A stretch of 56,583 nt of DNA. It comes from Candidatus Woesearchaeota archaeon. Lineage in GTDB: Archaea > Nanobdellota > Nanobdellia > Woesearchaeales > ARS49. This document shows positions 1 to 56,583 of this stretch, one piece after another. The stretch is taken from positions 1 through 56,583 of the forward strand of contig JACQMV010000057.1 in assembly GCA_016203395.1 (NCBI GenBank). Direction: 5' to 3'. A model generated the notes under the pieces. It ran no database searches and was not told the DNA's origin. It saw only the letters and a program-made list of their open reading frames with translations. The position numbers were made by a program, and so were the translations under genes. How positions within the stretch are numbered: position 1 is the first letter of the stretch; each line of letters starts with the position of its first letter.

Positions 1-158
1 GTTTACTTAATAGCAATTGATGCATGGATACACCCGTACTATCTTGACTATTACAACATCCTCATAGGAGGACCAAAAAACGTACAAGAAAAAAACCTCC
101 TGGAATTCAACTGGTTCGGAGAAGGAAAAAAAGAACTTGTTGAATGGATAAACAAAAA
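1..158 (+). repeat. Near-identical 158-bp segment shared by two GT-C paralogs (copy 1)
   Basis: Bases 1-158 match 4453-4610 with 2 mismatches (84/4536 and 108/4560), both synonymous third-codon positions. Similarity drops sharply after base 158. Confidence 0.9.
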
Positions 159-591
159 TACCCTGCCGCAAGCAGTAGTAGCAACAAAATGGAACCCGAG
201 CCACGACCTTGTTGGTTGGAGAAACGATATCATAGAACTCCCACTATTAGAATCTGAATTCGTAGGAAACCCAGAATATCTCGCAATAAACCACAGATAC
301 ATACAATATGATGCATCAAAAGACAAGCATGCGCTCAATATGGCAAATTATACCCTAATAAAAGAAATAAAAGCAGGAGGAGGAACACTCGGGCAAGTAT
401 ACAAAGAAAAAAACGAAGGAAAAAGAACACCACAAACAGTGGCAATAAAAGTGTGCGATACAAGAAGCGGCCAATGCCAGAACCTACGACAAAAAGAGCT
501 ATCACAAGCACTGGCAAGAACAGAAACCAAAGATTATAAGTACCTTAATTTTACTTTATTAATCGGAAGAATCATATCACAATCTTCTTAA
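1..591 (+). CDS. GT-C fold glycosyltransferase (PMT_2/ArnT-like), C-terminal fragment; 5' end outside window
   Basis: Frame 1 is open from base 1 to the stop at 589-591. The translation VYLIAIDAWIHPYYLDYYNILIGGPKNVQEKNLLEFNWFGEGKKELVEWINKN... is colinear with the last ~135 aa of the 547-aa protein at 3223..4866. Confidence 0.7.
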   Translation, partial: VYLIAIDAWIHPYYLDYYNILIGGPKNVQEKNLLEFNWFGEGKKELVEWINKNTLPQAVVATKWNPSHDLVGWRNDIIELPLLESEFVGNPEYLAINHRYIQYDASKDKHALNMANYTLIKEIKAGGGTLGQVYKEKNEGKRTPQTVAIKVCDTRSGQCQNLRQKELSQALARTETKDYKYLNFTLLIGRIISQSS

Positions 592-1512
592 TGATTCAGG
601 ATGAGTAGAATAAAAGTCATAAGTCATTTTTAGACCTTCCTTCAACCCAGTTAAAGGAGACCAGCCAAGAACATCTTTGATTGAAGAAATATCAGCAATC
701 AACCTAGGAGGATCACCTTTTCTTTCACCAGCATCCTTTACAGGAACATTCTTCCCTGCAACTGCAAAAACCTCATCCAAAATCTGTTTCATAGTCAAAG
801 CAAAACCACTTCCTACATTAAACTCATGAATACTGTCGCATTTTTCCAGAGCAAAAACAACTGCTCTGGCAACATCCTTAACAAAAATATAATCACGAAT
901 CTGCTTGCCACCCCAAAAAATAGGAACTGCTTTTCCAAGAATAATTGACTTAACCCATGTTGGAATCGCCCTAGTAACAGGAAGCTGGTCATCCCTAGGA
1001 CCATACACATTAAAAAAACGCAAAATAACAGAATTGATACCAAACGCAAAATGATGACCGTAAATCACTGATTCAACAGCAAGCTTAGAAGCACCATAAG
1101 GCTGCAAGGGCCTTTTCGGAGAATCCTCCCTAACAAGACCTTTCTTATTCTCACCATAAACAGAAGAAGAACTGGAAAAAACCAGCTTATTAATATTATT
1201 AAGCCGCATACACTCAAGAAGATTAATCGCGTTATTCACATTCCTTTTCAAAACATAATCAGGCCTTGCAACAGAATCAGCAATATTATTCTCAGAAGCA
1301 AGATGAACAACCGCATCATTCCCATTAACTGCGTTTTTTAAAAACTCAACATTAGCAAGATCCCCCTTTATAAATGACGCTCTTTTATCCACATATTCCT
1401 CATAGCCAGTTGAAAGATCATCAAAAACAGTAACAGAATGACCTGCGTCAATAATTGCAGAAACTACATGACTGCCGATAAAACCCGCACCACCAGTAAC
1501 AAATACCTTCAT
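577..1512 (-). CDS. NAD-dependent epimerase/dehydratase (extended SDR, UDP-hexose 4-epimerase-like)
   Basis: 311 aa. Has the N-terminal Rossmann motif VTGGAGFIGSH and the catalytic YGASK (YxxxK). Confidence 0.85.
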   Translation of the reverse strand: MKVFVTGGAGFIGSHVVSAIIDAGHSVTVFDDLSTGYEEYVDKRASFIKGDLANVEFLKNAVNGNDAVVHLASENNIADSVARPDYVLKRNVNNAINLLECMRLNNINKLVFSSSSSVYGENKKGLVREDSPKRPLQPYGASKLAVESVIYGHHFAFGINSVILRFFNVYGPRDDQLPVTRAIPTWVKSIILGKAVPIFWGGKQIRDYIFVKDVARAVVFALEKCDSIHEFNVGSGFALTMKQILDEVFAVAGKNVPVKDAGERKGDPPRLIADISSIKDVLGWSPLTGLKEGLKMTYDFYSTHPESLRRL

Positions 1513-1533
1513 AACCCCAACTTTTGACTTCTG

Positions 1534-1540
1534 TATATAA
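1534..1540 (+). promoter_or_regulatory. Candidate TATA box in divergent intergenic gap
   Basis: TATATAA lies in the 36-bp gap between the divergent genes 577..1512(-) and 1549..2310(+). Its spacing fits the ATG at 1573 better than the one at 1549. Confidence 0.3.
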
Positions 1541-1548
1541 AGGTTTAT

Positions 1549-2310
1549 ATGTTATTCAAAAATACCCACGCCATGAATAAAGTAGAAATAGTAATTCCTG
1601 CACACAACGAAGAAAAAATACTGGAAAAGAGCATAGAACTTCTATACACACACTTAAACAAAATAAAAGACTTCATGTGGAACGTAACAATAGGAGAAAA
1701 CGGCTCAAAAGACAAAACACTAGAAATTGCACAGAAACTATGCAAAAAGTACAAACGCATGTCAGTAAAACACTTTGACACCCCGAGCAGAGACAACGTG
1801 TTGAAAACAATATGGAGCAAAAGTAATGCGGAGATACTCTTATACATGGATGCGGACATGTCCACACATCCTGCACACACCCGCGAACTAATAGACGCAA
1901 TAAACGCAGGATATGACATTGCCACTGGCTCAAGATGGAAAAAAGGCGCCAGAGTGCGCCGAGATATTATAAGAAAAATAATGTCTTACCTTTATAATGC
2001 AATTTTCCTGCCAATAATCCTTCCTACTTGCGTGAGAGATGCACAGTGCGGATTCAAAGCAATAAACCAAAAAGTAGCAAAAGAAGTAATCCCTCTACTA
2101 TCCAACCAGAACGGTTTTCTTGACACTGAAATACTCGTAGTAGCACACCATAAAGGACTCAGAGTAAAAGAAATACCTGTTGTATGGGCAGAATCACAAA
2201 GAGAAAGCACAATGAGCGTTTACAAAAACCTGCCGCCCTTCTTCATGAAAATATTCGAGACACGAAAAAAAATAAAAAACGGATTTTATGATACGCCCCC
2301 ACAAGCATAA
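1549..2310 (+). CDS. Glycosyltransferase family 2 (GT-A fold)
   Basis: 253 aa. Has VEIVIPAHNEEK near the N-terminus and a DADM (DxD) motif. Alternative start is the ATG at 1573 (MNKVEIVIP). Confidence 0.85.
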   Translation: MLFKNTHAMNKVEIVIPAHNEEKILEKSIELLYTHLNKIKDFMWNVTIGENGSKDKTLEIAQKLCKKYKRMSVKHFDTPSRDNVLKTIWSKSNAEILLYMDADMSTHPAHTRELIDAINAGYDIATGSRWKKGARVRRDIIRKIMSYLYNAIFLPIILPTCVRDAQCGFKAINQKVAKEVIPLLSNQNGFLDTEILVVAHHKGLRVKEIPVVWAESQRESTMSVYKNLPPFFMKIFETRKKIKNGFYDTPPQA

Positions 2311-2331
2311 CCTTTTTAAGCCGTAAATTTT

Positions 2332-3213
2332 TTGAGAACCAAGATGAGGAGACCTTTTTATCATGCCTTCAGGAAAACAAAAGAATACCTGATAAAAAAT
2401 AAGCCACCAATAATAACAAACGCTTTCTTTAGAATGTGCAAAATAGCAGAATCAATGCTGTCAGAAACTAGTTCAGTAGAAGATGCTGCGTGGAAAAGCA
2501 GATACTTCACAAAATACTCAATGCCCCAGTTTAAAATAATAACAAACCATCCGGTAGCGGAATATTCAGATGACCACAAAGCACCAAGAGGAAGCATAAA
2601 TGACAATTCTGTAAACAAAAGATTCAATAAAAAACTTTATGACTTCATTAAAAAACCAGAAATATCCCTTCTGGATCTAGGATGCGCAGGAGGCGGCTTT
2701 GTAAAAAGCATTATAGAAGACGGGCATACTGCAATAGGAATTGAAGGATCAAATGCCTGCAAAAAACGCGGATACGGCGAATGGAACAACTGCCCATACC
2801 ATTTATTCACTGCAGACATAACGCAGCCATTCAGAATAACCAATGCTTCAGGAAAACAAATAACGTTTGACGCAATAACCGCCTGGGAGGTTCTTGAGCA
2901 CATACCTGAAAACAAATTAAATAATCTGCTCCTGAACATCGCAAGACACGCACATCAGGAAACAACACTCATTGTATCTGTAGCGACAACAAAAGACGAA
3001 AACCCAATTGAAGGGACAATATACCATCATACAATAAAGCCAAAAGCATGGTGGCTACAAAAATTCTCCGAACACGGTTTTATTGAAATAAAAAATCATC
3101 CTTTCAAAACACCAGATTATATAAGGGGAAACGGCATAGGATGGAAAAACTGGGATCCTGCAGATGGTGATGGATTTCATCTCGTAATGAAAGCATCCAA
3201 AAAACATCGTTAG
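2332..3213 (+). CDS. Class I SAM-dependent methyltransferase
   Basis: 293 aa. Has the SAM motif I LLDLGCAGGGF, followed later by AITAWEVLEHIP. The ORF opens with TTG; the first ATG is at 2344. Confidence 0.8.
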   Translation: MRTKMRRPFYHAFRKTKEYLIKNKPPIITNAFFRMCKIAESMLSETSSVEDAAWKSRYFTKYSMPQFKIITNHPVAEYSDDHKAPRGSINDNSVNKRFNKKLYDFIKKPEISLLDLGCAGGGFVKSIIEDGHTAIGIEGSNACKKRGYGEWNNCPYHLFTADITQPFRITNASGKQITFDAITAWEVLEHIPENKLNNLLLNIARHAHQETTLIVSVATTKDENPIEGTIYHHTIKPKAWWLQKFSEHGFIEIKNHPFKTPDYIRGNGIGWKNWDPADGDGFHLVMKASKKHR

Positions 3214-3222
3214 GAGAAAAGA

Positions 3223-4866
3223 ATGCAAATTAAAAACTGGAAGTTAATTCTGGATATTATCATACTCCTTTTTCTGTTCAGCGCAGGTGCTGCTGTAAGA
3301 TTATATGATCTGAATGGACAAGGACCAACATTTGACGAATCGGGCTATTTCAAAATAGCCACAAAAATATACGGTGCAATAAAAGAGAAAACTTTAAGCG
3401 AAGAATACTGGGGGGTATTACCAACCCACCCCCCGGTAGGATCATACATACACACATTATTTTATATTCCTACACTAAAACAATTCTCAACAGAACACAT
3501 AAAACAACTCCTGACAGGCAAATTAACCTATCAGGATGGGCTGTCTGGAGAACAATACACTTCAGCAAGATACGCCAGCGTACTTCTTGGAACACTAACA
3601 ATACTCATTACTTATTTATTCTGTAAAAGATTTCTTAACAGAACGACAGGAGTAATAGCCGCACTAATTCTTATAGTGCTGCCTAATTTTATTCCACACC
3701 ACAAAATAGCCACTCTTGACAGCACTGTTGCCTTCTTTTACACACTCACAATCACGATATTCGCTTATACTCTTATAAGCGACAAGTGGAATGACTGGAT
3801 ATTTTTAGGAATACTAACCGGGCTCGGATTCGCAGTAAAATTCATAATGGTGCTCCTATTACCTGCTTACGTGCTGGTATATTTAGTATGGAATAAAGAA
3901 ATAATAAAAAAACACCTGTCAGAATTCAGACAAGCCATTAATGAAAAACAAAGCATTCTTAAGAATTCATTCAATACCTTACTTACAACAATCAAAGAGC
4001 TATATTCATGGAAACTATTTTTGATACCTTTTATCATGCTACTCGTACTATTTCTTACCTATCCTTACCTTTGGCCAGAACCATCGCGATTCACAAAAAT
4101 GATAACATTCTGGAAAGACGGACCGGGGATAGAACCATGGTTCGGACAAATGACAGAACAAGGAAGCTTACAATCATACTACCTTGTTTATTTTGTATTC
4201 ACAACACCTGTATTAATACTGCTTCTTTTTTTAATATCACTGCACTACAACTGGAAAAACAAAACCTTCTGGAACATGTTCGTGCTTTTGTGGTTTGCAA
4301 CACCATTCCTATGGAGCTTCAGCATACAAAAAACTGATGGAATGAGATACTTAACAATGATCTACCCACCACTAGCAATACTCGCAGCACAAGGACTACA
4401 ACACGCATTAAGAACACCAAAAAAACTATTTATAGGAATAGCAATACTGCTCGTTTACTTAATAGCAATTGATGCATGGATACACCCGTACTATCTTGAC
4501 TATTACAACATCCTCATAGGAGGACCAAAAAACGTGCAAGAAAAAAACCTCCTGGAATTTAACTGGTTCGGAGAAGGAAAAAAAGAACTTGTTGAATGGA
4601 TAAACAAAAACGCAGAACAAAACTCTGCAATAGCAATAAAATGGAACCCGAGCCACGATTTTGCCGGATGGAGAGAAGACCTATTTATTTTTGATCTTAT
4701 AAACCGTGGCTTTACAGGAAATCCAGACTATGTATTAATAAACCACAGATATAAACAGTATGATGAGAAAAAAGACCATTTCCGGTTGTTGTTAGACAAT
4801 TACAAACTTGTTTATACAATTAAAGCAGGCAATGGCGCACTCGGGTGGGTGTACAAAAAAACATGA
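3223..4866 (+). CDS. GT-C fold glycosyltransferase (PMT_2 / ArnT / dolichyl-phosphate-mannose mannosyltransferase-like)
   Basis: 547 aa. It is polytopic (about 12 hydrophobic helices by eye) with an acidic first loop (YDLNGQGPTFDESGYF) and a soluble C-terminal domain. It is a paralog of the fragment at 1..591. Confidence 0.75.
   Translation: MQIKNWKLILDIIILLFLFSAGAAVRLYDLNGQGPTFDESGYFKIATKIYGAIKEKTLSEEYWGVLPTHPPVGSYIHTLFYIPTLKQFSTEHIKQLLTGKLTYQDGLSGEQYTSARYASVLLGTLTILITYLFCKRFLNRTTGVIAALILIVLPNFIPHHKIATLDSTVAFFYTLTITIFAYTLISDKWNDWIFLGILTGLGFAVKFIMVLLLPAYVLVYLVWNKEIIKKHLSEFRQAINEKQSILKNSFNTLLTTIKELYSWKLFLIPFIMLLVLFLTYPYLWPEPSRFTKMITFWKDGPGIEPWFGQMTEQGSLQSYYLVYFVFTTPVLILLLFLISLHYNWKNKTFWNMFVLLWFATPFLWSFSIQKTDGMRYLTMIYPPLAILAAQGLQHALRTPKKLFIGIAILLVYLIAIDAWIHPYYLDYYNILIGGPKNVQEKNLLEFNWFGEGKKELVEWINKNAEQNSAIAIKWNPSHDFAGWREDLFIFDLINRGFTGNPDYVLINHRYKQYDEKKDHFRLLLDNYKLVYTIKAGNGALGWVYKKT
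4453..4610 (+). repeat. Near-identical 158-bp segment shared by two GT-C paralogs (copy 2)
   Basis: See 1..158. Confidence 0.9.
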
Positions 4867-5810
4867 GAACTGCATTAGTCACAGGAGGAACTGGCTTTTT
4901 AGGAAGCCATTTATGCGAACACCTTTTGAACAAAGAATTCTTTGTAATATGCATAGACAACAATTCTACAAGCAACCAGCACAATGTTCAACACCTCATG
5001 CAAAACCCCAGATTCAAACTAATACAACAAGACATAACCCTCCCAATAAAAACACAAGAAAATGCGGAAATAGCATTTCATCTAGCAAGCCCTGCATCTC
5101 CAATAGACCAAAAAAGAATGCAAGTTCAAACACTACTGGCAAATGCAACAGGAACAAAAAACGTGCTTGAATACTGCAGACAACACAACACAAAATTCTT
5201 GTTTGCCAGCACGTGCGAAATATACGGAGATCCTTTAGTATGCCCTCAAAATGAAGAATACTACGGAAACGTAAACCCTGTTGGAGAACGCTCCTGCTAT
5301 GACGAAGCAAAAAGATTCGGAGAAGCACTAACCATGGCATACAACAGAGCACACGGAATAAACACAAAAATAGCCAGAATATTCCACGCTTACGGAGCTG
5401 GAATGAGAACAGACGATTCAAGAGTCGTGCCTTCATTCATTACAAAAGCGCTAAAAAATCAAACACTCACAATAAACGGAGATGGAAACCAGCAAAGAAG
5501 CTTATGCTACGCAACAGACATAATTAACGGAATAACCCTCCTAATGGAAGCAAATGAAACAATGCCGGTCAATATAGGAAATCCGGAAATGATAAGCATA
5601 AAAGAACTAGCAAACAAAATAATACACTTATCGCAAAGCAAAAGCACAATAGAATACAAACAACTACCTATAAATGACCCTAAAGCAAAATGCCCTGACA
5701 TAACAAAAGCAAAAAAAATACTTGGCTGGGAACCAAAAACCAGCATTGACAAAGGGCTAAAACAAACCATAGAATATTTTAAACAACTAATCACCAGAGA
5801 AAACGAATAG
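4863..5810 (+). CDS. UDP-glucuronate decarboxylase-like extended SDR (UXS/ArnA-C-terminal type)
   Basis: Has VTGGTGFLGSHL, STCEIYG and YDEAKRFGE (YxxxK). The ATG at 4863 overlaps the upstream TGA (ATGA). The ORF track opens 18 nt earlier, at 4845. Confidence 0.8.
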   Translation: MRTALVTGGTGFLGSHLCEHLLNKEFFVICIDNNSTSNQHNVQHLMQNPRFKLIQQDITLPIKTQENAEIAFHLASPASPIDQKRMQVQTLLANATGTKNVLEYCRQHNTKFLFASTCEIYGDPLVCPQNEEYYGNVNPVGERSCYDEAKRFGEALTMAYNRAHGINTKIARIFHAYGAGMRTDDSRVVPSFITKALKNQTLTINGDGNQQRSLCYATDIINGITLLMEANETMPVNIGNPEMISIKELANKIIHLSQSKSTIEYKQLPINDPKAKCPDITKAKKILGWEPKTSIDKGLKQTIEYFKQLITRENE

Positions 5811-5864
5811 TGGCATATTAACAAAGAAAACACTACAATACTGCCTGCTGAACTATGGGTGGCT

Positions 5865-6743
5865 TTACCTATCTTCAAATGATTTTAAAACAACTCCATG
5901 AAGCCGAGCATTCTCAAGAATCTCCTCAGGACCAACTAATGGCGCACCACCTGAAATAGAAGAAACAAACCTTTGAATAGACGCAGCCAAAGGATCCTCA
6001 ATCTTAATTGTTTTACTGCCACACACAAGCGACTGCTCATAATTTGAGCCAAGAACCCTTTCAAATAACTTGTCATTAATGCTAAACCTGAAATTCCTAG
6101 GACGCTCTTCTTTATTCCTGAACTCAAAAACCGCATGACACTTTTGTTCAGCAGAATAATCCAATTCAACCTTAACAACACTGTTCTTTGAAACAATAAC
6201 ATTATTCTCTTCACCAATGCCTGCAAGAGCAATAAGCATACTATTTGCGTGAGGAAGCGCCTCTTCAAGCATTGTGCGATTGTTGCCAAATGGCTCCATA
6301 TAAAAATAAAATTGCTTAATCCTTCTAGGAATCGAAATATTATCAAGAACACTCAACCACTGTGTATTTACGCAAAGAACCTTATTCTTCACAGAAGCAA
6401 GCTTCAACAGCCGCTTGGCTATCAAATAACTATCAGCCCCAATAACAAAAGGTTTTTCGCATAAAACATGCAATCCAGAATTAAGACATTGTTCAACCAT
6501 TTGCGCATGAAATCCGGGAGGAGTGCAAATGCTGACTGCATCAAGCTGTTCACTATCAAGCATCACCTTTATGCTGCCATAAGAATGAACTTTCAAACCG
6601 AAAGAACTTTCAAGCTCAATTGCCTTACTTCTTGCAGATTCATCAGAGCTGCCTACAACAGCAACAACATTCGCAACTTTTGCAAACTCACGGACGTGAA
6701 ACCTGCCAATGCTACCTGCGCCAACAACACCAATATTAACCAT
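5865..6743 (-). CDS. Gfo/Idh/MocA family NAD(P)-dependent sugar oxidoreductase
   Basis: 292 aa. Has IGVVGAGSIGRFH (Rossmann) and the family-typical VLCEKPF motif. Confidence 0.8.
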   Translation of the reverse strand: MVNIGVVGAGSIGRFHVREFAKVANVVAVVGSSDESARSKAIELESSFGLKVHSYGSIKVMLDSEQLDAVSICTPPGFHAQMVEQCLNSGLHVLCEKPFVIGADSYLIAKRLLKLASVKNKVLCVNTQWLSVLDNISIPRRIKQFYFYMEPFGNNRTMLEEALPHANSMLIALAGIGEENNVIVSKNSVVKVELDYSAEQKCHAVFEFRNKEERPRNFRFSINDKLFERVLGSNYEQSLVCGSKTIKIEDPLAASIQRFVSSISGGAPLVGPEEILENARLHGVVLKSFEDR

Positions 6744-7613
6744 TCAGCTCGCCTCAAAAACCGGCCTCTCCGTATAACCAGAACGATCCAACCTAACAAA
6801 CTTAAAAGACTTTCCAAGATCTTCCATCCATTTTATTGTGCTAATCATTGAATCGCGAGCCAAACAACCAAGCAAAACAGCAGCACCATCACCATTCATG
6901 TCTTTCTTGTCACAATAGTGATCAACAATGAAAGCAGGCAGGTTATCAATGTCAACAAGATAGAACCCGCCATCACTTTTTATTTTTAACGAATCAAAAC
7001 CCACTTTCGCCTCTGCCAAAAAACCAACCATGCCTGAAAAGTCAGGAGCGCGAGAAGTATGAATTGTGGTAACCCCTTTAATTTCAACAGCATCCTGTTC
7101 AAGCCCAAGCTCAGCCATCAATTTCTGATAAGCCGATGCCTTAAAATCCATGCCATTATCATTCATGACAAGACCTGCTGCAGAACAATCTATCATCCCA
7201 CGCACGTGAGTGACGTTTGGAGAACGCCTGCATGCAAGAATCTGATTGCCGAACTTCAGCGCAACACCAACCGCACCAACACGCATACTGTTGTACGTAT
7301 TTACGCTTAATCTTTCATCAAGCGAACAAGCATATGATGACGTAACTGCATAATACGTTTTAAAATCACAGGGCCTGAACTTCAACACATTATTCGCATA
7401 CCACAAACAACCTAAGCCACCTTGCACAGAAAAAACCTTATCTTTGCGCTCTGCCTTGAGTTTATGCCAAAACTTTTCAATTACGATTTTTTCGCGCTCA
7501 CTCAAGCAAGCAGAAAAATCATCACCATCAACACTTATAGAAATATTCTCATAACAATATGGAGAATCAAACAAACCAAAAAAACCAATATCAAAATTCA
7601 TACAATCCTCCAT
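6744..7613 (-). CDS. Hypothetical protein, possibly degenerate Nudix fold
   Basis: 289 aa. The segment ACRRSPNVTHVRGMIDCSAAG...ASAYQKLMAELGLE resembles a decayed Nudix box. Its architecture parallels 11790..12743. Confidence 0.4.
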   Translation of the reverse strand: MEDCMNFDIGFFGLFDSPYCYENISISVDGDDFSACLSEREKIVIEKFWHKLKAERKDKVFSVQGGLGCLWYANNVLKFRPCDFKTYYAVTSSYACSLDERLSVNTYNSMRVGAVGVALKFGNQILACRRSPNVTHVRGMIDCSAAGLVMNDNGMDFKASAYQKLMAELGLEQDAVEIKGVTTIHTSRAPDFSGMVGFLAEAKVGFDSLKIKSDGGFYLVDIDNLPAFIVDHYCDKKDMNGDGAAVLLGCLARDSMISTIKWMEDLGKSFKFVRLDRSGYTERPVFEAS

Positions 7614-9892
7614 TCAGGAGCAGGAATCACGAACTGAAGACCTTTACTCCGGTACTCTTCATTATTACGAATAATCTCATCAGCAAAATTCCAGGCGAGC
7701 ACAAAAGCATACTCAGGAAGCTCACTTTTCCAAGACTCCTTATTTCTAACAGGAATTCTGACACCTGGAACGGTTTTGCCATGCTTTAACGGATTATCCT
7801 CAACAATGTAAGCAATATCATCATTAGTTATACCATAAAAATTAAGAAACGTCGTGGCTTTTGCAGGAGCACCATAACCAACAATCTTCTTCCCATCATT
7901 CTTTACAGCATCAAAAAATCCCTTAACATGACGCTTCATCTCCATAAGCTTACGAGCAAACTCCTCAAATGTTGAAAACTTATCAAGGCCAGCATGTCTT
8001 TCTTTCATAATAAACTCATCAACAGAAGAATGTTGAGGATAAAAACCCGCTTTCTGAACAAAAACACGCAATGAGCCGCCGTGCGTATCAACATGCTCAA
8101 CCATGAAAACATTCATGTCCTGCCTTTTGAAAAACTCCTGCAAGGAAAGCACACAAAAATAAGACAAATGCTCATGATAAATATTATCAAAAGAAAGCCG
8201 CAATACTGTATCTAAAAGATACTGAACTTCAATAATCAAAACACCATTGTCCTTCAACAAATTCTTAACGTTTCTGGCAACCTCTTTGATATTACCAATG
8301 TGTGCAAAAACATTATTGGCAGTAATCACATCTGCCTTGCCCTGCAAAGAACAAATACTATTAACAATATCATCATTAAAAAATCCACAAAATGTTTCTA
8401 CACCATTACTTCTTGAAATTTCACAAATATTAGACGCTGGCTCAACTCCAACTACGCGAATTCTTTTTTCCTTGAACTTCTTAAGAAGAAAGCCGTCATT
8501 ACTCCCGATATCAACAACCAATGATTTGTCATTAAGCCCTAAAAAACCTGAAACAGAATCGGCCATTTCTGAAAAATGCCTCCGGAACGTTTCAGTAGTT
8601 GATGAAACATACAAGTAATTAGAGAACATCTTTTCAGGAGCAACAACATACGAAAGCTGGCAAAGAAAACACTTTTCGCAAAACATCAGCTCAAGAGGAA
8701 AACTCTCTTCCTTGCGATGGAGCTCATTTTCAGATAAAAGTGCATTTGCCAAAGGAGTGTTACCAAGAGAAATAACATTACGAAGAGAATCACTGCCGCA
8801 AATCCTGCACTTTTTCTGAAACCCATAATTTTCCTGCTCTTTCAATGCTTCTTCAGTCCAGCGAATAAACCGCTGCAAACCCTTGACAAGCCCTACTTTT
8901 GGGAAATAACCAATCACTGTTCTTATTTTAGTAAGATCAGGACAGCGCCTACTAACATCTGCCTTGGAATATGCTTCATTAGGACCAACAACCTGATGAA
9001 CAACACTATTCTCGTTTTTCACAAGACCTGAAACAATCTCAGCCAAGTGGCGCATTTCAATCTCTTGCTCATCACTGCCAATATTGAAAACCTCCCGGTT
9101 ATACTTAGACAGAAGAACCTGAAAAAAGCCAGTGATAGCATCAGTAACATAGCACCATGTTCTAGTATTTCTGCCATCCCCATACACAGGAATCTTCTCA
9201 CCCTTAAGCGCAGCAACAACAAAATTAATCGCACCACGACCATCATCCAAACGCATACCCGGACCATAAATGTTAAACGGACGCACTATCTTAACAGGAA
9301 TCCCAAAATTAAGAGAATACGTCATGCATAATGTTTCACCAATCCTTTTTGGCTCATCATAAGCAGCCCTAGGACCTATACAAGACACATTGCCATTATA
9401 CGTTTCAGGCGTTGGAATAAACTTAGAATCAGGATTACCATACACTTCACTTGTGCTGAAAAACAAAAAACTCTTAACATTCTTAACCCTTGCCAGCTCA
9501 AGCAAGTTCTTCGTACCTAAAAAACCAACATCAATAGTTTCTAAAGGAAACTTACTGTAAAACAACGGAGCAGCAATACTCGCAGCATGAAAAATAAAAT
9601 CAACACCGCCCTCAATATTAACCGGCTTTGAAATATCCTGCTCAATAACCGAAGTGTTCTCGTCCTCTTCAATAATCCCTTTTAACCCAGTAATGAAATT
9701 ATCAAGAACAATAATCCTACACGGCTTTTCAAGCACAAACTTGTTCAGATACTGCAAAATCAGAACAAGATACTTGCCAAGAAAACCAGCACCTCCTGTA
9801 ATAAGCACAGCGGTATTATTAAACGCAGCAGTCAAACTGCCTAAATCCTGCGCAATCGTGCGAATATCCTCCTGAATAATCCTACTTACCAT
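7598..9892 (-). CDS. Fusion protein: UXS-like extended SDR (N-terminal) + zinc-ribbon/class I SAM C-methyltransferase (C-terminal, TylC3-like)
   Basis: 764 aa. Residues 1-350 carry ITGGAGFLGKYL, STSEVYG and YDEPKRIGE. Residues ~360-764 carry CRICGS...CEKCFLCQL (Cys4), VVDIGSNDGFLL (SAM motif I), ANNVFAHI and HEHLSYF...THGGSLRVF. The domain junction is near nt 8815. Confidence 0.75.
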   Translation of the reverse strand: MVSRIIQEDIRTIAQDLGSLTAAFNNTAVLITGGAGFLGKYLVLILQYLNKFVLEKPCRIIVLDNFITGLKGIIEEDENTSVIEQDISKPVNIEGGVDFIFHAASIAAPLFYSKFPLETIDVGFLGTKNLLELARVKNVKSFLFFSTSEVYGNPDSKFIPTPETYNGNVSCIGPRAAYDEPKRIGETLCMTYSLNFGIPVKIVRPFNIYGPGMRLDDGRGAINFVVAALKGEKIPVYGDGRNTRTWCYVTDAITGFFQVLLSKYNREVFNIGSDEQEIEMRHLAEIVSGLVKNENSVVHQVVGPNEAYSKADVSRRCPDLTKIRTVIGYFPKVGLVKGLQRFIRWTEEALKEQENYGFQKKCRICGSDSLRNVISLGNTPLANALLSENELHRKEESFPLELMFCEKCFLCQLSYVVAPEKMFSNYLYVSSTTETFRRHFSEMADSVSGFLGLNDKSLVVDIGSNDGFLLKKFKEKRIRVVGVEPASNICEISRSNGVETFCGFFNDDIVNSICSLQGKADVITANNVFAHIGNIKEVARNVKNLLKDNGVLIIEVQYLLDTVLRLSFDNIYHEHLSYFCVLSLQEFFKRQDMNVFMVEHVDTHGGSLRVFVQKAGFYPQHSSVDEFIMKERHAGLDKFSTFEEFARKLMEMKRHVKGFFDAVKNDGKKIVGYGAPAKATTFLNFYGITNDDIAYIVEDNPLKHGKTVPGVRIPVRNKESWKSELPEYAFVLAWNFADEIIRNNEEYRSKGLQFVIPAPEWRIV

Positions 9893-10355
9893 ACATTTTC
9901 AGATAATCCGGAACATCTTCCGGCTTTACAATAACATGAGGAATTGTGTGCTTGCCAAAATTCTCGTGCTTACGCTCACCATTAACAAGATTCACAAACG
10001 TCGTGTTTTCCAAAAAAATCATTGCATGCGCCACATTAGGAGGAGTAACAACCAAGTCCCCCTGCTGAACAAGATGATGCTCTGACAAACTGTCCTTTTC
10101 AAGAAGGTCCTTAAAAACACTGATGAAACTACCAGAAATAACAAGAACTTTCTGTTCCTGAATCGGATGATAGTGATTTGCGCGAATAATACCCTTCCCA
10201 ATAGAAGTAATCAAGCCAATCCAGTTAACTGGTTCAGGCAAATCATAATTGTAAATAGCGCCGCGAGAATCAATATGCGGATCAGCACCTTTTATGATAA
10301 CTTCCCTGCGAGCCATTACTAATGGCTTAACATTTCCTTTTATAAACATTAGCAT
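9882..10355 (-). CDS. Cupin-fold sugar epimerase / ketoisomerase (RmlC / FdtA / WxcM-C-like)
   Basis: 157 aa. Has DSRGAIYNY...ANHYHP..EQKVLVISGSF, a typical small-cupin nucleotide-sugar isomerase pattern. Confidence 0.55.
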   Translation of the reverse strand: MLMFIKGNVKPLVMARREVIIKGADPHIDSRGAIYNYDLPEPVNWIGLITSIGKGIIRANHYHPIQEQKVLVISGSFISVFKDLLEKDSLSEHHLVQQGDLVVTPPNVAHAMIFLENTTFVNLVNGERKHENFGKHTIPHVIVKPEDVPDYLKMYGK

Positions 10356-10410
10356 ACTGCACTATAAGAATATCAAAGACAGTATTCGTCCATGCTCAAA
10401 ATCCTCTGAA

Positions 10411-10990
10411 CAAATGAAATATTTGCCTTGCAGCCCTTGCTAATTCTTATCTTAAACGAGGTTATAACTTATCAGCGGCCTTGCTAATTATCTTAAATGA
10501 GCACATAATTTATCAGCAGCCCTTGCGCTCTGACTGCTGGTTTAACGCAATTAGCAATTTTATTGACAAAAGCAATACCCTTTGTTGCAGCCGATTGCAA
10601 ACACAACGCAAACAAAAGGTAAGGGCTTGGTGTGACAACAAAACAAGAGCTTTCAAACTACTCATCAAGCCACAAGGGCTGTAGAAAAATAATAACCTCT
10701 TCTTTGGTAAGTAGTGGCAGGTGCAAGCAAATGGTAAGGCAAGTATGACGACAAGAAAAGACACGTTCAAATCATGAGCCAAGCCACAAGTGCTGCAGAA
10801 ACGTAGCATCATCTTACACTTTTATCTTTTTTATGAATAGCTGTAGAAAAATAACAACACCTTCTTTGATATGTGTCAGCAGGTGCGAGAAAAGAACAAA
10901 ACATTCTTTTATACGGATTAACTGCTGGGGAAATGACTATGGCGGCGGAGACAAACATCTGAAAATTAATATACGCTGCTATAGTTGCGT
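10411..10990 (+). repeat. Modular repeat, copy A (U-U-core-T'-halfcore-T-H; composite)
   Basis: The U units start at ~10431 and ~10477. The core is 10517-10681, bounded by CAGCCCTTGCG / CACAAGGGCTG. A second partial core plus tail follows at 10682-10900. Hairpin H is 10937-10984. Confidence 0.9.
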
Positions 10991-11045
10991 AGAGTAAACG
11001 CCAATTCTGAATTAGTAGTAGAGTGGCACTGGAAATCAACAACAT
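10809..11045 (-). CDS. Candidate small protein (78 aa) encoded inside the T-H tail of repeat copy A
   Basis: It is homologous over 57 codons to 52972..53181. The 15 substitutions between the two fall 5/0/10 on codon positions 1/2/3, with no indels. The frame is not intact in copies B, C and D. Confidence 0.3.
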   Translation of the reverse strand: MLLISSATLLLIQNWRLLYATIAAYINFQMFVSAAIVISPAVNPYKRMFCSFLAPADTYQRRCCYFSTAIHKKDKSVR

Positions 11046-11074
11046 TTTTAAGCAAAGTATAGGATAATCAGAGA

Positions 11075-11809
11075 ATGAACTGCATAGTGCTGGCAGCAGG
11101 ATATGGAACAAGACTGCTCAAGGACTTAACAAGCGAATACGCATACCTGCAGGAATACCCAAAAGCACTTTTACCATTAGGAAAAACATGCCTGCTTGAC
11201 AAGCTACTAGAATGGCTCCCAAAAACTATACACAAAAAACTTCTAGTAACAAATGACAAATACTATGACAAATTTACAAAACACCTGCAAGGAAAGAATT
11301 TCACAATAATCAACGACAAAACAAAAACCCCTGAAACAAGAAAAGGGGCAATAGGCGACTTATTACTTGCATTAGACCAAATGGGCGAAGAAGACTTCGT
11401 GCTGCTTGCATCAGATATGATGCTGTATGCAACATTTGAAGAAATGAACGACATATTTGAGAGCAGAAATGCAAATGTGCAGTTATCCTATGTTGAACAC
11501 ACTGACAGAATAAAACAAAAAGGCGTGCTGGAGCTTGACCCACAGAACAAAATAACCGGCTTTGAAGAAAAACCACAGATCCCAAAAACAAGAAACGCAT
11601 CCACACCTGTGTATTTCATAAAAAAAGATACAATACCTTACATCAGACAATATGCCCGAGAACATCCTGACAAACTAGACAGGCCCGGAGATATGATGGG
11701 ATACCTGGTTAAGCACACAACATGGTATGCCATAGTTTCAAAAAACCAGCCATATGACATTGTAGGACTAGACAGCTACAAAGAACTTCTCAGGGCATTC
11801 CAAAAATAA
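11075..11809 (+). CDS. Sugar-1-phosphate nucleotidyltransferase
   Basis: 244 aa. The N-terminal IVLAAGYGTRL matches the GxGTR(L/F) NTP-transferase signature. Confidence 0.8.
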   Translation: MNCIVLAAGYGTRLLKDLTSEYAYLQEYPKALLPLGKTCLLDKLLEWLPKTIHKKLLVTNDKYYDKFTKHLQGKNFTIINDKTKTPETRKGAIGDLLLALDQMGEEDFVLLASDMMLYATFEEMNDIFESRNANVQLSYVEHTDRIKQKGVLELDPQNKITGFEEKPQIPKTRNASTPVYFIKKDTIPYIRQYAREHPDKLDRPGDMMGYLVKHTTWYAIVSKNQPYDIVGLDSYKELLRAFQK

Positions 11810-12743
11810 TTTTATTACCTGAAGCAATCAGTTCTTTCACTAAAAAACTACCTTTTTCAGCACCGTGCCTTGCAAAAACATCAAGAATCCATGCAGAAAT
11901 ACCATTATCAATCAAGTTATAATCAATCGGCTTCTTTGAGCCAGAAGTATTTACTTTTCCATTAGAAATAAAAATCTCTTTTTCAGGATTCACAATCGCC
12001 TCAAGCTTTTTACACATAAACAAAGCAAATTCAGCAACATCATCTTTCAAATAAATAAGGTGGTCGTGCTCTTTATTCCCTGAGGCAGTCCACATCCTCT
12101 CAACATACTCGCGCGAATGAACCAGCGCAGTGTGGACAACAGCACAACTCAAGAAAGAATGCGAATCATCAAACGAAATGCCAACAAAGTGAGACCGTCC
12201 CGGACGAAAAACACCCAGCTCCTCACGAGTTTCCTCAGCAGTGTGCACTGCAAAATAGTTAGGACATGGAGAAGTATCAAAATCACAAAATCCTGCAGGA
12301 GAAAGATATCTTCCACTAAGATGGTTACCTGTGCGAAAACCAAAAACCTGCCAGCCATCATTGGTTATTGTAGGAATAATTGTTGAAAAAAGATTAAAAC
12401 CCGGCTGCAAAGGAATTGCCTGCTTATACAATAAATTTCTGTAAGTAACATAAGAAGCATGACGGGCATAGCTTGCCACAATCACTAATTTATTACCATC
12501 ACAAACAAACCTGTCAAGATGCAAATTCTTCCTATTAACTAATTTCCCAGAAGCAATATCCTCCTCAACCTGCGCCTCAACCTTATCAAAAGCATCCTTG
12601 CTTGCTTTAGAAAAGTCAGGTCTACGCTCAACATCTGAGTATTCCAAAACAACATTCTCTAAAGGAACAGGCGCCGATGGTTTAAACACAACATAAATGC
12701 TCATCTTCCAACTATTTATGACGTGTTTAAAAACTTTTCGCAC
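11790..12743 (-). CDS. Hypothetical protein, possibly degenerate Nudix fold
   Basis: 317 aa. Has a Nudix-box-like remnant in SPAGFCDFD...HTAEETREELGV. It is a distant architectural paralog of 6744..7613. Confidence 0.4.
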   Translation of the reverse strand: MRKVFKHVINSWKMSIYVVFKPSAPVPLENVVLEYSDVERRPDFSKASKDAFDKVEAQVEEDIASGKLVNRKNLHLDRFVCDGNKLVIVASYARHASYVTYRNLLYKQAIPLQPGFNLFSTIIPTITNDGWQVFGFRTGNHLSGRYLSPAGFCDFDTSPCPNYFAVHTAEETREELGVFRPGRSHFVGISFDDSHSFLSCAVVHTALVHSREYVERMWTASGNKEHDHLIYLKDDVAEFALFMCKKLEAIVNPEKEIFISNGKVNTSGSKKPIDYNLIDNGISAWILDVFARHGAEKGSFLVKELIASGNKIIFGMP

Positions 12744-13696
12744 GCCTGCAAAACTAATTCCGGAGACATAGCCATAATTTTATTATGCACAATTAAAGAA
12801 TTTTTATCCTCATAACCCCATTCATCAGGATTCTCAGGACCAAACAACGTAATTAATGGGGCATTAACAGCATGAGCAATATGCGCACTGCCTGAATCAA
12901 CAGAGACAACAAGAACTGCATTTTTCAAAACAGAAGCCAGCTGAGAAAGATTTGTTTTTCCTGACAGATTAACCTCAGTATTAATATCACTAACAAATCC
13001 AGAACCAGTAAGAACCACCGGAGCATACTTCCTGAGCATGAAAGCAAGAGCATTCCAGTTGCTAACACTCCACTCCTTAGCCACTTTTGTCGTTTCGGGA
13101 GCAATAACAATATATCTTTTAGGAAGCGTTTTCACAATAGCCGCATCAAAAGAATACCATACTGTCTTTTCATCAGCAGAACAACCAACAGCACCGGCTA
13201 AAGAAAGAAGCTTTGAAACAACCCTGCCGTCATCCTTTACACGCTTATTAAGTAAAAAACCAAAACCACGGCTGCCAAACCCAACAACATACCTGCCAAT
13301 AAAAAAAGAAAGCAATACATTACGAGGATCACCATGTGGCTCTATAACCAAATCAAACCTTCTTCTGAAAACAGAAAAAAACTCCTTCAAAGAACCGCCG
13401 CCTGAAAAATAAGGAGGGCGTATCCTTACAACCTCATCAACAAAAGGATTCTTTTCCAAAGCAGCTGCACACGAAGGACGGATAATCACTGTTAGTTTAG
13501 AGTTTGGAAATCCACTTTTCAAAGCACGAAATAATGGCGTTGACATAATAACATCTCCAAGCTGCTCAAGACGAATAACCGCAATAGTTCCGGGCCGCTT
13601 AAAATGAATAAAGCGAAGCCACCAGAAAAAAAAGTAACCAACAATATCCAAAACACACAAAAAAGGCCAGTAATAAATCTTTGTTTTGTACATCAT
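12716..13696 (-). CDS. Glycosyltransferase family 9 (heptosyltransferase-like)
   Basis: 326 aa. Has IAVIRLEQLGDVIMSTPLFRALK and VDSGSAHIAHAVNAPLITLFGP, both GT9 hallmarks. Confidence 0.8.
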   Translation of the reverse strand: MMYKTKIYYWPFLCVLDIVGYFFFWWLRFIHFKRPGTIAVIRLEQLGDVIMSTPLFRALKSGFPNSKLTVIIRPSCAAALEKNPFVDEVVRIRPPYFSGGGSLKEFFSVFRRRFDLVIEPHGDPRNVLLSFFIGRYVVGFGSRGFGFLLNKRVKDDGRVVSKLLSLAGAVGCSADEKTVWYSFDAAIVKTLPKRYIVIAPETTKVAKEWSVSNWNALAFMLRKYAPVVLTGSGFVSDINTEVNLSGKTNLSQLASVLKNAVLVVSVDSGSAHIAHAVNAPLITLFGPENPDEWGYEDKNSLIVHNKIMAMSPELVLQACEKFLNTS

Positions 13697-14931
13697 GAGC
13701 GCAACCGCAATATTGTAATAACTGCAAAAACATACGTTATAACTACCCTTGATATTATAATTGCAACAATACTATTAGTGAAAAAAGCAGTGATTGCCAA
13801 AGCAGCAATAGCAATAGCATGATAGCTATTAACATACCAAGCGTATGTTTTATTCCTGTTACGAGCAAGAAGCCAAGAACCACACAGCCGAAAAACAAAC
13901 AAAGCAGGCAGAATCAAAACATAAAACTGCGAGGGAATAACACTGTCAACATACTTCTCACCAAACACCAAAGGAATCAAAAAAGGAAGCATAAAAAACA
14001 AGAGAACAACGCCACCAACAAATGCGAAAACAAGCCAGCCCCTTTTCAATTTAGACCACAAAGAGGGCTTATCAGTTTTTGAGAGCTTAGCAAAAGCCAC
14101 ACTATTCAGCGTATTCACAAAAGCATCAGCAGTATCAGGAATAAGCAAACTAATAGTATAAACTGCAAGATCTGACAACCCGAGCAAATAACTAATAATG
14201 AGCTTATCTGCCTGCATCAACAATTTAGTGCCACTCTGAATCAAAGTAAGCTGAAAACCATTCTTTGCGATAGCGCCAATTGAAGAATTAATCTTAATCT
14301 TCAGCCGAAAATACGCTAACAAAACAAGATTAGACAAAGCAACAGACCCAACATAAACAAGACCTATCAAAGGCGCAGGCAGTTTTGTCAACAATGCAAC
14401 AATCAAAGCAACAACAAGAACCGTCCTGTCAAACGTCTGAAAGAAAAAAGAACTTGAAAAAAACTCTTTTGCATTAAGAAATGAAGACAAAGCACTAGTA
14501 ATTGAGATAAAAGGAAAAAAAACTGCTGAAACCAAAAAAACAAAAGCAAACAAGGAATCCTTTCTTGCCAAAAGAAAGTATGCGGCAACAGCAACAAGCG
14601 CAACAGAACCAAACATACTTGTTTTCAACCGCAAAGAAACCGCTTTATTCAGACTGCCTTCATTCCCCTTAGTGACTTCCTGCATGATTGCAGGATGAAG
14701 ACCGGGCAAAGCAGTGATTGCTAAAGCACTTATGATTGCAATAATAAACTGGTATTGACCAAAAGCAACCTTTTCCAAAAGCCGTGCAAACAAGATTGAC
14801 AACAAAAGTCCAGTAACCATAATATACGCCTGGAGAAGTATCATCCAAAAACCGCCTTTAGCAAAATACTCAATATCCAAGCCAGTGAGCCGCCTACCGA
14901 AATCAATCAAGCCCTGCATGCCTTTCTCCAC
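13693..14931 (-). CDS. Polysaccharide/oligosaccharide flippase (MOP/Wzx-like)
   Basis: 412 aa, hydrophobic throughout (about 12 helices by eye), embedded between GT genes. It has an ATGA overlap with the downstream GT9. Confidence 0.6.
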   Translation of the reverse strand: MEKGMQGLIDFGRRLTGLDIEYFAKGGFWMILLQAYIMVTGLLLSILFARLLEKVAFGQYQFIIAIISALAITALPGLHPAIMQEVTKGNEGSLNKAVSLRLKTSMFGSVALVAVAAYFLLARKDSLFAFVFLVSAVFFPFISITSALSSFLNAKEFFSSSFFFQTFDRTVLVVALIVALLTKLPAPLIGLVYVGSVALSNLVLLAYFRLKIKINSSIGAIAKNGFQLTLIQSGTKLLMQADKLIISYLLGLSDLAVYTISLLIPDTADAFVNTLNSVAFAKLSKTDKPSLWSKLKRGWLVFAFVGGVVLLFFMLPFLIPLVFGEKYVDSVIPSQFYVLILPALFVFRLCGSWLLARNRNKTYAWYVNSYHAIAIAALAITAFFTNSIVAIIISRVVITYVFAVITILRLRS

Positions 14932-15908
14932 ATTTCAACAACATCCTCAACAGAAACCTTATTAATGTTTTTCTTTGCTTCATCAGAATACACTGCAAAA
15001 GTCTCTTCCTTATCAAGAACCATAGCATTCCAGACATAAAACGAGCCAGGAGGTGCTTTTCTTACAGGATCTGTAGGACCGAATATTGCAGCAACACAAC
15101 AACCAACAGCAGAAGCAATATGCATTAACCCAGAATCATTAGTAATAAGGACTTTACAATGCTTGAGCACAGCAGCAGCATCTCTTAAAGAATACTTGCC
15201 CACAAGATTAACAACCTTACTATTCCGTGAGATATATTCCGCGTAAGAAACATCATCACGACCACCAACAAGAACTACCTTTGATGATTTCGCAACCTCT
15301 TTTGCTACCAAAGCAAAACGCTCAACAGGCCACCTTCTTGATGCCATATCCTGACCGGGATTTTTAGCCCCTCCAGCAGCTATTGCAGTTGCACCAATAA
15401 TCCTGTATTTGTAAGCAATTTCACGACCTGCCTGCAATTCCTTAGCAGACAAATAAAGCCGCATCTTTTCATCAGAACGAGGACAACCAACTGCGCGAGC
15501 AAGAGCAACATATTGCTTAATCTCATGAATCCTACTGCCATAATGAACTTTAACAGAATGAAAAACACCTTCACCATTCCTGTCAAAACCAATACGTTTA
15601 GGTATGCCTCCAAGCCAGCCAACCAAACCAAAAACCCAATGCCTGTCAAGCACGAAAATCAGATCATACCTTTCCTTTCTCAAACGATATATTAAGCCGG
15701 GAAGCTTCCAAAAATGCTTTCTGTAAAAAATACGCTCATCAAAAGCAATAACATTAATTCCTGGAAAATTATCAAGAATGCACGCAAAACTACTGCCTAG
15801 CCAATAATCAATCCTTGCAGAGGGAAAACCCTTTTTCAAAGAAGCAAGAAAAGGAGTAGACATTAAAACATCACCGAAAGCACCAATCTTTAAAACCGCA
15901 ATCTTCAT
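14907..15908 (-). CDS. Glycosyltransferase family 9 (heptosyltransferase-like)
   Basis: 333 aa. Has KIAVLKIGAFGDVLMSTPFLASLK and NDSGLMHIASAVGCCVAAIFGPTDP. Confidence 0.8.
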   Translation of the reverse strand: MKIAVLKIGAFGDVLMSTPFLASLKKGFPSARIDYWLGSSFACILDNFPGINVIAFDERIFYRKHFWKLPGLIYRLRKERYDLIFVLDRHWVFGLVGWLGGIPKRIGFDRNGEGVFHSVKVHYGSRIHEIKQYVALARAVGCPRSDEKMRLYLSAKELQAGREIAYKYRIIGATAIAAGGAKNPGQDMASRRWPVERFALVAKEVAKSSKVVLVGGRDDVSYAEYISRNSKVVNLVGKYSLRDAAAVLKHCKVLITNDSGLMHIASAVGCCVAAIFGPTDPVRKAPPGSFYVWNAMVLDKEETFAVYSDEAKKNINKVSVEDVVEMWRKACRA

Positions 15909-16930
15909 AAAATCCTCCTAAGAACAGAAAAAACATCGTCAACACTTATCCTTGACATGTGATTATGATGAGAACAATCAATTATCCCTTTATGAACGTT
16001 AATACACGGACGCTTGTAAACCGGTTTATAAACAAAAAAATTATTCTTACCAAAAGGCGCAAACCTTACAGGCGTGTTGGGACAAAAAAGACCAACAGTC
16101 GGAACACCTTGAGCAGCAGCAATATGCATTGTTCCTGTATCGCAAGCAACAAAAGCACAAAAACGCGCCACCAAACAAAAGAATTCCTTAAGAGATGTCC
16201 TACCAGCTAAATTCTGTGCACTATTCTTCATTTGGCCGGTAATCTCAAAAACCATATTACTGTCCTCTTTAGAACCAACAAAGCACACATCAAAACCATA
16301 ATCAACAAGCATGTCTGCTAACACTGCCCATTTGCCAACAGGCCACAATCTAGACCTGCCAGATTCAGCAACACCTGGTGCAAGACCAATAATCCTTTCT
16401 TTTTTAGGAAAACTATTGCAAGAAAGCTTCACAAGCGCTTTCGGCTTTGCAACAACACCCAAAGGAAAAACCAAATCACAATACGTCAAAACCACATGCT
16501 GAACATCATTATACTTTACTTTCTCATCATATAATATCGCTCTAATGCCATGAGAAAAACCAATAACATACCTGCCTAAAATTCTGCAAAATAAGGCAGA
16601 CAGGTTCATGTAAGGTTCACCATCAACACAAACATCAAACCAAAACAAATATTTGCCCCACTCAAGAGGATGCTCAAATAAAACAACCTTATCAATAAAC
16701 TTCTGCTCAAAAACAGGAGCATTGCGCCTCCTGCAAAATACTGTAATACTAAAACCTCTATCATGTAGTTCCTTCAAAGCAGGCAGTGTTAGAACACTTT
16801 CACCAATCGCCCAAAGCTTAACAAACAAAATATTCCTGCAACTGGATTTATGAGAAAAAAGCCGAATAGGAAAAAACAAAACTACAAGAAAAGTGCCAAT
16901 AAGCCAGTCAATAAACCTCTGAGCATTCAT
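15905..16930 (-). CDS. Glycosyltransferase family 9 (heptosyltransferase-like)
   Basis: 341 aa. Has LFVKLWAIGESVLTLPALKEL and CDTGTMHIAAAQGVPTVGLFCPNTP. Confidence 0.75.
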   Translation of the reverse strand: MNAQRFIDWLIGTFLVVLFFPIRLFSHKSSCRNILFVKLWAIGESVLTLPALKELHDRGFSITVFCRRRNAPVFEQKFIDKVVLFEHPLEWGKYLFWFDVCVDGEPYMNLSALFCRILGRYVIGFSHGIRAILYDEKVKYNDVQHVVLTYCDLVFPLGVVAKPKALVKLSCNSFPKKERIIGLAPGVAESGRSRLWPVGKWAVLADMLVDYGFDVCFVGSKEDSNMVFEITGQMKNSAQNLAGRTSLKEFFCLVARFCAFVACDTGTMHIAAAQGVPTVGLFCPNTPVRFAPFGKNNFFVYKPVYKRPCINVHKGIIDCSHHNHMSRISVDDVFSVLRRIL

Positions 16931-17268
16931 TTTCTCTTTGCAAGTCCTCTAACAACCTTTGTAAGTGCCTGCTCCATCTTTTCAAAACGAACATACATCC
17001 TGAAAACAAGATAAAACAAAAGAGTAATCCCACCATACACAAAAATATCCACTCCTCGCTGTATGCCAATCCTGGCTGACAACAAAAACGTGTATTCAGG
17101 GAATAATGACAAAAGAATCAAAATAATCCACGTAACAGACCAAAACAAAAATTCCCCAAGAGAAACCTCCTTGTCTTTCCAGCGCAAAAATGCCCTTGAA
17201 AAAGCAAACAAAGCAAACAAAACTGCAACTATCTGAACAACTTTAATCATTGGAACAGCTTCCTCCAC
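16927..17268 (-). CDS. Small 4-TM membrane protein (DUF2304-like GT2 partner)
   Basis: 113 aa with four hydrophobic segments. It lies directly downstream of, and overlaps, a GT2 gene, as DUF2304 genes commonly do. Confidence 0.4.
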   Translation of the reverse strand: MEEAVPMIKVVQIVAVLFALFAFSRAFLRWKDKEVSLGEFLFWSVTWIILILLSLFPEYTFLLSARIGIQRGVDIFVYGGITLLFYLVFRMYVRFEKMEQALTKVVRGLAKRK

Positions 17269-17912
17269 AACATATCAAACAACACCTTCAATGCCTGCGC
17301 ATAAGAACCATGACCCTTTCTTGAATGAGAATATTTAACAACAACAGGAACCTCAACAAATCGCAGATTATTCTTTTTCACCCAATCAACAATTTCAGAA
17401 GCATGTCCCATCCTGTCAGAAAGAATATTCAAGCCAATAGCTGCTTTTCTTGAAAACGCCCTAAAACCATTATGCGCATCAGTCATCCTAACCCTATAAA
17501 AAACCCAAACAACAAAAATACTGCCAAACAACAAAAGTCTGCGCAACAAAGGAACTTTTGAATGCCCTAAAAATCTTGAGCCAAAAACAACATCAGCACT
17601 ACCTTCTTTAATAGGAGCAACAACTGCTTTAATATCTTCAATGCGATGCTGACCATCTGCATCAAAAGTAACAATAATATCCGCACCCTGCTCTAAAGCA
17701 TGTTCAACACCTGTCTGCAACGCAGCACCCTGCCCACGATTAATAGAATGAATCAAAACAATCGCGCCGGAATTTTCTGCCTCTTTAAACGTATTGTCTC
17801 TGCTGCCATCATCAACTACAATCACATTCTTGTAGCCAAAAGAAAGCAAAGAACTAACTACTTTTGCAATATTCGCTTCTTCATTATATGCAGCAATAAC
17901 GACCCAGACCAT
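17247..17912 (-). CDS. Glycosyltransferase family 2 (polyprenyl-phosphate glycosyltransferase type)
   Basis: 221 aa. Has VVIAAYNEEANI, VVDDGSRDNT and FDADGQH. Confidence 0.85.
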   Translation of the reverse strand: MVWVVIAAYNEEANIAKVVSSLLSFGYKNVIVVDDGSRDNTFKEAENSGAIVLIHSINRGQGAALQTGVEHALEQGADIIVTFDADGQHRIEDIKAVVAPIKEGSADVVFGSRFLGHSKVPLLRRLLLFGSIFVVWVFYRVRMTDAHNGFRAFSRKAAIGLNILSDRMGHASEIVDWVKKNNLRFVEVPVVVKYSHSRKGHGSYAQALKVLFDMLWRKLFQ

Positions 17913-17968
17913 ACGCGAAAGATAAAATCAGTGCTTATAAATGTGACGAACACACGGTCCTATATTTA

Positions 17969-18316
17969 CTACGCAACAGCGTTTTCTCCCTTCTTTAACA
18001 AGCGGACAATAATATGACACTTGCTGGAAACAGTATTGACAGAAGGAATATCTTCCTGCTTCTCAAATTCTTTCTCAAGCCAATCAACATGCTCCTGAAT
18101 TTCTTTCATGATGCCCCTGTCAAGCTTCAACTTAGATAGTTCTTCTTCTATTTTAGGAAAAACAATTACCAACACCTTTGACATGACAGTCTCAGCAGCT
18201 TTCCGCACAGCAGCAATACCCTGCTTTCCAAAATTACGAGAGCAAACAGTATCAATAATTTCAGCAGACTGCTCAAGCTGAGCAAGCAAGGAAATTAATT
18301 CAGCTGTTTCAGCCAT
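17969..18316 (-). CDS. Hypothetical helical protein
   Basis: The ORF is open to 18340, but the ATG at 18316 (MAETAEL...) sits 28 nt downstream of a TATA box. No motif recognised. Confidence 0.45.
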   Translation of the reverse strand: MAETAELISLLAQLEQSAEIIDTVCSRNFGKQGIAAVRKAAETVMSKVLVIVFPKIEEELSKLKLDRGIMKEIQEHVDWLEKEFEKQEDIPSVNTVSSKCHIIVRLLKKGENAVA

Positions 18317-18340
18317 GAACCAAGTTTTGTACAAAACCAC

Positions 18341-18347
18341 TATATAA
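18341..18347 (-). promoter_or_regulatory. Candidate TATA box for 17969..18316 (leaderless-type spacing)
   Basis: TTATATA on the minus strand, centred ~28 nt upstream of the ATG at 18316 and immediately next to hairpin H of repeat copy B. Confidence 0.4.
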
Positions 18348-18360
18348 CCCTTGCTAAAAA

Positions 18361-18670
18361 TACACGATAGTGGCGGAGGCAGGTATCTGAGAATTAATGT
18401 TCGCTGTTATAATTAAGTAAGTTAGTCTTAAATGTGGCTATACTTTATCAGCAGTTCAGGATAATCCTTATCTTAAATGCGGTCATAATTTATTAACAGG
18501 TCATGCGCTCTGACTGTGAGTTTTAACGCAATTAGCAGTTTTATTGACAGGAGCAATACAATTTGTTGCAAATAATTGCAAACACGATGCAAACACATGG
18601 TACGGGCTTGATGTGACAACAAAACAAGAAACCGAATCAGGAGTCAAGCCACGAGCGTTGCGGAAAAATA
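18361..18670 (+). repeat. Modular repeat, copy B (H-U-U-core; diverged)
   Basis: Hairpin H is 18365-18412, the two U units are 18413-18498, and the core is ~18497-18662. The terminal inverted repeat is decayed in this copy. Confidence 0.85.
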
Positions 18671-18762
18671 TCTGCACAAGCTACATTGCTTATGAATATT
18701 ATTAGCAGACGCTTGGAAAGAGAGGCATATTCCTTGGTAGTTTTTAATCAAGCACGAGTAGA

Positions 18763-19173
18763 TTGACAGCGCAAATGTTCCTGAAAGTTTATATACTAAA
18801 CGCATCTTTTAGACTGATGAGTGATTACAAACGCTTTAGGGTTAATTTAACTACAGGAATTATGTGGGGGGTTATTTCGTATACTTTTTTTACCAGTATG
18901 GGACTGGTTAGTTCATTGAGGCGAAATTCATTGCAGAATGTCACAATACTTAATCAAGCAATACAGATATATAAGTATCAGTGCGAGAATACAGCAAAAG
19001 ATAAAACTATTAGGCAGCTGCGTGAAGAAATGTTGCGGAAGGATCAGATTATTGAGAATTTTAGGGATAATCAAAACAATGCCGGTCAAGAGTCTCAGAA
19101 TTTTGTGGATGATCCGTGCGTTATTAATCCTCTTAATCTGAACCCTCTGCGCAGTATTGATGATAAAATCTGA
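18763..19173 (+). CDS. Hypothetical protein with one hydrophobic segment
   Basis: 136-aa ORF opening with TTG; ATG alternatives at 18775 and 18817. Has a TM-like GIMWGVISYTFFTSMGLV followed by a polar tail. Confidence 0.3.
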   Translation: MTAQMFLKVYILNASFRLMSDYKRFRVNLTTGIMWGVISYTFFTSMGLVSSLRRNSLQNVTILNQAIQIYKYQCENTAKDKTIRQLREEMLRKDQIIENFRDNQNNAGQESQNFVDDPCVINPLNLNPLRSIDDKI

Positions 19174-19214
19174 ATACCGTCATCTTTTTAAATAAGGACA
19201 GTGCTTGTTTTGTG

Positions 19215-19895
19215 ATGAAGCTTTCAATAATAATTCCTTGCTACAATGAGGAACTCACGATAAAAGAAGTTATTTCTCTTGTAGAAAAAGTGGTTTTGCC
19301 TGTGGAAAAGGAGATTATTATTGTTGATGATGGAAGCACTGACAGGTCTAGAGATATTCTTACTAAGATTAAGGGGCATAAGATTTTCTTTCATGAAAAG
19401 AACCAAGGTAAGGGTGCTGCTGTGAGAACAGGCATTATGCACGCTAATGGAGAGATTATTGTTATTCAGGATGCTGATTTGGAATATGATCCCTCTGATT
19501 TTCAGATAATGCTTCAGCCGATTTTAGAAGGGAGAACTGATGTTGTGTTTGGCTCTCGTTTTAAGAATCCTGCACATCACCCTCGTCATTGGTTTTATTA
19601 TCTTGGGAATATCGGGCTTACATTATTCACTAATTTGCTATTTTTTTCAAAAGTGTCTGATATGGAGACGTGTTATAAAATGTTCAGAAAGAATGTTCTT
19701 GAGCACGTGCCTTTGAGGGCGCGTGGTTTTGATCTTGAGCCAGAGCTTACTGCAAAGATTCTCAAGTATGGTCATAAGATTGTTGAGGTTCCTATAAAGT
19801 ATAACTCCAGAAGTGTTGATGAAGGTAAAAAGATTACTTGGAGGGATGGTGTTAAGGCAGCATGGTATCTTCTGAAATACCGTTTCACAAACTAG
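19215..19895 (+). CDS. Glycosyltransferase family 2
   Basis: Has KLSIIIPCYNEELTI, IIVDDGSTDRS and QDADLEYDP. Confidence 0.85.
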   Translation: MKLSIIIPCYNEELTIKEVISLVEKVVLPVEKEIIIVDDGSTDRSRDILTKIKGHKIFFHEKNQGKGAAVRTGIMHANGEIIVIQDADLEYDPSDFQIMLQPILEGRTDVVFGSRFKNPAHHPRHWFYYLGNIGLTLFTNLLFFSKVSDMETCYKMFRKNVLEHVPLRARGFDLEPELTAKILKYGHKIVEVPIKYNSRSVDEGKKITWRDGVKAAWYLLKYRFTN

Positions 19896-20578
19896 CAGTT
19901 GTGTGTGCAACGTATAATGAAGCTGATAATATTACTGAGCTTGTCAAGCAGGTTCTTGTATTTCCTTGTCATTTGGTTGTTGTTGATGACAATAGTCCTG
20001 ATGGAACTTCCACAATAATTTCTGCTCTTCAAAAAGGTTTTAAGAACCTTCATTTGATAAAGCGGGCAGGCAAGCTTGGCTATGGCAGCGCGTATGTTGA
20101 GGGTTTTAGATATGCATTAAATGTTTTGAAGGCAGATTTTGTTGTTAGTATTGATGCTGATTTGTCCCATGAGCCGGGTGTTATTCCTGAGCTCGCGCGT
20201 AAAGCGCAGAATTTTGATGTGGTTATTGGTTCCCGCTACGTGTCTGGTGGTGGTACTTCATGGACTTTGCACAGAAAGTTGATGAGTTTTAGCGCGAATT
20301 TTCTTGCAAGGTTGTTTCTCGGTATTCCTGCACATGACATGACTTCTGGCTATCGTTGTTATAGTGCAAAAGTCATTCGTGCCATTGATTTCTCTGCTGT
20401 AAAGAGTGATGGCTATAGCTTTTTGCAGGAGATTCTTTACAGGGTTCACAAGCAGGGTTTTTCTATTGCTGAAGTTCCTATTTTTTTCAGAGACAGAAGA
20501 GAAGGTAAATCAAAGCTTTCTAAAAAAGAGATTTTTAATTTTTTCAGGAATCTTGTCAGGTTAAGGTTTGGCTATTGA
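19862..20578 (+). CDS. Polyprenyl/dolichyl-phosphate mannose synthase-type GT2
   Basis: 238 aa. Has VVCATYNEADNI, VVVDDNSPDGTS, IDADLSHEP and SGYRCY, the Dpm1/Ppm1-like pattern. Confidence 0.8.
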   Translation: MVSSEIPFHKLAVVCATYNEADNITELVKQVLVFPCHLVVVDDNSPDGTSTIISALQKGFKNLHLIKRAGKLGYGSAYVEGFRYALNVLKADFVVSIDADLSHEPGVIPELARKAQNFDVVIGSRYVSGGGTSWTLHRKLMSFSANFLARLFLGIPAHDMTSGYRCYSAKVIRAIDFSAVKSDGYSFLQEILYRVHKQGFSIAEVPIFFRDRREGKSKLSKKEIFNFFRNLVRLRFGY

Positions 20579-20583
20579 TGTTG

Positions 20584-21294
20584 CTATGTCTCGTATTCTG
20601 ATGCAATCTCGCGTAACTCATCAACCACTTTTCCAACATTCGCTTTACTGAGTTTACGATATCGTGCTAATACTGAATTTATCTCTTCTGCTTTTCTTAA
20701 AATGGTGCAATTAGGATCATCCCGCGCATATATTACTCCGGGAAATGTCCAGTAAATCCCCCATTCTGAGGTTCTTATTCCATTCTCAACTTCCCATGCA
20801 AGCTGTAATGCCATTTCCTTGTGTGTCGGAGGAGAGTAATCAGAAAACGCCCATAAGTTGTGTGATGTTCTAAAAAATCCGAACCAGTAATCGCAGTCGT
20901 TCACAACTTGACCTCTTGGCTCTATGTACCGGTGTGTTTCCAATGCCTCAACTGCTTCTTTCATACGTAACACTAGCTTTTTATTCTCTTCACAGAATCT
21001 CGGTAGTGAAACCTGTCTAAACCCTGCATGTGTTGTTTCATATTGGTCAATCACCGCGTGAATGATGCCATCTTCGTTAAGGTGTCTCAAATTGAGGGTA
21101 GGTCCTGTGCTGTCATCAGTTAGGCGCATCATCAACTGCGCTCCGTAGTATTCTGCAGCAGTTTGCGATAAATGTCCGTGATACACGGGTTTCATTCCTT
21201 CAGGTGGATGTTCTATTATTACATCAACAGCTACTTGTCTTACTTCTTGAAACAGCTTTTTCTCATCCCATGACAACCTGAATTTTGCATTCAT
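20584..21294 (-). CDS. Hypothetical protein
   Basis: 236-aa ORF with non-repetitive composition. No motif recognised. Confidence 0.45.
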   Translation of the reverse strand: MNAKFRLSWDEKKLFQEVRQVAVDVIIEHPPEGMKPVYHGHLSQTAAEYYGAQLMMRLTDDSTGPTLNLRHLNEDGIIHAVIDQYETTHAGFRQVSLPRFCEENKKLVLRMKEAVEALETHRYIEPRGQVVNDCDYWFGFFRTSHNLWAFSDYSPPTHKEMALQLAWEVENGIRTSEWGIYWTFPGVIYARDDPNCTILRKAEEINSVLARYRKLSKANVGKVVDELREIASEYET

Positions 21295-21384
21295 CCGCTG
21301 CTTATTTTATGTTTGAATTATAAAGGTTGCTATTAACTGCGCAGTTCATTTTCATGTTATCCTGTTATTTTACTTTGGCTTCCC

Positions 21385-21712
21385 TCTATTTTGTTGTTTC
21401 TGTGCAACTCTGTTAAAAATTCTCTAGTTAGATGCCCTAAAAAGAATAAGAGTATAAGATAATAATACTTTCCGCAGCTCTTGTGGCTTGGCCCGTAATT
21501 TGAACGCTTCTTGTTTTGTTGTCACACTAAGCCCTTACCATGTGCTTGCGTTATGTTTGCAACCCGGCTGCAACAAAGGGTATTGCTCATGACAATAAAA
21601 CAGTTAATTGCGTTAAAGTTCATCGTCAGAGCACAAGGGCTGCTGATAAATTATGACCTCATTTAAGATAAGAATTAGAAGGATCCTCGGGGGCAAATGC
21701 AAAATCATTTAA
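21385..21712 (-). repeat. Modular repeat, copy C (U-core-degenerate T)
   Basis: The core is 21475-21642. Bases 21511-21675 match 23881-24045 (copy D) with a single mismatch. The 21475-21510 end instead resembles copy E. Confidence 0.9.
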
Positions 21713-21798
21713 GGTATGTTCTGGCAGGGGAAAGTATTTCAATAGAAAAGCTGTTCGGTTATTAAGTTTGTTTTGTACAGGATGGCTTTTTATATTGC

Positions 21799-23649
21799 TT
21801 GTTCTTGGCTTGTCGTATGCAGCTCTCTCACAGGAATATTTCTTATGCTATTGTAATACTTGCGTCTATTCTTTCTGTTATCTCAGTTTTGCCTTTGTTT
21901 AATTCAGGTATTCCTATGAACATTGATTCTCCTTGTCATTATCTTCGTTCATGGTGTGTTGCTAATGTTGATTCTTCGGTTCCTAACAACTGGTGCAATT
22001 TTTGGCAGGCAGGAGTTCCTGTTTCTCAGTATTATTATCCCCTGGTTGATTTTTTGACAGCGTTTATTGGTAAATTTATTGGTTTAGTGCTTTCGTATAA
22101 GCTATTTCTTGTGTTGACTTTGTTTGCTCAGCCAGTTGGTGCCTATGTTTTGTTGCGTTCTCTTGGCCATGAGCTTGCAGCGGGTTTTGCTTTCGCTTTG
22201 CTTGTTCTTAATCCCGGTAGTTGGCATTTTGCCGGTTTTGAAGAAGTGTTCTTAGTCGGGCTTTCACCGTATGTGTTGTCAATTGGTTTTTGGCTTTTGG
22301 GCATGGCTTCGTTTTTGTATTTTCTTCGCAGCCCTTCGTTTAAGTCATTAGTTCTTGCAGTAATTCCTACTTTGTTTATTACTCATCCTATGACTCTTAT
22401 TTTTGCTGCTGTTTCTTATGTTTTTTTGGCAGTTGTGCATTACAAGCAGTTGTTGGCTCACAGGAAACTAGTTTTTCTTTTTGCGTTTTCTGTTTTGATT
22501 ATTAATGCGTATTATATTATTCCTTTTTTGCTTAAGCTAGAGTTGTTTCCCAGAGCGATTGGCGGCTGGATTGACTGGAATGATTTTTTGGCTTATGTTT
22601 GGTCAAGAGTTCCATTTTTGTTGTGGGTTTTTGCTTTTGCAGGATTATTATTCATGAACAAGCAACTGCGTTTTCTATCAGTTTTGGTTGGTTTTTGGAC
22701 AATTGTTAATCTTCTGCCAAGGCAGTCATGGCATGATTATTTGATTGGTATTCGTTTTGGTGCGATTCTTGCACCGTTTGTTTTTATTTCTGCTTCAGTA
22801 GTGTTTGAGCGGCTTGCGAAAATCAGAAAGTACGCTCCTTTGTTTTTGCTTGTTTCGTTGCTGGTTTTTACTCCTTTTGTTTGGAAGTTTTTTTCCAAAT
22901 CAAGAGATCTTGGAAAAAGCATTCTTTTGTCAGAGCATGAAGTGTTTTCCAGCCAAAAAGAGGCGTATAAGTTCCTTTCATTAAAAGAAGGCAGGGTTTT
23001 GGCTGAGGAAACGTTGTATAATGCAAATGACGCCCGGGCGTTTACTCACAGTAATTGTATTTTGCCTGTTGTTTCAGGAAAGGAGCTTATTGGTTCTGGT
23101 CTTATTCTTTTCCCAAGAAATAGAACAGTGATGGATATTGGCATTAGTAGCATGGCTAAGAATTTGTTTCATAGACCTTTTTCAGATTATAATGTTTCAG
23201 ATGTTTTAGAAATTTTGCAGGATTACAATATTAGATGGATTGTTGTTCATACTAATGTCTGGTTTGATTATTTCAAGAATTTTGCAATTGCTCAGTATGG
23301 TTTTGGTTCTGTGGGCGTCCTTGAAATGCCTGTTAATAACTCTTGGTTTAAAGCTAATGGGCAGATATTAAGCGAGAAATATGAGGGTATGAAAGCTGAA
23401 GCTGCTGTTGTGCTTAATAATTCTTCGCAGGTTATTTTAAAAACACATTATTACCCTAATTGGAAGGCATTTGTTGATAATTTGCCAGTTAAGTCATTTG
23501 ATTGTAATGGTTTGTTGTGTGCGCAAGTTCCTGCCGGGTCTCATTCAGTTTTGTTTGTTTATAAGACGCAATTCTCAGAATGGCTCGGCTACTTGTTGTC
23601 CCTATTAGGCATTGTTCTCATAGGTTGGTTGTGGAGAAAGCCACAATAA
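21799..23649 (+). CDS. Polytopic membrane protein, GT-C/YfhO-like candidate glycosyltransferase
   Basis: 616 aa, with many hydrophobic helices and then a soluble C-terminal domain containing HYYPNWKAFVDN. Same architecture as 27450..29162. Opens with TTG; the first ATG is at 21817. Confidence 0.5.
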   Translation: MFLACRMQLSHRNISYAIVILASILSVISVLPLFNSGIPMNIDSPCHYLRSWCVANVDSSVPNNWCNFWQAGVPVSQYYYPLVDFLTAFIGKFIGLVLSYKLFLVLTLFAQPVGAYVLLRSLGHELAAGFAFALLVLNPGSWHFAGFEEVFLVGLSPYVLSIGFWLLGMASFLYFLRSPSFKSLVLAVIPTLFITHPMTLIFAAVSYVFLAVVHYKQLLAHRKLVFLFAFSVLIINAYYIIPFLLKLELFPRAIGGWIDWNDFLAYVWSRVPFLLWVFAFAGLLFMNKQLRFLSVLVGFWTIVNLLPRQSWHDYLIGIRFGAILAPFVFISASVVFERLAKIRKYAPLFLLVSLLVFTPFVWKFFSKSRDLGKSILLSEHEVFSSQKEAYKFLSLKEGRVLAEETLYNANDARAFTHSNCILPVVSGKELIGSGLILFPRNRTVMDIGISSMAKNLFHRPFSDYNVSDVLEILQDYNIRWIVVHTNVWFDYFKNFAIAQYGFGSVGVLEMPVNNSWFKANGQILSEKYEGMKAEAAVVLNNSSQVILKTHYYPNWKAFVDNLPVKSFDCNGLLCAQVPAGSHSVLFVYKTQFSEWLGYLLSLLGIVLIGWLWRKPQ

Positions 23650-23681
23650 ACTACAAACAGAAAGCCAAGGTTAATTATGGC

Positions 23682-23721
23682 GGAAGAATTTAATAACCAT
23701 ATAAAAATGGTAAATTCTTCC
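23682..23721 (+). terminator. Perfect 11-bp-stem hairpin downstream of 21799..23649
   Basis: GGAAGAATTTA (23682-23692) pairs with TAAATTCTTCC (23711-23721), leaving an 18-nt loop. It starts 33 nt after the stop codon. A terminator role is inferred only from position. Confidence 0.3.
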
Positions 23722-23725
23722 TCAT

Positions 23726-24160
23726 ATAACAAACGAAACATATGCGAAAATTTACTTCGTTTGCTATAGTAAAGAATAAGTAGGTGCGAAAATATCCCGC
23801 CACTCTTGCTAATACCTGTCAAAGAAGGTGTTGTTATTTCCTAGCAGCCCTTGTGGCTTGATGAGTAGTTTGAAGATATTTTGTTTTGTTGTCACACTAA
23901 GCCCTTACCATGTGCTTGCGTTGTGTTTGCAACCCGGCTGCAACAAAGGGTATTGCTCATGACAATAAAACAGTTAATTGCGTTAAAGTTCATCGTCAGA
24001 GCACAAGGGCTGCTGATAAATTATGACCTCATTTAAGATAAGAATCATCCCGAACTGCTGATAAAGTATAGCCACATTTAAGACCAACTTACTTAATTAT
24101 AACAACAAACATTAATTCTCGGATATCTACCTCCGCTGCTATAGTGTATTTTTAGAAAGG
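23726..24160 (-). repeat. Modular repeat, copy D (full H-U-U-core-T-H)
   Basis: Hairpin H is 24097-24144 and the U units are 24010-24095. The core is 23845-24012 with a perfect 11-bp inverted repeat (23845-23855 / 24002-24012). The T tail is ~23790-23844, and a second H-type hairpin is at 23726-23770. Confidence 0.9.
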
Positions 24161-24169
24161 GCAAACAAT

Positions 24170-25033
24170 TCATCCAGTCAAGTTAATCTCTTCACGTTGT
24201 TGCTCAAGATAAGGAATGGCTGCAAAATACTTCCGGGCCATACCTTCAAGATCTTTAAAACGGTTACTTCTCGTGGTTGCATCATGCTTTCCGTTCAAAT
24301 GCTCTGGCAAAAATGATGCAAACGCAGGCGCATTGAGAGTCTCAAATGCTTCATGATTTGTAGGATCTTTTTCACGAACTCTGCCAAAATCCTCCCAAAA
24401 TCTGGAAGAATCATCATACTGCCTAAATAAGAGATATGCCTCAGAATTCAGAACTCTGCCTTTGGTCATATCTTTTACTACCTGAATTGTATCAGTAACA
24501 GTTAACTCCCTTTCAATAGACCCTACTGATCTAAATAACTTCTTTTTTTCCTGAGATATCCTCACATTGTCCCAAGATTTCACAGCATAATAAATAACCC
24601 CTCCATATATACCATCAAGTAATGCAGTTGGAAAGAACGATCTAGGACTAAGAGAACGGCCTTTAGTAACTAAAAGCTCAACTACCTCAATAACTGCAAT
24701 AGCGCCAAGAGCATACTTCCAGAGCTGCCTTTTCTCACTCTTTTCAAGAATGCGTTCTTTTGCTGCCGCATATTTTCCGTATTCACGCAAAAACTTCTCT
24801 TTCACTAACTTCTCAAGATAAACATATGATGAGGGAGATAAGGCATGCGCGCTTATTTCATCTTCTTTAACACGCTGAGCAAAATACTCACGAATTATTT
24901 GCGTCTTTGGAACACTTTCGTTCTCAAATCGCTCAAACAATTCCAAACAAATTGTTTCAAGCACTTTATTTGATGATTTTGTTTTACTCATGCTATTAAA
25001 TGATATTATTGCTTGATTTTTAAACCCGTTCAA
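24170..25033 (-). CDS. Hypothetical membrane protein (two central hydrophobic helices)
   Basis: 287 aa. Has LWKYALGAIAVIEVVELLV and GIYGGVIYYAV segments. No motif recognised. Confidence 0.45.
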   Translation of the reverse strand: MNGFKNQAIISFNSMSKTKSSNKVLETICLELFERFENESVPKTQIIREYFAQRVKEDEISAHALSPSSYVYLEKLVKEKFLREYGKYAAAKERILEKSEKRQLWKYALGAIAVIEVVELLVTKGRSLSPRSFFPTALLDGIYGGVIYYAVKSWDNVRISQEKKKLFRSVGSIERELTVTDTIQVVKDMTKGRVLNSEAYLLFRQYDDSSRFWEDFGRVREKDPTNHEAFETLNAPAFASFLPEHLNGKHDATTRSNRFKDLEGMARKYFAAIPYLEQQREEINLTG

Positions 25034-25132
25034 GCCAAAAGAGTGATGTTTATAAAGTAACCACTATTGGATAATAATGGTATGAAATTGCAATACTTGA
25101 AAACAAGAGAAAGCCAGCGAGGAAGCGAGGAA

Positions 25133-25960
25133 ATGAAAGCCGGCTGTTTAATCGTTGCTGCAGCGGCAGGCGCTCTAGCATTGGTTGTTGGCGGAGCAAA
25201 ATCATACACTACAATTGATACTGGCTATGTTGGTGTTGTCAATAGAATGGGACATGTGACTGGAGCAGTGTTTGATTCTGGATTTCAATTAAAAAACCCT
25301 TTTGACAGCGTTGTACAAATGAGCGTACGAACAAGAGAAAAGAAGGAGGATGATCTTACTGTCCCAACTAGCGAAGGGCTTACAGCAGAACTTGATGTTA
25401 GCATTTTATACCATTTAGAAAAAGACAAAGCAACTGAGGTTTATAAAAAACTCGGGGATGATGATCAATACGTCTCAACTTTTGTTGAGCCACAAATCAG
25501 AAGCACAATAAGAGAAGTAATCAGCGGATTCAAGGCAGAAGATTTATACACTGCTGAGAAAAGAGAGTTGGTTGGAAAAACGATTCATGATAAACTTTTC
25601 AAACTATTTGAAGAACGAGGATTAACACTAGAGAGTGTTCTTATACGCGATCTTGATCTTCCTGCACCTCTTGTAGAGAGAATAACTGCAAAACTCGGAG
25701 CAGAACAAGACGCTCTGGCAATGCAATACGTCATTCAAAAAGAACAGCAGGAAGCAGAAAGAAAAAAGATAGAAGCAGAAGGTTCTGCAAAAGCACAGGA
25801 AATAATGATGAAAACATTAACTCCTCAACTACTATCACTCAAACAAATAGAAGCATTAAGAGATCTCGGATCTAAGGGTCATGTTGTAATAATGCCTTAT
25901 GACCAAAAATTAGTGCCTATCCTATCAGTTGATCCTACTCCTTCTGCTGAAAAACCATAA
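25133..25960 (+). CDS. SPFH / Band 7 (prohibitin/stomatin-like) protein
   Basis: Has an N-terminal TM, then YTTIDTGYVGVVNRMGHVTG..FQLKNPFDSVVQMSVRT, then a coiled Q/E/A-rich tail. GAGG lies 5 nt upstream of the ATG at 25133. The ORF is open from 25067. Confidence 0.8.
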   Translation: MKAGCLIVAAAAGALALVVGGAKSYTTIDTGYVGVVNRMGHVTGAVFDSGFQLKNPFDSVVQMSVRTREKKEDDLTVPTSEGLTAELDVSILYHLEKDKATEVYKKLGDDDQYVSTFVEPQIRSTIREVISGFKAEDLYTAEKRELVGKTIHDKLFKLFEERGLTLESVLIRDLDLPAPLVERITAKLGAEQDALAMQYVIQKEQQEAERKKIEAEGSAKAQEIMMKTLTPQLLSLKQIEALRDLGSKGHVVIMPYDQKLVPILSVDPTPSAEKP

Positions 25961-26000
25961 TCTTGCTAACTTTTATAACTCAATATTCAATAAGAACACA

Positions 26001-26819
26001 ATGCTTGAAACCATCTGCGAATATCTAGAACAAGAGCGACAAAGAATAAGAATTACAAAACTACGCCATCACAAAGATGCACACGTAATACAAAGCACAG
26101 ACGTATGCGAGATAAGAAAAGAAATGCAGGCATATTATGATGAAAGCGCTTACGAGCACGATGCACATGTAGTTCACACAACAAGAGAATTACTTATACA
26201 CTCGCTATGGCAATACCTGCAAGAAAATCCTAGCATACAAAAGATTGCAGACGGAGGGTGCGGAACAGGAGTAGACATTGCATTTCTGGCAAAACAATTT
26301 CCTGAAAAAAAATTCATAGGATATGATCTGGCACACGCAAATCTGAAAATTGCAAGAGAACGAATACGACGGCTGAACCTAAAAAACGTGTTTCTTGTAC
26401 AAGCAACACACGAGCGTTTACCACTCACTGACTTAGATATGATATATTGTATCGGCTCGCTTGATAATGAGCAACAATTCTCACAAGAGCATCCTGAAAC
26501 ACAAGAATTTCAAAAACTACGGGACGAAATAATACAGTCATTCACAGAACAACTGAGAATCGGAGGCGTCCTTGCAACAACAATACGGTGCTGGCCGTTA
26601 CGCGAAAGCGAAGTATATGCCAAAGACCAGACAAAAGACCCTAAATACGAAGAAATACTCAATGCATTACACTTTGATTTAGGAAGCGATAGGCCTTACT
26701 TTACAGTCAGCCACTGGAATTACTATACTGGCGATGAGGATTTTAGCTACGTCCTAACTTTTAGTGAAAAACTAGAAAAGCCACACATGCTCCAGCTACT
26801 CTCACAATGCCTTATGTGA
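26001..26819 (+). CDS. Class I SAM-dependent methyltransferase
   Basis: Has the SAM motif I IADGGCGTGVDIAFL. The ATG at 26001 (MLETICEY) is the first ATG; the ORF opens with TTG at 25929. Confidence 0.7.
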   Translation: MLETICEYLEQERQRIRITKLRHHKDAHVIQSTDVCEIRKEMQAYYDESAYEHDAHVVHTTRELLIHSLWQYLQENPSIQKIADGGCGTGVDIAFLAKQFPEKKFIGYDLAHANLKIARERIRRLNLKNVFLVQATHERLPLTDLDMIYCIGSLDNEQQFSQEHPETQEFQKLRDEIIQSFTEQLRIGGVLATTIRCWPLRESEVYAKDQTKDPKYEEILNALHFDLGSDRPYFTVSHWNYYTGDEDFSYVLTFSEKLEKPHMLQLLSQCLM

Positions 26820-27516
26820 ATAAACTCTTCAAAAACAGCAAGTAATGCCTGAGCTTAAGCTTTGATGAACCAGCATCACGAGCACCAAAAACATATGGAA
26901 CAATGCCAATACTTACTTTTGACTGCTTCAGAAAATCAAGAAGAACCTTATACCCTGAACCAACAAACCTTTTTTTACTGCTTTGAAGAAAAACGCTCTT
27001 TTTAACACCAAAAAATCCAGACATTGGGTCAGAAACGTAAGTGCCACGAACAAAAAGAACAAGCTTGGCAAGAAACGTTGCACCAAAAGAAATAATGCGG
27101 CGATACCAAGGCCAGTCAGAAGCAACCTTTTCCCTAACAGCAACAACAATGTCATTGCTCTCAAGCTGCTTAACAATATCAGGAATAACCTCCGGAGGAT
27201 GCTGTAAGTCACCATCCATAACAATAACATACTCAGTAAGCGCATGCTCAATTCCATCAACAACACTTGCAGTAAGCCCATGAACCATTTCATCAGACCT
27301 ATCAAGAAACTGCGCAAAAGAAAACTTCACAACATTCTCTTTCGTGCTATCTTTACTTCCGTCATCGCTGACAACAACACGAATATTTTCAAACCTGGAT
27401 AATAATTCAAGCAGACGGTCTATGTTTGCACCCTCGTTAAACGTAGGGATTACAACAGTGACTTTGCTGAATTCCATTTCCTTGAAGAGCTGCGTGCAGT
27501 ATAAAAGATTATGCAT
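26812..27516 (-). CDS. Glycosyltransferase family 2 (polyprenyl-phosphate glycosyltransferase type)
   Basis: Has VTVVIPTFNEGANI, VVVSDDGSKDST and MDGDLQHPP. Alternative ATG at 27477. Confidence 0.85.
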   Translation of the reverse strand: MHNLLYCTQLFKEMEFSKVTVVIPTFNEGANIDRLLELLSRFENIRVVVSDDGSKDSTKENVVKFSFAQFLDRSDEMVHGLTASVVDGIEHALTEYVIVMDGDLQHPPEVIPDIVKQLESNDIVVAVREKVASDWPWYRRIISFGATFLAKLVLFVRGTYVSDPMSGFFGVKKSVFLQSSKKRFVGSGYKVLLDFLKQSKVSIGIVPYVFGARDAGSSKLKLRHYLLFLKSLFT

Positions 27517-29162
27517 GCAAAAACAACACTAACAATTAAAGAAAAATCATTAACCCGGTCATAAGTCAATACAGTAATTCCTTCAGCACCATCTAACGCC
27601 ATAAATGAATAATCCCCTGAGAAAACACGTCCTTTATCTGACTTCCAGTAAGGATGATAGTTCATTTTAAGCACTAAATTGCCTGTAGCGTTCAAAACAA
27701 TCCTGTGACGTGTTTTTTCCAATAACTCTCCTTCTCCAACAACAAAATCATTATTAAAAGGAAGCTCAAAAACATTGTACCCGCCTGAAGAAAAAACCTT
27801 CTTCCCTGCCGGAGGAACCTTATCCGTAACAATATACTGAACATTGAAACGCTCTGCCAGCCAAAGAAATTCATCGCTTGAAATGTTTTTCCTTCCAAAC
27901 CACAAATCATCAGCAAAGTCAACAAGATTTGCCATAGCAATTTTCGGATTATGAGTAAAGCCAGAAACTGCACTTACATTAGAAACAACATGAGCCAAAG
28001 GCATAAGATTGTACTTAGAATTATCTGAAGTATCATCCAACAAAACCCTGCCTTGTGCATTATTCACAAAACCAAATGAATCAAGCAAGTTCTGGGGAGC
28101 AACAGCAAACCACGCACCAGGCAACAAAAACGCAATCAGCACTGAAAATACTAGCCCAAGATAGGGTTTAACATTAACTCTGGAAAAAACATCAGCTGCA
28201 AAAAAAACAAGCCCTAAACGGACATACAACAAGAATCGCTCAGGAATAATGCTTGAAAAAAGCTTAAAACCAAAAATTTCCCAAGGACCCAAAGAAATAA
28301 CCAGCATAGCACAGGAAAAAAACAAAACTGCCTTCTTAACCCGGGAAAAATCACGCTCAAAAAAAGCAGAAACTAATAAAATAATACTGGGAATGCTAAT
28401 AAGAAAACTACGCCAAAAACCCCCTCCTGATTTGAGCAACAAATAACCAAACTGCTTCAGCTTAAACAACAAAGAAGCGCCAGAAGAATACGGAACAAAC
28501 CACGCCCTTGTTTCAACAAAAGGAAACCAGTAAAAGAATGTAAGAGCCGAGCCAAACACAACCGGTAAAAGAACTCTCGGTTTCTTCCATACCACAACCA
28601 AACAAGCAGCAAGAACGACTGCAGCAATTGCAGAATAAAGATGAGACAGAACAATCAACCCAAAAACAACAGACTGAAGCCACAACTTAGAGGATTTTAC
28701 AAGCAACAAAAAAAACCATAACAAAAGCGAAAAACCAATAAGCTCAGCCCACAACCCCTCAAGAATCCGGTTTAATAATTGTGCCTGAACAACAAAAACA
28801 ACAGAAGCCAAAAAAGCACCCTTAGGAAAAAATGACTTAAGAAAAGAATAAACCGACAATGCAAGAAAAACCTGCACCAAAACAAGAAACACCTTATAGC
28901 CCAAACCAACCCCAAACAAATAAGAAAGAAGTCCGGCAATCCAAAAACCAAGCTGATAATTATACAACTGAACAGGCATTCCCGCATAATCAGCATCACT
29001 CCAACCAGAAATCCAACCAGACCTTAAAACATCAGAAAACCACACGATTTCTGCCTGCCTTACCGGATTGTCAGTGTATGCAAGATAGCCCGACTTAAAA
29101 ACAGCAAGCAATGGAATTACTGCAATAACCAACAACAGCCAAAACTCTTTTTTGTTTATCAT
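27450..29162 (-). CDS. Polytopic membrane protein, GT-C/YfhO-like candidate glycosyltransferase
   Basis: 570 aa with many helices and a C-terminal soluble domain containing MNYHPYWKSD. Architectural paralog of 21799..23649. Confidence 0.5.
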   Translation of the reverse strand: MINKKEFWLLLVIAVIPLLAVFKSGYLAYTDNPVRQAEIVWFSDVLRSGWISGWSDADYAGMPVQLYNYQLGFWIAGLLSYLFGVGLGYKVFLVLVQVFLALSVYSFLKSFFPKGAFLASVVFVVQAQLLNRILEGLWAELIGFSLLLWFFLLLVKSSKLWLQSVVFGLIVLSHLYSAIAAVVLAACLVVVWKKPRVLLPVVFGSALTFFYWFPFVETRAWFVPYSSGASLLFKLKQFGYLLLKSGGGFWRSFLISIPSIILLVSAFFERDFSRVKKAVLFFSCAMLVISLGPWEIFGFKLFSSIIPERFLLYVRLGLVFFAADVFSRVNVKPYLGLVFSVLIAFLLPGAWFAVAPQNLLDSFGFVNNAQGRVLLDDTSDNSKYNLMPLAHVVSNVSAVSGFTHNPKIAMANLVDFADDLWFGRKNISSDEFLWLAERFNVQYIVTDKVPPAGKKVFSSGGYNVFELPFNNDFVVGEGELLEKTRHRIVLNATGNLVLKMNYHPYWKSDKGRVFSGDYSFMALDGAEGITVLTYDRVNDFSLIVSVVFACIIFYTARSSSRKWNSAKSLL

Positions 29163-30802
29163 ACAGACATCACATACAAGGTTTCAACACCGTGCTTGGT
29201 AGAGTACTCTTTATAATCCTGCAAGCTACCCTGAGGCAGAGAAGAAGGATTCCAAACACCTCCTTTTTTCAAAATGTAATAAACAGGAAGCAAAGAATTA
29301 TCCCTTAAAAAACCACCAACTGAAACCAAAGAATAATTTGATTGCATGTAAGCCCAAACATCAGCATACTGCTGAAGCATCTGCAAACCCCCTAAGGGAA
29401 TATGAACAAAAACATAAGAAATATTATGCAATTGTTCACCCAACTGAATTTTTGAAAGATTAGTCCTTGGCATGCCCGGACAAACACGCTTCGCAGCAAA
29501 ACAAACACCAACTGATTGAGACTCCCCGACCATATAAAACGCATCACCCTGCCCGGTATGCTCCTGAATATAGCTGCCTGCAACATCAAGCCCATAAAAA
29601 ATCGTGTCAAACTGAACATTTGTCCGCTCCTTAACTGCACTTATAGTTGGAAGCAACAAAAGCAAAGGAAGATATTTCACAAAAGGCATTCTGATAACAC
29701 TATAACAAATAATACCAAATACGTACAAAATGAAAGCGCTTGATATCGCAATCAAAGGAAGAAAAGGAAACTGATAATAACTATGACCCTTAAAATAATC
29801 TGCAAGAATCATCAAATACGGAACTAATGCAACAGCATAGCCGAGAGAATATCTTGAAATTCTTGAACGAATAAAAAAAAGCATGCAAATCAGGCCGAAA
29901 ACTGCAAGCCAAAAATACCAAGAAGTAAAATTATCTAACGTATACGCCTTTAACGTAGGGAAGTATTGATTCCAATACTCAGAACCAAAAATCCGAAACA
30001 AATCAACCCTTTTCAACGTATTAGAAGACAAATCAGAGCTTACATTAAGAAGTCCTGAAATAACCCCATTCCACAACAAAAAAGGAATAAAACAAACAAC
30101 AAACAAAACAAAGTGCTTACGATAACTGCTCTCAACAATCCTGCTAAAAGGAAAAACAAATACCAGAGGAAACAAAACAATCAAAAAGGTCATCTTAAGC
30201 AAAGCAGTAATGCAGAAAAAAACCCCTGCCAAAACGATATTCTTCAGCAATGGTTCATCAATCCACTTCACAAAATAATAGCTGGCAAGAACAGCAAAAA
30301 GCAACGCAGGACTTTCTGGCTGAAAATTCCTACCAAAAAAAACAGACAACGGCAAAAAAGCAAAAATAAACGAAGAAAGCAAAGCAACATAATTATTCCT
30401 GCTCAACTGCCGAACAAAATAATAAAGCGCAACAATCGTTCCAACAGACGCCAAGACCATAAGAAAGCGAGGCCACCAAAAATTAACCCCAAACAACAAC
30501 CAACCAAAAGAAGCAAGCCAGCTCAAAACAGGAATTTGAGGATACTCCTCAAAATAACAAGGAATCTCCCCAACACCACACAAATAATACGGCCTTCTAA
30601 GAAAATCCCAGCCCTCCCAGTTTCCAGAATAAAAATAATAAGAAGGAACAAGATACTCATTCTCCTTCATATTATGATAACCGATACTTGGGAAATCAAT
30701 ATTAAAAAAACGCAAATAAAAACCAAAGACTACAAATACCAGAAGAAAAACAAAAGACAGCTTAAGCTTAGGGGGGCTCATAACACAAAAATAAGCGAAC
30801 AA
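29159..30802 (-). CDS. GT-C fold glycosyltransferase (PMT_2/ArnT-like)
   Basis: 547 aa, polytopic. Has the N-terminal LRFFNIDFPSIGYHNMKENEY loop. ATGA overlap with the downstream gene. Confidence 0.7.
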   Translation of the reverse strand: MFAYFCVMSPPKLKLSFVFLLVFVVFGFYLRFFNIDFPSIGYHNMKENEYLVPSYYFYSGNWEGWDFLRRPYYLCGVGEIPCYFEEYPQIPVLSWLASFGWLLFGVNFWWPRFLMVLASVGTIVALYYFVRQLSRNNYVALLSSFIFAFLPLSVFFGRNFQPESPALLFAVLASYYFVKWIDEPLLKNIVLAGVFFCITALLKMTFLIVLFPLVFVFPFSRIVESSYRKHFVLFVVCFIPFLLWNGVISGLLNVSSDLSSNTLKRVDLFRIFGSEYWNQYFPTLKAYTLDNFTSWYFWLAVFGLICMLFFIRSRISRYSLGYAVALVPYLMILADYFKGHSYYQFPFLPLIAISSAFILYVFGIICYSVIRMPFVKYLPLLLLLPTISAVKERTNVQFDTIFYGLDVAGSYIQEHTGQGDAFYMVGESQSVGVCFAAKRVCPGMPRTNLSKIQLGEQLHNISYVFVHIPLGGLQMLQQYADVWAYMQSNYSLVSVGGFLRDNSLLPVYYILKKGGVWNPSSLPQGSLQDYKEYSTKHGVETLYVMSV

Positions 30803-30890
30803 GAATATAAAGGTTAAGGATGGCTGAGATTAACTTTAGCTTTCTATAACCCCACAATAAAACTTCAAAACATTTTTTTAAATGAATTAA

Positions 30891-33800
30891 TTATCGCACT
30901 TTCTCAACTCTGACACGGAAATACAGCGTTTTATTAGCCAGAGGATGCTGAGACGGGTCTAAACCGTAACCTTGCTCAGCCAAAACCTCAATAGTCCGCT
31001 CATCACTCTCTTTCATACCAGCAATACCTTTACTAAACCCGTCAATAAAACCTGCTTTACCATACACAAAATCAACAGGCGAGCCATTTACGAAATCAGA
31101 ACTCGGAGTGACATTACTATCTTTAATAGTGCTATCAAACACTGTTTTATCTGGCTCTGTCCAGCCAATATAGTTCAGCCGAACTCTCGCACCATTCTCA
31201 ATAACTGAGTGAGGAACAAAATCAGAAAGCAATGTGGTGTTTTTTCCTTCCCAATCCACTTTGTACGTATAAATCGGTTGGCCATTAAGCTCTTTCTCAA
31301 CCTTGAAAAACTTATAATACTTCAATCCATGCGCCTGACCAAAGAACAAACGCACAAAAATACTTTTGTGCACAGGAATGTTGGCCAAAATTGCTTGAAG
31401 ATTGCCGTCCTCTTTAGGAAGAATTGCAATACCTGCATCAATAATCCCCTCAGGGTATTCTTTTGAAACAACCTTACCTTCCCTGTTAATATACGATACA
31501 GACTTTACAAGCCCCGGACCCTGATTAGTTGGAACAAATGCTTTATCACCCTCTAAGAAAATACCATTGCCACACTCAACTCTTGAGCCATTTCTGAAAG
31601 AACAGGAAGAAGAGCCACCACTGAAAGAAGGCCAAGGAGCAATCCAACTATTAGCGTCACTCTCAGAAGCAATAGAATTAACCTCCGCATACCTTTGGCG
31701 TGCAATATCATCACTATAATTATATCTCTCTTTCATATAAGCAATTGCATCATCCTTCGGCAGTTTCTTAACATTAACCCACAAATCAGCCCTTTCAAAA
31801 TTCCATGAACCAAAATGCGCCCAAACACCGCCCTTACCAATCATATCATTACTAGCAATAACAAACGCTTCAGGGGGCTCGCAATGCGTAAACCCGAGGA
31901 CTTCTTTAATCTGCGAATCATTAAACAGACTGGCTTTCAAAATGCGTGCAGCTTCCTCTTTATTAGAAACGGTCAAAGAATTTATTATTTTGATAGATGC
32001 AGGAGTGAAATTAATAACCTCATTAACCTTTTCAAATGCCTGATTGCCACCACAATCCAGCATTCTAAGAATGCCAATACTTTCTTCTTCATCCTCAGTC
32101 AAAAACAACTTTCCAACCCAATGAGCCATCGGCGTATTCTGCCAAGCACCATCAAAAGTAACAGGGCGGTCAGCAACATACTTAAAATGATGACCATAAT
32201 CCCACCAGCTCGTAATAATCGCATTAGCCATACTTGATTCCCTAATCTCAACAAGTGTGTTATACCACGCATCATTCATAATAGGAACATCATTTCTTGA
32301 AAGCCCATAAGAACTACCTACTGTGCTGCTCATGGAAAGAGCGAACAACACAAATATAATCAGCGTAGTTATCCATTTCTTAATCCCAAAATTCTTCAAA
32401 CAGAAATCCCCAATAACCTTTACCAACAGCCCGGCAGAAATACCGAACGCAATAGCAAATGGCGGAACCATCATCATAACAAAACGAACACCCTTTGTAG
32501 TAGCATACATTGCTGCAAAAAACCAAATAGCCAAAAATATAGAATAGCCTGCTTCGCGATGATTATGCTCATCACGCATGAACAAACAAAGACCAATCCC
32601 GATTAAAGACAACAACAACAGATAATTCCCGAACTGGCGAACGACATCCTTAAGCGAAATAGGATTAAGCTCGGCAACAGTTGTATAAACATTCGGCCAA
32701 AGATTTGAAGCAGACGCTTCCTTAATCATAGTAAATCCGAACGGCGCAAAAGGCGCATCCAAAAAGCCAGAAACCCTGCCCTGAAACAAAGAAACAAAAA
32801 TTGCTGAAACAACAACAAGAACAATACCATATAAGACGGCATTCTTAAGCCGGGAATCAACAAGTATGCCTGATAATTTACTGCCTTTAATCACCTGATA
32901 AACCACGGCAAGAACGATTAACGCAATAATTGCAACACCTGCAACAACAAACTTCTCAACAAACAAGCCAATTAATAATACTAGCGCTAAAATGCCAACA
33001 AGCCATCTCATATCAGATAAAAACGCACGCCAACTGGAAAATAACCCGAGAGCATACAAAATCCTAATAATTGCGTAAACCCCGAAAGTAGCAAGAATAA
33101 AATCAAAAATATACCACCAGCCACCCCAAGCAATAGAATAAAGCCCAATAACAAAACCACAAATTCCTGCAAACGCCCACTGTTTACTTTTTTCTTTCTC
33201 ATGAAAGCCCGCCAAGAACAAAAATGAAATCAGCATCGGAAACAAAATATTGTAAGCATCAGTATCGGCATGCCCCCACAACGTTCTGCCAATAACTGCA
33301 GGATGAAGCCCGAGCATAGCAACAGCAAAAAAACCACCAATCCATCCGCCATAACGACTGGCTAAAAAGTAAGCAGGAATGAATGACAAAAACATAAGCA
33401 CAACAGGAAGATAATTTGCACTCTCCATCAAAGGAACCTTTCTGAACAAAGAAACAATCTTGTGAAAGTAAGCAATAACATAAGGATGCAAGTCATGAGG
33501 ATCGGTAGTAGAACCGCGAGGAGCAATAACATGGTCGTCCCACTGCTTTCCATCTTTTATCCGATCACCAAGAATTCCTTTATCAAGATAATTCCTTGCC
33601 AACCGAATATAATTATACGGGTCAATGTCCGGCATGTAAGTATAAGTCTTGCCATCTTCAGTATACTCAAAATGTGACTTGAACTGGTTTGTAATCTGGT
33701 CTGTTTGCTGAGCAATCAAATCCTTCTGAGAACTCATAATCTCATCCAAATTGTCATCAACAAGCTGTTTCTTCCTGTCATCAGGAAGATTCGGATACTG

Positions 33801-34208
33801 CTGGTTAATCTGATCAACAACCTGATTCCTATAAAAATCATTCACAGCATTCCTTGCCCAATCAAGAGTAGGTGGAAGCGAAGCACCCTGCAAGCTAGTC
33901 CATGTTGCCCCCCACGGGCAATGAAGCTTTCCAACACAAGGAAAGAAGTTGGAATTAGGAACAAACTGCAAAAGCATAATCAAAAGAAAAACCAGAACTG
34001 TTTTGTATTTCAGCACAAACTGCTTTATAACCCCAAAATCAAAAGAGATATCTTCTGGTGAGGAAGAATTACTTTTTAAACCGGGCATGTCAGAATTCTC
34101 AGAAGAAGAACTCCTGCGTCCAGAACTGAAAAATCCTTTTATCTTATTCCACAACTTGCCAAAATCAATAGTAATATCGTCCTCTGCCACAATACTGAGG
34201 AAGAGCAA
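30891..34208 (-). CDS. aglB: Archaeal oligosaccharyltransferase AglB (STT3 family) with C-terminal FKBP-type peptidyl-prolyl isomerase domain
   Basis: 1105 aa. Has the first-loop acidic motif MPDIDPYNYIRLAR, multiple TM helices and the catalytic WWDYG (ITSWWDYGHHF). The last ~100 aa (nt ~30894-31202) read VRLNYIGW..KTVFDST...FVYGKAGFIDGFSKGIAGMKESDERTIEV..EQGYG...TLYFRVRVEKV, an FKBP_C pattern. Confidence 0.85.
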   Translation of the reverse strand: MLFLSIVAEDDITIDFGKLWNKIKGFFSSGRRSSSSENSDMPGLKSNSSSPEDISFDFGVIKQFVLKYKTVLVFLLIMLLQFVPNSNFFPCVGKLHCPWGATWTSLQGASLPPTLDWARNAVNDFYRNQVVDQINQQYPNLPDDRKKQLVDDNLDEIMSSQKDLIAQQTDQITNQFKSHFEYTEDGKTYTYMPDIDPYNYIRLARNYLDKGILGDRIKDGKQWDDHVIAPRGSTTDPHDLHPYVIAYFHKIVSLFRKVPLMESANYLPVVLMFLSFIPAYFLASRYGGWIGGFFAVAMLGLHPAVIGRTLWGHADTDAYNILFPMLISFLFLAGFHEKEKSKQWAFAGICGFVIGLYSIAWGGWWYIFDFILATFGVYAIIRILYALGLFSSWRAFLSDMRWLVGILALVLLIGLFVEKFVVAGVAIIALIVLAVVYQVIKGSKLSGILVDSRLKNAVLYGIVLVVVSAIFVSLFQGRVSGFLDAPFAPFGFTMIKEASASNLWPNVYTTVAELNPISLKDVVRQFGNYLLLLSLIGIGLCLFMRDEHNHREAGYSIFLAIWFFAAMYATTKGVRFVMMMVPPFAIAFGISAGLLVKVIGDFCLKNFGIKKWITTLIIFVLFALSMSSTVGSSYGLSRNDVPIMNDAWYNTLVEIRESSMANAIITSWWDYGHHFKYVADRPVTFDGAWQNTPMAHWVGKLFLTEDEEESIGILRMLDCGGNQAFEKVNEVINFTPASIKIINSLTVSNKEEAARILKASLFNDSQIKEVLGFTHCEPPEAFVIASNDMIGKGGVWAHFGSWNFERADLWVNVKKLPKDDAIAYMKERYNYSDDIARQRYAEVNSIASESDANSWIAPWPSFSGGSSSCSFRNGSRVECGNGIFLEGDKAFVPTNQGPGLVKSVSYINREGKVVSKEYPEGIIDAGIAILPKEDGNLQAILANIPVHKSIFVRLFFGQAHGLKYYKFFKVEKELNGQPIYTYKVDWEGKNTTLLSDFVPHSVIENGARVRLNYIGWTEPDKTVFDSTIKDSNVTPSSDFVNGSPVDFVYGKAGFIDGFSKGIAGMKESDERTIEVLAEQGYGLDPSQHPLANKTLYFRVRVEKVR

Positions 34209-34334
34209 CTACTTAAAAAGATTAGCTAAGATTAACTAAAAAACCAGAACTCTTTTTTCTCCAATAGACATTAATAATTATCAGAGAATGCGCCATTTAT
34301 TTCCCAAAAGCCCTATCTGATACTCGCTGTTAAA

Positions 34335-35273
34335 TTATTCCAACGCCACTTCTTTTGCCAGCGCGATAACAGCAGCAGCAAGGAATTCATTTGCTTTTGT
34401 TCTCACATTCCCATCAAGTGATTTATCCTTTAACATGCAGTCAACACTAGAGTAACTTCTTTTTTGTACAAACTTCAGGACAGCGTTCATTTCTGCATCA
34501 GCTATTCGTGCCTGCGCTTTTTGGTTTGTTTCTGCATCATCATTACTAAAATCATACGCCAGCTGTCTAAGGGAAAGATAATCTCCGTTTTGCACGTGTT
34601 CTTCAATCGCTTTTTCGCACAACTTACTGCGGGCTTTTTTTGCCATTTCGCTCACGCACCTACTTACCCGTGTTTCTTTCATAATCTCACTGAGTTGGGA
34701 CAGGTTTACTTCTTTTTCAGCATTTGCAAGTATTACCATTCCTGCCGCATCTCTAGTAGCTTGCTCAAGTTGCTGATTCGTCATCATATCTCGGACACAT
34801 ATAAGATTATTTGTGGACGTGTATGCTGCAATTGCGACGCTCCCTGCTTTAATTCTCAATTCAGCATTCAGCTCAGGATCTTTTGCAATCGTAATAATCA
34901 TATAAATCTCACTTCTTCGCAAGTACTCACCAATTGCCTGCAATGTTATAGATGGCATGAGTTCTCTTGCTCTGTCTCTGACTTTTTGCTCAAGAAGCTC
35001 ATTTTTCGCAATATTAGTGAGAGCAGGGTAGTCATAAGAGCATGCACTTTTTTTAATAGCGTTCATTGCCGCAGGAGTCACCTGCTCCCTTGCTTTTGTT
35101 CTCATGTTTTCAGAATTTCGCAAATCATCAGCAATTTTCAAAAGTGTTGAATACCATCCCCGTTCTGCATAAGAAGCACATAATCTTTCTGTTGCTTTGA
35201 AACGTATATTCTCGTCAGGATGCTGCTTTGAAATTAATAGTAATTCTTCCAAATCATTTTGGTCTTTGCCCAT
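34335..35273 (-). CDS. Alpha-helical repeat protein (HEAT/ARM-like by periodicity)
   Basis: 312 aa with about eight ~38-aa helical repeats, each carrying a (N/E)x(V/I/M)R.KA.E-type motif (ENIRFKATE, ENMRTKARE, QKVRDRARE, AELRIKAGS, GNVRTKANE). Confidence 0.4.
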   Translation of the reverse strand: MGKDQNDLEELLLISKQHPDENIRFKATERLCASYAERGWYSTLLKIADDLRNSENMRTKAREQVTPAAMNAIKKSACSYDYPALTNIAKNELLEQKVRDRARELMPSITLQAIGEYLRRSEIYMIITIAKDPELNAELRIKAGSVAIAAYTSTNNLICVRDMMTNQQLEQATRDAAGMVILANAEKEVNLSQLSEIMKETRVSRCVSEMAKKARSKLCEKAIEEHVQNGDYLSLRQLAYDFSNDDAETNQKAQARIADAEMNAVLKFVQKRSYSSVDCMLKDKSLDGNVRTKANEFLAAAVIALAKEVALE

Positions 35274-35280
35274 CTTTTAA

Positions 35281-36372
35281 TCAAAAAAGAACGTAGAATA
35301 AAAACATGTGCTTTGCAAACCACAACAGCCGTGGCTCTGCAAGCAGCAGTTTCAGAATAAACCTTGAAGGAAATTCTCTCGGATGCTCGCGAAGAATCTT
35401 TTTTATCTTTTCTTTATTCATCAACCAAAGCAAATAATCATAATCTTTATCGGAAAACCTATTCAGTATCTTTCGGATACGCTCATGAATCCATAACTCA
35501 CGACGTAATGAACGCAAATAATACTCATACGGCTTATTATTCTGTATTGACTCTGCAAGCGCTTTGGAAGACAACATTCCGGTAATAATACCCCCGCCAG
35601 TAGTGGCTTTAACAAAACCGCCAGCATCACCAACAAGAAAAACATTTTTATTCTGAACAATCCGCTTTTTATAAATCGGGATAGGACCTCCTGTCATGCT
35701 AACAATAACGCCATTAACCCTTTTCTGCAATTTCTCAAAAAATAATCTTGCTTTGTTAGTGCCAGCAACACCCACCCTAGACAAGACATTTGATTCAGGA
35801 ACACTCCAACCAAAAAAACCGGGAGCAACATCACTGCCGAACCATGTTTCAAATTTATCAGAAACCCACTTGCTTTTCATAGTCGCCTGACAACCAATCC
35901 AACAATCCTGCGTTTCATAAAGCCTAGAACTCTTCGCAACCTTACTTAGAGGACCATCTGCACCTACTAAAATATCAAAAGAATGCACTGTCTCTTTGCC
36001 ATTATGCCTGAAAACTGCTTTATTATTTGTATGAGACACAAACTTATGCCCTAAATGATATTTTACACCAGACCGCGTTGCCATTTCAGCAACAAACTTA
36101 TCAAACCTGTGCCTGCATATGATATACTCATCCAAAGGAACTTCAATACTCGCATTAGACGAATGAACCAAAACACTGCGCGCTTTATTCACTATATATT
36201 TATCATCATAAGGAACAAGATCAAATAGTGCTTTGGTAACAATACCTGTGCATTGGATAGGCATGCCAATCTCTTTATGATCCTCAAAAACACTAACCGC
36301 ATGACCTTGGCGAGCAAGCAAATACGCAGCATAAGACCCGGCAGGTCCTGCACCAACAACACAAACGTTCAT
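35281..36372 (-). CDS. Geranylgeranyl reductase family flavoprotein (digeranylgeranylglycerophospholipid reductase-like)
   Basis: 363 aa. Has VCVVGAGPAGSYAAYLLARQGHAVSVFE (FAD dinucleotide fold) and GDAGGFVKATTGGGI. Confidence 0.85.
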   Translation of the reverse strand: MNVCVVGAGPAGSYAAYLLARQGHAVSVFEDHKEIGMPIQCTGIVTKALFDLVPYDDKYIVNKARSVLVHSSNASIEVPLDEYIICRHRFDKFVAEMATRSGVKYHLGHKFVSHTNNKAVFRHNGKETVHSFDILVGADGPLSKVAKSSRLYETQDCWIGCQATMKSKWVSDKFETWFGSDVAPGFFGWSVPESNVLSRVGVAGTNKARLFFEKLQKRVNGVIVSMTGGPIPIYKKRIVQNKNVFLVGDAGGFVKATTGGGIITGMLSSKALAESIQNNKPYEYYLRSLRRELWIHERIRKILNRFSDKDYDYLLWLMNKEKIKKILREHPREFPSRFILKLLLAEPRLLWFAKHMFLFYVLF

Positions 36373-36423
36373 ATTGAAAGAAATAAGTTAAGGTTATTAA
36401 ATATTCTGGCATTCCTACAACTT

Positions 36424-36738
36424 ATGGAAGAAGAAGGCGAGATGGAAAGCAAAATAAAAGAAGCATTACAATCATTAGTGATAGTGGTTCCTATTGCTGC
36501 AATTTTATACTTCGGGTTGTGTTATGGGATACAAAGACAGACAACAGTAAAAATACGGAACATTGACAGATACTCAGGAAGAATACAGACAGACAAAGGA
36601 GAATTCATTTACGCAATAAACACAGGAAAAAGAGAATTAGCACCAGATTTGAGAACTGGCGAAAAATACGTTATAACATATAGAGGAGAACCACTAATTT
36701 TCAACAGATACGCGAACAAAGCGCTACCAACGAAGTGA
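36424..36738 (+). CDS. Small membrane-anchored protein
   Basis: 104 aa counted from the ATG at 36424; the upstream part of the ORF overlaps the reductase gene antisense. One TM (LVIVVPIAAILYFGLCYGI). Confidence 0.4.
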   Translation: MEEEGEMESKIKEALQSLVIVVPIAAILYFGLCYGIQRQTTVKIRNIDRYSGRIQTDKGEFIYAINTGKRELAPDLRTGEKYVITYRGEPLIFNRYANKALPTK

Positions 36739-36889
36739 ATATAGGCAATAAGATGTTTTAGATTGCTTCAAAGAAGCTGTCAGCACTGTCCATTAGATTG
36801 CTTATTATGCACGAATGAACTTACTCGCGAGTAACACTAAGGTTTATAAGTCAAACAAAAATAAACTGCGTAATTGGAGGTTATTCACA

Positions 36890-38053
36890 ATGAAAAAAAC
36901 AACAGTTTTAGCAGGACTTGCATTAGGAGGATTAGGATACTTGGTTGCAAACAGGATGTTTGCAGAGGAAGCACCACAAATACAAGAAGCACCACAAATC
37001 AATGCTGAAACACAGATAGAAACAGGAGAAGCAGCACAAGAAACAATACAAGAAGCAACAATAACTGTAGAAGATCCAAAAATAATTGCACAAACACCAA
37101 TGCTTTTTGGAGCACCAATAACATTAGAAGAGCTAGAAGCACAATTATTGAAAAGTCAAGAACAAAAGACACCAGAACAGCCAGCATCAGTTCCAGTCAC
37201 TACTCAAGACGTTGTAGAAAAAAAAGAAGAATCAACAGCGCAAAAGACAGACTATGATGCAGAAATCAAAGCATCAAGAGAAAGACAGGCAGAAACTGCA
37301 AAAAGAATTGCACAAATATATGAAGATCGAGTGAGCTCGCGTGCAGAAAGACAGAAAAACGCAGCAATGCTGGAAGCACAAAAAACAGTTTATGCAACAG
37401 AACAAGCAAGAACTGACATTGCAACGTATGAACAATTAATAGTTGCATACGAACAAAAACTTGAACTGCTAGGAAAAACAAACGCAGCAACAAACCAATA
37501 CAGAAGCGAAATAGACATTCTAAAACGCGAATTAAGAGAAATGCAGAAAAAACTCAATGACTACAAGTCAGAAACAGATGGTCTTGAGCAAAAATTTGAT
37601 AACGGCGTTAAAGACAACGGTGGAATTGAGCAAAAGGTTGAACCACCTGCAAATGTGCCAGAACAAGCTACGACAAATACACCAGCAACTTCACTAGTAG
37701 AGCCAGTGCTGCCACCACAAAAAAGATATGTTTCACCACAAGAACTGGCTCAAACGCACCTAGGAGCGGCACCGGGACCAGAAGAATACAAAGCAGCAAT
37801 CAGGGCACTACACGCAGAAGAAAGCGAATACCTATCAAACAGAAACGAAAGAGTGCAGTATGAAAACACGCTAAAAGACTTAAAAGCAGGATTCACAGCA
37901 AGCGCGTTTGATCTTGCAAAAAAACTCGCAAGCGTTGACAAAGCAGGAGCAAGAGCATTTTACGAGGAGAACAAAGATCAAATGGACTGGTCAAGCATGA
38001 GGTTCGGCAATATTAAAAGAAAAGCACTAGAAGCAAAGGTCTACCCACAATAA
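36890..38053 (+). CDS. N-terminally anchored coiled-coil surface protein
   Basis: GGAGG lies 10 nt upstream of the ATG at 36890. Has the signal/anchor MKKTTVLAGLALGGLGYLVA, then an E/Q/A-rich heptad-like sequence. Confidence 0.5.
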   Translation: MKKTTVLAGLALGGLGYLVANRMFAEEAPQIQEAPQINAETQIETGEAAQETIQEATITVEDPKIIAQTPMLFGAPITLEELEAQLLKSQEQKTPEQPASVPVTTQDVVEKKEESTAQKTDYDAEIKASRERQAETAKRIAQIYEDRVSSRAERQKNAAMLEAQKTVYATEQARTDIATYEQLIVAYEQKLELLGKTNAATNQYRSEIDILKRELREMQKKLNDYKSETDGLEQKFDNGVKDNGGIEQKVEPPANVPEQATTNTPATSLVEPVLPPQKRYVSPQELAQTHLGAAPGPEEYKAAIRALHAEESEYLSNRNERVQYENTLKDLKAGFTASAFDLAKKLASVDKAGARAFYEENKDQMDWSSMRFGNIKRKALEAKVYPQ

Positions 38054-38136
38054 TTTTTTTCTTTAAACGTATTAATACTACTCCGCGATAGTTACATAAA
38101 GCGAAGCTTTTTAAATCAAGCGAGAATCAGCACGCC

Positions 38137-38766
38137 ATGGCAGGGCTTTCTAGACGATTAGGATATATTTGTGCAGGCGGGGCATTTGCTATACTCGCCG
38201 CATATTACCTAACAAAAACATATTTAGGAGAACACGCACAAAACACAGAACAAACACCAAAACCAGAACAGACAACAAGCGAGTTTCATAGCGCACTAGA
38301 ACAAAACATAATACCAAAAAAAGAACCACCACAAACAGAAGCACAGATACCGGTTTCTGTCCAAACACCGCTGCCGATGCCAATTATACCTCTTCTGCCA
38401 TCACAGCCAGAACCAAAAAAACTAAAAGAAGAATCATACACAAAACCAGAAGATCCGATAACTGCAGTATACCGACAAAGAATAGAAGCGCTACAAAAAA
38501 CACAAAGCACACATTACGATGCAGTTAATCTCGCATACACGCTTGAAAAAGAACTAACTACTTCACAAATAGGAATACTAAACAACAGAATAAAAGGACT
38601 AGAAGAACAATTGAACGAAGCAATCAAAGCAAACAGTTTAGCAAAACAGCGCGAGAGCGAACAACAAACTAGCCAAGAAGAGATTGAAGCATTAAAAACA
38701 ATGCTCGATCAACTCAAAAAAACAAAAGACACACTAAAACAAGGACTAGAGGCACAATTAGAATGA
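38137..38766 (+). CDS. N-terminally anchored coiled-coil protein
   Basis: 209 aa. Has the anchor LGYICAGGAFAILAAYYL, a P/Q-rich linker and a coiled-coil C-terminus. ATGA overlap with the next gene. Confidence 0.5.
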   Translation: MAGLSRRLGYICAGGAFAILAAYYLTKTYLGEHAQNTEQTPKPEQTTSEFHSALEQNIIPKKEPPQTEAQIPVSVQTPLPMPIIPLLPSQPEPKKLKEESYTKPEDPITAVYRQRIEALQKTQSTHYDAVNLAYTLEKELTTSQIGILNNRIKGLEEQLNEAIKANSLAKQRESEQQTSQEEIEALKTMLDQLKKTKDTLKQGLEAQLE

Positions 38767-40187
38767 GAAATTACGTCATAGGAGGTGCATTGTTAACTGG
38801 TTTAGTAACTGCAGGAATATGGCTAAACAAAGAAAGCCAAGCAGAACCACCACAAAAAGACAATACCCGATTCTTACAAGCGTTAGAATCCCACTTACGA
38901 GGACAAGAGCAAAAAAGACAGCTACAAGAAAACCCAGAACTAACACAGGTACAACTAATGCAGGAAGAAATCAAAAAAAGACGAGAACAACTCACTAAAC
39001 TAGAACAGCATGCAACAAAAGCAGCTGAAACAAACCGTGAAGGACATAAAAAACAAGCCGAACAAACGCAATTACGTGAAATAGCGCAGCAATTACAAAA
39101 ACAAACAGCAGATCTGGAAAGAGCGCGAGCAATTCTTGAAACAAGAATTGACACCGAAATCAAAAAGGGCTATGAACGAATGGAAAAACCGGACGAGCAA
39201 ACAACAAAGCATCTTCCAATACCGCCTGCGCTTCCACAACAAATACCACAACCAGTAATCTTACAGAATGCACAGTTACTACCACAGCCACAAACCGAAC
39301 AACCACAACCAAAACAACAAACAGAACAACCACAAATGAAATACCATCTTACGCCGGTTATTTACGGACAACAACCAGATGTGGTTTATGCCAAAGGACA
39401 AACACATGCAGGACTCGTAATAACAAACAAAGACAGAAACCAATTAACAAAACCAAAACTACTTGAACAAATAATTAGCTCAATAAAAACCACACAAACA
39501 GATGATGAAGAACGATTAAGAGAAATGGCACAAGCATATGAAAGAATACTACACAAATATAATACTGATGAAAAACTACAAACAGAGTACCCTCAGAACA
39601 TTATAGAAAAAGAAGTTGTAAAGCCAATAAGCAAAGGAGCATACAAACTAATACAGAAATACATAGAAGACGGCAAACAATGGCGGGCAAAAAAAGCAGG
39701 CAATGACTTCAGAGCGTTCCTTACACTATACCAGCAAAGAATGCTACAAAACAAATACGCTAAAGAGTTCAAAGAACAATTATACACCTCAATGCCAAAA
39801 ACAGAAATCAAAGACATCCCTATTGCTAACTTATTCACGCACAAAGAATATTCTACGCATAATATCGCACCATGGCAAATCCACACATGGGTAGCACACG
39901 CAATAGCACAAGGATTGGACCCATTCACACAAATACCAGTGGCAGGCACTGTGTTTAACGTGCCGAGAAATATAGCAGAATCAGCAGGAAGAAACGTGTT
40001 TTTAGGACCAGAAGCAAACAGAGCATTGTTACACCCTCAAGACAGCGGGAGTAATGACTTAAAGGTATTGGGAGCAAATACGCTATTAGGATGGGGAATA
40101 TACCGAGGATTCTGGGCAGGCAATGAAGCAAGCGCACAATCAACACTAGTAGGAAATCAATCAACATCAACAGCAATCACACCATAA
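38763..40187 (+). CDS. N-terminally anchored coiled-coil protein with P/Q-rich linker and globular C-terminal domain
   Basis: 474 aa. Has the anchor VIGGALLTGLVTAGIWL, a coiled-coil Q/E/K region, a PQPQ-rich stretch, then a non-repetitive ~250-aa domain. Confidence 0.5.
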   Translation: MRNYVIGGALLTGLVTAGIWLNKESQAEPPQKDNTRFLQALESHLRGQEQKRQLQENPELTQVQLMQEEIKKRREQLTKLEQHATKAAETNREGHKKQAEQTQLREIAQQLQKQTADLERARAILETRIDTEIKKGYERMEKPDEQTTKHLPIPPALPQQIPQPVILQNAQLLPQPQTEQPQPKQQTEQPQMKYHLTPVIYGQQPDVVYAKGQTHAGLVITNKDRNQLTKPKLLEQIISSIKTTQTDDEERLREMAQAYERILHKYNTDEKLQTEYPQNIIEKEVVKPISKGAYKLIQKYIEDGKQWRAKKAGNDFRAFLTLYQQRMLQNKYAKEFKEQLYTSMPKTEIKDIPIANLFTHKEYSTHNIAPWQIHTWVAHAIAQGLDPFTQIPVAGTVFNVPRNIAESAGRNVFLGPEANRALLHPQDSGSNDLKVLGANTLLGWGIYRGFWAGNEASAQSTLVGNQSTSTAITP

Positions 40188-40195
40188 TAACATTC

Positions 40196-42823
40196 ATGCG
40201 ATTAGCAATACTATTAGCAATATTATTGGCAGCGCCTTTTGTAAATGCCATAGCAGAAATAACATATAAGTTTCCAATAAAAAACGTTGAAATAGAGGCA
40301 TACGACTGCCTGAACAACGACTGCAGCCAAACAAGACAATTCTCAGGAACCTTTCCACAAGGAACAACAACAAATAACGGACAAATAACCATAAAATTTC
40401 CAAGCACGCTGGCAACAAGTCAGGGCTATGCAATATACTATTTCAGTAAGGGTTATTTGCCAGAAGAAGCAAGAGCAACATGGCATACGTTCGGCAATCA
40501 AGGAATTGCTAAAGCAACAATAAACATACCAATAGAAAAAAAAGCAGTGTGCAGAGCAGTAATAGACAATTTTGAAATCATAAATGATGCGCACGCAAAC
40601 CTGCCATTAAAGATAGATGTTTCTGCTTCACTAAATGCAGACACGCACAGCGCATTCGCCTTATCAGACAATGATGTTACATTTATACCCGAACACAGAA
40701 AAAAAGAATTCTATAGCGTTGACACGAGAGTAAAACTGAAAATAAGTGACGAAAACGAAAACACAATAAACGAACAAAGCGCAAAGTTTGAAAGAGAAAA
40801 TGCGTTATTTGCAGGAACAAAAGCAAAAACACAATTCACGTTCCTACCAATAAAAGAATCAAAATACAAAGCCACAGTGCAAACAGAAATAACTGACAAC
40901 CAATGCCAAAAGCAGGAAAGCCAAACAAGCACCAAAGAATTTATTGCGTTGTCAGATTCTCCAAGAAACGAATGCTACACAATACTAAATAACCTAAGAA
41001 CAACAAAAGAAGAACCATTCACCATCGGCTTTACAAAGATAAGCAACAAAGCAAATGAATTTCCTATAAATGACCAAAGATACGGCATAATGCCAGTTCC
41101 GACAGAAATACAATACAAAATCAAAGATACTATTCAAACTGAGGAATTGTCTGCAAACCCCGACAGCATAAACCCGACGACACACACAAAATCATTCGTC
41201 CTTCAACCGGGCAAATACGAAATTGAAGTAACTGCAAAAGCAAAAGGACAATGCACAAAAAACACTCCCGAAACAATGTCAATGACCTTCACAATCCCCG
41301 AAAAACCAAGATTCAATCTGACAATGCAGGTACTGAACAACAAAGGAAAGCCAGTTGATAATGCGGTAATAGTTCTGGGAGAAAAAACAAAAAAAACAGA
41401 TAACGGAATTGCAAAATTCCTGAACCTTATCCCGGGAGCGTATGCGTATACAATAAGCCACCAATCAGGCAAAGATGCAGGACAAATAAGAATAACCAAT
41501 ACAAACCTATTTTTCACAACAACACTACAACCAAAAACAACAGAACACCAACTAACTATAACCATAAAAGACAAACAAACAAAAGAACCTTTAGATGCAA
41601 CAATAATTATAGGAAGCAAAACATTCTCAATAAACGGAAAAGGACAACTAACGCTTGCCAAAGGAGAATATGTCCTCACTGCAAGCAGCGACGGCTATAT
41701 AGATGAACAAAAAACAATAACACTTGAGAAAGACACTGAAATAACAATACTCTTAGAAAAAATACCTGCCAAAAAACTCAAGCTAGACGTGTTCACAATA
41801 GACGCAGCAACAAAACAACAATTGAACGCATTAGTAACTGTAAATGAAAAAACACAACAGCCACTCAACGGCAAAACATCGTTCATACTCCCACAAGGAC
41901 AATACACTGTATCTGCATCACATTCCGGATATCAAACTACCACAGAACAGATAAACCTTCAGCAAAACACAAAAATCACACTGGAATTAAAGCAGGCATT
42001 CATAGGAACATTCGCACTATCATTTCAGGTAAACGACAGCATAACAAACGCGCCAATAAAAGATGCAACAATAAACGTTGCAGGCAATACTCTATTGACT
42101 GGAGATTCTGGCAAAGCAACAATTGTTATACCTTCGGGAATGCACACGTTCACAATAATTGCTAACGAATACCATCCCTTCACAAATACAATAAGCATTG
42201 ACAAAGATACAACAGTGCAAATAAAACTAATCCCTTCAGGCATTAAAGTGCAAACCGCAGAATTCACAGTATTAGACGAAAAAACACTCCAAGGAATAGA
42301 AAATGCAGTAATAACCTTCCAAGGAATGAGCGCAACAACAAACAACAATGGAAAAGCATCATTTTTCAACACAAACAATGGAACATTCATGTACGAAATA
42401 ACACACCCATTATACTTGACATTACGAGACCAAACAACAATAAACGGAGATGCAAAAATAACTGCAATAATGCGCCGAAACCCAGACAAAGAATTCCCTG
42501 ATGATTTCCTCAAAATAAGAATTGAAAAAATAGAAATAGAACAAAACCGTGCACTAATATCCTACAAAAACACAGGAACAAAACCAATAAACAACGTAAA
42601 AACAATCATCCACTTACTAGGCACAGACATCAGAGCATCAGCAGGACCTGATGACATAAGAGCAGGACAAAAAATAACTCATAGCATATACCTCGGCGAA
42701 AACGAAGAACTAAGCGGAAAATATATTGCCAGAATCAGCATTGGAAACGGAAAACACAATAGAGTAATCCACCGCGAAATTGATTATGACTCTATAAGAG
42801 CGTCTCTATATGACTACTCATGA
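40196..42823 (+). CDS. Secreted surface protein with five tandem CarboxypepD_reg-like beta-sandwich repeats and a CARDB-like C-terminal domain
   Basis: 875 aa. Has the signal peptide MRLAILLAILLAAPFVNA. Five ~85-aa repeats each carry (V/I)x(V/I)...(D/N)G.(A/T)...(L/P).G.Y.(Y/V/F).(I/A)S..GY. The C-terminus has ISYKNTGTKPINNV. Confidence 0.6.
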   Translation: MRLAILLAILLAAPFVNAIAEITYKFPIKNVEIEAYDCLNNDCSQTRQFSGTFPQGTTTNNGQITIKFPSTLATSQGYAIYYFSKGYLPEEARATWHTFGNQGIAKATINIPIEKKAVCRAVIDNFEIINDAHANLPLKIDVSASLNADTHSAFALSDNDVTFIPEHRKKEFYSVDTRVKLKISDENENTINEQSAKFERENALFAGTKAKTQFTFLPIKESKYKATVQTEITDNQCQKQESQTSTKEFIALSDSPRNECYTILNNLRTTKEEPFTIGFTKISNKANEFPINDQRYGIMPVPTEIQYKIKDTIQTEELSANPDSINPTTHTKSFVLQPGKYEIEVTAKAKGQCTKNTPETMSMTFTIPEKPRFNLTMQVLNNKGKPVDNAVIVLGEKTKKTDNGIAKFLNLIPGAYAYTISHQSGKDAGQIRITNTNLFFTTTLQPKTTEHQLTITIKDKQTKEPLDATIIIGSKTFSINGKGQLTLAKGEYVLTASSDGYIDEQKTITLEKDTEITILLEKIPAKKLKLDVFTIDAATKQQLNALVTVNEKTQQPLNGKTSFILPQGQYTVSASHSGYQTTTEQINLQQNTKITLELKQAFIGTFALSFQVNDSITNAPIKDATINVAGNTLLTGDSGKATIVIPSGMHTFTIIANEYHPFTNTISIDKDTTVQIKLIPSGIKVQTAEFTVLDEKTLQGIENAVITFQGMSATTNNNGKASFFNTNNGTFMYEITHPLYLTLRDQTTINGDAKITAIMRRNPDKEFPDDFLKIRIEKIEIEQNRALISYKNTGTKPINNVKTIIHLLGTDIRASAGPDDIRAGQKITHSIYLGENEELSGKYIARISIGNGKHNRVIHREIDYDSIRASLYDYS

Positions 42824-42888
42824 ATGAATAACCTACCGAAAGATTTATAAGGATGTGCTCAATACTCACAAAAAACAGGGGGTTTACA

Positions 42889-44118
42889 ATGAAAAGAATA
42901 GCATTTTTAGCAATATTGATTGCGGCAATAGCCATATCAGTTCAGGCACTGCCGGTAACGATAGACACCGTAGAAATTGATGATGTATTACTCCAGCCGA
43001 GTTCAACAACACGGCTTGATATAGAAAGAGGACAGAACATCAATGTTAGAGTAAAAATAACTGCACAAGCAAACCTACCCAATGTGGAATTACTCGGATT
43101 TTTATCTGGTTACGAATTCAACGATATACCAAATGAAAGAATAAGCGACGTAACACAATTATTTGACTTACAATCAAACGTAAGCTATGTACGAACGCTG
43201 CAAATCCCCTTACCATCAGACGCACAAGTGGATGACTACAAGCTAAGAATAATAGTAAGTGACAGATTCGGAGAATCAACAAATGCAAACTTCAACTTCA
43301 AAATTGATGCAGAAAGACACAGTTTGAAAATAGAAGATGTGCTACTCATTCCGGGAGCAAGAATCAGGTCAGGCAGTGCACTCCTTGCAAGAGTTCGCAT
43401 TGAAAACAAAGGACAAAGAGACGAAAATGATGTAAAAGTCGTAGTTTCTTTACCTGCATTAGGAGTCAGCGCAACTGATTACATAGATGAAATACAAAAT
43501 AGTGACAGACAGGATGAAACAGAGGAAATGTTCCTACGATTGCCAAGATGCGCAGAACCCGGAATATACAAACTCAATGTAGATGTGTTCTTCAATGATA
43601 ACCGAAGAAAAGAAAGCACTACAAGAGACGTGCAAATAATAGAAGATTCTACATGCGCGCAGCCAACAACACCTACATCAACAACAGGCCAAGGAACAAT
43701 AGTTGCTGCTACCCAATTAGTAAACTTAGTACAGGGAGAAAGCACAATTGTGCCATTCTCAATAACCAATCCTGGAAGAACCCAACAACCATACACTATA
43801 AGCTTCCAAGCACCACAAGGACTTAACATCAAAGTAAGCCCAACAAGCTCTATAATAGTTGCTCCTGGAAAAACAGAAACGCTTTACGTATCTCTTGAAG
43901 CAAAAGACATTACAGGAACACAAGTTGTTACAGCAATAGTAACATCAGGAACAGAGACGCTGCAAACAACCAACATAACCGTGAACATCACGCCAAAAAC
44001 AAGCATGACAAAGATCCTTCAGGGAGTGTTAATCGCGCTTGTGGGTTTGTTAGTGCTAATAGGAATAGTAATAGCACTCAGACGCACTGGCTCAGACAGG
44101 ACACAACCTTATTACTGA
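42889..44118 (+). CDS. Secreted CARDB/S-layer-like protein with C-terminal TM anchor
   Basis: AGGGGG lies 7 nt upstream. Has the signal MKRIAFLAILIAAIAISVQA, motifs VRIENKGQRDEN and FSITNPGRTQQ, and the C-terminal anchor VLIALVGLLVLIGIVIALRR. Confidence 0.55.
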   Translation: MKRIAFLAILIAAIAISVQALPVTIDTVEIDDVLLQPSSTTRLDIERGQNINVRVKITAQANLPNVELLGFLSGYEFNDIPNERISDVTQLFDLQSNVSYVRTLQIPLPSDAQVDDYKLRIIVSDRFGESTNANFNFKIDAERHSLKIEDVLLIPGARIRSGSALLARVRIENKGQRDENDVKVVVSLPALGVSATDYIDEIQNSDRQDETEEMFLRLPRCAEPGIYKLNVDVFFNDNRRKESTTRDVQIIEDSTCAQPTTPTSTTGQGTIVAATQLVNLVQGESTIVPFSITNPGRTQQPYTISFQAPQGLNIKVSPTSSIIVAPGKTETLYVSLEAKDITGTQVVTAIVTSGTETLQTTNITVNITPKTSMTKILQGVLIALVGLLVLIGIVIALRRTGSDRTQPYY

Positions 44119-44130
44119 GCCCTCTTTTTC

Positions 44131-46908
44131 ATGAAAATCCTACAATTAGCACTGCTTTTGGCACTGGCAACAGGAGTAGCAGCCCTTCAGGAAAACTTTG
44201 CAATAACTGCTCCTTCTACGATTACAGTTATTGCCTGCACACAACAAAGCAGCGAGCTTATAATAACAAATACAGGACAAATAACCAGTGCTTACACAAT
44301 AACACAACAAGGGCAACAACTGGCTGTAATAAGCGAAAACCGGTTTGTGCTACCTTCTGGCCAAACAAAAACAGTCAAGCAAACAATAAATACACCATGC
44401 AATGCCCAGCCAACAACACTAACAACAACAATAACAACATCATTAGGAAATACCAAAACAATACAACAAAAAATACAGCCATTAATACAAAAAAACATAG
44501 CTATAACTGCTCAAATCCAAAAAGCCAAAACAAACCCCTGCGAACAAGCAAACTACAACATACAACTCACAAACACAGGCAACTTCCAAGAAAAATATAC
44601 GACAACTACTGAAGCAAAAATTCCGATAAAAGGATCCACAGCACAAACAAGCCTTGCACCAGGACAAACCCAAACAATCCCAATTCAAATAATCCCTGCA
44701 ATATGCACGCAGACAGGAAACCACATAATAACTGCAATAACCAAAGCCAGCACATCACAACAACAAGAAAAAACTTTTCTCCAGCTAGAAATAAACAATC
44801 CAGGCATTCCCTCAATAAAAATGCCAAAAATAAGGATTGATTACACTAACAACTCAATACCTATAACAATAACAAACACTGGAAAACCAACAACTTACGA
44901 CATAAAGATACAAAACATACCCTGGGCAGCAATAACTCCAAATACGATATTCATAGCAAGCGAAGAAACGAAAACCGCAATAATAACAACAAAACCACCA
45001 AAAAACACGAAAAAAGCAACACATAAAGGAATACTCACAATAACCTCTGAGGGAAAAACATATACTGCCGGAATATCAATACAACTAAAACCAGAAACAT
45101 TTATTGAAAAAAACAAAACAACACTGCTAGGAACAATACTCGGTGCAATAATACTCGCACTCGTAGCAATGCTAGTGTATGACTACACACAATCACCGGA
45201 ATACAAACAAAGACAACAACAACACAAAGAGGAAATACTCAAAAAACTCAAACAAAAACTTGAAATAAAAAGAAAAGAAGAAGAAAAAAGAAAACAAGAG
45301 CAAGAAAAAACAAGAGAAGAACACGAGCAAAAAGCAATTGAACGCCAGAAAAAAGCCAAAGTAATAAAAGAAAAAACAAAAAACGCCGCAAAACGCATAC
45401 GCAACATATTTCTGCCGATAATACTCATACTAATACTCGGCGGCTTAGGATATGCTGGCTATACATATAGAGAGACAATAAAACAAAATTATCAATACGC
45501 AATAGGGGGAACAATAGCTGTTTTAGCAATAATCCTGGCAATAACACTGAAAAAAATAATTCCCAGAATCAAAACCCAATATGCAGAAATAAAAAGAAAA
45601 AGAGAAGAACGACGAAAACAAAGACAAAAAGAACAAGAACAACAGGAAAGAGCAAGACAAGAACTCCTTGAAAACAAGAAAAAAGAAAAAGAAGAAGAAA
45701 AAAGAAAACAAGAAGAACTAACAAGCGAAAGAATTGCGCACAGACAAAAAGCACTTCTCACAAGATGGGAGGAAAGAAAAAGTGCAGAGCTCAAACAAAA
45801 CATTGACAAAGAATACAAACGAATGCATTATATTGTAGGAAAACGCGACGTAGTCCAGCACGTAAGAAGTGGCTCAACAGGAGTAATCGCAACATTAGGA
45901 ATATTGTTCATCCTGTCAGGTTTTATAATCCGATACAAAAACTATGTAATAGCATATCCTTTGCAAACAATGTATGGACTCTTGCTAATAGCATTACTTT
46001 ATGTGATAACACAAATAGTAAGAACGCACACTATAAAAATAAGAATCCCGGTAATAGTAAAAGACTACGGATTCACAACCCCATGGGAAATAAGCCACGT
46101 ATCATTTACAGCACAAAATCCAGTAAAAAACCTAACCCTTAAAATAAGAAGAAACAAAAGAAATCTCACATTCCTCCCAGTACAAGGAGACACATTCAGA
46201 TACTTTAAAATAAGCTCAAACGTAAGAGATGAACATGTAGGTAAAGCCGTAATAACCTTCAAAGTGCCAAAAAAATGGGCATTACACCATCAAGAAATAA
46301 AGATAGCCAAACTCACAAACAAGTGGAGCGAACTAGAAATTCACAAAACATCAGAAGACAAGAAAAATACGTACTATCAAGCAAAAACTGACAAGCTAAC
46401 AGGAACATACACGATATTTGCCAAACCAATACTTCTGACAGAAAAGAAAAGAACGTGGATACCTATAACAATAACCCTGCTAATGCTACTAATTATAGCA
46501 CTGGCATATCCTTTAACAAATAAGAATGCTGAAGGAATCCCAGAACAACAATGGGAACAAAACACAATACACTTGATGAATCTAAGCAAATACTTTGCTG
46601 ACCCTGACAATGACTTACTAACATACGATGCAAATAACACAGAACACGTAGCAATAGAAATATTCAGAGAAACAGCAACACTAATACCTGAACAAGAATG
46701 GACAGGGAGAGAGTTCACGGTATTCACAGCAACAGACAACAAAGGCGGCTTTGCAAAAAGCAATACAGTCATACTAACAGTGTATCCTACAATACTGAAA
46801 CCAGAATATAGAAAAACAATACAAGCAGTCTCAATAATACTAATATTGTTGCTACTTGGAATTTATTTGTTCCTAAACAAGAACAGAAAGCACACCAATA
46901 ACAAATAA
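44131..46908 (+). CDS. Large multi-pass surface protein: CARDB-like repeats, K/E/R-rich cytoplasmic segments, cadherin-like domain
   Basis: 925 aa. Has a signal peptide, three xTNTGxxxxxY repeats and at least 6 hydrophobic helices. Two extremely charged K/E/R blocks lie at nt ~45190-45370 and ~45590-45800. The C-terminus has FADPDNDLLTYDANN...ATDNKGGFAKSNTVILTV. Confidence 0.55.
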   Translation: MKILQLALLLALATGVAALQENFAITAPSTITVIACTQQSSELIITNTGQITSAYTITQQGQQLAVISENRFVLPSGQTKTVKQTINTPCNAQPTTLTTTITTSLGNTKTIQQKIQPLIQKNIAITAQIQKAKTNPCEQANYNIQLTNTGNFQEKYTTTTEAKIPIKGSTAQTSLAPGQTQTIPIQIIPAICTQTGNHIITAITKASTSQQQEKTFLQLEINNPGIPSIKMPKIRIDYTNNSIPITITNTGKPTTYDIKIQNIPWAAITPNTIFIASEETKTAIITTKPPKNTKKATHKGILTITSEGKTYTAGISIQLKPETFIEKNKTTLLGTILGAIILALVAMLVYDYTQSPEYKQRQQQHKEEILKKLKQKLEIKRKEEEKRKQEQEKTREEHEQKAIERQKKAKVIKEKTKNAAKRIRNIFLPIILILILGGLGYAGYTYRETIKQNYQYAIGGTIAVLAIILAITLKKIIPRIKTQYAEIKRKREERRKQRQKEQEQQERARQELLENKKKEKEEEKRKQEELTSERIAHRQKALLTRWEERKSAELKQNIDKEYKRMHYIVGKRDVVQHVRSGSTGVIATLGILFILSGFIIRYKNYVIAYPLQTMYGLLLIALLYVITQIVRTHTIKIRIPVIVKDYGFTTPWEISHVSFTAQNPVKNLTLKIRRNKRNLTFLPVQGDTFRYFKISSNVRDEHVGKAVITFKVPKKWALHHQEIKIAKLTNKWSELEIHKTSEDKKNTYYQAKTDKLTGTYTIFAKPILLTEKKRTWIPITITLLMLLIIALAYPLTNKNAEGIPEQQWEQNTIHLMNLSKYFADPDNDLLTYDANNTEHVAIEIFRETATLIPEQEWTGREFTVFTATDNKGGFAKSNTVILTVYPTILKPEYRKTIQAVSIILILLLLGIYLFLNKNRKHTNNK

Positions 46909-47976
46909 AAGACAGATAAGAAAGCCGACTAACGGATGAACATGCAAATTAAAATAAGGATGCTTATCACCGTGCTTTTTTGCTGAAAAAAACATCAGCA
47001 TAACTAAGATTCCTGCTAAACCCCCGCTTATTGCACCAGAAACCTCTATTGTTCTCACAAAACCAGAATTAACCATAAGAATTATTAATGGCGGAACAAC
47101 AAACGTAACAATAGCGCTCATTAAAGAAGAAAAGCCAGCTTCCTTGAACATGTGGCGCAATGCAAAACTAAGCCCTACAAAAGACGTGGACATAGAAAGA
47201 ACAGCAAACGCATTAAGCAAAATCACACCAGTGCGCCCGAGAACCTCACCAACACCAATTGTAGCAAGCTCAGTAGTTGAAGAACCAGTAATTGAAGCCA
47301 CAATAACTGCAAATACCGAATACGCAATAATAGGAATAACTGAGCCATAAATAATCGCTTTCTTTAACATTTTAGGACTAACAACCCTGCCTACTTCAGG
47401 AATGGCGCTTGTTCCAATATACGCAAAAACAACTGCACCATACGGAAGAAACAGAGCGTTCCACGAAACCAATGGCACCTTGTCAATAGAAGCATACTCC
47501 CACCCGAACCAAGCAATACCTACAATAATTACCAGCAACAAAGGAACAAAGACACTCTCAAACTCCTCAAATATCTTCAAGCCACCAAGAACAACGAAAA
47601 CAAGAACCGCATAAAACACAAAAGAAGCAACCAAAGATGAAACTGAAAAAATCTGAGAAAGCGCATCACCACTTCCAACAGTATAAGCAACCAATGCACC
47701 ATAAACACCCACAACAAAAGAAATACCCATAAACCATTTACCCCAATGCCCAAGATACTTTTTGCACAATCCGACCAACTGATGATGCCCATTAGTGCGA
47801 GAAACAACCTCTGCAAGACACAAATTAACAATCAAAAAAACAATACCCATAAACAAAATCCAGAACACTCCTGGAAAAATCCCTGCTTTTACAGTAACAT
47901 AAGGCAAGCCAAGAATACCTGCACCAATAATTGTTCCAACAAGCATTGAAACACCCTCCCAAAGCTTAATGTTCAT
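46873..47976 (-). CDS. Amino acid permease (Trp/Tyr permease / AAAP-like)
   Basis: Has LWEGVSMLVGTIIGAGILGLPYV near the N-terminus and ~11 TM helices. ATG at 47976; the ORF is open to 48009. Confidence 0.75.
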   Translation of the reverse strand: MNIKLWEGVSMLVGTIIGAGILGLPYVTVKAGIFPGVFWILFMGIVFLIVNLCLAEVVSRTNGHHQLVGLCKKYLGHWGKWFMGISFVVGVYGALVAYTVGSGDALSQIFSVSSLVASFVFYAVLVFVVLGGLKIFEEFESVFVPLLLVIIVGIAWFGWEYASIDKVPLVSWNALFLPYGAVVFAYIGTSAIPEVGRVVSPKMLKKAIIYGSVIPIIAYSVFAVIVASITGSSTTELATIGVGEVLGRTGVILLNAFAVLSMSTSFVGLSFALRHMFKEAGFSSLMSAIVTFVVPPLIILMVNSGFVRTIEVSGAISGGLAGILVMLMFFSAKKHGDKHPYFNLHVHPLVGFLICLLFVIGVLSVLV

Positions 47977-48086
47977 AACTTTCGGATAACATAACAGTAA
48001 TATAAGCATTGCGAAAATATGTGGATAATAGCGGAGAAATTTAATAGTAATATATTGCTATAAATACAATTCAGCTGCGCTCTTAA

Positions 48087-48644
48087 TCACTTTGCTTTTC
48101 TTATTCCTGCACGCATTCCTAATGGAATTCCTATTGCAAGTGCTGCTATGGCCCCCACTGTATAAAGAACTATTTTGTAGGTTTCTGTCAGAACCTTGAT
48201 TTGCAGTTCTGCTATTTCAAGCCCTGCGAGAATGAATAATACTAAAACTAATGCGTACGCACCTATTGCTATATTCTTTTTCTGGCTTAATGTTGTTTTT
48301 AGGCATGCTGTTTCAGCAAGTTTTGCCAGATAAATCCCTATTATAATTATTATTGATGCAATTATGAGCTTTGGAAGATAGAGTGCAACCTTTTGAGTGA
48401 GTTGTGTTAATACATCAAACCCGAACATACTCGTTGCTTGGGTGATAAATATAAGCAATATACTTACTTGTAAGAACAACTTAGCGAGCTTTATTGCAAA
48501 CATTACCTGATGCCCTACATCCTGCCTTGCTTTTGCCCACTTCACAATCCCTTTTGTGAAATAATTCACGACTGCTCCTATTATAAGTGCTGCTACTACT
48601 CCACCTACAATAAAGCCGAGCGATATCAATAACTTGTATTCCAT
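48087..48644 (-). CDS. Membrane protein with repeated TM-helix motif (MscS-N-terminal 'conserved TM helix'-like)
   Basis: 185 aa with four long hydrophobic helices in two similar halves. Assigned by resemblance only. Confidence 0.35.
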   Translation of the reverse strand: MEYKLLISLGFIVGGVVAALIIGAVVNYFTKGIVKWAKARQDVGHQVMFAIKLAKLFLQVSILLIFITQATSMFGFDVLTQLTQKVALYLPKLIIASIIIIIGIYLAKLAETACLKTTLSQKKNIAIGAYALVLVLFILAGLEIAELQIKVLTETYKIVLYTVGAIAALAIGIPLGMRAGIRKAK

Positions 48645-48685
48645 ACTTATTTTATAATGGCAGGTTTTAAAAACATAACGTATTT

Positions 48686-49075
48686 TTGTCCTGTATGGTT
48701 GTAGGGGTTGTATTAGGTGCAGGAGTGCTTAAGCAAGGAGTTCCTAAAAGAGCAATCATTCGCGTTAATAAAGCAGTTCGTTTATGGAAAAAGGGAATCG
48801 TGAGCCAACTGGTTGTGTGTGGTGGCTACACTAACCCAGCAGTTTCTTTATCAGAGGCATTTGTAATGAAGAGGATATTAGTGGATAGAGGAGTTCCTGC
48901 AAGAAGTGTTTTGCTTGAATCCAAGTCAAGAAATACTTACGAAAATGCATTATTTAGCAGCCGGCTTGTAAAAAGCAAAGATATTTTGCTCATTACTGAT
49001 GGTTGGCACAGGAGAAGAGCGCTTGCATTATTTAAGAAGGCATTTTCAAAAAAAACGAGGATTGCATGCGCCTAA
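48686..49075 (+). CDS. DUF218 / YdcF (ElyC)-family protein
   Basis: Has VVCGGYTN...SEAFVMKRILVDRGVPARSVLLESKSRNTYENALFS, the characteristic family core. Confidence 0.7.
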   Translation: MSCMVVGVVLGAGVLKQGVPKRAIIRVNKAVRLWKKGIVSQLVVCGGYTNPAVSLSEAFVMKRILVDRGVPARSVLLESKSRNTYENALFSSRLVKSKDILLITDGWHRRRALALFKKAFSKKTRIACA

Positions 49076-50310
49076 ATATTTTAAAGATTGGCTGGTTTTA
49101 TTCTCCTATTGTTGGCGGAGCAGAGACAGTTATGCGACTGTTTGCTGAAGAACTCGTCAAAAAGGGCAATTCTGTCACTGTGCTTTGTTCCGGCAGAGAA
49201 GAAAACATAATAAACAAAGTCAGAGTTATAAGAAGTAAATATATTAACAGGAAGAATGATGATTTAAAATTGTTTATGAACTGGTTTGGAAGGTTTCTTG
49301 ACGAGAACGGATTTGATATAGTGCATTGCCATAATCTATCTTTAAATTTTAATGTCGAAAAAAGTTTAGCAATACTTCAGGCATGCCGCTATCGTGCAAT
49401 ACCTATTATTGAACACTCACATAATGCCCAGTTGCGTTACAGGAGGAGAACTACAAAAATTATTAATTTTGATTTTGACAGAGTTATTTGTGTTTCAAAT
49501 TTTGTTTATAAGCGGCTTTGCACACTCAGGCAAAAGAAAGACTGTGTTAAGCTGTATAACCCTATTGATTTTACGTTTTTAGACCGAGCTGTTAAAAGGA
49601 ATGTTTTAGCACATACTAAAAATAACTGTTGCATTATTTTCTTTCCTGCCAGAGCAATAGGACTTCATCATGGCATGCCTGTTTTTCAGAAACAAAAACA
49701 GTTGTTTACGCTGCTGATGGCCTGCAAAATCCTGAAAAGTAAAAGACTGAATTTTTCACTTGTTATTCCCGGAGTGATTGGTCAGCCGGGAATTAGCAAC
49801 AAAATTGCACGTATCGGTGCGTCGCTTGTTAAAAAAACAATAACCCGCTTTAAACTACAAGATTGTGTGACTTTATTACCCCGCATTATCCCATTAGAGG
49901 AGATGCCAAACTACTACGCTGCAAGCGACATTATCTGCATGCCCGGTATTAACGAGACCTTCGGTCTTGCTATTGCTGAGGGTTTAGCTGCTGGCAAACC
50001 AGTGGTTGCTTCAAAGAGCGGTGGTGCTCTGGAAATAGTAAAAGATGGAGAAACAGGGTTTCTTGTTGAGCCAAAAGATGTTGAAAGTCTGGCGCATAAA
50101 CTAGAAGTGCTTATTATGAACAAAGATATTCGTACTAAATTCGGTATTGCAGGTAAAGAAAGAATGAAAAAATTGTTCAGCAAAGAATATGTCATACCTC
50201 GTTTGATTAAGGTATATAATTCTGTATTCTTTTCAAACATTATTCCAATACTCGTTAGGCGATTGCACTATAAACTTCAGCGATTATTTATTCAGCGAAA
50301 ACAAGTCTAA
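49066..50310 (+). CDS. Glycosyltransferase family 4 (GT-B, group 1)
   Basis: 414 aa. Has ETFGLAIAEGLAAGKPVVASKSGGALEIVKDGETGFLVEP (EX7E region). Confidence 0.85.
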   Translation: MRLNILKIGWFYSPIVGGAETVMRLFAEELVKKGNSVTVLCSGREENIINKVRVIRSKYINRKNDDLKLFMNWFGRFLDENGFDIVHCHNLSLNFNVEKSLAILQACRYRAIPIIEHSHNAQLRYRRRTTKIINFDFDRVICVSNFVYKRLCTLRQKKDCVKLYNPIDFTFLDRAVKRNVLAHTKNNCCIIFFPARAIGLHHGMPVFQKQKQLFTLLMACKILKSKRLNFSLVIPGVIGQPGISNKIARIGASLVKKTITRFKLQDCVTLLPRIIPLEEMPNYYAASDIICMPGINETFGLAIAEGLAAGKPVVASKSGGALEIVKDGETGFLVEPKDVESLAHKLEVLIMNKDIRTKFGIAGKERMKKLFSKEYVIPRLIKVYNSVFFSNIIPILVRRLHYKLQRLFIQRKQV

Positions 50311-50359
50311 TACTCTGTATTACTTTGGCATATCTTCTGAAGTAAAAATCAATTTCTAC

Positions 50360-50641
50360 TTATTCCAACACCTCAACACAGCCAATGTTTATTTTAATCA
50401 CCTTCAATTCATCAACAATCCTCTTTTTGGTCATTCCCGGCTTCCAAAAATACAGAACATAAGGACAACTGCATGGCTGAATAAGCTCCCAACCGTTATT
50501 CTGGAGCTTACTAACGATAACACCAATACTCTTTAATCTTTTATTCAGATCTTCACCTTTAGCGAAAAACTGAAAAGGATCCAATGGTTTTTTCAAAGAC
50601 AACTCCCAAGAAGGATTTCCAAAAAGATAAACGCCCAGCAT
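50360..50641 (-). CDS. Hypothetical protein
   Basis: 93-aa ORF. No motif recognised. Its start lies 42 bp downstream (minus-strand sense) of direct-repeat copy 1. Confidence 0.35.
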   Translation of the reverse strand: MLGVYLFGNPSWELSLKKPLDPFQFFAKGEDLNKRLKSIGVIVSKLQNNGWELIQPCSCPYVLYFWKPGMTKKRIVDELKVIKINIGCVEVLE

Positions 50642-50682
50642 GAACTTCAGATGTATTAGTCCTTAATATGCATCATGCACAA

Positions 50683-50739
50683 AAGTCCAGTGGCATTTCA
50701 ACAGATGAAAGAATTACGGAAATGTCTAGTGGTAATAAC
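50683..50739 (-). repeat. 57-bp direct repeat flanking toxin cassette (copy 1)
   Basis: AAGTCCAGTGGCATTTCAACAGATGAAAGAATTACGGAAATGTCTAGTGGTAATAAC matches 51467-51523 with 2 mismatches. It contains an internal imperfect hairpin (GGCATTTC / GAAATGTC). Confidence 0.9.
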
Positions 50740-50763
50740 GAATTTTTCGGCACCTTTCAGGTC

Positions 50764-51099
50764 TTAATATTTGAATGCTCGTTCATATCTTTTGTGAGTA
50801 AGCCATTCTATAATTATGGATACCACACATATGTGCTGACTTTCAATTGAATAAAGCAATCTCCACGCATTTGGCAAATTGTACTTCCATAGATTATGTA
50901 TTCTATACTTTACTAAGTATCCTTTTGGTATAAGCCGTTTTGGTATCTGGATGCCACAAAAACCATTTTTCTCAATATCATGAAATGCTTTGTCCAGATT
51001 CAAATACAGCTCTTTTTCATCACTCTTTCCTTGCTTGAGTGATTCGTAAGCATTGTGCAACGCCTCATCACAGAACCTTACTTTAGTTGGCAGCTGCAC
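50764..51099 (-). CDS. RelE/ParE-superfamily toxin-like protein
   Basis: 111 aa. The C-terminal LWKYNLPNAWRLLYSIESQHICVVSIIIEWLTHKRYERAFKY follows the aRelE pattern (...YRxRxGDYRxIYxx...vxIlxixxRxxAY). Confidence 0.5.
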   Translation of the reverse strand: MQLPTKVRFCDEALHNAYESLKQGKSDEKELYLNLDKAFHDIEKNGFCGIQIPKRLIPKGYLVKYRIHNLWKYNLPNAWRLLYSIESQHICVVSIIIEWLTHKRYERAFKY

Positions 51100-51460
51100 T
51101 CTTCCTCCAAAAAAGATGAGCGTACCTACGCATGTTTTGGTTTGATTTAGGATAATATACCCATCCTAGCTTTCCTTCGCTATCTAAAGATATCTTTCTA
51201 GAGTAGAATAGGTAATCAATGATTACACAGTAAGTCTGATACATCATTTTTTTTGGCAGTTTATTCCATAATGCCAGCTTTTTGTATTCACCATCGTGCT
51301 TTTTTATGAATTTCTCTATCACTAATACTGTATCCAACCGAGGATATCTCAAAACTCCATTAAGCATATTGTATCTGTTGATATAACTATAGTTTTTAAG
51401 CTTTTCTATCGGTCTTGCGAGCATACCGCACCTAAAGGAATATTCCCTAATAAGCTTCAC
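51083..51460 (-). CDS. Putative cognate antitoxin / small DNA-binding protein
   Basis: It overlaps the toxin start by 17 nt (operon). No motif recognised; the assignment rests on position. Later in-frame ATGs exist. Confidence 0.3.
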   Translation of the reverse strand: MKLIREYSFRCGMLARPIEKLKNYSYINRYNMLNGVLRYPRLDTVLVIEKFIKKHDGEYKKLALWNKLPKKMMYQTYCVIIDYLFYSRKISLDSEGKLGWVYYPKSNQNMRRYAHLFWRKSAAAN

Positions 51461-51466
51461 GCGTAC

Positions 51467-51523
51467 AAGTCCAGTGGCATTTCAACAGATGAAAGAATTA
51501 CGGAAATGTCTAGTGGTTATTAC
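51467..51523 (-). repeat. 57-bp direct repeat flanking toxin cassette (copy 2)
   Basis: See 50683..50739. Confidence 0.9.
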
Positions 51524-51632
51524 AGAAAAGATGAAAAAATTACGAAACGTTGACAGGAACTAATTCACGCTGTGAAAAAAGCATAAAGAACGAACTTGCT
51601 TTACATTCTTTTATACGCCTTTGAGACCAGAA

Positions 51633-52016
51633 TTACAAACTAGCGGATTCTAACTGCTTCCCCTGAGAGTTATAAACTGCAATATTCTCTTTTTTGTAAG
51701 GGTAACAGATAATTATGTGAATGCCGCCTTCCTTTGACCAAGCACGCTTGTCAGCAACACTCGGGAGAGCGTTTTCATCAGGATGGGAGTGCACAGAACC
51801 AATAATATTGCTTAGTATCGGAACATTATCCCACAAAACAGAAGAACTGCTGTCAGAAACAAAATGTTGATACACTAAGCCAGTAATTGTTAATGCGCGC
51901 TCTGATAATTTGCCTGAAACCAGACACGAGAATTCCTTCGGATGAAGAGATTTTGCAAATTCACAGATATTTTTTATAATGCGTGGCGGAATAATAATCT
52001 GTTTTTTATTTATCAT
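51633..52016 (-). CDS. JAB1/MPN/Mov34 (JAMM) metalloprotease
   Basis: 127 aa. Has HSHPDENALPSVAD, which matches HxHx7Sx2D, with an upstream conserved acidic region (PKEFSCLV). Confidence 0.75.
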   Translation of the reverse strand: MINKKQIIIPPRIIKNICEFAKSLHPKEFSCLVSGKLSERALTITGLVYQHFVSDSSSSVLWDNVPILSNIIGSVHSHPDENALPSVADKRAWSKEGGIHIIICYPYKKENIAVYNSQGKQLESASL

Positions 52017-52069
52017 CGCCTAAAAAAATCCGACACGTTTAAATACATGACGCACATAATGTTGTTACG

Positions 52070-52633
52070 ATGAAGCAGATACGTAAAGGAAAGCTTGAAG
52101 CGCAAATAGATTTCCCAAATTTACGACTGAACATAAACACAACAGAGCCCACAAAAGGATTGAGAGAGATAACAAGAATATTACATTCATTAAGACATAT
52201 TGAGTTAAGAGACTGGGCTGATGAAGAAATATCATGGCGTTTAGGGTGGCTGAGCGATGAAATACGAAACAACAACGAATGCATGGCATTTATAAAAAGC
52301 GCAATGGAAGTAGAAGAAGGATCCAGACACAGAAAAATTTCACTAGTAAACAAAAAAATAGTAGATTTGGAAAAAAAACAATACACCAGCACAATAGAAA
52401 AACAAGGACTACAAAAAAAGCTATCGCAATTAACAGTAGGAACTGAAAAAGCCAATTATGGACTAGTACACGTAGCTAGTAGTGTTGCAGAAGAGGACAA
52501 AAACATACTCATAGAACAAATAAGAAAACAAGTGCCTCATGCACAAATAAAAGCAGTATTCACAAACAAAGAACTTCTCGGGAAAACAGTAATTGAAGCA
52601 GTATTCTTCGGCAGCTTCCCAGAAGAATACTAA
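52070..52633 (+). CDS. Hypothetical protein (partly coiled-coil)
   Basis: 187-aa ORF. No motif recognised. Confidence 0.4.
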   Translation: MKQIRKGKLEAQIDFPNLRLNINTTEPTKGLREITRILHSLRHIELRDWADEEISWRLGWLSDEIRNNNECMAFIKSAMEVEEGSRHRKISLVNKKIVDLEKKQYTSTIEKQGLQKKLSQLTVGTEKANYGLVHVASSVAEEDKNILIEQIRKQVPHAQIKAVFTNKELLGKTVIEAVFFGSFPEEY

Positions 52634-52689
52634 ATCAACTGATTCAATACGCACCAATCGTCCTGCTAGAAATTATCTGAGCAAATGAG

Positions 52690-53146
52690 CCATTTGCCTT
52701 GCAACTCTGGCTAACTCTTATCTTAAATGAGCACATAATTTATCAGCAGCTCTTGCTAATTCTTATCTTAAATGAGCACATAATTTATCAGCAGCCATTG
52801 TGCTCTGATTGTAAACTTTAATGTGCTCAACTGTTTATTTGTCATGAGCAATACCATTTGTTGCAGCCGGTTGCAAACACAGTGCAAGCAAAAGGTAAGG
52901 GCTTGGTGTGACAACAAAACAAGAAGCGTTCAAATCATGAGCCAAGCCACAAGTGCTGCAGAAACGTAGCATCATCTTACACTCTTATCCTTTTTATGAA
53001 GGGATGTAGAAAAATAACAACATCTTCTTTGATATGTATCAGCAGGTGCGAGAAAAGAACAAAACATACTTTTATACGTATTAACCGCTGTGGAAATAAC
53101 TATAGCGGCGGAGACAAACACCTGAAAATTAATATACGCGGCTATA
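52690..53146 (+). repeat. Modular repeat, copy E (U-U-core-T-H)
   Basis: The two 45-bp U units start at 52711 and 52756 (42/45 identical). The core is 52792-52958, followed by the tail. Hairpin H is 53100-53146. Confidence 0.9.
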
Positions 53147-53181
53147 CCATGATTCTTGCGCGGTATTGGCTTGTTAATCAT
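52972..53181 (-). CDS. Candidate small protein (69 aa) encoded inside the T-H tail of repeat copy E
   Basis: Its ATG (53181-53179) overlaps the TGA (53180-53178) of 53178..53756 as ATGA. It shares 57 codons with 10809..11045, with substitutions concentrated at third positions. Confidence 0.35.
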   Translation of the reverse strand: MINKPIPRKNHGIAAYINFQVFVSAAIVISTAVNTYKSMFCSFLAPADTYQRRCCYFSTSLHKKDKSVR

Positions 53182-53756
53182 CCTGACCAGTAGGCACCAC
53201 TACCGTGCAGGTAAATTTCGTACTTTTTACTAGTAGACCAGCATACGAGAGGAGGATTCTTTCCTTCAATAGACGAAATCAAACCACCTCTAGGATCTTT
53301 CGGGTTAATAAACCCAATACGGTGAAGTTCCTCTTGCTGATTATGAAAAAACTCATAATCGCGATCACTACAAAAGCCAAGACGATAATCAAGATTTAGC
53401 GCATGAACGATATTACCGTGAGCAATGTACACGACTCTAGAATTATTTATCCTGCGCTCGCAAAGCAGATGATTTCGGTCATCAGTAATAGAATGCGCTT
53501 TTTGATATTCTGTGACAGGAGCAGGCATTCTATTAAAATCAATAAAATTCACAGGCGAACGGCCAAACTCAACCCATTCAACATGACGCCTGACATGAAC
53601 AATCTTGCCAAAAGCATCTCTTTTCTCTATTCTAGAAACGTCTTGACGAAAAAACTGAACCATGTCAAACCCTATGCGAATCTTGAAATTAATCCCTGCT
53701 TTTTCAAAGACGTCCTGAAACATATAATCCGGCTTCATGGCACGCTCACATTTCAT
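53178..53756 (-). CDS. Hypothetical protein
   Basis: 192-aa ORF with non-repetitive composition. No motif recognised. Confidence 0.45.
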   Translation of the reverse strand: MKCERAMKPDYMFQDVFEKAGINFKIRIGFDMVQFFRQDVSRIEKRDAFGKIVHVRRHVEWVEFGRSPVNFIDFNRMPAPVTEYQKAHSITDDRNHLLCERRINNSRVVYIAHGNIVHALNLDYRLGFCSDRDYEFFHNQQEELHRIGFINPKDPRGGLISSIEGKNPPLVCWSTSKKYEIYLHGSGAYWSG

Positions 53757-53813
53757 GTATTCCTTAAAAACCTTCCGAAAAGTATTTAAATCAAGTTAAA
53801 ATGTCACTACTCT

Positions 53814-54221
53814 ATGATGCGGCTTTACAAATTAGGAGAGTATTCAAGCATACCGCTCAGGTTGGTTCTCGCAGCACTATTCCTGTTTGCAGGAATAAAC
53901 AAAGCATTAGCACTACAAGGAACAGCAGAAATGTTCAAAACACTAGCAATCCCAGCACCACTCGTATTTGCGTTCTTAGTAATGTTATTAGAAATAATAG
54001 GCGGAATATGCTTCTTATTGGGCTTATTCACCAGATATGCGGCAATATGGCTTTCAATAATAATGATTTTTGCCATCATACTCGTTCATGCAAAACAAGT
54101 AATGGTGCCAGAAACAAGAATGCTATTCTTCATGGCAATAATAACTCTTGCAGGTCTGTTCACGTTAATAATGGCAGGCGCAAAAAGACCTAGCTTAGAT
54201 GAACACTTTTTGCTTGACTAG
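53814..54221 (+). CDS. DoxX-family membrane protein
   Basis: 135 aa. Has RLVLAALFLFAGINK...LLEIIGGICFLLGLFTRYAAI and four TM helices. Confidence 0.75.
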   Translation: MMRLYKLGEYSSIPLRLVLAALFLFAGINKALALQGTAEMFKTLAIPAPLVFAFLVMLLEIIGGICFLLGLFTRYAAIWLSIIMIFAIILVHAKQVMVPETRMLFFMAIITLAGLFTLIMAGAKRPSLDEHFLLD

Positions 54222-54222
54222 A

Positions 54223-54489
54223 ATGTACAAATACATGAAAGTGACTTATAAAGGAAACTGCGACATACGAGAAAAAATAACTGCATACCTGAAAGAAAAC
54301 GCCCAGTCAGTGTTTAACAATAAAAGCGTGAAAATATGGCACATCGGTGATTGCACATTAGTTCAATCAAGAAATGCATTCACACTCGTAAGCAAATTCT
54401 GCACTTCTGAACCAACACTGGATGCTATAGTGAATAAAATAATATGCGTCAGCGGAGAACCATCAGTACATTTTGAAATAACAGAATAA
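54223..54489 (+). CDS. Hypothetical small protein
   Basis: The ATG lies 1 nt after the DoxX stop codon. 88 aa. No motif recognised. Confidence 0.35.
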   Translation: MYKYMKVTYKGNCDIREKITAYLKENAQSVFNNKSVKIWHIGDCTLVQSRNAFTLVSKFCTSEPTLDAIVNKIICVSGEPSVHFEITE

Positions 54490-55116
54490 TTATTTACTAA
54501 ACCTTTTCTTAATCGCTTTTTTAACTGCCTCGAAAGCCGGCTTGTACTTATGAGAATGATAGCCCAGCCATTCCTCCCAATCACGAATCCTGTTACCCCA
54601 CGATTCAATAAAAGAAATATTATCCACAAAATATCTTGATACTGGTTCAGGAACCTCATCAGGATAGCCAATAGGAATAATCGCCTCAGGAGTAGCATCA
54701 TCAGGAATTGCCAACAACCGCTTTACAGCTGCTTCCTCAAACGCACCTACATAACAAGCACCAAGTCCTTGATCATGGGCAGCCAAAAGCATGTTCATAG
54801 CAGCACAAGTACAACTCTGCACAGAATACACAACCTGCCCGCGCTCCTCGTACATACGCTCAAATTTAGCCCTTTCAGAACAAATAACCACAACAACCGG
54901 TGCAGTCTCAACCCAAAACTGCTGCATACACGCATCAGCAAGTTTCTTTTTAACTGATTCGCTAGTAATAATAACAAACTTCCACGCCTGTAAATTACCT
55001 GCACTAGGTGCCAAACGCCCAGCATCTAAGATATTACCTAACTTTTCCTGTTCCACTGGCTCAGCCCTGAAACGCCTAATACTTCTTCTTGTCCTAATAC
55101 ATTCTAAGGTTTCCAT
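54490..55116 (-). CDS. Nitroreductase-family flavoprotein
   Basis: 208 aa. Has the typical N-terminus CIRTRRSIRRFRAEPVEQEKL..ILDAGRLAPSAGNLQAWKFVII. Confidence 0.85.
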   Translation of the reverse strand: METLECIRTRRSIRRFRAEPVEQEKLGNILDAGRLAPSAGNLQAWKFVIITSESVKKKLADACMQQFWVETAPVVVVICSERAKFERMYEERGQVVYSVQSCTCAAMNMLLAAHDQGLGACYVGAFEEAAVKRLLAIPDDATPEAIIPIGYPDEVPEPVSRYFVDNISFIESWGNRIRDWEEWLGYHSHKYKPAFEAVKKAIKKRFSK

Positions 55117-55898
55117 TTTCCCCTATATAATTGCCTATTCATTTCCACCTTTGATTTAGAGCTGAAAAGCCGCTTTAGCAATCGCGGATCATTATAATCC
55201 TGATTAATAAGAGCAGCAGCAAGCTTTCTGTACTCAATAGCCAGTTCTTTTTTAGGCGAAAACAAACTCACAGGAGCAGTATGAGACAACGCATTCAAAA
55301 CAGCTACATCATGAGGAAGAACGGCTAACACAGGCACCTTAGTAGCATCCTCAATATCCTCAACACTCAACTCAAAGTCCTTGCCATACGTTCTATTCAA
55401 GACAATTCCTGCGATAGGTGTTTTTTTGCTAATAGCGACCTTTGTAGCATGCATTGTGCAAGATAACGTAGGATAGTCAGGACTACTAACGACAAGCAGA
55501 TTATCACTCGCTAAAATAGCCGCAAGCATTTCATCATTCAAATTAGGACTACTATCAATCAGGATAATATCATAATTATCCTTAAGCAAGTGTATTTTTT
55601 GCTTAAGCCGCAAAGGATTAGTCTTTTTTGCACCAAGAGAAGCAGGAATAACATCAAAACCAAAATCATGCTCAATAACAGGATCAAAAGGACTACATTT
55701 ATCATTCAAAACATCATTAATTGTTTTAGAAGGATTAACAATGCCTAAATGAAGCCCAAGATTCGGTGAAGAAAAATTCGCATCAACAACCAACACCTTT
55801 TTATTAAAATCATTAGACAAAACCGCAGCAAGATTAGAAACAACAGTGGTCTTTCCAACACCCCCTTTTATAGAAACAACACCTATTGTTTGAGCCAT
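55104..55898 (-). CDS. MinD/ParA-family P-loop ATPase
   Basis: Has the deviant Walker A VVSIKGGVGKTTVVSNLA and a Walker B-like DIILIDSSP. ATG at 55898; a GTG 18 nt upstream is also open. Confidence 0.85.
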   Translation of the reverse strand: MAQTIGVVSIKGGVGKTTVVSNLAAVLSNDFNKKVLVVDANFSSPNLGLHLGIVNPSKTINDVLNDKCSPFDPVIEHDFGFDVIPASLGAKKTNPLRLKQKIHLLKDNYDIILIDSSPNLNDEMLAAILASDNLLVVSSPDYPTLSCTMHATKVAISKKTPIAGIVLNRTYGKDFELSVEDIEDATKVPVLAVLPHDVAVLNALSHTAPVSLFSPKKELAIEYRKLAAALINQDYNDPRLLKRLFSSKSKVEMNRQLYRGKWKP

Positions 55899-55944
55899 GC
55901 AAAAGCATTCACCCACATGGCTATTTAAATATTACGAATAATGC

Positions 55945-56214
55945 TCAAATATTAAACCTGTCCTTTAAAAGAAACAAAAGAATATCCCTGCTTATGCCTG
56001 TTTGACGACTTTTAGCACTCTTTTCAATAGAAAAATGACTTTTAAGAGAATTAAGTATTGAAGATCTCCTTTCAGGCCTGGTCAGATTTATCACTGGCTC
56101 TGCAATCGTCCAATCAGGGCCTGAAGGGATATCATCAGAAGATAATACTGGCAAGTGCGCCTCATTATACTTATCACAAAGCTTCACATATAACTCAATA
56201 AGTTCACTACTCAT
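55945..56214 (-). CDS. Hypothetical small protein upstream of MinD/ParA
   Basis: 89-aa ORF, co-directional and 47 bp upstream of the ATPase gene. No motif recognised. Confidence 0.35.
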   Translation of the reverse strand: MSSELIELYVKLCDKYNEAHLPVLSSDDIPSGPDWTIAEPVINLTRPERRSSILNSLKSHFSIEKSAKSRQTGISRDILLFLLKDRFNI

Positions 56215-56271
56215 GACAAAAAAATAAATTCCCTATTATTTAAGAACAAAGCACGTACTGTACACACCAAA

Positions 56272-56470
56272 AATCTACTTAATGAGCGTTCTTTTCTTCC
56301 CCTTGCTAAAAAGTCCTTATTAATGCAATTAGACATTTCATTGACAGGAGCAATACTATTTGTCGCAACCTGTTGCAGAAGGTTGCAAACACAATGCAAG
56401 CAAAAGGCAATGGCTAAGTGCAACGAAAAGATGATATACTTTCAAATCATGAGTCAAGCCACTAGAGCTG
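56272..56470 (+). repeat. Modular repeat, copy F (degenerate U + divergent core)
   Basis: Has ...CCCCTTGCTAAAAAGTCC..TTAATGCAATTAGAC...GGTTGCAAACACAATGCAAGCAAAAGG...CAAGCCACTAGAGCTG. It is colinear with the other cores but has indels. Confidence 0.75.
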
Positions 56471-56583
56471 CTAAAAAAGAAAGGTGATTGAGTACTTTTC
56501 GGACCAAAAAAGCTTATAATTAAGCAAAACTACGACGATATTGATGAATCAAGTAATGTCAAACATGTATTTCGCAGGTAGAA

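Follow-up and report, generated by a model that had tools for sequence, protein, structure and literature searches.

A family of modular palindromic repeats, with probable footprints of homologous recombination, in a woesearchaeal N-glycosylation operon

The window analysed here, a 56,583-nt stretch of a Candidatus Woesearchaeota metagenome contig (GCA_016203395.1, JACQMV010000057.1), holds a glycosylation operon interspersed with copies of an intergenic repeat. Between two of these copies, C and D, lies the + strand gene of a polytopic membrane protein with a GT-C fold (21817–23649; 610 aa in the database gene call, which takes the ATG at 21817), contained in the only ORF between the C and D blocks described below (21799–23649). 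The gene has its own TATA-like box just beyond the repeat (21785–21797) and a hairpin in its 3′ flank (CAAACGAA...TTCGTTTG, 23730–23769, + strand). Two ORFans adjoin the bracketing copies: X (236 aa, 20584–21294, − strand), divergent from copy C and missing at the orthologous junction in relatives, and Y (273 aa, 24170–24991, − strand), convergent on copy D and with no homologue among 5.8 billion proteins. No paralogy was found among the repeat-adjacent ORFans.

An AF2 model of the membrane protein (pLDDT 76.8, pTM 0.79) reveals the N-terminal polytopic membrane module and soluble C-terminal domain of the GT-C arrangement, and Foldseek matches it to STT3, AglB, PglB, ArnT, AftD and AftA (probability 1.0, TM 0.45–0.5). 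The initial annotation had called the gene GT-C-like, an assignment that model and structure search bear out at the level of the fold. One homologue matches Pfam PF10131, and seven homologues share an invariant N35-I36-D37 after the first helix; its aspartate is a candidate for the conserved acidic residue of the first extracytoplasmic loop and may have a catalytic role.

Six copies of the repeat, all intergenic, lie within the 56.6 kb. The family unit, ~350 nt long, combines an imperfect palindrome of ~170 nt with one to three 45-nt modules in tandem and closes in a T-run, the conserved form of this terminus being TTTTTAGCAAGG. A family profile matches every copy on the opposite strand also, as a palindrome should, and the palindrome of copy D is bounded by perfect 12-nt terminal inverted repeats (GCAGCCCTTGTG at 23844–23855, CACAAGGGCTGC at 24002–24013). 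Copy C (21439–21785, + strand) consists of an E-type 5′ flank, an imperfect palindrome (21474–21643), a 45-nt module (21634–21678), a degenerate module and the terminus TTTGTTTTGTACAGGATGG. Copy D (23797–24161, + strand) abuts the 3′ end of convergent gene Y and is formed by an A-type 5′ flank (23807–23874), the palindrome (23844–24013) and a B-type 3′ part (24046–24161) that ends in TTTTTAGAAAGGG. The remaining four copies are on the − strand. Copy A (10393–10983) is composite, with an E-type upstream region (91% to 52906–53146) and a truncated left arm (10721–10796) followed by a full copy with ~2.3 modules; copy B (18348–18685) is inverted relative to D and forms the left end of the inverted segment discussed below; copy E (52664–53146) carries two 45-nt modules and, like D, lies between convergent genes; and the divergent copy F (56307–56481) has had its right arm and modules deleted, retaining the terminus TTTTTAGCAAGGG.

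Two coding or regulatory roles were considered and rejected. A promoter or 5′ leader (JUMPstart-like) is ruled out by the position of D and E between convergent genes and by the TATA boxes of this genome, which stand ~30 nt ahead of each ATG, just beyond the 3′ end of the repeat. A small protein gene is likewise rejected: the 38-aa ORF of C and D is disrupted by 1-nt indels in the other copies.

Searching 185,579 species genomes returned one match, a seventh copy in another groundwater Woesearchaeota MAG (81–84% identical), which adjoins tRNA-His at an unrelated locus; the surrounding 8 kb has nothing else in common with the window. JGI metagenomes, searched with two patterns, yielded no copies, the 19 hits of the relaxed pattern being chance matches, and none were found in IMG/VR or in phage and plasmid records. 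The repeat is also absent from all loci of GT-C homologues, which rules out its travelling with the GT-C gene. On these searches the family appears to be lineage-restricted and previously undescribed. The scan of window ORFs found no transposase, integrase or recombinase domains, and no direct duplication is visible at the outer ends of the copies, where sub-type-specific flanks and nested fragments blur the borders; it is therefore the distribution of the repeat that suggests mobility in the past.

Copies C and D, spaced 2.37 kb apart as direct repeats, share a block (21511–21675 and 23881–24045, both + strand) that differs at one position in 165 nt (21553, A; 23923, G), although bubble-popping in this metagenome assembly might have removed a few true differences from the count. 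Pairwise alignment thus upholds the earlier description of a 164/165 direct repeat enclosing a single gene. The mismatch divides the block into exact runs of 42 and 122 nt, the latter being the longest; a repeat finder, with wider limits, reports the pair as 21474–21675 and 23844–24045 (202 nt, 94%). Identity drops abruptly outside the block: the adjoining 45 nt upstream match at 27 positions, and of the 50 nt downstream 14 agree. Across these same core columns the remaining copy pairs are 70–94% identical; assuming ~90% per-site identity, we calculate P(164/165) < 1e-6, so the near-identity of C and D is not due to chance.

All copies are patchworks whose nearest neighbour switches segment by segment. 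For C the best match in the 5′ segment is E (80%); for D it is A (78%), with which it shares 30 nt without a mismatch. The core, where C equals D, lies about equally far from A and E, so that either copy may have been the donor. Towards the 3′ end, D is nearest to B (94%, then 80%) and A resembles E. The initial annotation had seen in C a recombinant of two sub-types: its E-like 5′ end and the A-like 5′ end of D are as described, but C is not singular, and D (A-like, then C-identical, then B-like) is at least as mosaic. Because every copy is a segment-wise mosaic, exchange between copies is real, and the exchange proposed earlier is supported by these neighbour changes together with the sharp-edged 165-nt patch. 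The near-identity of C and D is best read as a gene-conversion tract left by recent non-reciprocal exchange, presumably by RadA-type homologous recombination. Crossover-associated conversion during Campbell-type integration would give the same pattern as simple gene conversion.

A second, larger rearrangement is visible in the strand composition. Across ~45 genes of both orientations the + strand has an AT3 skew of ~+0.5 and a GC3 skew of ~−0.4. In the five genes between B and D, AT3 is −0.23 to −0.52, and GC3 is reversed (+0.21 to +0.46) in four of them, gene X still being negative (−0.17); their 4-fold sites likewise have a sign opposite to that found elsewhere in the window. The raw GC skew reverses at ~18.3–18.5 kb, at B, and again at ~23.7–23.9 kb, at D. 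The segment so delimited (18686–23806) contains a 132-aa ORFan, two GT2 genes (19212–19895 and 19862–20578), ORFan X, repeat C and the GT-C gene. Gene order in relatives agrees with the skew: in L002 the GT-C gene is followed directly by the orthologue of the GT2 gene at 17247–17912, and in L003, L004 and L005 it is preceded by the orthologue of GT2 19212, an order that only un-inverting the segment restores. B and D are mutually inverted over 223 nt at 87% identity (the 3′ part of B), including a 33-nt exact run (18455–18487 and 24050–24082). Skew and synteny each show that 18.7–23.8 kb is inverted relative to its long-term orientation, with ends within B and D. The very strong strand skew of the genome dates the event as recent, and its near-complete reversal in the segment points to a single evolutionary inversion rather than to rapid switching.

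Independent k = 31 contigs from the same population break inside the repeats, stopping exactly at the 33-nt B/D run and where the C = D block begins and ends; they bear out neither the segment's orientation nor the precise block sequence. One of them (L025, 99.97% identical) runs from the C flank into the inside of B. In another (the Logan contig L029) the 3′ flank of the GT-C gene runs on past 23769 into a different locus, which hints at additional structural heterogeneity that our favoured model does not account for. The alternative downstream locus of L029 matches NCBI protein HY486_01240.

The setting of the GT-C gene is conserved. Its orthologue in relatives (40–59% amino acid identity) has the same GT2 neighbours, separated by spacers of 10–40 nt without repeats, in an operon ordered GT2, GT-C, GT2, DUF2304, GT9 and onwards. 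The synonymous-site skew of the gene has the full, unusual magnitude specific to this genome and absent from the relatives, which argues for long-term residence. By ancestry and synteny the GT-C gene belongs to the glycosylation operon. Because the relatives keep the same genes with short spacers and no repeat, it is the repeats and the neighbouring ORFans, not the GT-C gene, that look like insertions.

Taking the repeat anatomy, the mosaicism, the inversion seen in skew and synteny and the GT-C fold as the observed base, we consider it reasonably probable that a modular repeat family recombines within this operon around a resident GT-C gene, by conversion between C and D and inversion between B and D. 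Repeat copies and ORFan genes would have been inserted between the genes of an archaeal N-glycosylation operon that was originally compact, and the copies would now serve as substrates for homologous recombination. Recent gene conversion between the direct copies C and D may have produced the shared block, similar older events making patchworks of all copies, and a crossover between B and D, which face opposite ways, may have turned round the 5.1-kb segment with C and the GT-C gene. The 122-nt exact run makes deletion of the GT-C gene by C × D recombination mechanistically possible, as a potential rather than an observed event. Such a deletion would create no new 31-mer.

The initial annotation had gone further, treating C, the gene and D as a cassette with presence/absence variation. 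Worked out as a full model, this would have the GT-C gene and one repeat enter as a circle through a single crossover in a resident repeat (Campbell integration), giving two hybrid direct repeats, and the gene would still be lost and regained through RadA-mediated loop-out. The 122-nt exact run between direct repeats is what such a route calls for; C and D are both sub-type hybrids, as a crossover predicts, D lacks a downstream gene of its own, and L029 places the 3′ flank of the gene in another context. Set against these, the gene occupies its ancestral position between the same GT2 genes, in an operon that is repeat-free in relatives, and carries in full a genome-specific skew that relatives lack, marking it as a long-term resident; moreover, a crossover between copies of 85–90% identity does not by itself yield 164/165. 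We therefore do not read the arrangement as a cassette, and judge an origin of this kind unlikely.

About as doubtful is a reading in which selection, not exchange, keeps the copies alike, each being a functional unit: a ~300-nt structured ncRNA, or a terminator or insulator bound by a regulator at CAAGGGCTGC boxes. This box is enriched, with 15 matches where 2.7 are expected; every copy terminates in a T-run, a termination signal in archaea; five of the six would have been co-oriented with the operon before the inversion; and the family persists at 81–84% identity in a second genome at an otherwise unrelated locus. A long rod is also predicted for the forward strand of C (−64.4 kcal, z −3.0; reverse strand, z −0.7), but neither B nor the second-genome copy forms more than a weak one. 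Hairpin stability varies from −67.7 kcal in D (z −5.9) to −37.7 kcal in B (z −1), the outer stem is disrupted in three of the six copies, and A and F are truncated or nested. Covariation is absent among the seven copies (term +0.45, compensatory pairs 2/47), a comparison of low power at this number of sequences; with the variable stability, this led us to reject a conserved RNA structure. A known RNA family is ruled out by Rfam, which has zero matches in the whole window and chance-level matches only when copy D is searched (E ≥ 2.4). Nor can selection equalize two copies while the others differ by 10–15%, or explain the sharp edges of the C/D block.

Less probable still is an assembly artefact, in which one de Bruijn node was used twice or two bubbles were popped to one consensus; the true C and D would then be as different as other copies are, and the B–D orientation might be mis-resolved. 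The window is a metagenome contig, the shift in identity is very abrupt, and the independent k = 31 contigs stop at just the block edges and the B/D 33-mer. These stops, however, show that the reads do carry the block in two or more contexts; the 42- and 122-nt runs split by the mismatch are shorter than usual final k-mers or reads; and the B/D exact run, at just 33 nt, is trivially resolved, L025 passing from the C flank into B at 99.97%. Least probable, and very unlikely in our view, is that the repeats, more than selfish DNA, form a dedicated partitioning and recombination system for the surface-glycan locus, in which each copy would end transcription and shield the following gene block, CAAGGGCTGC iterons would recruit a host protein, and the shared cores would permit inversion, deletion or swapping between co-resident lineages of blocks of glycosyltransferase genes; if true, it would offer phase-variation-like glycan diversity without a site-specific recombinase.

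Homologous recombination between repeats remains our preferred reading. DPANN archaea rely on cell–cell contact, and viruses and hosts probably target the glycans on their surface; to our knowledge, little has been established on how surface-glycan loci vary in the tiny DPANN genomes. The window offers a concrete case, an apparently undescribed repeat family colonizing an N-glycosylation operon, in which a conversion tract and an inversion remain as two readable footprints of probable homologous recombination. The model predicts deletion of one GT-C enzyme, which is testable in reads, and repeats of this sort fragment short-read assemblies precisely where such variation would show.

Several known systems resemble parts of this arrangement. 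Imperfect palindromic, co-oriented sites around a single gene recall integron cassettes and attC sites, the picture behind the cassette proposal. Unlike an integron, the window has no IntI (or other integrase) or attI, and the gene between C and D possesses a promoter of its own and keeps its syntenic place in relatives; the ~350-nt repeats are two- to fivefold longer than attC sites (57–141 nt), point in either direction and enclose multi-gene blocks and operons. Invertons, shufflons and Bacteroides capsule promoters share the theme of a surface-polysaccharide segment that is bounded by inverted repeats and found inverted. Here, however, the inverted repeats span 223 nt and are no more than 87% identical, no invertase or other recombinase gene lies in the window, and promoters move with their genes, leaving no evident ON/OFF logic.

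BOX elements of pneumococcus are built as boxA-(boxB)n-boxC, in which the 45-nt internal module varies in number. They cluster in intergenic regions (PMC10969869). The present family differs in sequence and host domain, and its modules follow the large palindrome instead of lying between end boxes; it shares with BOX the modular build, variable 45-nt modules, stable hairpins, intergenic clustering and lack of a transposase of its own. The operon itself, a cell-surface glycan cluster, recalls flexible islands in which surface-glycosylation genes are replaced, variation thought to be due to homologous recombination and selected by viruses (PMC4033161); an island of this kind is described in Haloquadratum (PMC4535781). 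Those islands are exchanged between strains through conserved flanking genes, whereas here dispersed repeats lie inside the cluster and the documented events are intragenomic.

A further parallel is with the MITEs, such as the Correia element of Neisseria and ERIC, which promote rearrangements that include inversions (PMC10969869). No target-site duplication or cognate transposase was found in the window, and our literature search returned no MITE family described for DPANN. The repeats are longer than Correia and ERIC, have a composite build that adds 45-nt modules and closes in a T-run, and show no sequence similarity to catalogued elements. In common with MITEs they are short, non-coding, multi-copy and intergenic (six dispersed copies in the window and one in the second genome), lie 5′ or 3′ of genes, and possess terminal inverted repeats, seen at the ends of D, around a core that is one long imperfect palindrome. 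By this analogy, repeats of a MITE- or BOX-like kind appear to drive homologous recombination in a surface-glycosylation cluster.

Protein-glycosylation genes predominate in this archaeal contig of 38% G+C: an AglB/STT3 oligosaccharyltransferase, PMT_2 enzymes, GT2, GT4 and GT9 transferases, a flippase and sugar-nucleotide enzymes, with exact or near-exact protein matches under NCBI names of a Candidatus Woesearchaeota metagenome-assembled genome (MAG). The oligosaccharyltransferase (30891–34208, − strand, 1105 aa) has an FKBP-type peptidyl-prolyl isomerase domain at its C-terminus, an unusual fusion. Six copies of one repeat fill nearly every long intergenic region: A (10393–10983, −), B (18348–18685, −), C (21439–21785, +), D (23797–24161, +), E (52664–53146, −) and F (56307–56481, −). 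Directly downstream of A, a 764-aa protein (7598–9892, −) fuses a NAD-dependent sugar epimerase/dehydratase to a zinc-binding C-methyltransferase (Methyltransf_13/14). The repeat comprises a 5′ flank specific to sub-type, an imperfect palindrome (~170 nt) with inverted copies of CAAGGGCTGC at its ends, one to three 45-nt tandem modules that each start with this same box, and a conserved terminus, TTTTTAGCAAGG; the family profile also matches the opposite strand of each copy. The forward strand can be folded into a long rod, but a conserved RNA structure is argued against by the failure to find covariation in the stems, by the weak folds of B and of the copy from a second genome, and by truncated and nested copies; no Rfam family matches. 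Nor is the repeat the promoter or leader of downstream genes: TATA boxes in this genome lie ~30 nt 5′ of each ATG, those of the genes after A, B and C fall just past the repeat terminus, and both D and E are flanked by convergent genes. The repeat is non-coding, because indels break its only ORF.

The initial annotation described C and D as near-identical direct repeats around one gene, and this holds: 21511–21675 and 23881–24045 (165 nt each, both + strand) agree at 164 positions, the single difference being 21553/23923, and the sole ORF between them is 21799–23649. Outside the block only 27 of 45 nt before it and 14 of 50 nt after it are identical, and other copy pairs reach 70–94% over the same core columns; the C/D identity is thus a discrete recent event, not family-wide conservation. 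As also described, the 5′ end of C is nearest E (80%), together with the second-genome copy, and that of D is nearest A (78%, with an exact run of 30 nt). C is a mosaic as described, but D is at least as much of one. The 3′ part of D is B-like (94% then 80%), which makes D a three-way mosaic; A and E have an upstream region of 241 nt in common (91%), and A holds an additional, truncated left arm, so that mosaicism belongs to the whole family. Family mosaicism and the C/D patch support the proposal that copies exchange sequence among themselves, a process that would be ongoing. Elsewhere, 1–158 and 4453–4610 are 99% identical over 158 nt, and 179–324 is also paired with 4631–4776; 4453–4610 lies in the 3′ end of a PMT_2 gene (3223–4866) and 1–158 in a paralogue that the start of the contig truncates. 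Adjoining sequence is only 79–84% identical, and the 158-nt patch is a further conversion-like tract, in coding DNA.

The database call for the enclosed gene begins at ATG 21817, giving a 610-aa protein that Pfam does not recognise. Its AlphaFold model, built from an input alignment of seven sequences (pLDDT 76.8, pTM 0.79), matches STT3, AglB, PglB, ArnT and AftD at probability 1.0 and TM 0.45–0.5, so that its description as GT-C-like is correct at the level of the predicted fold. Homologues with 35–60% identity stand in tight operons that lack the repeat. BLASTP of neighbours gives the relatives' order as AglB, PMT_2, the GT2 orthologue of 19212–19895, GT-C, the GT2 orthologue of 17247–17912, DUF2304, GT9, GT9, one more gene and GT9, all of them co-oriented; in the closest relative 23 nt separate GT-C from the orthologue of GT2 17247–17912. 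The conserved order makes the GT-C gene an ancestral cluster member.

Across ~45 genes in either orientation the + strand shows a synonymous-site asymmetry (AT3 ~ +0.5, GC3 ~ −0.4), which is therefore linked to strand and not to gene orientation; it is so extreme that codon choice depends on strand, and relatives show no comparably strong skew. In the five genes between B and D (18775–23649) AT3 is reversed (−0.23 to −0.52), as is GC3 in four (+0.21 to +0.46), the ORFan at 20584–21294 still being negative (−0.17). Fourfold sites give AT4 of −0.14 to −0.57 inside the segment versus +0.5 to +0.66 in genes to its left, and raw GC skew changes sign at ~18.3–18.5 kb and ~23.7–23.9 kb, that is, within B and D. 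These two copies are mutually inverted and have 223 nt in common at 87%, with an exact run of 33 nt. When 18686–23806 is turned back, GT-C becomes a minus-strand gene immediately upstream of B, with the 115-aa ORFan and GT2 17247–17912 next in line, and the relatives' gene order is restored. Two independent lines, skew and synteny, therefore show that the segment with C, the GT-C gene and the inner half of D is inverted, an inversion that would have arisen by recombination between two repeat copies. Because its skew is at full magnitude, the GT-C gene has long resided here, in the opposite orientation, which argues against recent import. A C–gene–D cassette varying by presence and absence, as first proposed, is thus unsupported by synteny or composition. 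Strand skew can serve as a built-in inversion detector. At 48087–51460 the skew of the genes is weak or in part reversed (AT3 −0.39 to +0.08), with no clean double reversal; the region includes a pair of small YoeB-like genes and a direct repeat of 83 nt (50657–50739/51441–51523, 88%), and either an earlier rearrangement or DNA of foreign origin could account for it.

Four same-population Logan assemblies (k = 31) hold exact copies of the flanking proteins. Their contigs break off where the C=D block begins or ends and precisely at the B/D 33-mer, which confirms that both sequences occur more than once in the reads; since a crossover within an exact repeat longer than k yields no new k-mer, the contigs are uninformative on a deletion junction or on segment orientation. 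One contig (L029) runs from the GT-C gene to 23769 and then into a lycopene-cyclase locus (L029 2122–3117) that occupies a separate contig in the NCBI MAG; besides a 97-aa membrane protein, the joined locus encodes a lycopene-cyclase domain in a gene whose identity to NCBI HY486_01240 is 100%. This join falls at or right after a hairpin, with three SNPs in the final 30 nt before it, and is either a genuine structural variant or a chimera formed through a short terminator-like stretch that is shared. Contig tips may be artefacts, as at 4315–4331 of another contig (L026), where the tip is Nextera adapter sequence, CTGTCTCTTATACACATC.

Searches of JGI metagenomes, IMG/VR, and phage and plasmid collections gave no copy of the repeat. 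The sole other genome with it is a groundwater Woesearchaeota MAG, whose copy (81–84% identical) has a tRNA-His gene on one side and a giant ORF on the other (locus L001, 145–216 and 356–642), and is hence outside any glycosylation cluster; that locus has nothing else in common with the window. At its start the giant ORF has a hydrolase-like region (GxSxG). Beside each of B, C, D and E stand one or two ORFans that have no Pfam domain (17969–18316, 18775–19173, 20584–21294, 24170–24991, 52070–52633 and 53178–53756); they show no paralogy among themselves, and the 273-aa ORFan (24170–24991) has no homologue among 5.8 billion proteins. The novelties of this genome at the cluster are the repeats and adjacent ORFans of 115, 132, 236 and 273 aa, all of which apparently arrived together in the ancestral operon.

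Our best model is that the repeat family provides portable homology within a surface-glycosylation cluster, where the C/D block would be a recent gene-conversion tract and B/D recombination would have produced a repeat-mediated inversion. The window holds no transposase or integrase, and membership among MITEs is incomplete because neither target-site duplication nor partner transposase was found. The closest analogies are MITEs (Correia, ERIC) and the modular BOX elements: the repeat is a new family of an already known, MITE/BOX-like sort.

What the first reader, a model, noticed from the sequence alone, without database searches (positions are those of the whole stretch)
23726..24160. Full-length copy of a modular, hairpin-bounded repeat (H-U-U-core-T-H) that recurs six times in the window
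I read all copies in one common 'forward' sense. That is the + strand for A (10411-10990), B (18361-18670), E (52690-53146) and F (56272-56470), and the - strand for C (21385-21712) and D (23726-24160).

In that sense, every copy is built from the same ordered modules:
- H is a ~48-bp hairpin whose stem base is CTATAGC...GYTATAG.
- U is 2-3 abutting ~45-bp units, consensus CTAATTCTTATCTTAAATGAGCACATAATTTATCAGCAGCCCTTG.
- The core is 165-168 bp, bounded by the 11-bp inverted repeat CAGCCCTTGTG...CACAAGGGCTG. The repeat is perfect in D (23845-23855 / 24002-24012).
- T is a ~50-bp tail, TAGAAAAATAACAACACCTTCTTTGATATGTGTCAGCAGGTGCGAGAAAAG.
- A second H follows.

D carries the complete series. A and E have U-U-core-T-H, B has H-U-U-core, C has U-core plus a decayed T, and F is a divergent U-core. 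Each U unit ends in CAGCAGCCCTTG, so each carries its own copy of the left arm of the core inverted repeat.

No transposase, integrase, RT or cas-like ORF is nearby. I do not recognise the element as any described archaeal repeat class.
Basis: seen in the sequence. Interest (0 to 1): 0.8.

Follow-up and report, generated by a model that had tools for sequence, protein, structure and literature searches.

The report
Mosaic intergenic repeat in a Woesearchaeote
A non-coding, modular repeat of 200-600 bp fills six gaps between genes in the surface-sugar gene island of a tiny groundwater archaeon; it looks like a parasitic, recombining MITE- or BOX-like element that has broken up and rearranged an ancestral operon, which is useful to know but is not a new kind of system.

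Summary
Six copies plus one internal partial duplicate share a ~165-nt core (nhmmer E 1e-48 to 1e-71). All are intergenic and non-coding, and none matches Rfam. No transposase, integrase, RT or Cas gene lies in the window.

The element is a mosaic:
- 45-nt U units, each carrying a TATA-like CTTAAAT 25 nt before the core
- an imperfectly palindromic core
- a T tail
- strand-specific H hairpins

Only copy D is hairpin-bounded. The core inverted repeat is degenerate in B and absent in F.

The only outside copy is in a different Woesearchaeota MAG (GC 47% against 38%), at a non-syntenic site, yet its core is 82-88% identical. That points to mobility or strong constraint.

Relatives carry the same glycosylation genes as one compact co-directional operon without the element. 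In the window, the 5.4 kb between inverted copies B and D is flipped relative to that order. An independent assembly also follows a different path exactly at D's terminal hairpin.

Best reading: a lineage-restricted, MITE/BOX/BIME-like interspersed repeat that recombines and probably donates promoter and terminator signals. The palindrome shows no covariation, so an RNA function is unproven. Interest is moderate; this is a new member of a known kind.

The parts
23726..24161 (-). Copy D, the most complete copy. Read on the - strand: left-end motif CCCTTTCTAAAAAT (24161-24148), H hairpin (24143-24098), U' (~24090-24046), U (~24045-24004), core (24012-23845), T (~23844-23795), spacer, H' hairpin (23768-23725).
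23845..24012 (-). Core of D: a 168-nt imperfect palindrome bounded by a perfect 13-bp inverted repeat, AGCAGCCCTTGTG / CACAAGGGCTGCT.
   Evidence: fold z -7.4 on the + strand, -3.6 on the - strand
10385..10990 (+). Copy A: U0-U-U, core (10517-10681), T, a partial second core (10721-10814), X, a second T, Y, H (10938-10983). It lies between the divergent genes cupin157 (-) and the NTP-transferase gene (+).
18348..18680 (+). Copy B: left-end motif, H (~18367-18411), U', U, and a core (18497-18660) with degraded inverted-repeat arms. There is no T. It lies between g123 (-) and g136 (+). Its left 223 nt form an 87%-complementary inverted repeat with D 23939-24161.
   Evidence: (I1)
21385..21712 (-). 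Copy C: one U, core (21475-21642), X module containing a T5 run, and a decayed tail. It is 94% identical to D over 202 nt and is a direct repeat of D, with g616 between them.
   Evidence: (D3)
52656..53150 (+). Copy E: U0-U-U (period 45, 94% matches), core (52792-52958), X, T, Y, H (53101-53146). It lies between convergent genes.
56272..56481 (+). Copy F, divergent: one decayed U, the left-end motif, and the 3' three-quarters of the core with a 10-bp palindromic insertion at the apex. It lacks the left inverted-repeat arm. The contig ends 100 bp later.
18681..23725 (.). The segment between inverted copies B and D (g136, GT2_227, GT2_238, g236, copy C, g616). Its orientation is reversed relative to the gene order conserved in related contigs.
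   Evidence: (I1)
23660..23705 (+). An 11-bp perfect-stem hairpin (GGAAGAATTTA...TAAATTCTTCC) directly after the g616 stop codon. It is outside the element and probably acts as the g616 terminator.
   Evidence: read from the sequence

Best explanation
The element is a lineage-restricted, non-coding, composite interspersed repeat of Woesearchaeota (DPANN archaea). It is the archaeal counterpart of BOX/BIME/MITE-type elements: non-autonomous selfish DNA that has colonised the gaps between genes of an N-glycosylation / surface-polysaccharide island.

**Shown.**
- Each copy is a mosaic of modules: ~45-nt U-type units, a ~165-nt imperfect palindrome, a T tail and H hairpins.
- The modules are shuffled between copies. 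D combines a B-like H-U' part (91% identical), a C-like U-core part (94%) and a T module shared with A, E and the outside copy.
- The element occurs at non-homologous sites in two unrelated-looking genomes.
- Related gene clusters lack it.

**Inferred: recombination.** Copies recombine with each other.
- Recombination between the inverted copies B and D flipped 5.4 kb of an ancestrally co-directional operon.
- Recombination inside hairpin H' produced an alternative junction seen in a second assembly.

**Inferred: transcription.** Each U unit carries a TATA-box-like CTTAAAT, matching the local promoter motif. It sits 25 nt upstream of the left arm of the palindrome.
- In A, C and E this transcript probably ends at a T5 run ~35 nt past the right arm.
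- In B it probably reads on into the next gene, and in the outside copy towards the downstream tRNA gene, giving a portable promoter plus structured leader.
For: **Multi-copy, intergenic, both orientations, non-coding.**
- Copy number and placement.
- Indels between copies break every reading frame.
- A six-frame ORF query found no called protein among 5.8 billion.

**Modular and mosaic structure** with tandem 45-nt units.

**Restricted distribution.**
- One hit in 185,579 species genomes.
- None in the JGI metagenomes, IMG/VR, phages or plasmids.

**The outside copy (L002).**
- GC 46.7% and tetranucleotide r 0.65 to the window, so a different organism.
- It sits between tRNA-His and a giant ORF, with no synteny to the window.
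- Its core is 82-88% identical to the window copies, inside their own 77-94% range.

**Relatives lack the element.**
- L005-L010 carry g616, GT2_227, GT2_221, DUF2304 and the GT9 genes as tightly packed, same-strand neighbours.
- nhmmer finds no element in them.
- In the window, g616 (+) and GT2_221 (-) are on opposite strands, and the breakpoints coincide with the 223-nt inverted pair B/D (I1).

**Alternative junction.** Logan contig L012 is 100% identical to the window over ~2.07 kb, carries 3 SNPs that all lie inside H', then diverges completely at the hairpin foot.

**Assembly breaks.** Short-read contigs break inside copies.

**Promoter signal.**
- The local TATA motif clusters at -24 to -34 from start codons.
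- It recurs in every U, on the forward strand only, exactly 25 nt before the core inverted repeat.

**Precedent.** BOX elements have this same modular form (PMC3049150), and a Woesearchaeal genome is MITE-dense (PMC11602168).
Against: - No target-site duplications at the core or at the composite boundaries (read).
- No transposase in 56 kb, and no partner IS could be looked for in the rest of the genome.
- No clean empty site. The relatives are only 35-60% identical in protein, and the Logan variant differs in its downstream genes as well, so it is a rearrangement, not an insertion/deletion.
- All seven cores keep the same orientation relative to U and T.
- The inversion rests on one assembly. 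The only independent assembly breaks inside the repeats and disagrees with the window at H', so a chimeric join cannot be excluded.
- 82-88% identity across genomes could also reflect purifying selection on a function.
- Promoter and terminator roles are inferred from motifs only.
Confidence: 0.55

Rival explanations
1. A family of stand-alone small RNA genes. U is the promoter, and the ~165-200-nt core is a structured regulatory RNA transcribed in the forward sense (or in the reverse sense as a rod-like hairpin).
For: - A TATA-like box sits 25 nt before the core in every U.
- A T5 run follows the core in A, C and E.
- Long invariant sequence blocks are shared with a copy in another genome.
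- D, C and A fold far better than shuffles.
- 91% of cells pair in the rod model, against 28-53% when the partners are slid.
Against: - Fold stability is not conserved: B, F and the outside copy have z between -1.4 and +0.8.
- Covariation is not above shuffled controls (79-202 of 500 shuffles reach the observed values), and the covariation energy term is unfavourable.
- The core folds better in the reverse sense, while the H hairpins and the TATA orientation favour the forward sense.
- No Rfam match.
- F lacks the 5' quarter of the core.
Confidence: 0.15
2. Cis-regulatory DNA. The copies are shared operator/enhancer modules, bound by one transcription factor, that co-regulate the glycosylation operons.
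For: - A, B, C and the outside copy lie in divergent promoter regions within 8-90 nt of start codons.
- The most conserved block holds GTTGCA-type repeats at 10-11-bp spacing, and F's 10-bp insertion adds a third.
- U units are phased at 45 nt.
Against: - D and E lie between convergent 3' ends, where no promoter is needed.
- The outside copy sits next to a tRNA gene and a giant ORF, not glycosylation genes.
- Related clusters run the same genes without the element.
- 300-600 bp is very large for an operator.
Confidence: 0.12
3. Programmed site-specific recombination sites. The hairpins or the core inverted repeat are substrates of an unlinked recombinase that inverts or swaps glycosylation gene cassettes, giving surface phase variation.
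For: - Copies partition the island into cassettes: A-7.4 kb-B-2.7 kb-C-2.1 kb-D, and E-3.1 kb-F.
- The B-D segment is inverted relative to relatives.
- C and D are 94%-identical direct repeats around a single gene.
- An alternative junction falls exactly at the foot of hairpin H'.
Against: - No recombinase in the window.
- B and D are only 87% identical, so the inversion looks old rather than ongoing.
- All cores have one orientation relative to their flanks.
- Ordinary homologous recombination between repeats explains the same facts.
Confidence: 0.1
4. A non-autonomous derivative of an IS200/IS605-type element (PATE-like), moved as single-stranded DNA by a Y1 transposase that recognises the H hairpins.
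For: - D carries related hairpins at both ends, in the same orientation on the same strand.
- H folds well on one strand only, through G·T pairs.
- There are no target-site duplications.
- The breakpoint in L012 and the right boundaries of A and E fall at the hairpin foot.
Against: - Only one of seven copies has both hairpins.
- No TnpA or TnpB in the window.
- No conserved target tetranucleotide could be separated from the element's own end motif.
- A scan for the H motif in IMG/VR gave only a chance hit inside a gene.
Confidence: 0.08

Closest known systems
BOX elements of Streptococcus pneumoniae / S. suis (boxA - n x boxB - boxC)
   Same: - A composite intergenic repeat in which a variable number of tandem ~45-nt subunits sits between other modules.
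- It forms stem-loops if transcribed.
- No transposase of its own.
- Modules are lost or duplicated between copies.
- It can raise or lower expression of neighbouring genes, and is regarded as parasitic, MITE-like DNA (PMC3049150).
   Different: - No sequence relationship, and the host is an archaeon.
- The large central module here is itself a 165-nt palindrome.
- The tandem units lie outside it, not between the two inverted ends.
- Each unit carries an archaeal TATA-like box.
MITEs (for example Correia elements and archaeal Sulfolobus MITEs)
   Same: Small, AT-rich, non-coding, multi-copy and intergenic. The core has 9-13-bp terminal inverted repeats and is strongly self-complementary. Copies promote rearrangements. 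The element is found in more than one genome at different sites.
   Different: No target-site duplications and no identifiable partner IS. The inverted-repeat-bounded core never occurs without its U module, so the mobile unit (if there is one) is larger and has no terminal inverted repeats.
REP / BIME elements with RAYT transposases, and IS200/IS605-derived PATEs
   Same: Short strand-specific hairpins (H) with a conserved foot, combined with other motifs into mosaics. Boundaries and one rearrangement breakpoint lie at the hairpin foot. No target-site duplication.
   Different: To my knowledge, RAYT/REP systems are described in bacteria only. No Y1 transposase is visible here, and the hairpins are ~46 nt with a large conserved loop.
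Invertible promoters (invertons) of Bacteroides capsule loci
   Same: A ~170-bp segment bounded by short inverted repeats, next to promoters of surface-glycan operons.
   Different: All seven cores have the same orientation relative to their flanks. There is no recombinase gene nearby. The TATA-like boxes lie outside the inverted-repeat-bounded segment, not inside it.

Membership tests
MITE | Terminal inverted repeats | tested here: inconclusive
   The core has inverted-repeat arms matching at 13/13 (D), 10/11 (A, C), 9/11 (E) and 8/11 (outside copy). They are degraded in B and the left arm is missing in F. The whole composite element has no terminal inverted repeats.
MITE | Target-site duplication flanking each copy | tested here: not met
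   No direct repeat flanks either the core or the composite boundaries in any copy (read).
MITE | Small, non-coding, multi-copy, intergenic | tested here: met
   No conserved reading frame.
MITE | Partner IS / transposase with matching ends in the same genome | not testable with these tools
   None in the 56-kb window.
MITE | Presence/absence polymorphism (empty sites) | tested here: inconclusive
   Homologous clusters in relatives lack the element, but they are distant (35-60% aa identity). Logan contig L012 departs from the window at D's hairpin H' but continues into different genes.
BOX/BIME-type composite interspersed repeat (a kind, not a homologous family) | Ordered modules with a variable number of tandem subunits, and modules missing or duplicated between copies | tested here: met
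   1-3 U units of 41-45 nt. Modules H, U', X, T and Y are each present in only some copies. A has a partial core duplication.
BOX/BIME-type composite interspersed repeat (a kind, not a homologous family) | Stem-loop-forming, and located between genes or operons | tested here: met
   Fold strength varies widely between copies.
IS200/IS605-derived PATE | Subterminal hairpins at both ends, on the same strand and in the same orientation | tested here: inconclusive
   True for D only (H and H'). A and E have H only at the right end, and B only at the left.
IS200/IS605-derived PATE | Y1 (TnpA) transposase or TnpB in the genome | not testable with these tools
   None in the window.
Any Rfam RNA family | Covariance-model score at or above the gathering threshold | tested here: not met
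   No hit in the whole window. In E-value mode, copies D and A give only chance-level hits (E 0.36-9.3, 11-21 bits against cut-offs of 38-100).
Integron attC site / gene cassette array | R''/R' core sites (RYYYAAC ... GTTRRRY) at the hairpin feet, co-oriented cassettes, and intI nearby | tested here: not met
   The hairpin feet read CTATAGC...GYTATAG. Flanking genes are divergent or convergent. No integrase is present.
Invertible promoter (inverton) | Both orientations of the inverted-repeat-bounded segment observed, and a recombinase nearby | tested here: not met
   All seven cores are collinear with U and T. No recombinase is present.
Diversity-generating retroelement TR/VR pair | Adenine-specific differences between repeats, a reverse transcriptase nearby, and the VR inside a gene | tested here: not met
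   Differences are spread over all bases, with 47-68% transitions. No RT is present, and all copies are intergenic.

The most novel reading that the evidence does not exclude
The element is the cis-acting part of a previously undescribed archaeal cassette-shuffling system. Promoter-carrying repeats with a hairpin (H) recombination site bound the glycosylation gene cassettes. An unlinked recombinase then inverts, excises or swaps those cassettes (the B-D inversion, g616 between the direct repeats C and D, the alternative junction at H'), giving DPANN cells phase-variable surface glycans.
Probability: 0.1. Interest if true: 0.7.

Novelty: new member of a known kind. Interest (0 to 1): 0.4.

Why it matters
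DPANN archaea have tiny, tightly packed genomes, yet this repeat occupies about 4% of a 56-kb surface-glycosylation island. It sits at every point where the island departs from the compact operon seen in relatives.

If the reading is right, a small parasitic repeat shared between co-occurring Woesearchaeota drives rearrangement of the genes that build the cell surface, and possibly re-wires their transcription. The cell surface is the interface these episymbionts use with hosts and viruses.

Practically, the element explains why short-read assemblies of these genomes shatter here. It also warns that contigs spanning the copies may be mis-joined.

Tried and rejected
1. **Protein-coding.** Small ORFs overlap the copies, but indels of 1 nt shift the frames between copies, and stops fall in different places. 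A concatenated six-frame query found nothing among 5.8 billion proteins.
2. **Known RNA.** Rfam at gathering thresholds and in E-value mode gave nothing. No tRNA genes are present.
3. **Conserved rod-like RNA.** The palindrome is real, but its stability is not conserved and it shows no significant covariation.
4. **DGR.** Substitutions show no adenine bias, and there is no RT.
5. **attC / integron, inverton, CRISPR.** The defining features are absent.
6. **More copies elsewhere.**
   - Two patterns against the JGI metagenomes, four against IMG/VR, and blastn against phages and plasmids were all empty.
   - One IMG/VR hit to the H motif was a chance match inside a gene.
7. **Small unknown ORFs next to the copies.** g123, g136, g236, g287, g187, g192 and g89 are not related to one another.
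8. **Composition skew as evidence for the inversion.** I first read the GC/AT-skew reversal at 19-24 kb this way, then rejected it, because the skew simply follows the coding strand. The inversion argument rests on synteny instead.
9. **Look-ups that failed.** Three window proteins or hits were not on record. As a result, neither the Logan contig on the g287 side of D nor the 11.8-kb NCBI contig holding the alternative junction could be fetched.

Full report

Yes.
- An nhmmer profile built from the aligned cores finds exactly six full hits, at the stated places and strands (E 5e-48 to 8e-71).
- The 11-bp inverted repeat of D sits at exactly 23845-23855 / 24002-24012 and is really 13 bp long.
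- Tandem Repeats Finder confirms the U arrays: period 45 with 94% matches in E, period 41 in A.

The H hairpins fold significantly in A, E and at both ends of D (z -2.9 to -4.2). They do not in B (z +0.35).

- Only D is hairpin-bounded, and its right hairpin H' is a diverged variant.
- The core inverted repeat matches at 10/11 in A and C and 9/11 in E. It is degraded in B and lacks its left arm in F.
- Every copy with a left end begins with the motif CCCTTGCTAAAAAT, which resembles a U/U junction. X (45 nt) and T also contain U-like stretches, so the element looks like an array of diverged ~45-nt units around a palindrome.

**2. Context**

The window is an archaeal protein-glycosylation / surface island. 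It encodes:
- an AglB/STT3 fused to an FKBP domain
- three PMT_2 glycosyltransferases
- GT2, GT4 and GT9 enzymes and a Wzx-type flippase
- sugar epimerases and methyltransferases
- large A-rich surface proteins with an archaeal Fn3-like domain

No transposase, integrase, reverse transcriptase, Cas or TnpB gene was found among the 40 ORFs scanned. No tRNA gene or Rfam family is present. A protein of the window and an identical-sequence neighbour trace to NCBI records named 'Candidatus Woesearchaeota archaeon'.

All copies are intergenic and fill their gaps almost completely:
- A, B and C lie between divergent genes.
- D and E lie between convergent genes.
- F lies upstream of a minus-strand gene, at the contig end.

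Together the copies make up 4.3% of the window.

**3. What it is not**

*Not coding.* Short ORFs overlap the copies, but single-base indels change the frame between copies and stops fall at different places. A concatenated six-frame query found nothing among 5.8 billion predicted proteins.

*Not a known RNA.* Rfam gives nothing at gathering thresholds and only chance-level hits in E-value mode.

*Not demonstrably a structured RNA.*
- The core is a genuine imperfect palindrome. 91% of cells pair in the rod model, against 28-53% when the partners are slid.
- Fold stability ranges from z -7.4 (D) to +0.8 (F).
- Covariation is no better than shuffled controls (79-202 of 500 shuffles reach the observed values), and the covariation energy term is unfavourable.
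- The core folds better in the reverse sense, whereas H and the TATA-like motif favour the forward sense. No single transcript model is supported.

*Not a DGR, attC site, inverton or CRISPR array.*
- Substitutions have no adenine bias.
- The hairpin feet are CTATAGC...GYTATAG, not integron core sites.
- All seven cores keep one orientation relative to U and T.

**4. Distribution**

A 25-base degenerate pattern from the most conserved block hit one contig among 185,579 species-representative genomes. That contig is JACPBU010000127.1, from a groundwater Candidatus Woesearchaeota MAG. Nothing was found in the JGI metagenomes (two patterns), IMG/VR, or the phage and plasmid collections.

The outside copy has the layout U0-U-core-T. 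It lies between tRNA-His and the start of a giant ORF (more than 2,400 codons), with no synteny to the window. Its host DNA has 46.7% GC and a tetranucleotide correlation of only 0.65 with the window (38.4% GC), so it is a different organism.

Even so, its core is 82-88% identical to the window's copies, which are 77-94% identical to each other. Neutral intergenic DNA would not stay alignable between such genomes. Either the element moves between lineages or it is under strong constraint.

**5. Comparison with related gene clusters**

The 616-aa membrane protein (g616) lies between copies C and D. It has homologues at 35-60% identity on six other contigs.
- GT2_227 is followed directly by g616 on the same strand in L007, L008 and L009. 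In L006 a 131-aa gene lies between them.
- g616 is followed after 23 nt by the GT2_221 homologue in L005.
- L008 shows one co-directional operon: GT2_227, g616, further genes, GT2_221, DUF2304, GT9, GT9, flippase, GT9. Spacers are minimal.
- nhmmer finds no trace of the element in any of these contigs.

In the window the same genes are split into pieces, with element copies and small unknown ORFs (g123, g136, g236, g287) at the joints. g616 (+) and GT2_221 (-) face opposite ways. Flipping the 5.4 kb between B and D restores the order and co-directionality seen in the relatives. B and D are the longest inverted repeat in the window (223 nt, 87% complementary, I1).

I infer a repeat-mediated inversion. 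I had first thought the local reversal of composition skew supported this, but the skew simply follows the coding strand, so I do not use it.

**6. A second rearrangement signal, and a caveat**

Short-read Logan contigs from run SRR12113383 are 99.97-100% identical to the window. They end inside copies, mostly where 31-mers are shared between copies.

The contig carrying g616 (L012) behaves differently:
- It matches the window perfectly for about 2.07 kb.
- It then shows three substitutions, all inside hairpin H'.
- It then diverges completely, exactly at the hairpin foot (...GTTTGCTATAG|).
- It continues into two membrane-protein genes that are not in the window.
- The first of those genes is identical to a protein on an 11,760-nt NCBI Woesearchaeota contig.

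So molecules exist in which g616 is joined, through a different H' copy, to other genes. This is either population-level recombination within the hairpin, or a sign that the window contig is mis-joined at D. Either way, the copies are where the genome (or its assembly) rearranges. The inversion inference carries this caveat.

**7. How it probably works**

*Mosaicism.* D's H-U' part is 91% identical to B's, and its U-core part is 94% identical to C's. Its T module is shared with A, E and the outside copy, and A contains a half-core duplication. This shows exchange between copies.

*Promoter signal.* In 22 upstream regions of window genes, a TTTAAAT/TTTATATA-type motif clusters at -24 to -34 from the start codon. 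That is the expected place for an archaeal TATA box on short-leader mRNAs. The same motif (CTTAAAT) occurs once in every U unit, on the forward strand only as scored. The last one lies exactly 25 nt before the left arm of the core in A, B, C, D and E.

I therefore propose that each copy can fire a forward-sense transcript that starts in the left arm of the palindrome.
- A, C and E have a T5 run about 35 nt beyond the right arm, a plausible archaeal terminator.
- B has none, so its transcript would read on into g136-GT2-GT2.
- In the outside copy the forward sense points towards the downstream tRNA-His gene.

This portable-promoter / structured-leader role is inferred from motifs only.

**8. 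Verdict**

The best-supported reading (confidence about 0.55) is a lineage-restricted, non-autonomous composite interspersed repeat. It is an archaeal analogue of BOX/BIME/MITE elements. It has invaded a compact glycosylation operon, recombines with its own copies, and probably supplies transcription signals.

It fails the strict MITE test: there are no target-site duplications and no visible partner IS. I file it under the kind, not under any family.

Rivals that remain open:
- an sRNA gene family (0.15)
- shared regulatory DNA (0.12)
- programmed recombination sites (0.10)
- an IS200/IS605-type PATE (0.08)

BOX elements provide a close architectural precedent (PMC3049150). A census has already noted a MITE-dense Woesearchaeal genome (PMC11602168). 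The finding is therefore a new member of a known kind, of moderate interest mainly for DPANN genome plasticity and for the reliability of assemblies in these regions.

Noticed in passing
L012 2122-3001 (Logan SRR12113383_3025105) versus window 23769 onward: An independent assembly of the same population leaves the window exactly at the foot of hairpin H', after 3 SNPs confined to the hairpin. It continues into two membrane-protein genes absent from the window. The first is 100% identical to MBI4143853.1 (HY486_01235) on an 11.8-kb Woesearchaeota contig. This is either a structural variant or a mis-join in the window contig.
   Followed up: partly
window 1-324 and 4453-4776: A near-identical direct repeat (158 nt at 99%, then 79-84%) links the window's first bases to the 3' part of the PMT_2 gene at 3223-4866. 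This suggests a recently duplicated or gene-converted glycosyltransferase paralogue just upstream of the window.
   Followed up: no
window 50657-50739 and 51441-51523: A second, unrelated 83-nt direct repeat (88% identical) lies just upstream of two small unknown genes (starts at 50641 and 51460). It may be a duplicated promoter/5' region or a small gene-pair duplication.
   Followed up: no
window 30891-34208 (-): The AglB/STT3 oligosaccharyltransferase (1105 aa) carries a C-terminal FKBP-type peptidyl-prolyl isomerase domain, an unusual fusion.
   Followed up: no
window 7598-9892 (-): A 764-aa fusion of an NAD-dependent sugar epimerase/dehydratase with a C-methyltransferase (Methyltransf_13/14 plus a zinc-binding domain), next to a cupin-like gene and copy A.
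   Followed up: no
window 44131-46908 (+), especially 45230-45720: A 925-aa ORF with a long Lys/Glu-rich, low-complexity tandem-repeat region. It is weakly similar (29% over 75 aa) to the giant ORF next to the outside copy in L002.
   Followed up: no
L002 145-216 (-) and 681-8000 (+): In the other Woesearchaeota MAG the element lies between a tRNA-His gene and the start of an ORF that stays open for more than 7.3 kb, to the end of the fetched locus.
   Followed up: partly
window core apex, e.g. 23925-23950 (D) and 56352-56385 (F): The most conserved block contains GTTGCA-type hexamers spaced 10-11 bp apart. F's exact 10-bp insertion adds a third hexamer and lengthens the apical hairpin. This could be a protein-binding array or simply palindrome growth.
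   Followed up: no
window 18341-18347: A TTATATA box lies immediately outside B's left end, 25-31 nt (counting first base to last) before the first in-frame ATG of g123 (M9, at 18316). The element end therefore abuts the core promoter of the minus-strand GT2-DUF2304-GT9 operon.
   Followed up: partly
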